Shown one piece after another: positions 1 to 34,363 of a DNA stretch of 34,363 nucleotides. Both the position numbers and the translations under genes were made by a program. Position 1 is the first letter of the stretch. Every line of letters starts with the position of its first letter. Under the pieces are notes generated by a model. It saw nothing but the letters and a program-made list of their open reading frames with translations. It did no database searches and had not been told where the DNA came from. Location of the stretch: assembly GCA_050943225.1 (NCBI GenBank), contig JBMNOT010000003.1, positions 1-34,363 on the forward strand, written 5' to 3'. This DNA is from Christensenellales bacterium. GTDB lineage: Bacteria; Bacillota; Clostridia; Christensenellales; SZUA-584.

Positions 1-2
1 CC

Positions 3-1220
3 GCCAAAAAACAGACCGGGGTCAGCTCGTTGCTGCTTGGATACTATGAAGGGGGCGAGCTGGTCTACGCGGGTCGGGCGGGCACCGGATTTACGGCTCG
101 GACCATGCGCGAGCTTGAGGAGAAGTTTCGGGCCATCATCCGCTCTGTTTCGCCGTTTAGAGACGCGTCGAAGCCCCGGAAAGACGAGAAAACAATCTGG
201 CTGGAGCCTGTCTTGGTGGCGCAGGTTAGGTTCGCGGAGTGGACGCAAAGCGGCACATTGCGGCAGGCGAGCTTTAAAGGGCTGCGGGAAGACAAAAACC
301 CGAAAGATGTCAGAAGGGAGAATGGCGACGTGGAAACGGGAGCGCAGCACGAGGAGGAAAAACGGATGGAAACAAAGCGGACGAGCGTCACGATTCATGG
401 AGTCAGGATCAGCAGCCCGGACAAGGCCATGTATTCAGACCCCGTCATCACAAAGCAGGAGGTCGCGGAATACTATTCCGCCGTGGCGGAACGCATGCTC
501 CCGTACGTCGGCAACAGGATACTCAGCATCATCCGCTGCCCTAAGAGCATATCCGGACAGTGCTTTTATAAGAAGCATCCCGGGCCGGGCTCCAAGGGCG
601 TGATCAATGTGCCACTGGAGAAGGACGGGGAAACCAAGTACTATTTTTATATCGACAATGTATTCGGGCTAATTTCCGAGGTGCAGATGGGCACGCTGGA
701 GTTTCATATCTGGGGGAGCCGCGTGAGCCAGCTGGAGCTGCCCGATATGATGGTATTCGACCTGGACCCGGGGGAGGGGCTGGGGCTGGACAAAATCCGC
801 GAGGGCGTGCGGGACTTAAAACGTTTGCTGGACGAACTGGCGCTGGTGTCGTACCTGAAGACGAGCGGCGGCAAAGGCTATCATGTTGTGGTGCCGCTGC
901 AGCCTTCGGTGGGTTGGGAGGCTTTCAGCGAATTTGCCAAGCGCATTGCGGAAGTGATGGAGCAGCGCTGGCCGGACCGTTACACCAGCAACATCCGGAA
1001 GGACAAGCGGCAGGGCAAAATATTCATCGACTGGATAAGAAACAGCCGGGGCGCCACCAGTATAGCCCCGTATTCGCTGCGGGCGAGGCCGGGCGCTCCG
1101 GTTTCCATGCCCATCTCTTATGAGGAACTGGATAATATTGCGCCGGACGGCGTCAACCTTCACGGCGCTTTGCAGAGAATCGCAAACAGAGACCCTTGGC
1201 AGGGCTTTTTTCGACGTTAA
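3..1220 (+). CDS. ligD: DNA ligase D (NHEJ), 3' part: ligase OB-fold end plus primase-polymerase domain; 5'-truncated by the window
   Basis: Frame is open from the window start. Ligase C-terminal motifs LLLGYY..YAGRAGTGF and LRQASFKGLREDK are followed by LigD polymerase motifs (ISSPDK, FDLDPG, KTSGGKGYHV, IFIDWIRN, APYSLRARPGAPVSMP). Confidence 0.92.
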   Translation, partial: AKKQTGVSSLLLGYYEGGELVYAGRAGTGFTARTMRELEEKFRAIIRSVSPFRDASKPRKDEKTIWLEPVLVAQVRFAEWTQSGTLRQASFKGLREDKNPKDVRRENGDVETGAQHEEEKRMETKRTSVTIHGVRISSPDKAMYSDPVITKQEVAEYYSAVAERMLPYVGNRILSIIRCPKSISGQCFYKKHPGPGSKGVINVPLEKDGETKYYFYIDNVFGLISEVQMGTLEFHIWGSRVSQLELPDMMVFDLDPGEGLGLDKIREGVRDLKRLLDELALVSYLKTSGGKGYHVVVPLQPSVGWEAFSEFAKRIAEVMEQRWPDRYTSNIRKDKRQGKIFIDWIRNSRGATSIAPYSLRARPGAPVSMPISYEELDNIAPDGVNLHGALQRIANRDPWQGFFRR

Positions 1221-1284
1221 ACAGCGGATAAAGGGGGAAAAGCTGTAACCTACTGCGGACGTAAAATCATATACGGTCCGGAAA

Positions 1285-1310
1285 TGCGCCATAAGCTGCG
1301 CCATAAGCTG
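1285..1310. repeat. 12-bp tandem duplication (tgcgccataagc x2)
   Basis: Exact copies at 1285-1296 and 1297-1308, followed by tg. Confidence 0.85.
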
Positions 1311-1345
1311 GTAAACAGTATCTATTTCCCGCGGCAATCCCGTAT

Positions 1346-1385
1346 AAAAGGAAGAGACCGCCGAATCGCTTCAGCAGCCTCTTCC
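1346..1385 (-). terminator. Intrinsic terminator ending the tRNA-Leu transcript
   Basis: Minus strand reads GGAAGAGGCTGCTGAA-GCGA-TTCGGCGGTCTCTTCC-TTTT. The 16-bp stem pairs fully only on the minus strand (G-U pairs). Confidence 0.8.
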
Positions 1386-1400
1386 CAAACCCTTCAAACC

Positions 1401-1578
1401 CCGATGTCTTGCCTGAGATGTCAGTCCTGATGTCTTCCCGGATGCCAGCCTGATGTCTTTTCCCGCTGTTATCTCCTGATATCTTTACCGGATGTCCATT
1501 CCTGATGTCTTTTTCCGCTGTTATCTCCTGATGTCATACCATCGTTGCCTGAACAAAGCTGTCATCACTGATGCCTGA
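1401..1578 (-). repeat. Degenerate ~13-nt periodic array (RNA sense GACAUC-AGG) in the tRNA 3' trailer
   Basis: Plus-strand GATGTC at 1403, 1417, 1429, 1452, 1491, 1504, 1530. Variants: GATGCC at 1441 and 1570, GATATC at 1478, GCTGTY at 1465, 1517, 1558. Includes a 35-bp direct repeat, 1449-1483 vs 1501-1535 (33/35 identical). Confidence 0.9.
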
Positions 1579-1665
1579 TGGTGCCGGTGGTCGGATTCGA
1601 ACCGACACGGTATCGCTACCAACGGATTTTGAGTCCGTCACGTCTGCCAATTCCATCACACCGGC
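1579..1665 (-). tRNA. tRNA-Leu (anticodon CAA), 87 nt, CCA encoded
   Basis: Reverse complement GCCGGTG..TGGAATTGGCAGAC..ACGGA-CT-CAA-AA-TCCGT, long variable arm, GTCGG-TTCGAAT-CCGAC, CACCGGC-A-CCA. Confidence 0.97.
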
Positions 1666-1682
1666 ATGTTTTCAACTATGTA

Positions 1683-1711
1683 AATATAGCACACTGCACC
1701 GTGAGCGTCAA
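1683..1711 (-). promoter_or_regulatory. Sigma-A-type promoter of tRNA-Leu
   Basis: Minus strand TTGACG-N17-TATATT with TG extension, 17 nt upstream of the tRNA 5' end. Confidence 0.75.
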
Positions 1712-1749
1712 GCTGAGCGTATACGGGGCAAAATAAGAGACTGCGGTGC

Positions 1750-1848
1750 AAAAAAAGCGGCAAACACCGGGAAGAAGTTTGCCGAAAAAGGGAGATGTAC
1801 ATTTTGTATTGTTGTTCCGATTGATGGGCCTTAAGATGCACAAAGATT
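1750..1848 (-). ncRNA. Candidate stand-alone small RNA (~100 nt)
   Basis: Lies between a minus-strand promoter (1855-1883) and a terminator CGGCAAAC-N11-GTTTGCCG-CTTTTTTT (1750-1784). No SD-led ORF inside. Confidence 0.5.
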
Positions 1849-1854
1849 ATTACA

Positions 1855-1883
1855 ATTATACCACCGATGGCTAATATTGCCAA
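1855..1883 (-). promoter_or_regulatory. Sigma-A-type promoter
   Basis: Minus strand TTGGCA-N17-TATAAT with extended -10 (TGG TATAAT). Confidence 0.7.
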
Positions 1884-2008
1884 CCTCTTTATGAAAAATC
1901 ATCAGAAAATCCAAAATAATATAATGTCCGCACCGTTCGTCAATTTTTTACCCGGCTTCTGCGTATACTTGTCTTATAGTACGCCGAAGATGAAAGGTGG
2001 ATCGCGCG

Positions 2009-3505
2009 ATGGACGAAATCAAATTCACCGAAGTATTTGATGTCTGGCCGCTGCCAGCCATACTGGTCGATATCCGGACGGGGCGGATTATAAAGGTCAA
2101 TCAGACGGCATCCCAGCTCGGGCTGGCTGCCGGGTCGCTCTCGGATATTATAGAGCACGAAAACGCAGTGAAAGCGTTGCTGTCGGCCGGGATGACGCCT
2201 GCCAATCATCAGACAAACATCGTGACGGGAGGCTCTGTCCAGGTGGCATCGGCGGTGGTGCGGCGCGTCTGCATCAGCGGGCAGGATATGCAGCTCATCG
2301 TCATCACGTCGATGAAGGAGCCGGGGCAGGATAGAACCGACATACTGGCAACGCTTTGCGAGATATTTGCCGGCAACCAGAAGAACGCGCTGCGCTCGTT
2401 CCTGCAGGCGTCCGCAATGGATGTGGGCGCATTTTCGGCGGCAGTATATGAAAAAAGGAAGGAGCGCTATATCATACGCGATGAATGGCGCAGCAGGCGT
2501 ACGGTGAGCATATCGATACTGAGCACGGATTTTGATGCACATCCGGAGCAGGAGATGGCACGCATCGGGCAGATCAAGCGGGCAGCCGGGCTGGGGTATG
2601 CGCATTTCATCAAGTCCTACGGCACACAAGGTGTGCTTGTTTACTTCTTCGACCATGTTCCGGACTCGGCAGTGCAGCCGCTCATCGAGAAATTCGCGCG
2701 GCTGCTGCGCGCGCTGATGCCGGACGTGCCTCGGCATAGCAGCACGGCGGTAATCCGGCAGGGGCTGGATGCTCTGAGGCAGGGCATCGCCATATGGGAG
2801 AAGGAGACAAAAAAGCTGCTGTACGAGAACAAGGCCTATCACGCGCTGTTCGGCGGCGGCGTGCCGTTTCTGGAGGACCGCCGCGGCATCGGTCCCACGA
2901 CCTTTACCGACGGGGCGGGACGCCACTACAACCTGGTGCACACCGTCATCCGGACGGGCAGCCGGCGGCTGGTGGTCACCCACGCGGCTGACGTGACGCG
3001 CTATATGCTGACGGAGCAGAAACTGGCCATGACGGCCAAGACGGACCCGCTGACCGGCCTTTACAACCGGCGCGCGGGGCTGGAGATACTAGAGGAGACC
3101 TACAGCCGCAACCGCAAGTCAGGTCGCCCGCTGACGGTGGGCTTTGCGGATATCGACGGCCTGAAGCAGATTAACGACACATACGGGCACGGCGCGGGCG
3201 ACGCGATGATACGCTCGGTGGCGGATGTGCTGAAAAAGCATGTGGGGCCGGGTGGCACGGTATACCGGCTGGGCGGCGACGAATTCGTGCTGATACTGCC
3301 GGATGTCAATCAGGTGCAGGCCGCGCTGATAGCTGAGCAGATCAAAAATGGAGTCAAGAGGTGCTTTGCGGCCAGCATGCACAGCATATCCATCAGCTTC
3401 GGCTTCAAGCAGGCGGAATACACGCCGGAAGAGACCGCCGCTTCGCTGATAAATGTGGCGGATATGGATATGTACCGGGAAAAGAAGAACAAATCGGCCG
3501 ATTAA
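2009..3505 (+). CDS. GGDEF-domain diguanylate cyclase with unassigned N-terminal sensory (PAS-like) region
   Basis: TDPLTGLYNRR, DIDGLKQINDTYGHGAGD, YRLGGDEF and ADMDMYREK. ATG 2009 chosen because AAAGGTGG lies 8 nt upstream. Confidence 0.9.
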   Translation: MDEIKFTEVFDVWPLPAILVDIRTGRIIKVNQTASQLGLAAGSLSDIIEHENAVKALLSAGMTPANHQTNIVTGGSVQVASAVVRRVCISGQDMQLIVITSMKEPGQDRTDILATLCEIFAGNQKNALRSFLQASAMDVGAFSAAVYEKRKERYIIRDEWRSRRTVSISILSTDFDAHPEQEMARIGQIKRAAGLGYAHFIKSYGTQGVLVYFFDHVPDSAVQPLIEKFARLLRALMPDVPRHSSTAVIRQGLDALRQGIAIWEKETKKLLYENKAYHALFGGGVPFLEDRRGIGPTTFTDGAGRHYNLVHTVIRTGSRRLVVTHAADVTRYMLTEQKLAMTAKTDPLTGLYNRRAGLEILEETYSRNRKSGRPLTVGFADIDGLKQINDTYGHGAGDAMIRSVADVLKKHVGPGGTVYRLGGDEFVLILPDVNQVQAALIAEQIKNGVKRCFAASMHSISISFGFKQAEYTPEETAASLINVADMDMYREKKNKSAD

Positions 3506-4368
3506 CGCTTAACCAGGCCGCTGTGGATGAGAATCTGGTCGATCTCCTCGGCTTTGTTCATCGTGTAGAGATGAAATTTGTTGATACCGTGCTCCATCAG
3601 CAGGGCGATCTGCCGGACCGCATATTCCAGGCCGGCTTTTTTAAATTCCTCCGGCTGCTCGCCGTAGCGGCAGATGATCTTGCTGAGCGGCGCGGGGATG
3701 GAGCAGGCGGAGAGCAGCGCCATGCGGATGATCTGGTTGGGGTTCAGCACCGGCATGATGCCCGTCACCACCGGCGTCTTGACGCCCTCCTTATAGAGCC
3801 GTTCGTACAGGTTTATCACGGCGCCGGTGTCGAAGCACAGCTGCGTGATAAACAGGTCCACGCCGAGCTGCGCTTTTAACTTCATATATTCAATATCCTG
3901 ATCCAGCGATGGGCTTTCCACATGCGCTTCCGGATAAGCAGCAGCTGCCACGATAAAGCTGGGGCGTTTTTTGATTTCAGCTATCAGGTCGGTTGCGTGG
4001 CGGTAGTGCGTGAAGGCGGTCTCGCGGTCCATGCCCGCCGGTACGTCGCCGCGCAGCGCCAGCACATTCCGAACGCCTTTTGCCTTCAGCGTGTCCAGTA
4101 TTTCGGAAATCATGGCGGGGGTTGCGCCCACGCACGTCAGGTGGGCGATGGCGTTAAGGCCCATCGAACTCACCTGGGAGACGACGTCCAGCGTGCGGTC
4201 GCGGTTGCCGCCGCCCGCGCCATATGTTACGCTGACAAATACGGGCCGCCGAACAGCTAGCCGGTCGATGGCAGAAAAGACGGTGGACATGGGCATATCC
4301 TTTTTTGGCGGAAAAAATTCAAGGGAAAACGCGCTTTCTTTGGCGATTAGCTGCCGGATAATACCCAT
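3502..4368 (-). CDS. metF: Methylenetetrahydrofolate reductase
   Basis: FSLEFFPPK, SVTYGAGG, AHLTC, LALRGD, AAYPEAH, ITQLCFD, HLYTMN. ATG 4368 follows AGGAG. Stop overlaps the convergent GGDEF stop (TTAA, 3502-3505). Confidence 0.92.
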   Translation of the reverse strand: MGIIRQLIAKESAFSLEFFPPKKDMPMSTVFSAIDRLAVRRPVFVSVTYGAGGGNRDRTLDVVSQVSSMGLNAIAHLTCVGATPAMISEILDTLKAKGVRNVLALRGDVPAGMDRETAFTHYRHATDLIAEIKKRPSFIVAAAAYPEAHVESPSLDQDIEYMKLKAQLGVDLFITQLCFDTGAVINLYERLYKEGVKTPVVTGIMPVLNPNQIIRMALLSACSIPAPLSKIICRYGEQPEEFKKAGLEYAVRQIALLMEHGINKFHLYTMNKAEEIDQILIHSGLVKR

Positions 4369-4477
4369 AGACCTGCTCTCCTGTGATTTTTTATATCGCA
4401 TAGTTATGAACAGTGTTATTTAACCATAAAGCCGGGATGCTTGCAAGTGGTTGAATAATGGCGAAAGAAGGTGTATC

Positions 4478-5095
4478 ATGGCTGAGAGGTGTGCCATGGA
4501 GGTTTTCCCGTATCTGCCGTTTGTGCCGGATAGAAAAACAGTGATGCGGCGGCTGGGTTCGCAAAGAGCGTCGCTGCCCGCGGAGCTATCGGATAATATC
4601 GATGCGCTGTTGCGGCAGGCGGAATCCGCTTTCACGGTACGCGCAAAGGCTGCGGTTTTTCCGCTGGAACATCTGGACAGCGCGCATGTCAGCGTCGCAG
4701 GGGCAGTGGTGGAATCGGCCATGCTCGCGCGGCTGCTGGAAAAAAGCTCTGCTGCCTATGTGATGGGGGCTTCCATCCCTGCGCGGGATGTGGAAAAGAT
4801 CAGCGGGGCCATGCGGGCCGGGGAAGGGCTGAAAGCCATCGTGTTCGACGCGTATGCTTCCGAATATGTGGACGGCGTGCTGGACGTGATTATTGCCCGC
4901 AAGAACGAGGCATTAAGGCGCACCGGGCAGAAGTTGACGAAACACCGGTTCAGCCCGGGCTATGGTGACCTTGACATCTCATATCAGAAGGTGTTTTACG
5001 ATCTGCTGGATATGCAGACGCTGGACGTGACGATAAATGAAAACTATCTGCTGTCGCCGGAAAAATCGGTGATTGCAATAGCCGGAGTGGAGTAA
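4478..5095 (+). CDS. Stand-alone methionine synthase (B12) reactivation-domain protein
   Basis: DAYASEYVD, RFSPGYGDL and LSPEKSVIAIAG; abuts metH. Start could be 4478 or 4496. Confidence 0.85.
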   Translation: MAERCAMEVFPYLPFVPDRKTVMRRLGSQRASLPAELSDNIDALLRQAESAFTVRAKAAVFPLEHLDSAHVSVAGAVVESAMLARLLEKSSAAYVMGASIPARDVEKISGAMRAGEGLKAIVFDAYASEYVDGVLDVIIARKNEALRRTGQKLTKHRFSPGYGDLDISYQKVFYDLLDMQTLDVTINENYLLSPEKSVIAIAGVE

Positions 5096-7468
5096 TTGAA
5101 GACGATAGACGGACTTAATTTTCTGGACTTTCTGAAACATCGCATCATGGTGCTGGACGGCGCAACAGGCACCGCGCTGCAGCACAGCGGCATGGGCCCC
5201 GGCGTTTGCCCGGAGCTGTTTGCGCTGGAGCATCCCGGGATTTTAACCGATGTGCAGCGGCGGTATATAGACGCCGGAGCGCAGGCGATATATACGTTCA
5301 CGATGGGCGCGAACGCGCATAAGCTGAGCGAGTTTGCGCTGCGGCACGACGTGCGCCGCATCAACGCGGAACTGGCTGCGCTGTCCGTCAAAGCGGCGGG
5401 GAGCCACGCTTTCGTCGGCGGCGACGTCAGTTCTACCGGCTCGTTTCTGGCGCCGCTGGGCGATCTGGAATTTGAGCAGGCGGTGGACATATACCGGGAG
5501 CAGATATCCGCTTTGGCGGAAGCCGGTGTGGATTTCATCGTGATCGAGACGATGATTGACATCCAGAAGGCGCGCGCCGCGGTGATTGCCGCCAAGGAGT
5601 GTTGCGACCTGCCGGTGGTGGCGAGCATGACGTTTGATACCCACGGGCGGACGCTGACCGGCACCAGCCCGGCAGCCGCCGCCATGACGCTGATTTCGGC
5701 CGGAGCTGACGTGGTGGGGCTCAACTGCTCGACGGGTCCGGCGGAGATGGTGCCGCTGGTGGAAGCGATGAAGGCGGTATCCAGCGTGCCGCTGCTGGTC
5801 AAGCCCAACGCGGGCATGCCGCGCATCGAAAACGGACGGACGCTGTTCGATATGTCGTGCGAACAGTTCAGGGCATACATTAAGCCGCTCTGTGAGGCGG
5901 GCGCCAACATGATCGGCGGCTGCTGCGGTACGGACCCGGACTATATACGGGCCATTTCCGACGAGGTTGCTTCGTTTTCGCCGATGCCGTGGCGGGAGGA
6001 GATGCCGGCGGCGCTGACCTCGGTATCCGATGAGGTGTATATCGGCAAAAGCTTCGCCGTGATCGGCGAGAGGATAAACCCTACCGGCAAACCCAAGCTT
6101 AAGGAAACGCTGCGCGCCGGCCATTTCTACGAGGTGCTGGACATGGCGCTGGAGCAGAAGGACAACGGCGCACACATACTGGACGTCAACGTGGGGCTGC
6201 CTGGCGCTGACGAAATGCAGCTGATGAAAAAAGCCATCGAGATGCTGTCGGTGAGGGCCAAGCTGCCGCTTTCCATCGATTCTTCCAATCCCGACGTCAT
6301 CGAAAAAGCGCTGCGCATCTATCCGGGACGCGCGCTGGTCAACTCGATGTCTGCCAAGGCCGAGCATATAAATGCGCTGCTGCCCCTGATACGGCGCTAT
6401 AAGCCGATGTTCATACTGCTGCCCATCGGCGAGGGCGGTATTCCGCAGACCGCCGAAGGCCGCATCGCTGAGATTAAGGCGGCTTATGAGACAATCGCGG
6501 CGGCGGGCAGCGGCAAGGACAGCATACTGGTGGACGGACTGGTGATGGCCGTTTCCTCTGACCCCAAGGCCGCGAAAGAGACGCTCAAGGTGGTCCGGTG
6601 GTGCACGGAGAACGGTTTTCATACCGTGCTGGGCATATCCAACGGCTCTTTCGGCTTGCCGGAGCGCCGCTTCCTCAACGCGGCGTATCTCGTGATGGCG
6701 ATGGGCTGCGGCCTTTCCGCCGCCATCATGAACCCCAACGACAAGCTGATGATGGATATGTGTTTCGCGGCCCAGGCGTTGACGGAACGTGACGAGGGTT
6801 TTGCGCAATACATCAGGCGGTTTGGCGAAACACAGGCGCCGGAGACGGAGACGGCCAGCGTGACGGACGCCATACTTACCGGCAAGAAAAAGATTATCGC
6901 GGCGCTAATCGACGCGGAGATTGCGGGCGGCGCCACGCCCGAGGCCATTATCAACGACATGATTATACCGGCGCTGCGCAGGGTGGGCGACCTGTATGAG
7001 CAGCGCGTGTACTACCTGCCGCAGCTGATATACAGCGCCGAAGCGGCGCAGGCTGCCTTTGGCTATCTGGAGCGGCATTTTGCCCCGGCCAGTTCCACGG
7101 CTAAAAAGAAAATCGTGATGGCGACGGTAAAAGGTGACATCCACGACATCGGCAAAAATTTGGTGGCAATGCTGATGAAGAACCACGGGTTTGAGGTGAT
7201 CGACCTCGGCAAGGACGTGCCCGCGCAGACCATCGTGGACACGGCGAAACAGCACGACGCCGATGTCATCGGCTTGTCAGCCCTGATCACGACGACGGCG
7301 CGCGAGATGGAAAAGGTGGTGCGGATGGTCCGCGAAGCGGGCCTCAGAGCCAAAGTGATCGTGGGCGGCGCGGTGATTACAGAAGATTATGCCAGGAGCA
7401 TTGGCGCTGACGCCTACGCCCCCGACGCGGCGGGCGCGGTGAAAGCGGTATCAAAGCTGCTGGAATAA
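5096..7468 (+). CDS. metH: Cobalamin-dependent methionine synthase (homocysteine, pterin and B12-binding domains; no activation domain)
   Basis: VLDGATGT; Zn ligands GLNC and GGCCG; IGERINPTGK; DVNVG; B12 motif VKGDIHDIGKN..GLSAL..VGGA. TTG start directly after the upstream stop. Confidence 0.93.
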   Translation: MKTIDGLNFLDFLKHRIMVLDGATGTALQHSGMGPGVCPELFALEHPGILTDVQRRYIDAGAQAIYTFTMGANAHKLSEFALRHDVRRINAELAALSVKAAGSHAFVGGDVSSTGSFLAPLGDLEFEQAVDIYREQISALAEAGVDFIVIETMIDIQKARAAVIAAKECCDLPVVASMTFDTHGRTLTGTSPAAAAMTLISAGADVVGLNCSTGPAEMVPLVEAMKAVSSVPLLVKPNAGMPRIENGRTLFDMSCEQFRAYIKPLCEAGANMIGGCCGTDPDYIRAISDEVASFSPMPWREEMPAALTSVSDEVYIGKSFAVIGERINPTGKPKLKETLRAGHFYEVLDMALEQKDNGAHILDVNVGLPGADEMQLMKKAIEMLSVRAKLPLSIDSSNPDVIEKALRIYPGRALVNSMSAKAEHINALLPLIRRYKPMFILLPIGEGGIPQTAEGRIAEIKAAYETIAAAGSGKDSILVDGLVMAVSSDPKAAKETLKVVRWCTENGFHTVLGISNGSFGLPERRFLNAAYLVMAMGCGLSAAIMNPNDKLMMDMCFAAQALTERDEGFAQYIRRFGETQAPETETASVTDAILTGKKKIIAALIDAEIAGGATPEAIINDMIIPALRRVGDLYEQRVYYLPQLIYSAEAAQAAFGYLERHFAPASSTAKKKIVMATVKGDIHDIGKNLVAMLMKNHGFEVIDLGKDVPAQTIVDTAKQHDADVIGLSALITTTAREMEKVVRMVREAGLRAKVIVGGAVITEDYARSIGADAYAPDAAGAVKAVSKLLE

Positions 7469-7493
7469 AAATTTTGATATTTGGGAGATAAAA

Positions 7494-8213
7494 ATGAACA
7501 TTGAAATTGACACCCACACGCACACCGTGCTGTCGGGGCATGCCCATTCCACGCTGATCGAGAATGCGGCATGGGCGAAAAAAGCGGGGCTTTCTGGCTT
7601 CGTGGTGACAGACCACGGCCCGGCGATACCGGGTGCGCCCCCGGATTTCAACCTCTCGACCTTAAGATACCTGCCGGAGAGCATCGACGAGGTACGCGTG
7701 TACCACGGAGTAGAAGCCAACATTGTGGACTTTGAGGGCACGCTGGATATCCGCGAGAAGTATCTGAAGCTGACCGAGTTTGCCATCGCCGGAATCCACG
7801 AGGTCGTGCTCCGCTCCGGCGGCAGGAGCAGGGATACCGATGCGGTGATAGCCGCACTGCAGAATAAGTACGTGGATACCATTTCCCACCCGGACAACCC
7901 GAGCTATTCGCTGGACTATGAAGCGGTGGTCAAAGAAGCTGCCCGGCAAAACAAGCTGCTGGAAGTCAACGACCATTCCCTTGACTTCCGCCCGGGCGGT
8001 CTGGAAAACGCGCATATTTTTCTGCCGCTGTGTGTCCGGTACGGCGTGCGTGTCGTGGTGTCCAGCGACGCGCATTCGGCGTTCGGCATGGGCAAGTTTG
8101 ACACGGCGCTGCGCGCGCTGGAAAAGCTTGATTTTCCGGAAGAGCTCATCGTGAACGCGACAAAGGAACGGTTTGAGGCCTATCTGGCAGAACGCAGCAG
8201 GCGGGTTGGCTGA
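7494..8213 (+). CDS. PHP-family phosphoesterase (YcdX-like)
   Basis: DTHTHT..SGHAHST, TDHGP, GVEANI, SHPDNP, LEVND, SSDAH. Confidence 0.88.
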   Translation: MNIEIDTHTHTVLSGHAHSTLIENAAWAKKAGLSGFVVTDHGPAIPGAPPDFNLSTLRYLPESIDEVRVYHGVEANIVDFEGTLDIREKYLKLTEFAIAGIHEVVLRSGGRSRDTDAVIAALQNKYVDTISHPDNPSYSLDYEAVVKEAARQNKLLEVNDHSLDFRPGGLENAHIFLPLCVRYGVRVVVSSDAHSAFGMGKFDTALRALEKLDFPEELIVNATKERFEAYLAERSRRVG

Positions 8214-8226
8214 AAGAGCCCGCCCT

Positions 8227-8252
8227 TGCTTATGCTGACATGCTTATGCTGA
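8227..8252. repeat. 12-bp direct repeat tgcttatgctga (period 14), possible regulator site
   Basis: Copies at 8227-8238 and 8241-8252, upstream of the promoter at 8299. Confidence 0.6.
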
Positions 8253-8298
8253 ACACGCCAGAGAGTAACATGTAAAATTGTTCGCAGTGCTAAAAACT

Positions 8299-8326
8299 TT
8301 GATACCCATATGCACCGGTTTATGAT
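8299..8326 (+). promoter_or_regulatory. Sigma-A-type promoter for the fusion gene-galE unit
   Basis: TTGATA-N16-TATGAT in an AT-rich intergenic region; an alternative extended -10 (TGA TACTAT) overlaps it. Confidence 0.5.
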
Positions 8327-8406
8327 ACTATATAGACATCATTATTATTCATTTCATTATTAATGATATCAGGAATCATACATACGTATTACGGAGGTTT
8401 TTTGGA

Positions 8407-11400
8407 ATGGATATGGTAATGGAGAAAATTGGCGCGTTGAAAGAGGAGAGGTCTTTCAAGAACCTTTACTCGATCATATGCAGCCATGGCGACGCCGTTG
8501 CGGTGGAGTACCAGGAAGATGGCGAAATTCGCAAACTCACATATGCCGACTATGAGCGCATTTCAGTGGTCGCTGCGGATAAACTGTCCCGCCTGTTGGA
8601 CGGCACCGAGAAGAATACGTTTGTGGCGCTGCGGCTGCCCAACAGCCCGCTTTGGCCCGTGGCTTTCTGGGCGATCATTATGGCCGGTTACCGGCCGCTG
8701 CTGGTGGACGCAAATGCGGACGATGCGGCGGTGATACATATACTGCGCCAGGCCGGATCGCGCACCATCGTGACGGATTCGCCGGTGAACGTGGGCGGTG
8801 TGAAGGTGATCAAGGCTGATTCGTTCCTCAGCCTGGATGCACAGACCACTTCTTATATCCCCGTGTTTGGCGACGCCATCGCGCTGTGCACTTCGGGTAC
8901 CACCGCGACGCCCAAAGTCTACGTATACAAGGAAGATGCCATCTGCGAGCAGGTACTGCTTGCCGAGTACATCTATCAGAACAACCAGGACATCATCCAT
9001 AACGGGTCCATCAAGCAGCTGGCGTTTCTGCCATTCCACCATATATTTGGCCTGATTGCCGTGTATTTGTGGTATACGTTTTTCGGCAAGACAATCGTCT
9101 ATATCAAAAACCGCACTGCGGATGTGATACTCTCGGCCTGCAAGGAACACAAGGTGACGCATATTTACGCCGTGCCGCTGCTGTGGAACAACGTGGCCAA
9201 GGGTATAGTGCGCAAGGCAAAGCTGCAAGGCGAAGAGGTTTACGACAAGCTGATGAACGCCAGCGACCTTAGCATAAAGCTGCAGAGGCGTCTGGGCAAG
9301 ACGGGCCGCAAGCTGGTTTCCAAGCTGTTCTTCAAGGACCTGCAGCAAAAACTGGTGGGCGACAGCATCCAGTTTATGATCAGCGGCGGCGGGCATATCC
9401 AGCCGGAAACGCTCAAGATCATCAACTCGATAGGTTACCCGCTGGTGACCGGCTTCGGCATGACGGAAACGGGCATCGATTCGGTGGAACTGTCGGACGA
9501 CATCGACAGGAAGCTGGACGCCAGCGTGGGCAAGCCATTTGCGCCGATGCAGTACCGCATTGTTTACGAGCGCCCGGGTGACAAGACAGGCGAGCTGCAG
9601 ATATACGGCAAGGCGATGCATTCGGGCCGCATGGTGGACGGTGTGTATATTCCGCGCGAAGACGGCTGGTTTTCCACCGGGGATATTGCGCGCGAGGAGA
9701 ACGGGCGTTTTTACATCGAAGGCCGCTTAAAGGACGTAATCGTGGACGAATCCGGCGAGAACGTGTATCCCGACGAGCTGGAGGACAGCTTTTCAGAGCT
9801 GCCGTACGTGGAGCATATGTGCGTGGCCGGCATTGCGACCAAGGGCGTGTACGACGACATCGCGCTGGTCGTCTATTTGGGCGAGCACACCGGCTCTGCC
9901 GAAAAAACCAGCGAGCTTATCGCGGAGATCGTGCGCATCAACGGCCTTTTGCCCATCTATAAGAAACTGAGGCGCGCGTACATTTCGCTGGACCCGCTGC
10001 CGCTGGCCAACGGTATCAAGGTGCGCCGGCAGAAAGTGAAGGAAGCGCTGGAGCGTGGTCAGGGCCGATTCCAGGAGATCGATGTGCGCGGCGGCGTCAT
10101 CAAGGATGCCGTGAAGCCGGAGCCGGGTCAGCCTGCCGCAAACGGCGTGGTATATAACGGCGCCGAGTATCAGGAGATCAAGGAAAAGGTGCGCCAGATA
10201 TTTGCGGAAGTACTGGGCGTGGAACCTTCTTCCATCAAGGATACCGACCATTTCGTGGAGGACCTGGGCGGCGACAGCCTGTCCAGCCTGGGCGTTTTCT
10301 CCAAAGCGGAGGAGATGTACGGCATCATCATTCCGGATACCGAGTATTTCTCCTGCGCCACGGTGGAGGACTTTGCCAAGCTGCTGTACCGCAAGCTCAA
10401 CAATCTGGAGGCCAAGGCGCCGGAGACGCGGCGCGAAGCAGTGCGCAGGATTACCGATTTCCGCTCGTCACGTGAATACGCCGAATACGCGCAGCGCCGC
10501 CTGAGCATGCAAGACGCGGGCATCAAGGACCCCTATTTCGTGGCGCACGATTCGGTGCTGAGCGATACTTCCATTGTGGCGGGCCGCGAAGTGATCAACC
10601 TGGCGTCGTATAACTACGTGGGCATGTCGGGTCACCCGCGTACGGTAGAAGCTGCCAAGAAGGCGATCGATATGTACGGCACGTCGGCTTCCGGTTCGCG
10701 GCTGATCGCTGGGGAGAAAACGCTGTACCGTGAACTGGAGAAAGTGATTGCTCAGTGGAAGCACACCGACGACGTGCTGGTGATGGTGGGCGGCCATTCC
10801 ACCAACGTCACGTTCGTGGGCAATTTCTGCAACGAGCACGACCTGATACTCTACGACGCGCTGTCGCACAACTCCATCCTGCAGGGCTGCCAGCTCTCGA
10901 GAAGCGACACCAAGGCTTTTCCGCACAACGATATCGACGCGCTGGAGCACCTTTTGAAGGCAGCGCGCGACAAATACGAGAAAATCCTTATCGTCGTGGA
11001 AGGCGTGTATTCGATGGACGGCGACATCGCGCCCATTCCGGATTTTGTGGCGCTCAAAAAGAAATACGGCGCTTTCCTGATGGTGGATGAAGCGCACTCC
11101 AGCTGCGTGATCGGCAAACACGGCGGCGGCGTGGACGACTATTTCGACCTGCTTCCCGGAGACATCGACATTAAGATGGGTACGCTCTCCAAGGGCCTCG
11201 GCACGTGCGGCGGATATATCGCCGGCGAGCAGAGCCTTATCGACTACCTGCGCTACTCGCTGCCCGGCTTTATGTTCTCCGTGGGCATCAGCCCGCCGCT
11301 GGCCGCTGCGGCGCTGGAGGCCGTTAAGATCATGATGGAGGGCAATCCGCGCGTTGCGGCGCTGCATGAAAACATCAAGTATTTTGTGGAAGGCGCCAAG

Positions 11401-11667
11401 CGGCGCGGCTTTGACACCTGCCTGGCCAAGGAGACGGCGATCATCCCGATCATGGTGGGCGAGGACAACGATGCGTACGAGCTGTCCACGCTGATGCTGG
11501 AGCACGGCGTGTTCGTGCCGCCTGCGGTCTACCCGGCGGTGCCCCGCCATCAGGCGCGGCTGCGGTTCTGCGTGATCAGCGAACACAAGAAGGAACAGCT
11601 GGACTACGCGCTGGATACGCTGGACAAGCTGTTCGCACAGAAAGGGATATTCAAACAGATAAGATAA
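8407..11667 (+). CDS. Tri-domain protein: long-chain acyl-adenylate-forming domain + acyl carrier protein + PLP-dependent alpha-oxoamine synthase (SPT/AONS family)
   Basis: Adenylation motifs CTSGTTATPK, FLPFHH, GFGMTE, WFSTGD, GRLKDVI..GENVYP. ACP motif DLGGDSL (Ser624). AOS motifs NLASYNYVG, SASGSR, EGVYSMDGD, VDEAHS, GTLSK (Lys929), ARLRF. SD GGAGG. Confidence 0.9.
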   Translation: MDMVMEKIGALKEERSFKNLYSIICSHGDAVAVEYQEDGEIRKLTYADYERISVVAADKLSRLLDGTEKNTFVALRLPNSPLWPVAFWAIIMAGYRPLLVDANADDAAVIHILRQAGSRTIVTDSPVNVGGVKVIKADSFLSLDAQTTSYIPVFGDAIALCTSGTTATPKVYVYKEDAICEQVLLAEYIYQNNQDIIHNGSIKQLAFLPFHHIFGLIAVYLWYTFFGKTIVYIKNRTADVILSACKEHKVTHIYAVPLLWNNVAKGIVRKAKLQGEEVYDKLMNASDLSIKLQRRLGKTGRKLVSKLFFKDLQQKLVGDSIQFMISGGGHIQPETLKIINSIGYPLVTGFGMTETGIDSVELSDDIDRKLDASVGKPFAPMQYRIVYERPGDKTGELQIYGKAMHSGRMVDGVYIPREDGWFSTGDIAREENGRFYIEGRLKDVIVDESGENVYPDELEDSFSELPYVEHMCVAGIATKGVYDDIALVVYLGEHTGSAEKTSELIAEIVRINGLLPIYKKLRRAYISLDPLPLANGIKVRRQKVKEALERGQGRFQEIDVRGGVIKDAVKPEPGQPAANGVVYNGAEYQEIKEKVRQIFAEVLGVEPSSIKDTDHFVEDLGGDSLSSLGVFSKAEEMYGIIIPDTEYFSCATVEDFAKLLYRKLNNLEAKAPETRREAVRRITDFRSSREYAEYAQRRLSMQDAGIKDPYFVAHDSVLSDTSIVAGREVINLASYNYVGMSGHPRTVEAAKKAIDMYGTSASGSRLIAGEKTLYRELEKVIAQWKHTDDVLVMVGGHSTNVTFVGNFCNEHDLILYDALSHNSILQGCQLSRSDTKAFPHNDIDALEHLLKAARDKYEKILIVVEGVYSMDGDIAPIPDFVALKKKYGAFLMVDEAHSSCVIGKHGGGVDDYFDLLPGDIDIKMGTLSKGLGTCGGYIAGEQSLIDYLRYSLPGFMFSVGISPPLAAAALEAVKIMMEGNPRVAALHENIKYFVEGAKRRGFDTCLAKETAIIPIMVGEDNDAYELSTLMLEHGVFVPPAVYPAVPRHQARLRFCVISEHKKEQLDYALDTLDKLFAQKGIFKQIR

Positions 11668-11680
11668 TGAAGGTGAAGTT

Positions 11681-12661
11681 ATGAAGGTGTTGGTTTCAGG
11701 CGGCGCCGGCTATATCGGCAGCCACGTGGTCAGGCAGCTTCAGCGCAGCGGCCATGAGGCGGTGGTGCTGGACAATCTGTCCAAAGGCCACCGGCAGGCC
11801 GTGCGGGATGCCATTTTGGTGGAGACGGACCTGCTGGACAAGGCCGGGCTTGCCCGCTGCTTTGCCGAGCACCGCGTGGACGCGGTGATGCACTTCGCGG
11901 CGCGCAGCCTTGTGGGCGAGTCCATGCAGATGCCGTACGAATACTACGAGAACAATGTGGTCGGCAGCCTGAATCTGGTTAAGGCCGCGATGGACGCGGG
12001 CGTGGACAAGTTTATTTTCTCGTCCACGGCGGCGGTGTACGGCGAGCCGGATGAAGTTCCGATACCGGAGACTGCTCCCAAAGCGCCGCTCAACGTGTAC
12101 GGCAGGACCAAGCTGATGATCGAGAACATGCTGGAGGACTTCTCCAATATATACGGCCTGCGTTACAAGGCGCTGCGCTATTTCAACGCGGCGGGTGCGG
12201 ACGCGGAGGGCGATATCGGAGAGGACCATACTCCCGAGACGCACCTCGTGCCCATCATATTCCAGTATGTGAACGGGCGGCGCGACAGGTTGTGCGTGTT
12301 TGGCGACGACTACGACACGCCGGACGGCACCTGCATCCGCGACTATGTTCACGTGACCGACCTTGCGGACGCGCACCTGCTGGCGCTGGAGGACCTTGCG
12401 CGCGGCGGCGAAAGCTGTGCGTACAACCTGGGCAGCGAGGCGGGCTATTCCGTGCTGGAGATCATCCGCGCCGCATCCGAGGTGGTGGGGCGGCCCATCG
12501 ATTACGACATTGCTCCGCGACGCCCGGGCGACCCGGCGAAACTGGTGGCGTCGTCCGCGAAGATCAAAGCGGAACTGGGCTGGCAGCCGCGCTTCGGCAT
12601 CCGCGATATACTCGCCAGCGCGTGGCGGTTTCACAAGGCCCATCCCGACGGATACAGATAA
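11681..12661 (+). CDS. galE: UDP-glucose 4-epimerase
   Basis: GGAGYIGSH, FSSTAAVYG, YGRTK, LRYFNAAGA, IGEDH.PETHL, FGDDYDTPDGTCIRDYVHV, RRPGDP. Confidence 0.93.
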   Translation: MKVLVSGGAGYIGSHVVRQLQRSGHEAVVLDNLSKGHRQAVRDAILVETDLLDKAGLARCFAEHRVDAVMHFAARSLVGESMQMPYEYYENNVVGSLNLVKAAMDAGVDKFIFSSTAAVYGEPDEVPIPETAPKAPLNVYGRTKLMIENMLEDFSNIYGLRYKALRYFNAAGADAEGDIGEDHTPETHLVPIIFQYVNGRRDRLCVFGDDYDTPDGTCIRDYVHVTDLADAHLLALEDLARGGESCAYNLGSEAGYSVLEIIRAASEVVGRPIDYDIAPRRPGDPAKLVASSAKIKAELGWQPRFGIRDILASAWRFHKAHPDGYR

Positions 12662-12672
12662 TGAAATAACGC

Positions 12673-12708
12673 AAAAGCCCAAACCGGATTCTCGGTGCGG
12701 GCTTTTTT
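12673..12708 (+). terminator. Intrinsic terminator after galE
   Basis: AAAAGCCC-AAACCG..CGGTGC-GGGCTTTTTT hairpin with a U-tract. Confidence 0.75.
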
Positions 12709-12743
12709 GTTTTGCGTGCAATCAGGCTCACACGCCGCGAACG

Positions 12744-12772
12744 TCACATAATCGGGCAGGGCTGAATACATT
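12744..12772 (+). promoter_or_regulatory. Candidate mother-cell (sigma-E/sigma-K-like) promoter
   Basis: TCACATA-N14-AATACATT resembles sigma-E TCATATT-N14-CATACAnT, and also fits sigma-K CACA-N16-CATAnnnT. Confidence 0.4.
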
Positions 12773-12814
12773 GGAATATGCGAAGCCGATTTTCTATACG
12801 AGGAGGCAATTGGT

Positions 12815-13375
12815 ATGGCAGAGATCAGGGTGCCTTTCTGCGCGACCACGGAGCTTACGCCGCCCTTTACGTTGGATGAAACTTATTCGGAACCCAATGG
12901 CGTGAAAAGCGTGCTGTTTGACACCAGCCGCCTTAAAATTGCGTGCAGGGTGGAGCCGGTAGAGGTGCCGGGCATCGGAGAAGTCAGCGTGGGCATTTAC
13001 CACCTGATAGGCACCATATCCTATATATGCAACGCCTTTCCGGTGGTGCGCAGCAAAGAGACCCACAGCATTGAGCAGCAGACGGCAACGTTTAACGCGG
13101 ACTTGGGCAACGAGGCGTCGGCATGCGTGGTGCCTTCGGCGTCTGCGCCGCAGGGCTGGATATCAGCGGCCGGCTTTGTCAGCGTGGACGCGCCGGTGGG
13201 CGGCAGCTGCAGCATGGAAAAGCCGCCCGTCGTGGAAGAGGTGACGGTGGACGATCTGGCGGTATCGGTCAACACGAGCGACGGCATGGCTCCCACCTGC
13301 ATTGACTCGTGCGGTGAAGAGGAAAAGCATGTGGTCAAGTGGCGCGGGTGCTTTGTCATCAAAACCGGGAATTAA
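12815..13375 (+). CDS. Cys-containing hypothetical protein, probably spore coat/exosporium related (resembles Bacillus thuringiensis P19/Orf1-type proteins)
   Basis: SD GAGGAGG; 8 Cys; motif order VPFC..FD.S.L..G.V.V....L.G.ISY..N..V.VD..VTV.DL..HVVKW.G.F. The family resemblance is from memory. Confidence 0.55.
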   Translation: MAEIRVPFCATTELTPPFTLDETYSEPNGVKSVLFDTSRLKIACRVEPVEVPGIGEVSVGIYHLIGTISYICNAFPVVRSKETHSIEQQTATFNADLGNEASACVVPSASAPQGWISAAGFVSVDAPVGGSCSMEKPPVVEEVTVDDLAVSVNTSDGMAPTCIDSCGEEEKHVVKWRGCFVIKTGN

Positions 13376-13384
13376 CAAAAACAG

Positions 13385-13414
13385 GCCTAACTTGGGCTCT
13401 TTCCGTGCATAATA
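13385..13414 (+). promoter_or_regulatory. Candidate forespore sigma-G-like promoter
   Basis: GCCTA-N18-CATAATA versus consensus GnATA-N18-CATAnTA. Confidence 0.4.
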
Positions 13415-13445
13415 AAGGCAAGAATGCATGGAAGGAGATTTTAGC

Positions 13446-13607
13446 ATGGCAAAAGCGGGAATGCGCCGTCCGAACCCCAAAGAGCCGCACGGCACTGAGA
13501 GCAATAAAAGGCAGAACTTTCCGCACAACGAAGTGAGACCCGTGCCTGAGATTCAGGGACGGGCAAAAACGGGCAATGCCAAAGCGGGCAAACAACATAA
13601 GCCATAG
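13446..13607 (+). CDS. Small basic hydrophilic protein, 53 aa (below the ORF-track cutoff)
   Basis: SD AAGGAG upstream of ATG 13446. MAKAGMRRPNPKEPHGTESNKRQNFPHNEVRPVPEIQGRAKTGNAKAGKQHKP, stop TAG 13605-13607. Confidence 0.7.
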   Translation: MAKAGMRRPNPKEPHGTESNKRQNFPHNEVRPVPEIQGRAKTGNAKAGKQHKP

Positions 13608-13720
13608 CGCAGAGCCAATACGCCTCGGGGCCTGTCACCACCGGCAGGCCTTTTGACTGTGCTATAAGCCGCCGGCAGCGTGATGACAGGACCGACCAAT
13701 CCACATGACGGAGGGTGGAA

Positions 13721-14356
13721 ATGATCAGATTACATAACCAAACCGCCGCCCGGATGACATATGCCGTGCCGCCTGTTGTGCAGCGGCCCGAATGGATCAC
13801 AACCCGCCAGAAATGCCCGCTGATCTGGGAGATCAGCAGCGCGCCGGTGGGTACGGCAGATGAGGAAAAGGAAGCCTTAGATGCAGCGCTGCAGGAGACG
13901 GCAGACGAGACTGCCGAGGTGCAGCCAGAGGAATCCGGGCTGCGCGCATACGGCTGCGCATATCACGGCACCGCCCAGCGTCTGACGGTATCCCGGCCGG
14001 GAGAGCGCGTGAGAGTGCGGTTCGGCAGCCATAGCTGCTTAAAGCGCATGGGCCACGCCGAGGACGGCGCCGGGCTTGTCGTGCAAGAAGCGGGCGATTA
14101 CGAAATCACGTTTGAGCTGTGTGCCGCTGTGAAGGCTGCGTCGCCCATCACGTTTGAGCTGGCGGCGGGAGAGGAGAAGGTACCCGGCGGCACAGTCACC
14201 GCCATCTTGCCCGGCGGCATCCGGCAATACTGCTGCAGCGTGATGGCCCCGCTGCGGGCAGGCGACTGCGTCGGCGTTGTGATGACGTCCGCATCGGTCT
14301 GTGGGGCGGAATTTACAGCAAACGGCGCCAGGCTGATGATAAAAAAGCTGGATTAG
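13721..14356 (+). CDS. Hypothetical protein with C-terminal BclA_C/C1q-like beta-sandwich; possible exosporium protein
   Basis: SD GGAGG before ATG 13721. Pattern LVVQEAGDYEITF..LRAGDCVGVVM..ARLMIKKLD is typical of BclA C-terminal-like domains. No collagen repeat. Confidence 0.55.
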   Translation: MIRLHNQTAARMTYAVPPVVQRPEWITTRQKCPLIWEISSAPVGTADEEKEALDAALQETADETAEVQPEESGLRAYGCAYHGTAQRLTVSRPGERVRVRFGSHSCLKRMGHAEDGAGLVVQEAGDYEITFELCAAVKAASPITFELAAGEEKVPGGTVTAILPGGIRQYCCSVMAPLRAGDCVGVVMTSASVCGAEFTANGARLMIKKLD

Positions 14357-14550
14357 CCCGCCAGTACGGCTGTTTTAACATGCCGGCGAAGCGCGCATTG
14401 GCCGTTGTGCGGCTCTTCCGGTACGCTGGAAGTCATGCTGTTGCAAGGCGTTACGCGGCAGACGCCGCAGTGGGGCGGCCATTGGGACAAGCTGTCCGGC
14501 TGGCATTTTCGCGCAGGGGCCGCGCAAACAGCACGTTCCAGGAAATAGGA

Positions 14551-14578
14551 ACGGCGGCGCCGGAAAAAGCGCCGCCGT
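14551..14578. terminator. GC-rich hairpin between convergent genes (likely terminator of oadB-oadG)
   Basis: Perfect 10-bp inverted repeat ACGGCGGCGC-N8-GCGCCGCCGT; the minus strand continues TCCTATTT. Confidence 0.6.
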
Positions 14579-14623
14579 AACAAGACAGGGTATATCTGTT
14601 CTTAAACTGCTGTGCGCGGGAGA

Positions 14624-14767
14624 TCAGCTTTCCTCTTCCTTGGACGGCCAAAGCTTTGCCATCAGCTTGATGACGACATAGAACAGAGCCAACACCCCGA
14701 ACACCACGCCGACACCAATCAGCATATATTCCGCACCGGTAGCAATCATATCAGATACTGTCATCAT
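14624..14767 (-). CDS. OadG-like small membrane subunit of a Na+-translocating decarboxylase, 47 aa (not in the ORF track)
   Basis: SD AAAGGAGG. MMTVSDMIATGAEYMLIGVGVVFGVLALFYVVIKLMAKLWPSKEEES has one TM helix with GVGVVF.VL and starts 10 nt after the oadB stop. Confidence 0.8.
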   Translation of the reverse strand: MMTVSDMIATGAEYMLIGVGVVFGVLALFYVVIKLMAKLWPSKEEES

Positions 14768-14777
14768 ATAGCCTCCT

Positions 14778-15908
14778 TTAGCTGAGCAGCGAGATCAGCA
14801 CCGCGCCGGCTATGATGGAGCCCACCTGGCCGGAAACGTTGGCGCCGATAGCCGGCATCAGTATGAAATTGGACGGGTCTTCTTTCTGCGCAATTTTCTG
14901 AACGACGCGCGCCGACATCGGGAAAGCCGAGATGCCTGCAGCGCCAATCATCGGGTTTATCTTCTTCTTCAGGAACAGGTTGATGAACTTGGCGAACAGC
15001 ACGCCGCCCGCCGTGTCGAACACGAACGCGAGCAGGCCGATCAGCAGTATGAGCAGCGTGTTCCATTGCAGGAACGCTTCGCCGGTCATCGAGGATCCGA
15101 TCGTGATGCCGAGCAGTATCGTGACCAGGTTGGCGAGCTCGTTCTGCGCGGCGGCCGACAGGCGCTTGAGCACGCCGCACTCGCGGATCAGGTTACCGAA
15201 CATCAGCGCGCCCACCAGCGGCACGCCCTCCGGGGCGACAAAGCCGACGACCAGCGTGACGATGATGGGGAACGCGATCAGCACGGGGCGCCGGATGGGC
15301 TTGCCGAAGTCGTTGTCCATGTGGATGCGGCGCTCCTTTTTGGTGGTAAGCGCACGGATCACCGGAGGCTGGATGATGGGCACTAGCGACATGTAGGAAT
15401 AAGCGGCCACCGACAGCGGCCCGATGTATTTGGGCGCAAACAGGTTGCCGACGAATATCGTCGTGGGGCCGTCCGCTGCGCCGATAATGCCCACCGCCGC
15501 GGCTTCCTGCAGGCTGAATATGCCAGGAATGATGCTGTTGGCGCATATCGCCAGCATCATCGCAGCGAATATGCCGAACTGGGCGGCCGCACCGAAGAAT
15601 ATCATCACCGGCTGCTTGAGCAGCGGCGAGAAGTCGATCATGGCGCCGATGCCGATGAATATCAGCAGCGGAAAGAGCTCGGTGGTGATGCCGGCGTTAT
15701 ACAACACTCTGAGAAATCCCGGGTTTTCCGGGGTGCCCAACACGGCGGCCAGCGGCAGGTTGACCAATATGCAGCCAAAACCTATGGGCAAAAGCAGCAT
15801 GGGCTCATATTCCTTCGTGATAGCCAGTATGATGAGGACCAGCCCCACCGCAATCATCACGAGGTTTTGCCATCCAAAACTGGTAAACGCTTCACGAAAT
15901 ATTTCCAT
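14778..15908 (-). CDS. oadB: Sodium ion-translocating decarboxylase, beta subunit (OadB/MmdB/GcdB family)
   Basis: YEPMLLLPIGFG, FPLLIFIGIGAMIDF, GAAAQFGIF, IIGAADGPT, AAYSYMSLVPIIQPP, NPMIGAAGISAFPMSARV, GANVSGQ. Confidence 0.93.
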   Translation of the reverse strand: MEIFREAFTSFGWQNLVMIAVGLVLIILAITKEYEPMLLLPIGFGCILVNLPLAAVLGTPENPGFLRVLYNAGITTELFPLLIFIGIGAMIDFSPLLKQPVMIFFGAAAQFGIFAAMMLAICANSIIPGIFSLQEAAAVGIIGAADGPTTIFVGNLFAPKYIGPLSVAAYSYMSLVPIIQPPVIRALTTKKERRIHMDNDFGKPIRRPVLIAFPIIVTLVVGFVAPEGVPLVGALMFGNLIRECGVLKRLSAAAQNELANLVTILLGITIGSSMTGEAFLQWNTLLILLIGLLAFVFDTAGGVLFAKFINLFLKKKINPMIGAAGISAFPMSARVVQKIAQKEDPSNFILMPAIGANVSGQVGSIIAGAVLISLLS

Positions 15909-15911
15909 CGA

Positions 15912-15990
15912 TATCGCCTTTCATGTGTTTGAGAGGCGGCCAGAGCCTGGTAGCCTAGTTTGGCAAACAGGGGCGTTGCCCGTTCACCGT
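15912..15990 (-). ncRNA. Candidate cis-regulatory leader / riboswitch (possibly Na+-sensing) upstream of oadB
   Basis: Two hairpins, GGUGAACGGG/CCUGUUUGCC and GGC-UA-CCAG/CUGG-CC-GCC, plus an alternative anti-SD stem CGCCUCUCA/UGAAAGGCG. Confidence 0.5.
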
Positions 15991-15994
15991 GGTC

Positions 15995-16024
15995 ATTATA
16001 TTGGAATTGCGTTTGCCCTGTCAA
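15995..16024 (-). promoter_or_regulatory. Sigma-A promoter of oadB
   Basis: Perfect hexamers TTGACA-N18-TATAAT on the minus strand. Confidence 0.8.
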
Positions 16025-16095
16025 TTGCAATTGTGTTTTTCCGGCCTGCAAAGGGGAATGACCTGTTAAAACTCATGGAAATTGAAAAAAAGGTA

Positions 16096-16147
16096 TTGAC
16101 AAAACAGGAGACAGAGTCTTATAGTTAGTTATATAAGCAGTTAACCA
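16096..16147 (+). promoter_or_regulatory. Sigma-A promoter and probable GntR operator
   Basis: TTGACA-N18-TATAGT (16096-16125), then the imperfect palindrome TAGTTA-N10-TAACCA (16126-16147). Confidence 0.6.
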
Positions 16148-16152
16148 GAGAG

Positions 16153-16530
16153 GTGATTTACATGGAGGTGGATTTCAGCGCGGACGTGCCCATTTTCCTC
16201 CAAGTTGCGGAGATGATCGAAAACACCGTTCTCTCTGGCGCGCTTAAGGAAGATGAGCAGGCGCCGTCCACGACCGAGATCTCCGTGCGCTGCAAGATCA
16301 ACCCGGCCACGGCTTTAAAGGGCATCACGCGGCTGGTGGATGAAGGGGTGCTCTACAAGAAGCGCGGCCTGGGTATGTACGTGGCAAAAGGCGCCCGGCA
16401 AAAAATACTGGAGAAAAGGCAGCAGCAGTTCTGCGAGAAATTCGTGCAGCCGCTTTTGCAGGAAGCGAAAAAGCTGGAGCTGTCTTACGAACAGCTGACG
16501 GAAATGATAAGGAGGGGCTATACACCATGA
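16153..16530 (+). CDS. GntR-family regulator (YtrA subfamily)
   Basis: PIFLQV..I..G.LK....PS.........INPAT..K....LVDEG.LYKKRGLGMYV; short C-terminus; precedes an ABC transporter. Start 16153 (GTG) or 16162. Confidence 0.9.
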   Translation: MIYMEVDFSADVPIFLQVAEMIENTVLSGALKEDEQAPSTTEISVRCKINPATALKGITRLVDEGVLYKKRGLGMYVAKGARQKILEKRQQQFCEKFVQPLLQEAKKLELSYEQLTEMIRRGYTP

Positions 16531-17375
16531 GCCGGATTGAAGTGAAAAACGTGACCAAAAAGTACGGCGCTGTCACAGCGCTGGACAACGTATCTGCGGC
16601 GATAGAGGAAAACAAGATATACGGCCTCTTAGGCCGCAACGGCGCAGGGAAATCCACATTATTGAGTATCATCACAAACCGCGTTTTCCCGACGTCGGGC
16701 GAGGTACTGATCGACGGCGAGCCGGTGCTGGAAAAAGACAAAGTTCTGGGGAAAGTATACTGCATGAGCGAGCAGCCGCTATACCCGGAATCCATAAGGG
16801 TAAAAGAAGTCTTCAAATGGACGCAGGAGTTCTACCCGGATATGGATATGGATTACGCGCTGGCGCTGGCGGACAAATTCGCGCTCTCCACGCGCAAGCG
16901 CATTAAGACGCTGTCCACCGGCTACACGTCGATATACAAGATCATCGTGGCGCTGGCCTGCAACGCGCCGGTGCTGCTGCTGGACGAACCGGTGCTGGGG
17001 CTGGACGCCAACTTCCGCGACGTGTTTTACCGGGAGCTGATTGCGCGGTACAGCGAGCAGCCGCGCACCGTCGTGATATCGACGCACCTTATCGAGGAGG
17101 CGGCGGACGTCGTCGAGCATGTGCTGATCATCAACAACGGCCGGATTATACTGGACGACAGCACGCAGAACGTGCTTGCCGCGGGGTGCACGGTGACGGG
17201 GCCTGCGGCTCTGGTGGACGAGTACGTGGCGGGCTACAGGGTGCTGGGCAGCGATACGCTGGGCGGCATCAAAAGCGCATACCTTTTGGGCTTGCCGGAC
17301 GCTCCGGCTCCGGCCGGCGTGGAGATATCCCGCATGAAGCTGCAGAGCCTGTTTATCCATCTGACAAACGCGTAA
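16527..17375 (+). CDS. ABC transporter ATP-binding protein
   Basis: Walker A GRNGAGKST, signature LSTG, Walker B LLLDEP, H-loop STH; ATGA overlap with the GntR gene. Confidence 0.93.
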   Translation: MSRIEVKNVTKKYGAVTALDNVSAAIEENKIYGLLGRNGAGKSTLLSIITNRVFPTSGEVLIDGEPVLEKDKVLGKVYCMSEQPLYPESIRVKEVFKWTQEFYPDMDMDYALALADKFALSTRKRIKTLSTGYTSIYKIIVALACNAPVLLLDEPVLGLDANFRDVFYRELIARYSEQPRTVVISTHLIEEAADVVEHVLIINNGRIILDDSTQNVLAAGCTVTGPAALVDEYVAGYRVLGSDTLGGIKSAYLLGLPDAPAPAGVEISRMKLQSLFIHLTNA

Positions 17376-17393
17376 GGGCAAAGGAGAAACGAT

Positions 17394-18128
17394 ATGAGAT
17401 TTTTACCTGCATGGAAGTATCAGATGAGCGGTGTGAAATGGCCGCTGATCGTCTACTATGGCGTGATTGCGGCGCTGCTGGCGCTGATGGGCATATCTCT
17501 GTCCATCGCTGGGGACAGCACCCGGGTCAGCGTGGGCGGTATGGAGATGGCCTCCATGATATTTGTGTTTGTGATAGGGCTCAACTCCTATAAATCTGTT
17601 TTCTTTATGATGAGCGCCAACGGCATCTCCCGCAAGACGATGTTTGTGAGCTTTCTGGCGATGCTGGGCATTGTGGCAGCCGGCATGGCGCTGGTCGATA
17701 CGCTTTACGGAATAGGTATGAAAATGGTGGGCGACTACCGGACGATGTTCGAGCAGCTGTATAACTTGGAAACCAGTGCGCCGGTGTGGATTCCGGGCGG
17801 CTTTGTATGGAGGCTGGGCAGCTATCTGGTTGCGGGCATGGCGGGATATCTTATCACCATACTGTATTACCGTATGAACAAGGCGGTAAAGCTGCTGGTG
17901 TCCATCGGCGTGCCCATACTGGTGCTGTTCGTGTGGCCGGAGGTGGACATTGCTTGGTTCAACGGCACAACCATAAAAGCTATCGGCTGGCTGATCGCAT
18001 GGGCTTCCGGACTCTCGTCGGGGAATCCGTATATCGGCGTAATATCGGATGTCGTGCTGGCAGCATTGCTGGGTGCGCTGTGCTATATGGCGCTGCGACG
18101 CGCGCCGATCAAGACGAAGACATCATAA
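17394..18128 (+). CDS. ABC exporter permease (multi-TM membrane protein)
   Basis: About 6 hydrophobic segments, NGISRK motif, SD AAGGAG, directly after the ATPase gene. Confidence 0.8.
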   Translation: MRFLPAWKYQMSGVKWPLIVYYGVIAALLALMGISLSIAGDSTRVSVGGMEMASMIFVFVIGLNSYKSVFFMMSANGISRKTMFVSFLAMLGIVAAGMALVDTLYGIGMKMVGDYRTMFEQLYNLETSAPVWIPGGFVWRLGSYLVAGMAGYLITILYYRMNKAVKLLVSIGVPILVLFVWPEVDIAWFNGTTIKAIGWLIAWASGLSSGNPYIGVISDVVLAALLGALCYMALRRAPIKTKTS

Positions 18129-18147
18129 TCCAATATTATTTGCTTAC

Positions 18148-18187
18148 TCCGGATTGTACTGTGAGCGCAGTACAGTCCGGATTTTTT
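18148..18187 (+). terminator. Intrinsic terminator
   Basis: TCCGGATTGTACTG-N6-CAGTACAGTCCGGA-TTTTTT. Confidence 0.85.
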
Positions 18188-18280
18188 ATTACAAAATACA
18201 AAATAATTCTGCTCACACAGATTTCCGTTATTTTTGGGAGAATGATATAATACCAGTTATCAAAGACAACGGAGAAACAA

Positions 18281-19387
18281 ATGAACAAAAGAAGTCGTAA
18301 TAGACTGATTTTTTGGCCCCTGATGATATTGGCTGTATTGGCGCTGACCGCCTGTCAGGATTTCCGGAAGGTTTCCGGACCTGATCCGGTAGCGACAGCC
18401 GTTCCGCAGACGCCGGCGCCAGAGCTGTCCGAGCCGGCCAAAACAACAGCGCCGGTATACGAAGACGTGGTGAATCCCAACCAGACATACGGCTACGAGC
18501 AGATGATGGCAGATGCTCAGGCGCTGAGCGAGCAGTATCCGGACCTGGTGCGGCTGGGCAGCATCGGGCAGTCGGTGGAAGGCCGTGAACTGCTGCTGAT
18601 CACGCTGGGTACGGGCCCGAAGAAGCTGCTGCTGTTGGGCGCGCATCACGCGCGGGAATACATCACCGCAACGTTTCTGATGGAAACGGCGGACGTGTAC
18701 GCGCGCGCAGCGGTGACGGGCGGAACATACGGCGATTACGATCTTGCGGCGCTGCTGGAAGAGGTGACGTTGTATATCGTGCCGATGGTGAACCCCGACG
18801 GCGTGAATCTGGTGCAGAACGGCGTGGAAACCGTGAAGGCTCCAGAGAAGGTAAAAGCCATGCGTATGCTGAAGAGCTCGTATTCCGAGTGGAAGGCGAA
18901 CATCAACGGCGTGGACCTGAACCGGCAGTACCCCTGCCATTGGGAGAAAAAGGCGAGCAGTACCGACGTGCCCAGCTCCGAGATGTATAAGGGAACCGCG
19001 CCCGCCACCGAGCCGGAAGTGAAAGCGGTGATGGCGCTGTGCAACAGCCACGATTTCGAGCTGGCTGCCTCGTTCCACACCAAGGGCGAGGTGATCTACT
19101 GGGCGGACAGCGGTACGGAGGAAGCCATCGCGGCGGATGCGGCTATCGCGCAGTCGCTGGCCGAAGTGACGGGTTATGAGCTGATGCCCGTTTCCGAAGA
19201 CCCCGCGGTATACGGCGCGGGCTTTGAGAACTGGTTCCGGCAGGAGTTTAAGCGGCCCGGCTTCTGCGTGGAGCTGACGCCCTCGGACAAGACCTCCGTG
19301 CCGCACGATGACACGCAGTTTGACGCGCTGGTGTGGAAGCGGTCGAAGTATGTCGGCGCGCTGCTGATGCTGCAGGCGGCGGGCTGA
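18281..19387 (+). CDS. M14-family zinc carboxypeptidase lipoprotein (gamma-D-glutamyl-mDAP peptidase-like)
   Basis: Signal peptide with lipobox LTA-C and Pro-rich linker; IGQSVEGR, HHAREY, VNPDG, NGVDLNRQY, EPEV, SFHTKG, VEL. Confidence 0.85.
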   Translation: MNKRSRNRLIFWPLMILAVLALTACQDFRKVSGPDPVATAVPQTPAPELSEPAKTTAPVYEDVVNPNQTYGYEQMMADAQALSEQYPDLVRLGSIGQSVEGRELLLITLGTGPKKLLLLGAHHAREYITATFLMETADVYARAAVTGGTYGDYDLAALLEEVTLYIVPMVNPDGVNLVQNGVETVKAPEKVKAMRMLKSSYSEWKANINGVDLNRQYPCHWEKKASSTDVPSSEMYKGTAPATEPEVKAVMALCNSHDFELAASFHTKGEVIYWADSGTEEAIAADAAIAQSLAEVTGYELMPVSEDPAVYGAGFENWFRQEFKRPGFCVELTPSDKTSVPHDDTQFDALVWKRSKYVGALLMLQAAG

Positions 19388-19400
19388 CGGGCGAGATAGG

Positions 19401-19430
19401 TTGCCTGCAACTGCCCGGAAGGGGTAAAAT
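19401..19430 (+). promoter_or_regulatory. Promoter with CsoR-like operator upstream of the metal chaperone
   Basis: TTGCCT-N18-TAAAAT overlapping TGCCC-GGAAG-GGGTA (19412-19426), one mismatch from TACCC-N5-GGGTA. Confidence 0.4.
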
Positions 19431-19461
19431 ACTGGTAAACGATACGAGGGGAGAAAACACA

Positions 19462-19674
19462 ATGGCGGAAAAGACATACCGCGTCACCGGAATGGGCTGC
19501 GAAGCGTGCGTGGCTCGCGTGACCAAGGCGGTCTCAATGCTGGACGGGGTATCCCGCGCTGCAGTGGACCTCAAAAGCGAAACGCTGACGGTGGTGTACG
19601 ACGAGAGCAAGGTGGATTTCGCCAGATTGCGGGATGCCGTGGACAACGTGGGCTACGGCTTGGAGGAGATATAA
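19462..19674 (+). CDS. copZ: Heavy-metal-associated domain protein (CopZ-like copper chaperone), 70 aa
   Basis: MAEKTYRVTGMGCEAC (GMxCxxC) with terminal VGY; SD GGGGAG before ATG 19462. Confidence 0.85.
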   Translation: MAEKTYRVTGMGCEACVARVTKAVSMLDGVSRAAVDLKSETLTVVYDESKVDFARLRDAVDNVGYGLEEI

Positions 19675-19690
19675 GCGGTTTGTATTGCAC

Positions 19691-19731
19691 AAATTGCCGG
19701 CGGGTGAAAATTTGCCTGCATCGGCAATTTT
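19691..19731 (+). terminator. Hairpin/terminator after the copZ-like gene
   Basis: AAATTGCCG-GCGGGTGAA..TTTGCCTGC-AT-CGGCAATTTT inverted repeat. Confidence 0.6.
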
Positions 19732-19735
19732 GTTA

Positions 19736-19766
19736 TTGACATTGACGTAACGTCAGGGTTTATGCT
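19736..19766 (+). promoter_or_regulatory. MerR-type promoter with dyad operator
   Basis: TTGACA-N19-TATGCT; the long 19-bp spacer contains the palindrome TGACG-TAA-CGTCA (19743-19755). Confidence 0.85.
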
Positions 19767-19788
19767 GGCCTTTGGAGGTGAAGCTGAC

Positions 19789-20547
19789 GTGTATACGATC
19801 GGGCAACTGGCGAAGCTGGCGGGCGTGACTACCCGGACGCTGCGGTATTACGACCAGATCGGCCTGCTGAAGCCGGCGAAGACAAATGAGACGGGTTACC
19901 GTCTGTACGGGCCGAAGCAGGTGGACACGCTGCAGCAGATACTGTTTTACCGCGAACTGGGCGTGGGGCCGGAGGAAATCATCCGCATAATCAGTGCGCC
20001 GTCCTTCGACAGGCAGCGGGCGCTGGAAAGCCATCTTAAGGCGCTGATTAAGAGGCGGGAAGCTCTGGACGCGCTGATCAGCACCGTCAGCAAAACTCTC
20101 GAAGCACACAAAGGAGGGCTGACCATGACGGACGAGGAGAAGTTTGAAGGCTTTAAGAAAAAGCTTATAAAGGAAAATGAAGAGAAGTACGGCGCGGAGG
20201 CACGCAGCCTGTACGGCGACGCGGTGGTGGACGAATCCAACGCGAAGCTGATGGGCATGACGCCAGCGCAGTTCGCACGCATGCAGATGCTGTCCGCTGA
20301 GGTGAATGAAGCGCTGAAGATGGCGATGCAGACGGGCGATCCAACGGGAGAAGAAGCGCGCCGGCTGTGCGAGTTGCACAAACAGTGGCTGATGTGCACA
20401 TGGCCCCATTACAGCGCCGCGGCACACCGGGGCCTCGCGCAGATGTACATGGACGACGAGCGTTTTAAGGCATATTACGATAGCATTGCGCCCGGAGCCG
20501 CGGTGTTCCTGCGCGACGCGCTGCTTCATTTTTTGCCTGAGGCATAG
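19789..20547 (+). CDS. MerR-family regulator with TipAS domain (TipA/Mta-like)
   Basis: YTIGQLAKLAGVTTRTLRYYDQIGLLKP..GYRLY; C-terminal EEKYGAEARSLYG and HRGLAQMYMDDERF..YYD. GTG 19789 follows GGAGGTG. Confidence 0.9.
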   Translation: MYTIGQLAKLAGVTTRTLRYYDQIGLLKPAKTNETGYRLYGPKQVDTLQQILFYRELGVGPEEIIRIISAPSFDRQRALESHLKALIKRREALDALISTVSKTLEAHKGGLTMTDEEKFEGFKKKLIKENEEKYGAEARSLYGDAVVDESNAKLMGMTPAQFARMQMLSAEVNEALKMAMQTGDPTGEEARRLCELHKQWLMCTWPHYSAAAHRGLAQMYMDDERFKAYYDSIAPGAAVFLRDALLHFLPEA

Positions 20548-20565
20548 CCGCAGGTTTTTGACAAA

Positions 20566-20599
20566 CAGGCCGGATGAGATGGATTCGTCTGGCTTTTTT
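20566..20599 (+). terminator. Intrinsic terminator
   Basis: AGGCCGGATGAG..TTCGTCTGGCTT stem with G-U pairs, then a T-tract. Confidence 0.7.
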
Positions 20600-20687
20600 G
20601 TGCAGTCATGGCTTTGGGCTAGCGGTGAATAGAGTGATGACGCAATCATCTATGGTCAACCGGAAATAACTGGTGTATAGTTAGACT

Positions 20688-21650
20688 ATGAAAAACTATG
20701 ATGTGGTGGCGCTGGGTATAGCCGTTATGGATATAGTGGCGGCCCCGGTGGATAAAAACCTTTTCGAGTACAACAAAACGCCGGTGGACAGCGTGATACT
20801 GGCGCCGGGCGGCGACGCGGCCAACCAGGCGGCGCATCTGGCGCGGCTGGGGTGGCGCACAGCGCTGTGCTGCCGGCTGGGCGAAGACGCGCTGAGCCGC
20901 ATGTTCACGGCGGAGCTTGCCGCCGGCGGCGTGGACTTGTCGCACGCGGCGGTATCGCCGGAATCCGTGATGACTGCGGCTGTCGTGCTGGTGGCGGCGG
21001 ACGGGCAGCGCAGCATACTGCACCGCCGCGGCAACAATTACGACTTTTGCCGTGAGGATGTGAACCTAGACGTGATTGCCGGAGCGAGAGCGCTGACAGT
21101 GGGCAGCATATACGGCTGCCCCAAACTGGACGAGGACGGGCTGGAGCAGATACTTGCCCACGCCAAAGCGCACGGCGTGATGACGTTTGCGGACATGGCG
21201 ACGGATAAGCGGGGACTAAAGCTCGCAGGCATAAAGCCTTTGCTGCCGTATGTCGACTGGTTTTTGCCCAGCGAAGCGGAGAGCCGCTACCTGACGGACG
21301 GCATGGATTGCGAGGAGGCTGCTCGAGTATTCCTGGACATGGGCGTGCGCAACGTGGTCATCAAGCTGGGCGCGCGGGGCGCGTACGCCTGCGGCGAGGG
21401 CTTTGCGGGCTACGTGGACGCGTTTGACATCGACGCGGTGGATACCACTGGCTCGGGCGACGCGTTCTGCGCGGGGCTGATCCACAGCCTGCTCAGCGGG
21501 CAGGGCGCGGAGGAGGCGCTGACGTTCGCCTGCGCCTGCGGCGCGTATAACGCGCTTTACAGGGGCGCGGCTGCGGCCACGCTGAACCGATTTACGGTCG
21601 AAAATTTCATCAGGAAAACAGGCCGCCGTTTGGCCGGCGGAAGGAGATAG
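20688..21650 (+). CDS. PfkB-family carbohydrate kinase
   Basis: APGGDAANQA..LARLG, PSEAE, VIKLGARGA, VDTTGSGDAFCAG. Confidence 0.9.
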   Translation: MKNYDVVALGIAVMDIVAAPVDKNLFEYNKTPVDSVILAPGGDAANQAAHLARLGWRTALCCRLGEDALSRMFTAELAAGGVDLSHAAVSPESVMTAAVVLVAADGQRSILHRRGNNYDFCREDVNLDVIAGARALTVGSIYGCPKLDEDGLEQILAHAKAHGVMTFADMATDKRGLKLAGIKPLLPYVDWFLPSEAESRYLTDGMDCEEAARVFLDMGVRNVVIKLGARGAYACGEGFAGYVDAFDIDAVDTTGSGDAFCAGLIHSLLSGQGAEEALTFACACGAYNALYRGAAAATLNRFTVENFIRKTGRRLAGGRR

Positions 21651-21651
21651 C

Positions 21652-23136
21652 ATGCGGCGAGGCAGCGGCATACTGCTCAGCATATCGTCTCTGCCCGGCC
21701 CGTACGGCATCGGCACGATGGGGCAGGGCGCGCGGGATTTCGTGGACCGTCTGGCCCGGAGCGGGCAGACGTACTGGCAGATACTGCCGATATCGCCCAC
21801 CGGCTTTGGGGATTCGCCGTACCAGTCGTTCAGCGCGTTTGCAGGCAACCCGTATTTTATCGACTTTAAGGACCTGTTTGAGGATAACCTGCTGCCCGCG
21901 GATGGGCTGGATTTGTGCGCCGCCCTGTTTAAACCGGACAGCGGCGCGGTGGATTACGAGGCTCAGTTCGAGCACAAGCATAGGATATTGCAAATGGCAT
22001 TCCGCAGCTGCGGCGCGCGCGTTTGGGATGAGGTGCGGGATTTTGCGCAGCGGCACGCCGGCTGGCTCATGGACTATGCGCTGTTCATGGCGCTGAAGAC
22101 CGCCTATGATTTAAAACCATACTGGGAGTGGCCCGAGGAACTGGCAGGCCGAGATCGCCGTGCGCTGGATGCGGCTGCCCAGCAGCTCAAAAAGCAGGTC
22201 GACTATCACATATTCGTGCAGTACCTGTTTTTCAGGCAGTGGGAGGCGCTGCGCAGGTACGCCAACGAGCGCGGCATCCGCATCATCGGCGACATGCCGA
22301 TTTACATTGCGGCGGACAGCGCGGACGCCTGGGCAAACCGCGATATGCTCGATAAGAAACGTCGCGTGGCGGGTTGCCCGCCTGACTACTTCAGCCCCAC
22401 TGGCCAGCTGTGGGGTAATCCGGTTTACGACTGGGAAGCACTGAAGGAAACAGGCTACGCGTGGTGGGTGTGCCGCGTCGCTCACCAGATATCGCTGTTC
22501 GATTACCTGCGCGTGGACCATTTTCGCGGCTTCGAATCGTACTATGTGATTCCGGAAGGAGCGGATACGGCGCAGGAAGGGCAGTGGGTACGCGGCCCGG
22601 GTATCGATTTTTTCCGCCATCTGGAGCGGGAGCTGGGGCCGCTGCCGCTGATCGCGGAAGATCTCGGGTATCTCACGCCCGAAGTATCCCGGCTGCTGGA
22701 GGAAACCGGCTACCCCGGGCTTAAAGTGCTGCAGTTTGCGTTCGACCCCGGCGGGGAGAGCGTGTACCTGCCGCACCGGTACAGCCACAACTGCGTGGTC
22801 TACACCGGCACGCACGACAACGACACCACCCAGGGGTGGTACGCCAAGCTCGGCGACGCGGAAAAGGCGTTTCTGGACGAGTATATCGGCGGCGTGCAGC
22901 CGGAGCGCATTCACTGGCAGCTGATAAGGCTGGCGATGGGCTCGGTGGCTGACGCGTGCATCATACCGATGCAGGACGTGCTGGGGCTGCCCGGCGAAGC
23001 GCGTATGAACACGCCGCAGACCGCACAGGGCAACTGGCGCTGGCGGCTGAAAGAGGGTCAGTTTGATGAGGAAACGGCTCATGCTCTTGCCCGCCTAACG
23101 GCGTTTTTTGGCCGGAGGCCGCCGCTAAAGCGGTGA
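21652..23136 (+). CDS. malQ: 4-alpha-glucanotransferase (amylomaltase, GH77)
   Basis: SGILL.ISSLP, WQILP, SPYQSFSAFAGN, IGDMPIY, GCPPDYFS.TGQLWGNP, RVDHFRGF, IAEDLG, YTGTHDNDT, RMNTP..GNWRWR. Confidence 0.95.
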   Translation: MRRGSGILLSISSLPGPYGIGTMGQGARDFVDRLARSGQTYWQILPISPTGFGDSPYQSFSAFAGNPYFIDFKDLFEDNLLPADGLDLCAALFKPDSGAVDYEAQFEHKHRILQMAFRSCGARVWDEVRDFAQRHAGWLMDYALFMALKTAYDLKPYWEWPEELAGRDRRALDAAAQQLKKQVDYHIFVQYLFFRQWEALRRYANERGIRIIGDMPIYIAADSADAWANRDMLDKKRRVAGCPPDYFSPTGQLWGNPVYDWEALKETGYAWWVCRVAHQISLFDYLRVDHFRGFESYYVIPEGADTAQEGQWVRGPGIDFFRHLERELGPLPLIAEDLGYLTPEVSRLLEETGYPGLKVLQFAFDPGGESVYLPHRYSHNCVVYTGTHDNDTTQGWYAKLGDAEKAFLDEYIGGVQPERIHWQLIRLAMGSVADACIIPMQDVLGLPGEARMNTPQTAQGNWRWRLKEGQFDEETAHALARLTAFFGRRPPLKR

Positions 23137-23164
23137 GGCATACGGGCATTTGAGCCCGGCAAAT

Positions 23165-23192
23165 AAAGGGAAAACAGCCGCCCGGGTCGAAT
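23165..23192 (+). promoter_or_regulatory. Candidate sigma-H promoter for glgBCDA
   Basis: AAAGGGAAA-N12-GTCGAAT versus sigma-H RnAGGAwww-N11/12-RnnGAAT. Confidence 0.5.
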
Positions 23193-23257
23193 ACACAAAG
23201 CAACGCAGTCGAAAGGAAAGTACGAAACCTGCTATGCGGAAAGGAAGGTTTCGGGGC

Positions 23258-25285
23258 ATGAAGGACTTTTCTAGGTATATCAATACCGACGAGATCTATC
23301 TTTTCAACACCGGGGAAGCGCAGCAGGCCTATGCCACTTTCGGCTGTCATTACATCGAAGACATCGGCATGCACCGTTTTATGGTGTGGGCGCCGAACGC
23401 TCGGTCCGTCAGCGTCGTGGGGGATTTCAATGGCTGGGACGCGTCCAAAAACAGAATGGAGAACCTGCCATCTGGAGTGCATGTCACCTTCGTGCCGGGC
23501 CTTAAGGACGGCGACTGCTATAAGTATCATGTGATGGGCTGCGATGGCCGCGCGGTGCTGAAGGCGGACCCGTTCGCATTTCACGCCGAAGTGCGCCCGG
23601 CAACGGCATCCAAAGTGTGGAGCCTCGGCGGATACGAATGGCATGATTTCGACCATCTGGAGCGCCGCAAACACGCCAACTCGCTGAAAAAACCCATGGC
23701 CATATACGAGATGCACGTCGGCTCGTGGCGCTTGAAAGAAGGCTACCGCTTCGCAAACCTGCGCGAGGTGGCGGACGAGCTCGCTGAATATCTCGTTTCC
23801 ATGCATTTTACGCATGTGGAGATACTGCCCATCACCGAATACCCGCTGGACGATTCCTGGGGCTATCAGGTGACCGGCTATTACGCGGTGACCAGCCGGT
23901 ACGGCACGCCGCAGGATTTTATGTATTTCGTGGACACCATGCACCGACACGGCATCGGCGTCATCATGGACTGGGTGCCGGCGCATTTTCCCAAGGACGA
24001 GTACGGCCTGGCGCGCTTTGACGGAACTTGCCTGTATGAGCACGAAAACCCGCTCCAGGCGAACCATCCGCAGTGGGGCACGCTGGTTTTCAACTACGGT
24101 CGGCCCGAAGTGGTGAGCTTTCTGGTATCCAGCGCGATGTTCTTCTTTGATGTGTACCATATCGACGGCCTGCGTGTGGATGCCGTGACATCCATGCTGT
24201 ATCTCGACTACGCCCGCAAAGAGGGCGAATTCGTGCCCAACGAGGATGACGGAAACATCGATTACCGCGCCGTAGATTTTCTGAAGAAGCTTAATTCCGT
24301 GGTGCTGACGCGCTATCCCGGCGCGATAACCATCGCAGAGGAGTCCACGGCTTTCCCGGGCATCACCAAGCCGCCGCACGACGGGGGGCTGGGCTTTATG
24401 TACAAGTGGAACATGGGCTTTATGCACGACACGCTGAGCTACATGTCCATGGACCCGTATTTCCGCCAGTTCCACCACGACAAGATGACGTTTTCGATGT
24501 GTTACGCGTTTTCCGAGAACTTCATACTGCCGTATTCGCATGACGAGGTGGTGCATGGGAAAAAGTCTTTGCTGGATAAAATGTACGGTGAATACGACCA
24601 GAAGTTCGCTTCGCTGCGCGCGCTGCTGGGCTTCATGTATGCGCATCCCGGCAAGAAGCTGCTGTTTATGGGCTGCGAGTTCGGCCAGTTCATCGAGTGG
24701 GCATACCACAAGCAGCTGGACTGGTTCCTGCTGGATTACGACAGCCACCGCGGGCTGCAGCAATATGTGAAGGCGCTGAACGCGTTTTATACCAGCTGCC
24801 CGGCGCTGTATGAGCGGGACGACAGCTGGGAAGGATTTACATGGCTCAATGTGGACAACGCGCAGCAGAGCTCGCTTGCCTTTCTGCGCCGCGGCGACAG
24901 GGAGGACGATGTGTGCGTATGCGCGTTCAACTTCACGCCGGTGCCGGTGAAGGGTTTCGTGATGGGCCTGCCGTCGGACGGCGTGTTGACCGAGGTGCTG
25001 TGCAGCGAGGACGAAACATTTGGCGGCAAGGGAGGCTCCCGCGAGAAGGTGATAACTGCCCGGAAAGAGGCGTTCGGAGAATTCCAATTCAGCGCGGCCG
25101 TAGATCTGCCGCCGCTTTGCGCAGTTTATTACAAACTGACTGAAAAACCTGTGAGCGAGGTGAGGATGTGTGACCAACAAGAAAAAGATTATCGCCATGC
25201 TGCTGGCGGGCGGGCAGGGATCCCGGCTGGGCGTGCTTACCAAAACGCGGGCCAAGCCGGCGGTTCCGTATGGGGGCAAGTATAA
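23258..25285 (+). CDS. glgB: 1,4-alpha-glucan branching enzyme
   Basis: [78 protein letters not shown] 23258 follows AAGGAAGG. The 3' end overlaps glgC by 116 nt. Confidence 0.93.
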
Positions 25286-26393
25286 GATCATCGACTTTCC
25301 CCTGTCCAACTGCACCAACTCCGGCATCGACACGGTGGGCGTGCTAACGCAGTACCAGCCGCTGGAGCTCAATTCCTACATCAGCACCGGCGCTCCATGG
25401 GATCTGGACAGCAACACGGGCGGCGTTTTTATACTGCCGCCTTACCTTAAGGCAGAGCGCGGCGAATGGTATTCCGGCACAGCCAATGCCATCTATCAGA
25501 ACAGCTTTTTTATCGACAAGTTCGACCCGGATTATATACTGGTGCTTTCGGGCGATCACATATACAAGATGGACTACAACGCCATGCTCAAGTTCCATAT
25601 CAAGACGGAGGCGTCGGCCACCATCGCGGTGATCGAGGTGCCCATCGAGGATGCGTCCCGCTTCGGCATCATGAACACCGACGAAAATTTCCGCGTGATC
25701 GAGTTTGAGGAAAAGCCTGCAAAGCCCAAGAGCAACCTTGTCTCGATGGGCGTGTACATATTTAACTGGCGCACCGTCAAGGCGTATCTTCAGGCGGACG
25801 CTGAGGACAAGAATTCCACTAACGACTTCGGCCGCGATATCATACCCAAGATGCTGGCGGCGGGCGAGCGGATATTCGCTTACCGGTTCAAGGGCTACTG
25901 GAAGGACGTCGGCACGGTGGAGAGCCTGTGGGAGGCCAACATGGAGCTGCTGCAGGACCGCCCGGCGCTGAACCTGCACGACCCGTCGTGGAAGATACTG
26001 TCCCGCAACCCCAACCAGCCGCCGCACTTTGTGGGCGACGGGGCCAAGATTTCTACCAGCCTTGTTTCGGAAGGCTGCCGCATATACGGCACGGTGGAGC
26101 ATAGCGTGCTGCTCCCCGATGTGACCATCGAAGCGGGGGCATATGTACGCGACAGCATCATCATGGAGAAGACAGTGGTGGGCGAGGGCTGCGAGATTAT
26201 CAGCACCATTATCGACGAAGGCGCAACGATAGGGCGCGGCTGCCGAATCGGCGGCGACGGGAAGATCACTGTGATCGGGCAGGGTGCAGCGCTGTCCGAC
26301 GGCATGGTGGTGGAGCCGGGCGTATCCATACAGCCCGACTGCAGGTTCGTCAACGACGTCTGCGAAAGCGGAGGTGCAGTGGCAAATGATTAA
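25170..26393 (+). CDS. glgC: Glucose-1-phosphate adenylyltransferase, catalytic subunit
   Basis: [72 protein letters not shown] start with GAGGTGAGG upstream. Confidence 0.95.
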
Positions 26394-27507
26394 GGATGTA
26401 TTCGGCCTGATTTACGCCGGGGAAGAGAACCCCAATTTGCGCGAGCTGGTGCTGGCCCGCTCCGTTGCGGCGCTGCCCGTGGGCGGGCGCTACCGCGTGA
26501 TCGATTTTGCGCTGTCCAACATGGTGAACAGCGGCATCCGCAATGTGGGTATCATCACGCAGAAGAACTACCAGTCGCTGATGGACCATGTGGGCTCCGG
26601 CAAGGAGTGGGACTTGTCGCGCAAGACGGACGGCCTGTTTATACTGTCGCCGTTTGACAATTCGGAGAACACCGGCATCTACCGCGGCCTGTCCGACGCC
26701 ATCCGCGGCAGCATGCCGTACATCAAGCGCGCACGGCAGCCGTACTGCCTGCTGGTAGGCTCCTGCAACGTGCACACCGCCACCTACAACCACATGCTCA
26801 GGAATCACCTGGAGAAGAAGGCGGACATCACCATGCTCTACACTGTGGACAGCGGCGAACACCGCGACTATTACCGCGACCTGCGGCTGTTCACCGACGA
26901 AGAGGGCTGGGTCACTGAGATGGACTACAACTTCAAGTATTCCAGCTCCAACAAGGTGAGCATGGACGTGTACCTGATACACAAGAGCCTGCTGGAGTAT
27001 ATTATCGACCGCAGCATTGCCCACGGCCATTACGACTTCGTGGGCGACGCGCTGATGAAAAATGTGCGCAACCTGCGCATACTGGCGCTGGAGCACAAGG
27101 GCTATGTGGGCCGGCTGGATTCCGTGAACGCCTATTACCGCATGAACATGGATATGCTAAGGCCGGAGGTGCAGAAAGATTTGTTCTATACCGGCTGGCC
27201 GGTGTATACAAAGATAAAGGACGAAGCGCCTGTGAAATACGGCCAGGACGCGGCGGTGAAAAACAGCCTTTTAGCCAACGGCTGCGTGATAAACGGCGAG
27301 GTGGAAGACTGCATGCTGTTCCGCGGCGTGCGCATCGCCAAAGGTGCGAAGCTGAAGGGTTGCGTGATCATGCAGGAATGCGAAATCGACGCCAACTGTA
27401 CGCTGGAATACGTCATCGCGGACAAGAACTGCCATATCCGCGAGGGTCGGCGACTGGTGGGCGACCCCAACTACCCCAGCATCCTGAGGAAAGGAACGGT
27501 GTTGTGA
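26386..27507 (+). CDS. glgD: Glucose-1-phosphate adenylyltransferase, GlgD subunit
   Basis: GlgC paralogue without the catalytic loop (GLIYAGE), [42 protein letters not shown]; SD GGAGGTG. Confidence 0.92.
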
Positions 27508-27508
27508 T

Positions 27509-28999
27509 ATGAGTCGGCAAGCCCCGTTAAGCAGCGCGGACAAAGCGGCAGAATCCCCGAGGCTGCCCTCGATACTGATGGCGGCGGCTGAATGCGCGCC
27601 GTTCGCCAAAACGGGCGGCCTTGCGGACGTGGTGGGCACGCTGTCCAGAGAGCTCAAAGACCTGGGCTTTGATATCCGGCTGATGGTGCCATATCACCGC
27701 GTCATCAAGGACAAATACCGGGACGCCGTGCAGCATGTCGTCAGCTTCAGTGTGGATCTCGGCTGGCGCTCGCAGTACGCGGGCATAGAGCTTTTGGACT
27801 GGGACGGCCTGCCGGTGTACTTCATCGACAACGAATACTATTTCGGCCACGCCATCTACCGCGGCGGCAGCTTCGAGGGAGAGCAGTACGCCTACTTCTC
27901 CCGCGTGATACTGGAGGCGCTGCCGCTGATCGGCTTTGAGCCGGACATCATCCATGTCAACGACTGGCACACCGCGATGGTGCCCATGCTGCAAAAGACG
28001 CAATACGGCGGGAAGCCGCAGGGCCAGGCGAAAACCGTGCTGTCCATCCACAGCCTGGGCTATCAGGGGCGGTTCGACTTTAACTTCGCGGCGGATCTTT
28101 TGAGCATAGAGGGCAAATACTACAGCCCGGATTACCTGGAGTTTTTCGGCGGCGCCAACTTTATGAAGGGCGGCATTGTGTTCGCCGACCAGATCGTCAC
28201 CGTAAGCCCCACATACGCCGAGGAGATTTGCACGCCTGAGTACGGCGAAGGGCTGGACGGTGTGCTGCAAACCCGCCGGGACGACCTTATCGGCATACTC
28301 AACGGCATTGACACTGAGGTATATAATCCCGCGGACGATGAATACATCCCGCACCCGTACAGCGCGGACGACCTTTCGGGCAAGCAGCGGGACAAAGAGG
28401 CGCTGATCAAGGAGCTGGGGATAAGGATAAAGCCCGATACGCCGCTTATTGGCATGGTGTCGCGCCTGACCCGCCAGAAAGGGCTGGATCTGCTGCTGTC
28501 GGTATTTGACGAACTGATGAAAGAGGACGTCGGGCTGGTGTTGCTGGGCACAGGCGACACGGAATACGAGGAATTCTTCCGCAGCGCCGCTTTCCGGTCC
28601 GATGGGCGCGCTAAGGGAATCACGCTGTTTGACGAGGCGCTGGCGCACCGCATCTATGCGGGCAGCGACCTGTTCCTGATGCCGTCGCGTTTCGAGCCAT
28701 GCGGCCTGGCGCAGATGATTGCGCTGCGGTACGGCACGCTGCCCATCGTACGCGCCACCGGCGGACTGAAGGATACCGTCGTGCCATATAATGAGTATAC
28801 GGGAGAGGGTAACGGCTTTTCGTTCGACAACTATAACGCGCACGACATGCTCAGTACCATCCGCTACGCGCTCGGCATATGCCGCGACGCGGACCGGCTT
28901 CATGCGCTCCGGCGGCGTGCCATGACTCAGGACTGGAGTTTCAAGAAGAGCGCCGAAAAGTACGCCGCGCTGTACCGCGATATGATGGGGATGCAGTAG
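27509..28999 (+). CDS. glgA: Glycogen synthase
   Basis: ECAPFAKTGGLADV, HVNDWHT, TVSPTYA.EI, GILNGID, VSRL..QKGLDL, MPSRFEPCGL, TGGLKDTV. Confidence 0.95.
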   Translation: MSRQAPLSSADKAAESPRLPSILMAAAECAPFAKTGGLADVVGTLSRELKDLGFDIRLMVPYHRVIKDKYRDAVQHVVSFSVDLGWRSQYAGIELLDWDGLPVYFIDNEYYFGHAIYRGGSFEGEQYAYFSRVILEALPLIGFEPDIIHVNDWHTAMVPMLQKTQYGGKPQGQAKTVLSIHSLGYQGRFDFNFAADLLSIEGKYYSPDYLEFFGGANFMKGGIVFADQIVTVSPTYAEEICTPEYGEGLDGVLQTRRDDLIGILNGIDTEVYNPADDEYIPHPYSADDLSGKQRDKEALIKELGIRIKPDTPLIGMVSRLTRQKGLDLLLSVFDELMKEDVGLVLLGTGDTEYEEFFRSAAFRSDGRAKGITLFDEALAHRIYAGSDLFLMPSRFEPCGLAQMIALRYGTLPIVRATGGLKDTVVPYNEYTGEGNGFSFDNYNAHDMLSTIRYALGICRDADRLHALRRRAMTQDWSFKKSAEKYAALYRDMMGMQ

Positions 29000-29025
29000 T
29001 ATAAGGAAATACGATCCTGCCGGAA

Positions 29026-29054
29026 TTGACACGAAGGGCAGAGCCTAATAGAAT
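29026..29054 (+). promoter_or_regulatory. Sigma-A promoter for glgP and downstream genes
   Basis: TTGACA-N17-TAGAAT in the glgA-glgP gap. Confidence 0.7.
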
Positions 29055-29088
29055 AGCTGCAATAAACAAAGACCCCGGAGGGCTGTCA

Positions 29089-31533
29089 TTGCATAACGAG
29101 AATAGCGACAATACGGGCAAGCTCAGGCAGATCATTGAGGGCAAGCTCAACAGGTATTACGGGCGAACGCTGGACAACGCCTCGGAAGAAGAGATTTTCC
29201 AGGCGGTGGCGCTCAGCCTGCGCGACAGAATTTTGGAACGCGCGGCAAAAGCAGGAGAGGAGACAGCGCGGCGCGGCATGAAAACGCTGTATTACTTGTC
29301 CGCAGAGTTCCTGCTGGGCCGGGCGCTGGTCAACAACATGGTAAGTCTCGGTGCGCTGGACGAGTACCGTGCGGTGCTGGACGAGATCGGCTATCCGTTT
29401 GACAGGCTGGAGGACCAGGAGAACGAGGCGGGCCTGGGCAACGGCGGCCTCGGGCGTCTGGCGGCCTGCTTCCTCGACTCGCTGTCCACGCTCAACATGC
29501 CGGTTATCGGCTCAGGCATACGCTACGAATACGGCATATTCCGCCAGCGCATTGTGGACGGCAAACAGGTGGAAGTGCCGGATGACTGGACGGCCAAGGG
29601 CGACGTCTGGTCTGTCGAGCGGCGCGAGGAGCAGGTGGAGGTGCGCTTCGAAGGCACGGTGGAAGAGGTGTGGTCGGAACAGGGCCTTACTGTTCACCAC
29701 AGGAACTACCAGTCGGTATTGGCCGTGCCCTACGACATGCCGGTGATCGGTTACGACAGCAAAATGCCCGCGACGCTGAGGCTGTGGAGCGCCGAATGCC
29801 CGTCGTTCGACTTAGAGTCGTTCAATAAGGGCGATTACGGCTGCATGGTGCAGCAGCGCGAGCTGGCGGAGACCATTTCCAAGGTGCTGTACCCGGAGGA
29901 CAACCACATTGCGGGGCGGATGCTGCGGCTCAAGCAGTATTATTTCCTCGCGTCCGCCACTATGCAGCACATGGTGCGCGAGCACAAGAAGCGTTACGGC
30001 GATGTGCGCACGCTGCCCGACAAAGTGGTGGTGCAGATAAACGACACGCACCCGGCGTTCGCTATCCCCGAGCTGATGCGCATACTGCTGGACGAGGAAA
30101 GGCTGAACTGGGACGAAGCTTATGGTATCGTCAGCCGGATATTCAGCTACACCAACCACACGGTGATGCGGGAAGCGCTGGAGGTATGGCCGGAGCAGAT
30201 GTTCAAGGTGCTGCTGCCGCGGGTATATTCTATCGTTGTTGCGCTAAACGACCGGTTCAGCGATAAGCTGCAAAAAGCGTTTCCGGGCGACTGGGATAAG
30301 ATAGCCGCCATGTCCATCATCGCGCACGATGAGGTCCGCATGGCCAACATGTGCCTGGCGGTGTGCAGCCGCATAAACGGCGTGTCGCAGCTGCACGGCG
30401 ACATATTAAAGACGCGCACTTTCCGGGATTTCTATGTGATCAGCCCGGAGAAATTCGTTGCGATTACCAACGGCATCACGCAGCGGCGCTGGCTGGCCGC
30501 GGCCAACCCGGCGCTGTGCGGTTTGATACACGACTATATCGGCGGCGGTTTTCTAAAGGACAGCCGCGAGCTGGAGCGTTTAAAGCCGCTGGCTGACAAC
30601 CCCGCCTTTTTCGCTGATTTCGCGCGGGTGAAGGAGCAGAACAAGCGCTGCCTCGCGGAGTATGTGAAAAAGACGCAAGGCGTTGCGCTAAACCCGGACA
30701 CGGTGTTCGACGTGCAGGCCAAGCGGCTTCACGAATACAAACGCCAGCTACTAAAAGTGCTGCACATACTCTATCTCTACAACCGGCTCACGGAGGATGT
30801 TTCATTTTCGCTGCCCCAGCCGGTGACGTTCCTGTTTGCGGCCAAGGCGTCGCCCGCATACCACAGGGCCAAGAGCATCATCCATCTCATCAACGCGGTG
30901 GCGGCGCTGGTAGAATCGAACCCGCGCACACGGGATGCCATCCGCGTGCAGTTCCTCGAGAACTACAACGTCACGCTAGCTGAGCGGCTGATCCCTGCGG
31001 CGGATATCAGCGAGCAGCTGTCCACGGCGGGCCGCGAGGCTTCGGGCACCGGCAACATGAAGTTTATGCTGAATGGCGCGGTGACGCTGGGCACTATGGA
31101 CGGCGCCAACGTCGAGATATTCGAGCGGGTGGGTCCGGACAACATATTCATATTCGGTGCGTCAGCCGAGGAGATTGCCTGCATGGAGCGCGACAGGAGC
31201 TACGACCCGGGGAAGATATTCGACTCTAATCCGGACGTGAAAGCGGCGGTGACGCGTTTGATTGACGGGTCGCTGCCCGGCGTGGACGCAGGGCAGTTCG
31301 AGGACATCTACCGGTCGCTGCTGACTGGAGATTACGACCCGGCCGACAGGTATTTCGTACTGTACGATTTCGATTCTTACCGCGAGGTTTTCGATATGGT
31401 GATGAGGGCCTACGTCGACCGGGCGGCATGGACGCGCAGGGCGGCGCTCAATACCGCCAGCGCAGGCTTTTTCAGCTCCGACCGGACAGTCGCGGAATAC
31501 AACCGGCTGATCTGGCATCTGGAATCGCTGTAG
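29089..31533 (+). CDS. glgP: Glycogen/maltodextrin phosphorylase
   Basis: YYLSAEFL.GR, LGNGGLGRLAACFLDS, LYPED, INDTHP, YTNHT, KRLHEYKRQLL, PLP site EASGTGNMKF, FSSDRT. TTG 29089 lies 7 nt after GGAGG. Confidence 0.93.
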   Translation: MHNENSDNTGKLRQIIEGKLNRYYGRTLDNASEEEIFQAVALSLRDRILERAAKAGEETARRGMKTLYYLSAEFLLGRALVNNMVSLGALDEYRAVLDEIGYPFDRLEDQENEAGLGNGGLGRLAACFLDSLSTLNMPVIGSGIRYEYGIFRQRIVDGKQVEVPDDWTAKGDVWSVERREEQVEVRFEGTVEEVWSEQGLTVHHRNYQSVLAVPYDMPVIGYDSKMPATLRLWSAECPSFDLESFNKGDYGCMVQQRELAETISKVLYPEDNHIAGRMLRLKQYYFLASATMQHMVREHKKRYGDVRTLPDKVVVQINDTHPAFAIPELMRILLDEERLNWDEAYGIVSRIFSYTNHTVMREALEVWPEQMFKVLLPRVYSIVVALNDRFSDKLQKAFPGDWDKIAAMSIIAHDEVRMANMCLAVCSRINGVSQLHGDILKTRTFRDFYVISPEKFVAITNGITQRRWLAAANPALCGLIHDYIGGGFLKDSRELERLKPLADNPAFFADFARVKEQNKRCLAEYVKKTQGVALNPDTVFDVQAKRLHEYKRQLLKVLHILYLYNRLTEDVSFSLPQPVTFLFAAKASPAYHRAKSIIHLINAVAALVESNPRTRDAIRVQFLENYNVTLAERLIPAADISEQLSTAGREASGTGNMKFMLNGAVTLGTMDGANVEIFERVGPDNIFIFGASAEEIACMERDRSYDPGKIFDSNPDVKAAVTRLIDGSLPGVDAGQFEDIYRSLLTGDYDPADRYFVLYDFDSYREVFDMVMRAYVDRAAWTRRAALNTASAGFFSSDRTVAEYNRLIWHLESL

Positions 31534-31554
31534 ATTACAAGGGGAGGATGAGGC

Positions 31555-33570
31555 ATGCTGGCAGGTTACCGGAACGAAATGCTGCACGATTCCTCTCTGT
31601 ATATTTTTCGGGAGCCTGTGGGCGCTGTACAGGCGGGCGCTGCGGTCACGATACGTTTCCGCACGCGGCTTAGGCATGTAGAAGGCGTCTTTCTCTGCGT
31701 ATATAGCGACCAGTTCCGTGAGAACTATAGCATGGCGCTGGAGGATGGCTTCTGGCAGATATCGTTTGCCGCGCCTTCTGAGCCCGACATATACTGGTAT
31801 CATTTCGCTGTCAAAACGGACGGAAAACTCGTCTACTACGGCGCGGACGGCAAACGCACGGCGGGCATGGGCTGCTCCTACACCGAGCTGCCGCCCGCGT
31901 TTCAGCTGACAGTGTATGCCCCCGGTTTTATGCCGGCTGTGTGGTTTCCCGGCGCGGTGATGTACCAGATATTCCCCGACCGGTTCCGGCGCAGCGAGGA
32001 CGACACGGCGCAAAAAGGGTTTGAATATCACCGGTCCAAAGGGCACACCGTTTACGAGCACAAAAACTGGGACGAGATGCCGCTGTATAAGCCGCTGGAG
32101 GGGCAGAAGGCGTACGACCCGTGCGACTATTTCGGCGGTACGCTGAAAGGCATCGAGGACTCGTTGGACTACATCGCCGGCCTCGGCGTGGACGTGATAT
32201 ACTTAAACCCCGTGTTTGAAGCGGCGTCCAACCACCGCTACAACACGGCGGACTATATGCGCATTGACCCGGTGCTGGGCAGCGAGGAGAGCCTAAAAAC
32301 GCTGTGCGAAAAGGCGGCGGAGCGCGGCATCCGCATCATGCTGGACGGCGTGTTTTCGCACACCGGGGCAGACAGCATCTACTTCAACAAAAACCGCGCT
32401 TACGACAGCGTGGGCGCAGCCAACAGCCCGGAATCGCCGTATTACCGGTGGTACAGCTTCGAGCATTACCCTGACAAATACCGTTGCTGGTGGGGGTTCG
32501 AGTCGCTGCCCGAGGTGAACGAGCACGACCCGCATTGGCAGGAATTCGTTGTGGCAGGCGAAAACAGCGTCATCCGGTACTGGCTTCGGGCGGGCGTGAT
32601 GGGATACCGGCTGGATGTGGCGGACGAGCTGCCGGACGACGTGCTGGAACTGATATACAGCACGGCGCGGCAGACGCAGCCCGACGCCGTGATACTGGGT
32701 GAGGTGTGGGAAGACGCGACCACCAAATACAGCTATGGCAACAAACGGCGCTACGCGTTGGGCGGGCGGCTGGATTCGGTGACCAACTACCCGTTCCGCA
32801 GCGCGGTTATCAGCTTTCTTACCGGCAGGACGGACGCGGAGGACCTGCGCGATTTTCTGGTCGAACAGGCGGTGAAATACCCGCCGCCCATGTACCACTG
32901 CCTGACGAACCTGCTGTCGTCCCACGATGTGACGCGCATACGGACGGCACTCAGCACATCCATCGACCCGCACAGCTTAACGCGCGAACAGCAGGCCACG
33001 TTTGTCATCAGCGACAGCCAGAACCGCAGGGGAGCTCTCCGGCAGCGGCTGGCGGCGGCGCTGCAGTTTGCGGCGCCCGGCGTGCCGTGCGTATACTATG
33101 GCGACGAGCATGGCATGAACGGATTCCTGGACCCGTTCAACCGCGGCACGTTTCGGGAAGGGCCGTACAGCCTGATAGAGGATTACCGCCTGTTTGCGCG
33201 GCTGCGCCGCGGCGCGGACGCCCTGCGCACCGGCTATGCCGTATTTTACGCGCCCAATCCCGACTGCATCACGGTGCTGCGCTATGTAACGAGCGGCCGC
33301 GATGCGCTGGGACGTGAGGCGCAGGACGGCGCTTATCTGGTGGTGGTCAACCGCTCGGAGTTGCCGCGGCGGTTCGTGCTGGACTTTTTGGTGCGCACCC
33401 CGCTGTTTCATCCGGCTCACCAGACGGCGCTGCACCGGCTGATGATCGGCGAGGCGGTGTGCCATATCACCGGCAGGAGGTTTGCCGTAAAGGACGGGCT
33501 GCTGGACATGACGATGCCCGGCCTGAGCGCTGTCTGGCTGGAATTTGAACCGGGGGAAAACGTGGAATAA
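31555..33570 (+). CDS. GH13 alpha-amylase-family enzyme (neopullulanase/amylopullulanase-like; probable debranching role)
   Basis: YQIFPDRF, FGGTLKGI, YLNPVF..SNHRY, DGVFSH, GYRLDVADE, GEVWE, LLSSHD, YYGDE. Confidence 0.9.
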   Translation: MLAGYRNEMLHDSSLYIFREPVGAVQAGAAVTIRFRTRLRHVEGVFLCVYSDQFRENYSMALEDGFWQISFAAPSEPDIYWYHFAVKTDGKLVYYGADGKRTAGMGCSYTELPPAFQLTVYAPGFMPAVWFPGAVMYQIFPDRFRRSEDDTAQKGFEYHRSKGHTVYEHKNWDEMPLYKPLEGQKAYDPCDYFGGTLKGIEDSLDYIAGLGVDVIYLNPVFEAASNHRYNTADYMRIDPVLGSEESLKTLCEKAAERGIRIMLDGVFSHTGADSIYFNKNRAYDSVGAANSPESPYYRWYSFEHYPDKYRCWWGFESLPEVNEHDPHWQEFVVAGENSVIRYWLRAGVMGYRLDVADELPDDVLELIYSTARQTQPDAVILGEVWEDATTKYSYGNKRRYALGGRLDSVTNYPFRSAVISFLTGRTDAEDLRDFLVEQAVKYPPPMYHCLTNLLSSHDVTRIRTALSTSIDPHSLTREQQATFVISDSQNRRGALRQRLAAALQFAAPGVPCVYYGDEHGMNGFLDPFNRGTFREGPYSLIEDYRLFARLRRGADALRTGYAVFYAPNPDCITVLRYVTSGRDALGREAQDGAYLVVVNRSELPRRFVLDFLVRTPLFHPAHQTALHRLMIGEAVCHITGRRFAVKDGLLDMTMPGLSAVWLEFEPGENVE

Positions 33571-33588
33571 TATAGTCGGGAGGCTTTT

Positions 33589-34363
33589 ATGACATATCTT
33601 GAGACATACGCGCGGTGGCTGGATGCCGTTAAAGACCCCGCGCTTCTGGAAGAGCTTAACACGATAAAGGGCGACGACGCGCAGATTAAGGAGCGGTTTT
33701 TTGCCGACCTGCCGTTTGGCACGGCGGGGCTGCGCGGCATCATCGGCGCGGGCGTGGCCCGCATGAACCGCTACGTGGTGGGCCGCGCCACGCAGGGGCT
33801 GGCGAACTACCTGAAAAAGGGCGGCAAGATGGACCTCAAGATGGTGATCGCGTACGATTCTCGGCGTTGTTCCCGCGAGTTCGCGCGGGAAGCGGCCTGT
33901 GTACTGGCGGGCAACGGCATCAAGGCCTACCTGTTCAGCCAGCTGACCAGCGTGCCCGAGCTGTCATTCGCGGTGGGCTATCTGAAAACAGACGGCGGCA
34001 TTGTGATTACGGCGAGCCACAATCCGCGGGATTACAACGGGTACAAGGTGTACGCGTCATACGGCGGGCAGCTGGGGCCGGAGGAGAGCCTTAAGGTGAT
34101 GGAATGCATCCGGGAGCTGGATTCGTTTGCCGACGTGAAGCGCGCCGATTACGAGGCCAGCGTTGCAAATGGGCTGATCGAGGAAGTGGGCGAGGAGATT
34201 GACCGCGCTTACTACCGGCATATTTTAGAGCTGTGCGGCACGGACAGCGCGGAGGATTTTGCGGTGGTGTACACGCCGCTCCACGGCTCGGGGCTGCGCA
34301 CGGCGCAAAATGTATTTCCCGCGGCAGGGTTTGAGCGTTTTTATGTCGTGGAGGCGCAGAAAC
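33589..34363 (+). CDS. pgm: Phosphoglucomutase/phosphomannomutase, 3'-truncated by the window
   Basis: Absent from the ORF track because there is no stop in the window. SD GGGAGG; MTYLETYARWL..FGTAGLRG, IAYDSR, phosphoserine motif ITASHNP..YNGYKVY, VYTPLHGSG. Confidence 0.9.
   Translation, partial: MTYLETYARWLDAVKDPALLEELNTIKGDDAQIKERFFADLPFGTAGLRGIIGAGVARMNRYVVGRATQGLANYLKKGGKMDLKMVIAYDSRRCSREFAREAACVLAGNGIKAYLFSQLTSVPELSFAVGYLKTDGGIVITASHNPRDYNGYKVYASYGGQLGPEESLKVMECIRELDSFADVKRADYEASVANGLIEEVGEEIDRAYYRHILELCGTDSAEDFAVVYTPLHGSGLRTAQNVFPAAGFERFYVVEAQK

Follow-up and report, generated by a model that had tools for sequence, protein, structure and literature searches.

Why should a bacterial tRNA gene be followed, before its terminator, by a long tail of short reiterated motifs? 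Transfer RNA trailers are usually regarded as processing waste, and one might expect little more from the DNA that lies downstream of the tRNA-Leu(CAA) gene in the 34,363-nucleotide stretch that we analysed as a whole (the window in what follows). A sequence-only reading of this locus had noticed there a series of hexamers related to GACAUC, and had proposed that maturation of the tRNA releases a sponge RNA, titrating either CsrA or some other protein that would recognise the motif. That the trailer bears repeats is confirmed. The question is then whether these repeats matter, whether they matter as RNA or as DNA, and which kind of partner, if any, they were selected to meet. We examine these points in turn, within the window and by comparison with a second genome, a MAG contig of a Christensenellaceae bacterium (class Clostridia; L004 hereafter).

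A predicted transcription unit made of a tRNA and its trailer

The window holds a single tRNA gene, on its minus strand. The promoter, the tRNA-Leu(CAA) and the minus-strand terminator that had been read by eye were all located, with a promoter scan, with ARAGORN and Rfam, and with RNAfold, respectively (Table 1). Both hexamers of the promoter are unchanged in L004, where the 17-nt spacer between them shows two substitutions, and the promoter scan found no promoter-like site inside the trailer. The latter is placed between the tRNA of its transcription unit and an intrinsic terminator, without a promoter of its own, as is proper to a 3'ETS. The terminator hairpin, missing from the list produced by a simple terminator scan, came from RNAfold.

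The downstream neighbour is a converging ligD gene (30-1220, plus strand), in which Pfam recognises Prim-Pol and ligase C-terminal domains, and it is because this next gene converges that nothing is encoded past the terminator on the strand of the RNA. An open reading frame antisense to ligD (816-1337, minus strand) matched no Pfam family at E up to 1.

Table 1. Features of the predicted tRNA-Leu(CAA) transcription unit, with positions in the window
Feature	Position	Strand	Description and evidence
Sigma-70-like promoter	1683..1711	-	TTGACG-17-TG-TATATT; 10/12 consensus matches, TG extension
tRNA-Leu(CAA), CCA encoded	1579..1665	-	ARAGORN; Rfam RF00005, 53.6 bits; 87/87 identical in L004
Trailer, 233 nt	1578-1346	-	From the CCA end of tRNA-Leu(CAA) to the terminator
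Trailer head	1536..1578	-	Degenerate motif copies, small predicted hairpin, 5' strand of the predicted closing helix; 42/43 identical in L004
Repeat array, 11 units of 11-14 nt	1399..1535	-	TRF, shuffles, unit parsing; 9 units in L004
Closing helix, predicted	5' strand 1553-1540; 3' strand 1393..1406	-	Array enclosed in a large loop
Intrinsic terminator	1344..1386	-	17-bp hairpin (1386-1349), then UUUUAU; RNAfold

An array of alternating units

The array is built on a core of nine nucleotides, GACAUC(A/C)GG, that returns with a spacing of about 13 nt, the 5' ends of the units lying at 1535, 1522, 1509, 1496, 1483, 1470, 1457, 1446, 1434, 1422 and 1408. The hexamers that the sequence-only reading had placed at 1403, 1417, 1429, 1441, 1452, 1465, 1478, 1491, 1504, 1517 and 1530 coincide, 11 out of 11, with the units parsed in this way (5' ends minus 5). 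Two further hexamers, counted with them at 1558 and 1570, are indeed present; these, however, are degenerate copies (GACAGC, 1563-1558, and GGCAUC, 1575-1570) that belong to the trailer head and lie outside the array of 11 units. The first copy of the heptamer CAUCAGG is found still further upstream, spanning the CCA end of the tRNA (1580-1574).

Two types of unit mostly alternate along the array, A (GACAUCAGG...) and B ((G/A)ACA(U/G)C(C)GG..AAA, with A-rich linkers), and this creates a super-period of 26 nt. The autocorrelation of the array is therefore strongest at 26 (0.59) and 52 (0.51), with further peaks at 39 (0.46) and 13 (0.41), and TRF likewise reports periods of 12, 23, 26 and 52. 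Purines make up 68% of the array. The hexamer GACATC is present there in seven copies, where dinucleotide shuffles average 0.29 and not one in 2000 reaches seven. Across the window and on both strands it has 31 matches, seven of which are gathered on one strand within 200 nt, while the longer string GAYATCMGG is found 10 times in the window where 0.99 would be expected, six of the 10 being inside the array.

Conservation in a relative

Repeats may arise and vanish without consequence, and it is in the comparison of genomes that we may look for their retention. Relatives were sought by scanning genome contigs with the 3' 22-mer of tRNA-Leu(CAA), a procedure that reaches only those relatives sharing these 22 tRNA bases, and six loci were matched. 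Five of them, which belong to lineages that are not related (Gemmatimonadaceae, Caproicibacter, Saccharibacteria, Verrucomicrobiia and Moraniibacteriota), have ordinary trailers that contain no GACATC. The sixth is L004, which aligns with positions 1-2477 of the window at 88.4% identity over 2485 aligned nt and has in common with it the gene order ligD, trailer, tRNA, GGDEF gene. The sequence-only reading had suggested that relatives be searched for the array; it is present in L004 and, in this comparison of two genomes, conserved well above the neutral level.

The array of L004 has nine units (U1-U9), the first double unit of the window (W1+W2) being absent. This double unit is identical to W5+W6 of the window at 24 of 26 positions, and to the L004 orthologue of W5+W6 at 22 of 26; as it is closer to the former than to the latter, it is probably a lineage-specific duplication. 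Such a change in copy number, by whole double units, would fit a modular element acting through its valency.

The neutral level can be estimated from the genes on either side. At four-fold degenerate sites the window and L004 are identical at 135 of 172 positions in ligD and at 64 of 76 in the GGDEF gene, which makes 199 of 248 together (80%), and in the spacer just past the terminator (1345-1221) identity is 76% (85/112), with 13 further gap columns. Inside the trailer, the spacer that follows the array and the terminator (1398-1346) are identical at 51 of 53 positions. With this one relative, divergence thus amounts to about 4% in the trailer, whereas it reaches 20% for the four-fold sites and 24% in the DNA just beyond the terminator, and the number of substitutions per window of 100 columns is 1-4 in the trailer, 4-14 in coding DNA and 22-32 past the terminator. 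Since the trailer is conserved and identity drops at the terminator, conservation coincides with the predicted transcript. Just outside the latter, a perfect 12-nt duplication at 1285-1310 that is absent from L004 (TRF; alignment) illustrates how slippage can occur here neutrally and without being retained.

Looking inside the array required some care, as MAFFT misplaces the 26-nt gap and thereby creates 11 array mismatches. A unit-wise alignment was used instead, that of the eight orthologous units W3-W10 and U1-U8 (101 positions), W11/U9, which extends into the closing helix, being excluded for this reason. Six substitutions are found in the 101 positions, two among the 72 of the cores and four among the 29 of the linkers, the linkers having in addition two indel nucleotides (Fisher p = 0.055 for cores versus linkers). 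Set against the neutral rate of 20%, the cores change too little (p = 1.9e-5) and the linkers do not differ from it (p = 0.28). The idea that a conserved core is separated by variable linkers applies to the 5' half of the array; it does not extend to the five 3' units, which are identical in both species, linkers included. This full identity suggests a constraint that would go beyond the bare motif, such as a specific RNA pairing or structure. With two genomes only, a low local mutation rate or local recombination could also be the source of the conservation that we observe.

An element probably read on the RNA strand

Folded as the minus-strand RNA, the trailer reaches -68.3 kcal/mol (z = -2.78), and one shuffle in 200 is as good; the plus strand has a z-score of -1.17 and is equalled by 23 of 200 shuffles. 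Applied to the two trailers, RNAalifold predicts the closing helix and the terminator, a small hairpin that follows the CCA end, and two others, also small, in the interior. The pairs of the closing helix have probabilities of 0.82-1.0 in the window and of 0.35-0.73 in L004, and the helix is kept by RNAalifold; it displays no covariation because both of its strands are invariant. The cores are predicted to be unpaired with moderate probability (0.35-0.70).

The few substitutions that fall in predicted helices are telling. The one in the trailer head converts a U.G into a C-G pair in L004, and the two in the terminator region convert G-C or U-A into G.U on the minus strand, where the plus strand would suffer an A.C mismatch. 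Pairing is kept in three cases out of three, and on the minus strand only; double compensatory changes number 0 among the 53 predicted pairs of these two trailers. An RNA made from the plus strand, as a 3' UTR of ligD, was rejected, its fold being no better than that of shuffles, its hairpin lacking a U-tract and the changes in the terminator giving mismatches there.

The conservation of the trailer, the constraint on its cores and the pairing retained on the minus strand point to a conserved RNA element, not to neutral slippage, and we consider it probable that the trailer acts at the level of RNA and is under selection.

The message of this RNA does not appear to be a protein. On the RNA strand, the longest open reading frame contained entirely in the trailer has 22 aa (1469-1537), in agreement with the sequence-only reading, which had seen there only very short frames, of 22 aa at most. 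A coding function was rejected, as this frame is replaced by a different one of 30 aa in L004, has neither an SD sequence nor a Pfam match, and belongs to an array the period of which is not a multiple of three. Open reading frames of 33 and 41 aa begin in the tRNA and extend into the trailer. A role as an SD-like decoy of ribosomes was also discarded: AGGAG is present in W1 and W5 only, the W5 copy is not conserved in its L004 orthologue U3, and W1 has no orthologue.

A scan of Rfam, which had been recommended as a check, was run over positions 1-4000 with cmscan at E up to 10: only the tRNA rose above threshold and nothing was found within 1346-1578, so that the trailer is without a family match, the CsrB/CsrC/Rsm and RtT models included. 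In the open-access literature, the strings of the motif retrieved, among the matches listed, unrelated papers only, and nothing relevant to repeat-bearing bacterial tRNA trailers was found among the matches listed.

A possible platform for an RNA-binding protein

We may now ask what such an RNA would do. The explanation that we prefer, tentatively and with somewhat less than even confidence, is that of a multivalent, single-stranded decoy or platform, coupled to a tRNA and meant for a sequence-specific binder. The tRNA-Leu(CAA) and the trailer would be made from one promoter and ended by the intrinsic terminator; once the tRNA has been excised the trailer would persist, its 3' end guarded by the terminator hairpin. 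Its purine-rich and largely unpaired centre would then display 11 cores about 13 nt apart, arranged as A/B pairs of 26 nt, in a large loop probably held by a closing helix of 12 bp. The array may in this way offer a binding platform, as a decoy or a sponge, to a protein or RNA that recognises single-stranded RNA in a sequence-specific manner. An oligomeric or dimeric protein would be a likelier binder than a sRNA, and it is the 26-nt pairing of A and B units that suggests such a partner. The dose of the decoy would be tied to the transcription of tRNA-Leu(CAA). Against this explanation stand the moderate unpaired probability predicted for the cores and the 5' UTRs of the window, in which, one possible case at 8365 excepted, no target-like motifs were found. 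The anatomy of the trailer, its repeats and their conservation, with signatures proper to the RNA strand, are shown; that it is expressed, released, stable and bound is our inference.

To our knowledge, protein-sponge RNAs are well documented in Proteobacteria and hardly known at all from the Clostridia or the rest of the Bacillota. It would be tempting to go further, and to see in the trailer the first tRNA-fused multivalent protein-sponge RNA of the Bacillota, with eleven GACAUC(A/C)GG sites in a helix-closed loop titrating a global RNA-binding regulator. In this extended form the proposal is doubtful. Were the sponge reading true, the free level of the regulator would track the transcription of tRNA-Leu(CAA), itself under growth-rate control.

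Other ways to account for the trailer

A protein is not the only partner that one may imagine for reiterated single-stranded motifs. The trailer could be a base-pairing RNA, either a sponge of the 3'ETS type that captures a sRNA or a sRNA that itself acts in trans through its repeated seeds, and would pair with CCUGAUGUC-like transcripts. It has the very position of the leuZ 3'ETS sponge of E. coli, and the retention of the five 3' units and of the G-rich tail together with their linkers is what one would expect of a pairing interface placed beside a terminator. Yet no complementary RNA partner is visible within the window. An upstream sRNA-like unit shares with the array only a 9-nt CCGGGAAGA / UCUUCCCGG match, seen by eye, that an extra A weakens in L004; pairing of the array with this unit was set aside, as the predicted duplex ran over an unrealistic full length and was uninformative. 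We know of few sRNA sponges with as many as eleven reiterated sites, which would be unusual among them and counts against pairing as well. We hold this explanation to be unlikely.

It could also be that there is nothing to explain, and that the array is a functionless minisatellite, a slippage repeat hitch-hiking in a segment that diverges slowly, or was recently recombined, next to a tRNA gene. The copy number does differ by a double unit of 26 nt, apparently duplicated recently, slippage is at work locally as witnessed by the 12-nt duplication past the terminator, and only two sequences are at hand. Against it, the cores have changed at 2 of 72 positions where the four-fold sites have changed at 49 of 248, conservation stops exactly at the terminator, L004 has kept the array but does not have the neutral 12-nt duplication, and the changes in helices preserve pairing. 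This makes a neutral origin of the pattern quite unlikely.

Perhaps the trailer serves the tRNA itself. The units would mimic the 3' junction of the tRNA (..CCA|UCAGG) and provide entry or decoy sites for the nucleases of 3' maturation, a cis-acting element of processing or stability that would tune the output of tRNA-Leu(CAA). The heptamer that spans the encoded CCA end lends itself to this idea, and, with the degenerate copies in the trailer head, the array resembles an outgrowth of the junction sequence. The resemblance, however, is limited to seven nucleotides, and we know of no precedent for a reiterated mimic of a tRNA junction; such a role strikes us as quite improbable.

One subset of the protein-decoy reading is that the trailer is a sponge for CsrA, analogous to CsrB or RsmZ, the GGA-containing units titrating dimers of CsrA at one dimer per A/B pair. 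According to PMC6546359, CsrA binds GGA, single-stranded or in loops, and its sponge RNAs carry 13-22 GGA. The sequence-only reading had counted eight GGA on the RNA strand within 1425-1530, four of them as CAGGA, and these counts are right; eight GGA in 137 nt is a density comparable to that of CsrB, and the two 26-nt double units have paired GGA 14-15 nt apart. CAGGA is mildly enriched, with four occurrences against a mean of 0.86 in shuffles (17 of 2000 reach four). GGA itself remains at the level dictated by composition (8 versus 7.18 on average in shuffles, of which 839 in 2000 have at least eight), and the invariant element is GACAUC rather than GGA. Three units of 11 in the window (W7, W10 and W11), and three of nine in L004, are devoid of GGA, and these GGA-less units (CAGGCU, CUCAGGCAA, CGGGGU) do not differ between the two species. 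Hairpin loops presenting GGA are not predicted, though the cores may be single-stranded in part, and the CsrB/Rsm models of Rfam, as stated above, have no match in the trailer. In B. subtilis, the characterised Firmicute, PMC6546359 describes CsrA as antagonised through sequestration by the protein FliW, not by a sRNA. Scans of the ORFs of the window, 26 with Pfam and 22 further or unannotated ones with NCBIfam, none of the 22 having any match, revealed neither csrA nor fliW, in a greedy set that may include shadow ORFs. A link of the array to CsrA is not supported by these data, and a CsrA sponge is very unlikely.

That the repeats are sites for proteins at the level of DNA, such as integrase arm-type sites (which the sequence-only reading had itself raised), iterons or transposon-end repeats at a tRNA integration hot spot, is hardly credible, as is an origin in a mobile element, which was rejected: direct repeats with a 9-bp core, 50-180 bp from the 3' end of a tRNA, would suit them, but no integrase, transposase or recombinase domain was found by Pfam in 26 window ORFs, the 3' end of the tRNA (25-mer) has no second copy in the 34 kb at up to three mismatches, no similarity to the trailer was found in phages or plasmids, the order LigD, tRNA, GGDEF is also that of L004, a period of 13 bp is out of helical phase, and the substitutions of the G.U type make sense only as RNA.

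Known systems for comparison

In its position and in its proposed biogenesis, the trailer is closest to 3'ETS-leuZ. The latter, produced from the glyW-cysT-leuZ transcript of E. coli, is reportedly a short, non-repetitive by-product of tRNA processing that pairs with Hfq-dependent sRNAs. Both are non-coding, lie directly 3' of a tRNA-Leu and extend to an intrinsic terminator; the trailer described here, by contrast, has 233 nt and 11 reiterated units, comes from a Clostridia-like genome and has no sequence similarity with its E. coli counterpart.

Reiterated motifs are also found in sponges of the CrcZ type, which resemble the array in this respect. The CsrB/CsrC/RsmY/RsmZ family shares with the trailer many short, purine-rich, CAGGA-like motifs, an end at a terminator and, for the trailer as a proposal, the titration of a dimeric RNA-binding protein (PMC6546359). 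It differs from it in that the core is here GACAUC(A/C)GG, predicted to lie outside hairpin loops, that the RNA is fused to a tRNA gene, that no covariance model matches, and that the antagonism by FliW is the only one characterised for CsrA in this lineage.

Repeats next to a tRNA gene have a precedent in tyrT, where they are about 178 bp long, each starting with a duplicate of the 3' end of the tRNA. PMC4986893 describes the RtT RNA of E. coli as released, during tRNA processing, from this repeat-containing distal part of the tyrT operon. The overlap of the first motif copy with the CCA end of the tRNA is reminiscent of this arrangement; the repeats, however, are here of 13 or 26 nt, the Rfam RtT model has no match at E up to 10, and the phylum is a different one. 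Type III toxin-antitoxin systems of the ToxI kind, finally, have repeats of about 36 nt, each binding one protein subunit, with the toxin gene after them. A tandem array of short repeats in RNA, with a terminator behind it, is common to both, whereas the trailer has a period of 13 or 26 nt and no gene follows on the same strand, only DNA antisense to ligD. An antitoxin array of this type was rejected, as a downstream toxin gene is absent and the ORF 816-1337 belongs to no Pfam family.

On the points of membership that can be tested, the trailer falls outside each of these sequence families. By its sequence and its position, we may classify it as a putative regulatory RNA, based on repeats and derived from a tRNA trailer.

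What a selected trailer would mean

A conserved array of single-stranded motifs at a tRNA gene would offer a concrete bait with which a new sequence-specific RNA-binding regulator might be fished out. If the explanation that we prefer, a decoy dosed by the transcription of its tRNA, is true, the 3'ETS-leuZ of E. coli would be joined by a second and independent example of a regulatory RNA whose dose is set by the transcription of a tRNA. And even if the array proves to be a curiosity restricted to its lineage, it would tell us that repeats as short as 13 nt can be held under selection in the trailer of a tRNA.

Surroundings of the array-bearing tRNA gene

Directly upstream of the tRNA-Leu(CAA) promoter, and on the same strand, lies an sRNA-like unit (window 1883-1749, -), which continues for about 100 nt after its promoter and includes a single-stranded CU-rich stretch, CAUCUCCCUUUUU. 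CAUC..GG motifs at a spacing of 13 nt are also found within it. When compared with the relative L004, a contig of the same gene order named 'Christensenellaceae bacterium', 95 of the 101 aligned positions are identical (segment 1848-1745), and an Rfam scan with E up to 10 returned no family match, the top-scoring entry being Xoo2 (E = 6.7).

A short way beyond the terminator of the tRNA trailer there is a perfect tandem duplication of 12 nt (TGCGCCATAAGC, 2.2 copies; window 1285-1310), missing in L004, where it leaves a gap of 12 alignment columns. This is a neutral slippage event, whereas the conserved array behaves otherwise.

Other genes of the window

The 5' leader of an NRPS-like gene (window 8330-8406, +) contains GACATC followed, some 30 nt downstream, by GATATCAGGAAT; it is the only 5' UTR of the window in which an array-like motif was found. 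This leader could hold a target site of the single-strand RNA binder proposed for the array, or the likeness could be due to chance.

Features of the window outside the array
Feature	Position	Strand	Remarks
Promoter of sRNA-like unit	1883-1855	-	TTGGCA-17-TG-TATAAT; strong, 11/12 matches
Terminator of sRNA-like unit	1783-1750	-	hairpin GGCAAAC...GUUUGCC + U7
MTHFR	3502-4401	-	methionine-cycle cluster
B12-dependent methionine synthase	5096-7468	+	methionine-cycle cluster
NRPS-like gene	8407-11667	+	AMP-binding, PCP, aminotransferase domains
ORF without Pfam/NCBIfam match	18260-19477	-	example
ORF without Pfam/NCBIfam match	22961-25372	-	example
ORF without Pfam/NCBIfam match	27527-29032	-	example

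The methionine-cycle cluster (3502-7468) is a common housekeeping context; a 214-aa ORF listed between its two enzymes has no Pfam family match. Further on (18260-29032), several long ORFs of the greedy ORF set lack any Pfam or NCBIfam match, and some of them may be shadow ORFs of opposite-strand genes in this DNA of 58% GC, so that the gene map of that region is provisional. Two ORFs between 12815 and 14356 (+) resemble spore-surface families in Pfam, though weakly and below threshold: the CryBP1 match scores 26.4 bits, and the BclA_C match reaches 26.7 bits where the cut-off is 38. These similarities hint at a spore-forming lineage, though the relative bears the name Christensenellaceae.

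Follow-up and report, generated by a model that had tools for sequence, protein, structure and literature searches.

The locus considered here, from an anaerobic-digester Clostridia bacterium, raises the question of what would be made by a single polypeptide that joins an adenylate-forming (ANL) domain, a carrier domain and a PLP-dependent alpha-oxoamine synthase (AOS) domain, and whether such a fusion is genuine. An earlier note on the window (the whole stretch of 34,363 nucleotides analysed) had proposed that this protein could convert a free fatty acid and an amino acid into a 3-keto long-chain base on one chain. On the sequence evidence set out below, we consider it rather probable that the protein is a self-contained loading-and-condensing enzyme, which would combine a fatty acid and an amino acid into an aminoketone, for instance a 3-keto long-chain base. 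The features of the locus are collected in Table 1.

Table 1. Coordinates of the tri-domain gene, its encoded domains and the adjoining features in the window.
Feature	Position	Strand	Basis or remark
PHP-domain protein, upstream neighbour	7494..8213	+	NF006702 260.5 bits, cut-off 264
Promoter-like sites, 193-nt gap 5' of the ORF	8250..8360	+	Three sigma-70-like matches
Tri-domain ORF, 1086 aa	8407..11667	+	ATG start; AMP-binding, PP-binding, alpha-oxoamine synthase (Pfam)
Adenylate-forming (ANL) domain, about aa 15-555	8449..10071	+	Pfam, acyl-CoA ligase models, AlphaFold, Foldseek
Carrier (PP-binding) domain, aa 593-660	10183..10386	+	PF00550, E 7.6e-15
PLP-dependent alpha-oxoamine synthase domain, aa 728-1072	10588..11622	+	PF00155 (Aminotran_1_2), E 3.2e-52
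galE, UDP-glucose 4-epimerase	11681..12661	+	TIGR01179 446.8 bits, cut-off 262.3
Intrinsic terminator 3' of galE	12668..12714	+	Hairpin, then T tract

The domains and catalytic residues of this chain are established. The reading frame is preceded by a GGAGG 8 nt 5' of its ATG. Within the ANL domain, the AMP-binding family covers aa 27-406 (Pfam, E 1.7e-44), the C-terminal subdomain aligns with acyl-CoA ligase models up to about aa 552, and Foldseek recognises an ANL fold for aa 1-570 of the AlphaFold model (mean pLDDT 87.2). The carrier motif GGDSLS is encoded by positions 10267-10284, with the Ser624 codon at 10276-10278; in the PLP domain, DEAHS corresponds to aa 894-898 and GTLSKG is encoded by 11179-11196, with the Lys929 codon at 11191-11193. 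Pfam and the motif coordinates thus agree with the earlier description of one continuous ORF carrying a ligase, an ACP with Ser624 and a PLP domain with DEAHS and Lys929. Across 15 diverse homologues, the carrier stretch L620-G-G-D-S-L625 is fully conserved, and S624 is invariant, as are H821, D894, H897, T926, S928, K929, R1051 and R1053 of the PLP domain and the adenylation columns T162-S163-G164-T165-T166, G351-M352-T353-E354, D426, G439-R440, K442 and K538. In the alignment, the catalytic residues of the PLP domain (His, Asp, His, Lys and Arg) fall in the same columns as those of Bacteroidales SPT and of BioF and Kbl from E. coli.

The fusion is genuine. The same three Pfam families occur in 117 of the 120 best database matches, and among 22 genomes of the same genus the fusion is full length and free of stops in 13 and split at a contig end in 2, the others having fragments (2), only the A-ACP part (1) or none of it (4). 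Contigs of DNA run X2, which comes from another study, cover 8200-10875 and 10846-12331 with one differing letter each, and this independent assembly crosses all junctions; moreover, 13 runs from 8 studies, none of them the possible source, contain 90% or more of the words sampled. The possibility of an assembly artefact, raised in the earlier note, can therefore be dismissed, since the fusion is kept in related genomes and in an independent assembly. Contigs from RNA libraries represent galE and the adenylating region only in part and are no proof of transcription.

As regards the type of synthase, all NCBIfam equivalog scores of the PLP domain stay below their cut-offs: bioF (TIGR00858), the highest in raw score, gives 340 bits against 426, TIGR01825 336 against 535, Kbl 320 against 460 and SPT-CFB 314 against 640. 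The reference sequences fetched carry VDDAHG and VTFGK (E. coli BioF), VDDSHA and GTLGK (E. coli Kbl), VDDAHS and GTFSK (Bacteroidales SPT) or VDEAHS and GTFSK (an alphaproteobacterial SPT-like protein), in agreement with the earlier remark that DEAHS and GTxSK are nearer to SPT than to BioF. Identity of the AOS domain is highest, among the references used, to Bacteroidales SPT (35-38%). In the AOS tree, however, the Clostridial family forms its own clade (SH-aLRT 99), apart from Bacteroidales SPT, the alphaproteobacterial SPT-like proteins, E. coli BioF and Kbl, and joins Planctomycete tri-domain proteins and PKS-embedded synthases of Myxococcales and Actinoplanes with a support of 99 (stem 1.16). 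An identification as SPT is not sustained, since the domain falls within none of the SPT clades and reaches none of the SPT cut-offs. It is not BioF, not Kbl and not a canonical SPT, and its nearest relatives are carrier-linked and PKS-embedded synthases.

This placement bears on a biotin route, in which pimelate, activated by the adenylating domain and loaded on the carrier, would be condensed with alanine by a PLP domain in the role of BioF; the product would be 8-amino-7-oxononanoate and the protein a functional analogue of BioW-BioF. Such a role is very improbable. The top rank of the bioF model, the JGI label '8-amino-7-oxononanoate synthase/acyl carrier protein' on some homologues, a BioY transporter two genes downstream of the family gene in one locus (L021) and the natural BioW-BioF fusion noted in PMC9544090 would fit it, but the bioF score is sub-threshold, the domain shares 30% identity with BioF of E. 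coli, and placing the family and BioF in one clade costs 25.3 log-likelihood units (AU p 0.029, for groups named after the tree had been seen). In addition, none of bioA, bioB and bioD passes its cut-off in the host genome, whose assembly is 92.6% complete, and the family's neighbours are KdsR-like SDR and DegV genes rather than bio genes. The phylogenetic check suggested in the earlier note separates the domain from BioF.

Among structures, the best PDB match of the PLP domain is 8s1y/7poa (252.5 bits over aa 722-1082), a stand-alone, acyl-CoA-using enzyme, unlike the present protein with its carrier and activating domain. The 'Cysteate-C-fatty acyltransferase' 28eh gives 169 bits, and its superfamily membership, together with the SDR-type 3-ketocapnine reductases of PMC11211663, could suggest cysteate as the amino acid and capnine or a sulfonolipid-type base as the product. 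We regard this as extremely improbable; 28eh scores lower than the SPT, Kbl and ThAOS-type chains do, and no cysteate-synthesis gene was noticed among the neighbouring genes.

Carrier-fed alpha-oxoamine synthase domains are part of assembly lines, as in SxtA, PigH and RedL. The present protein resembles these domains in its phylogenetic neighbourhood and in that the acyl group would come from a covalently neighbouring carrier, but it lacks KS, AT and any other extension domains, and its gene is not set in a biosynthetic cluster. In Table 2 of PMC3870968, the prodiginine-type cluster of Streptomyces griseoviridis is given with A-CP-KS-AT-AOS and CP-CP-AOS proteins. The same table includes, from 2013, the uncharacterised A-CP-AOS proteins A1ZVW4 of Microscilla marina and A3ZWL3 of Blastopirellula marina, and a further one, B1XHP8 of Synechococcus PCC 7002, was modelled in that article. 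The single-chain build thus has a tabulated precedent with an identical three-domain organisation, and cannot be presented as new. None of these A-CP-AOS proteins has a known product. In the AOS tree, the sister clade contains Pirellulales proteins about 1140-1175 aa long, and the Planctomycete forms share 46-50% AOS-domain identity with the Clostridial family. The Clostridial clade is not among the entries of PMC3870968: a word search finds 'Clostridi' nowhere in it and 'Firmicutes' once, where phyla are enumerated. No characterised Clostridial enzyme of this build was found in a full-text literature search, and the tri-domain family is uncharacterised.

With regard to the acid, the profile of the ANL domain finds FadD13 as its best PDB match (146.6 bits), closely followed by MenE (145.6 bits); the top NCBIfam matches are long-chain-fatty-acid-CoA ligases, which are weak, and Foldseek on the ANL model ranks aryl-acid ligases first, with FadD13 and Thermus LC-FACS only 24th and 25th. 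These matches are weak and mixed, so the nature of the acid is something that we infer. In the mechanism proposed, the N-terminal domain would adenylate a carboxylic acid in its free form, most probably a fatty acid of medium or long chain, and the acyl group would pass to the phosphopantetheine borne by Ser624 in the carrier domain of the same chain. This arm could be installed by an Sfp-type PPTase that the genome encodes (217 aa, AASDHPPT_N and ACPS domains, contig C226). The PLP domain, with Lys929 forming the Schiff base, would then condense the acyl-S-carrier with an alpha-amino acid to a 2-amino-3-keto compound and CO2; with a fatty acid and Ser, Ala or Gly, a 3-keto long-chain base would be obtained. 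Since the three domains are intact and conserved, the passage from acid to acyl-AMP, acyl-S-carrier and alpha-aminoketone on one chain is the natural reading, and this part of the earlier proposal stands, while its substrates are kept as candidates.

A comparable route has been described in Caulobacter and Rhodobacteria, where, according to PMC9386255, three proteins take part: the acyl-ACP synthetase AasR, the dedicated carrier AcpR and serine palmitoyltransferase. Both systems would share ATP-dependent loading of a fatty acid on a dedicated carrier and a PLP synthase that uses the acyl-carrier thioester. The present system differs in that all three functions are on one chain, in a Gram-positive-type Clostridia bacterium, and in that the PLP domain does not belong with SPT, serine being only a candidate substrate.

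The gene neighbourhoods of relatives point to the fate of the product. Counts refer to 49 Clostridial-family loci with genes on both sides and come from a greedy ORF caller that is imperfect, having missed galE in the window. A same-strand SDR directly adjoins the gene in 15 of them, with a 4-nt overlap at some (L043, L050), and lies within four genes in 17, while 32 have no SDR within that distance; AOS-only family members (58-64% identity) also adjoin an SDR (L063, L068, L070, L078). For two linked SDRs, the best NCBIfam model, matched over its whole length, is NF049977, KdsR, a 3-ketodihydrosphingosine reductase (225.7 and 212.1 bits, below its cut-off of 400). In 5/49 loci a protein of the DegV fatty-acid-binding family is encoded next to the gene or no more than four genes away, and a divergent hotdog thioesterase-like gene is found at -1 in 5 loci; the family neighbourhoods contain no recurrent gene for an N-acyltransferase, a ceramide synthase or a head group. 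The KdsR-like SDR and DegV genes beside or near the gene in relatives support a keto long-chain-base product, whose ketone the SDR, present beside a third of the distant family members, would reduce to an amino alcohol.

This arrangement recalls Bacteroides, where, according to PMC9278070, BT_0972 is a characterised 3-ketosphinganine reductase (KdsR) acting alongside SPT. Here too a synthase gene can have beside it an SDR gene for which KdsR is the top model, but the family SDRs do not reach the KdsR cut-off and, unlike the acyl-CoA-dependent Bacteroides SPT, the synthase has a built-in carrier and activating domain. The host, unlike Bacteroides, has no clear KdsR orthologue in its 92.6%-complete assembly: the best NF049977 matches score 122.3 (partial) or 115.3 bits, and a profile of the linked SDRs reaches at most 163.5 bits, against 190-395 for family members. 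The end product in this organism is therefore less certain.

The same neighbourhoods allow another outcome to be weighed, in which a short, medium or unusual acid would give an aminoketone destined for a small signalling or secondary metabolite, for example a pyrazine, a pyrrole or an autoinducer of the alpha-hydroxyketone type. Formation of CAI-1 involves an SDR, and the one adjacent in relatives would serve a route of this kind; the GGDSL carrier motif is of the NRPS/PKS type, the nearest clade includes the PKS-embedded L088 (Myxococcales, 2286 aa) and L099 (Actinoplanes, 1795 aa), and the family is patchy, a frequent feature of accessory metabolism: of 300 other Clostridia genomes sampled, 1 contained it. 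The CqsA-type model NF005526 matches the AOS domain with 158.6 bits, although it falls well short of its cut-off of 428 and scores less than the BioF, Kbl and SPT models. Against such a product, AOS-domain identity across the family is 58-89%, an unusually high conservation for this kind of metabolism, no tailoring, export or regulator cluster recurs, the linked SDR is best matched by KdsR rather than by a quorum-sensing reductase, and the DegV neighbours suggest fatty acids. A secondary metabolite is thus unlikely, and the loading-and-condensing enzyme for long-chain bases is preferred.

Within the window, a Pfam scan of 25 ORFs found no KS domain, bio gene, classical SDR or glycolipid-type glycosyltransferase, the sole glycosyltransferase being a glycogen synthase (27509-28999). 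A separate stand-alone SPT-like gene is present elsewhere in the host genome.

The co-oriented galE begins 13 nt after the tri-domain ORF, and the hairpin behind it (12668-12711; -20.4 kcal/mol, z -4.1) is equalled by 0 of 200 shuffles; a simple terminator scan missed it because its loop limit is 3-8. The gap and the folded hairpin bear out the arrangement first described, with one terminator after both genes. It could be imagined that GalE supplies UDP-galactose for a glycosylated amino-lipid made from the aminoketone or amino alcohol, and the pair recurs in 6 of 14 kin genomes, while one distant locus (L036) has a GalE-like extended SDR at -1 (186.8 bits, below the TIGR01179 cut-off). This is nevertheless quite improbable. 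No glycosyltransferase for such a lipid is encoded in the window, galE is not adjacent in 8/14 kin nor, barring the L036 gene on the other side, in the distant family loci, and kin lacking the pairing have a GalE elsewhere that is 51-54% identical. The adjacent gene is the only close GalE of the host assembly, and among the 5 kin genomes with the pairing that were checked, 4 have no other GalE; it must therefore serve general metabolism. The operon thus holds for the host genome, but the link is lineage-bound; galE is probably the ordinary epimerase of the cell, brought there by rearrangement, and its link incidental.

On the other side, the PHP gene occupies position -1, in the same orientation, at 14 loci, of which every one but L021 (49% identity) belongs to near kin, and its participation in the system is doubtful. 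The intervening gap contains promoter-like matches that are no commoner than in shuffles (4 found, mean 3.0), and gives only a hint that the tri-domain ORF has a promoter of its own, apart from the PHP gene.

Taken together, both substrates (acid and amino acid), the product and what becomes of it are what we infer from domains, catalytic residues, a conserved fusion, phylogenetic placement and neighbourhoods that are themselves established. This uncharacterised family would offer a testing ground for sphingoid-type bases in Gram-positive anaerobes.

The ORF that precedes galE encodes three intact domains in the order activation, carrier and condensation, that is, an adenylating (A) domain of the ANL type, a phosphopantetheine carrier (ACP) and a PLP-dependent alpha-oxoamine synthase (AOS). 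The earlier note had described this architecture, with GGDSL, DEAHS and GTLSK motifs and galE and a terminator downstream, and its observation was confirmed throughout, with every motif at the position that it had given. A GGAGG sequence is found 8 nt 5' of the ATG, and the GGDSL of the carrier domain is invariant in 15 homologues. This is a genuine, conserved and unnamed enzyme whose general chemistry is secure; the database names of its homologues are all generic ('aminotransferase class I/II-fold PLP-dependent enzyme' or '8-amino-7-oxononanoate synthase/acyl carrier protein'). RNA-library contigs (runs X15 and X16, which share a sample, and X17) map to pieces of 8555-9479, 9742-9893, 10038-10098 and 11733-12709, with none in the AOS region 10200-11590, and, taking into account that such libraries may contain DNA, neither expression nor silence of the ORF can be claimed.

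Features of the window around the tri-domain gene, with domains and motifs in residues of its product
Feature	Position	Strand	Details
LigD-type C-terminal part (ATP-dependent ligase C-terminal and primase-polymerase)	3-1220	+	cut by the window start
MTHFR	3502-4401	-	
214-aa ORF	4451-5095	+	
MetH-like protein	5096-7468	+	790 aa
Tri-domain ORF	8407-11667	+	3261 nt, 1086 aa
AMP-binding domain	aa 27-406		Pfam PF00501, E 1.7e-44, 152.7 bits
PP-binding domain	aa 593-660		Pfam PF00550, E 7.6e-15, 55.4 bits
GGDSL motif	Ser624 codon 10276-10278	+	
Aminotran_1_2 domain	aa 728-1072		Pfam PF00155, E 3.2e-52, 178.4 bits, model positions 2-361 of 361
DEAHS motif	aa 894-898		
GTLSK motif	Lys929 codon 11191-11193	+	
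galE	11681-12661	+	TIGR01179, 446.8 bits, above the cut-off of 262.3
Terminator hairpin and T tract after galE	12668-12714	+	-20.4 kcal/mol, z -4.1
Small ORF after the terminator	12815-13375	+	
Small ORF after the terminator	13715-14356	+	
Glycogen/starch gene run, same strand	20688-34362	+	

The possibility that the fusion is an assembly artefact absent from related genomes is ruled out by the architecture of homologues, by kin genomes and by independent runs and contigs. Thus, the same three Pfam families are present in 117 of the 120 best database hits, most of them 1064-1119 aa long, and the gene is full length and free of stops in 13 of 22 same-genus genomes, the remainder comprising two in which it is cut at contig ends, two with fragments, one with A-ACP only (G013) and four with nothing beyond generic domain matches. 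It is also present in a genome of the sister genus (G023), another genome of the same family (G024) has A-ACP only, and in other families of the order it is full length in 3 of 16 genomes, and a further, 51%-complete genome has pieces of it. Thirteen sequencing runs from eight studies apart from the possible source, all labelled digester, bioreactor or plain 'metagenome', contain no less than 90% of the sampled words; in one of these, contigs spanning 8200-10875 and 10846-12331, with one differing letter each, represent an independent assembly that bridges the domain junctions and the galE junction.

The A-ACP-only genes (L023:7968-10064 in G013; L024:7992-10058 and L025:7905-9974 in G024) encode proteins of 688-698 aa with 60-68% identity, no AOS remnant is found downstream at these loci, and in G013 an IS200-type transposase lies just 5' of the gene. 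Since both genomes retain a stand-alone SPT-like gene, loading of that synthase in trans by A-ACP is conceivable.

A pattern scan of one genome per species gave at least 618 related stretches, from which 78 loci were kept. These include tri-domain genes in MAGs labelled Clostridia, Christensenellales/Christensenellaceae, Oscillospiraceae, Saccharofermentanales/Mageeibacillus and Clostridiaceae, AOS-only or ACP-AOS forms with 54-64% identity in MAGs labelled Tissierellia, Clostridia and Oscillospiraceae (no A-domain gene lies within about 6 kb in 11 loci of this kind), and tri-domain proteins of about 1140-1200 aa from Pirellulales. Two full-length genes (L053, L080) are frame-broken or split. 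The family is patchy: of 300 other Clostridia genomes, evenly sampled and each no less than 90% complete, a single one matches at E <= 1e-200, with scoring confined to the two best candidates of each genome. Cultured carriers are Guopingia tenuis, Clostridium sp. 19966, Caloramator quimbayensis and Clostridium thermarum. One homologue, 76% identical, is labelled Burkholderiales.

The PLP domain is an alpha-oxoamine synthase, the PF00155 match covering it whole. About 50 AOS chains in the PDB match it, with 8s1y/7poa (252 bits) as the best solved structure and Kbl and SPT chains next. The columns of K929, H821, D894, H897 and R1053 are invariant in the family, in E. coli BioF and Kbl, in the SPT references and in 15 homologues; from studies of BioF, Kbl and SPT, we take these residues to be the Schiff-base Lys, the PLP-stacking His, the D-x-x-H pair (D894/H897) and the carboxylate-binding Arg, respectively.

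Scored against named synthase models, the domain stays below every cut-off: bioF TIGR00858 (340 bits, cut-off 426.45), TIGR01825 (336, cut-off 535), Kbl NF005394 (320.2, cut-off 460) and TIGR01822 (270.4, cut-off 493), SPT-CFB NF047600 (314.3, cut-off 640), SPT-beta NF047599 (288, cut-off 500), SPT NF047603 (247.6, cut-off 670) and ALAS (254, cut-off 339). It was compared with BioF and Kbl of E. coli, with five Bacteroidales SPTs that pass the NF047600 cut-off and with five alphaproteobacterial sequences (L114-L118, 456-539 bits), for which we use no more than the term SPT-like, since they fall below the NF047603 cut-off; none of 41 genomes examined for alphaproteobacterial references gave a match above it, nor did the Caulobacter control. 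AOS-domain identity is 30% to E. coli BioF, 32% to E. coli Kbl, 35-38% to Bacteroidales SPT and 30-33% to the alphaproteobacterial SPT-like sequences.

In a tree of 45 AOS rows (IQ-TREE quick search, LG+C20), all 22 rows of the Clostridial family fall into a single clade (SH-aLRT 99). Its sister group is composed of Planctomycete tri-domain proteins and of synthases, PKS-embedded or stand-alone, from Myxococcales, Actinoplanes, Sneathiella and a Bacteroidetes MAG (joint support 99, stem 1.16), and SPT, SPT-like, BioF and Kbl sequences are all placed elsewhere. Three tri-domain genes with other labels fall inside the Clostridial clade, two from MAGs labelled Bacteroidales and Cryptobacteroides (L031 and L064, paired at support 99) and one labelled Planctomycetota (L048), a placement that may reflect either gene transfer or mis-binned contigs.

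Two alternative groupings, both named only after the tree had been seen, were submitted to the AU test. A clade forced to unite the family with E. coli BioF costs 25.3 lnL (p 0.029), and a BioF identity is further opposed by the bioF score, under its cut-off, and by the 92.6%-complete assembly, in which no bioB, bioA or bioD exceeds its cut-off. An exclusive clade of the family with Bacteroidales SPT is rejected (p 7.6e-94), and this, together with the SPT-model scores and the position outside the SPT clades, argues against an SPT in the strict sense. A Kbl identity is likewise disfavoured by scores below both cut-offs and by the 32% identity to the E. coli enzyme; a scan of 25 window ORFs showed no threonine dehydrogenase. 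At aa 820-823 (nt ~10864-10875), S-H-N-S is found in the family and in its Planctomycete sister, where BioF, Kbl and all SPT references have H-A-S, so that the residue after the PLP-stacking His is Asn in the former and Ala in the latter. This Asn may be tied to the use of a carrier-bound rather than a CoA-bound acyl group.

The adenylating domain belongs to the ANL enzymes: T162-T166, G351-E354, D426, G439-R440-x-K442 and K538 are invariant, representing the core motifs of that superfamily (the P-loop-like TSGTT..K, GxGMTE, TGD, GRxKD and the C-terminal catalytic Lys), and the predicted model of aa 1-570 (mean pLDDT 87.2) shows a plain ANL fold (Foldseek E 1.8e-28). The acid that it activates is less evident. 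M. tuberculosis FadD13 is the best match of the domain profile (146.6 bits), equalled by MenE (145.6 bits), Foldseek returns the ANL subtypes at near-equal E-values that do not separate them, the NCBIfam matches to long-chain-fatty-acid-CoA ligases are weak, and protein atlas clusters for aa 1-570 carry only the generic name 'AMP-binding enzyme', with no substrate clue. The equal scores and weak matches leave the assignment of a fatty acid resting mainly on context, from which we infer it, namely the DegV, KdsR-like dehydrogenase and thioesterase-like genes found near relatives of the gene. The carrier domain combines the family match with the conserved Ser of (G)GDS(L/I), and an Sfp-type PPTase of 217 aa is encoded on contig C226 of the same genome. 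At the end of that contig (L123), the PPTase is part of an NRPS-like cluster that also holds an adenylation-domain end, a carrier protein and a condensation domain.

From the reactions established for ANL enzymes, for carrier proteins and for alpha-oxoamine synthases, the following steps can be proposed. An acid would be adenylated at the expense of ATP, the acyl group would then be thioesterified onto the phosphopantetheine at Ser624, and the PLP domain, through Lys929, would condense it with an amino acid in a decarboxylative Claisen reaction that releases a 2-amino-3-ketone. Of systems at work elsewhere, the one most like it is the AasR/AcpR/Spt trio that Caulobacter and its relatives use (PMC9386255), the three activities being fused in the tri-domain protein. 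In descent it stands nearest to the carrier-fed synthase domains of assembly lines and to the A-CP-AOS proteins that were tabulated, uncharacterised, in 2013 (PMC3870968). No study of a Clostridial A-ACP-AOS enzyme was found in the full-text literature outside subscription journals.

The gene neighbourhoods of relatives suggest how such a ketone could be processed. A short-chain dehydrogenase (SDR) of about 270 aa is the most frequent neighbour in the 49 Clostridial-family loci where genes were called to either side; it adjoins the gene, in the same orientation, in 15 loci and is no more than four genes away in 17. These counts are approximate and probably low, since the greedy ORF caller took the longest frame, as it did with a 341-aa antisense frame over galE. 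(This frame, 11696-12721 on the minus strand, is longer than galE, of 326 aa; it is spurious, as is typical of G+C-rich DNA.) The SDR-bearing loci all have less than 80% AOS identity to the window and are spread over subclades of the tree (L022 and L038; L037; the AOS-only L063, L068 and L078), and in some (L043, L050) the SDR overlaps the gene by 4 nt. The best NCBIfam model of two of these SDRs is, end to end, the 3-ketodihydrosphingosine reductase KdsR (NF049977, cut-off 400; scores of 225.7 and 212.1 bits), an activity characterised in BT_0972 (PMC9278070). DegV (TIGR00762, 263.7 bits) adjoins or lies near the gene in 5 of the 49 loci and a hotdog thioesterase-like gene is divergent in five, and no recurrent acyltransferase or head-group gene was found in these neighbourhoods.

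In the window's own genome, the best matches to the KdsR model reach 122.3 bits (partial) and 115.3 bits (on contig C62), the partial match more plausibly being the EF-P aminopentanone reductase YmfI or FabG, and the best ORF against a profile of the linked SDRs scores 163.5 bits, members scoring 190-395, so that it is no convincing orthologue. The reductase step is thus unaccounted for here, which makes a long-chain-base reading less complete for this genome. For the family as a whole, a sphingoid-like long-chain base is the best-supported reading of the product, and one that we hold to be somewhat probable. The fuller proposal is more tentative, and we consider it rather unlikely as a whole: that a strictly anaerobic clade of Clostridia from digesters, rumen and gut (public labels mostly Christensenellales, Clostridia or Oscillospiraceae) makes sphingoid-type long-chain bases by a single-polypeptide route unlike all those known. 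In such a route, a free, possibly exogenous, DegV-delivered fatty acid would be captured, tethered and condensed with an amino acid by one polypeptide, after which a KdsR-like reductase would complete the base.

The earlier note had also seen in galE a possible link to galactosylation of the product. The spacing of 13 nt and the single terminator, a hairpin found by direct folding that a simple terminator scan missed, speak for such a link; however, only 6 of 14 genomes keep the pairing (G000, the window's own, and G014, G011, G007, G005 and G023), and galE does not follow the gene in G017, G022, G018, G015, G003, G008, G021 and G020. Moreover, the adjoining galE is the sole close GalE in this genome and in four of five kin genomes checked, and kin without the pairing have a GalE 51-54% identical elsewhere. 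These facts point to the chance position of a housekeeping gene, and the link is probably incidental.

Upstream, the gene order is fixed within the genus (GGDEF protein, MTHFR, 214-aa ORF, MetH-like, PHP, tri-domain gene), the MTHFR/214-aa/MetH-like block being syntenic with the gene across it, and downstream it varies. In the MetH-like protein, the alignment to the metH model stops at position 857 of 1182, so that the C-terminal reactivation part is missing. Spore-surface or exosporium-type proteins may be encoded by the two small ORFs that lie just past the terminator, whose weak similarities are to CryBP1 (26.4 bits) and the C-terminal domain of BclA (26.7 bits, under its cut-off of 38). 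The run at the window's end comprises a PfkB kinase, 4-alpha-glucanotransferase, branching enzyme and two ADP-glucose pyrophosphorylase-like genes, together with glycogen synthase, phosphorylase, an alpha-amylase family protein and phosphoglucomutase.

The same genome encodes a stand-alone alpha-oxoamine synthase of 409 aa (L119) outside the window (contig C251, 5737-6966, minus strand), next to a flavodoxin-like gene and a CotH/LTD protein. Its best model is the Bacteroidetes-type SPT NF047600 (557.9 bits against a cut-off of 640; Kbl 401, bioF 397), and it groups weakly with Bacteroidales SPT (SH-aLRT 81). A gene of this type is present in nearly every kin genome, and SPT-like matches of 512-597 bits occur in 41 of the 300 sampled Clostridia genomes, in 22 of 176 genera; B. 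thetaiotaomicron is the sole one of 14 control genomes to reach the threshold used for them.

Bacterial long-chain-base synthesis is documented for Bacteroidota and Proteobacteria. If the proposal is true, sphingoid or 1-deoxysphingoid lipids in the gut and in engineered ecosystems would have an unrecognised source in Gram-positive-type anaerobes, and a single chain that activates, carries and condenses would represent a compact third solution beside the acyl-CoA-using SPT and the AasR/AcpR/Spt system. Needing only ATP, a free acid and an amino acid, and no CoA thioester, such an enzyme would be attractive as an alpha-aminoketone biocatalyst, and the existence of cultured carriers leaves its product open to a direct bench test by a simple assay. 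Should that product instead be a signal or another small molecule, the enzyme would still be conserved, wholly unnamed and found in abundant bacteria of digesters and the rumen.
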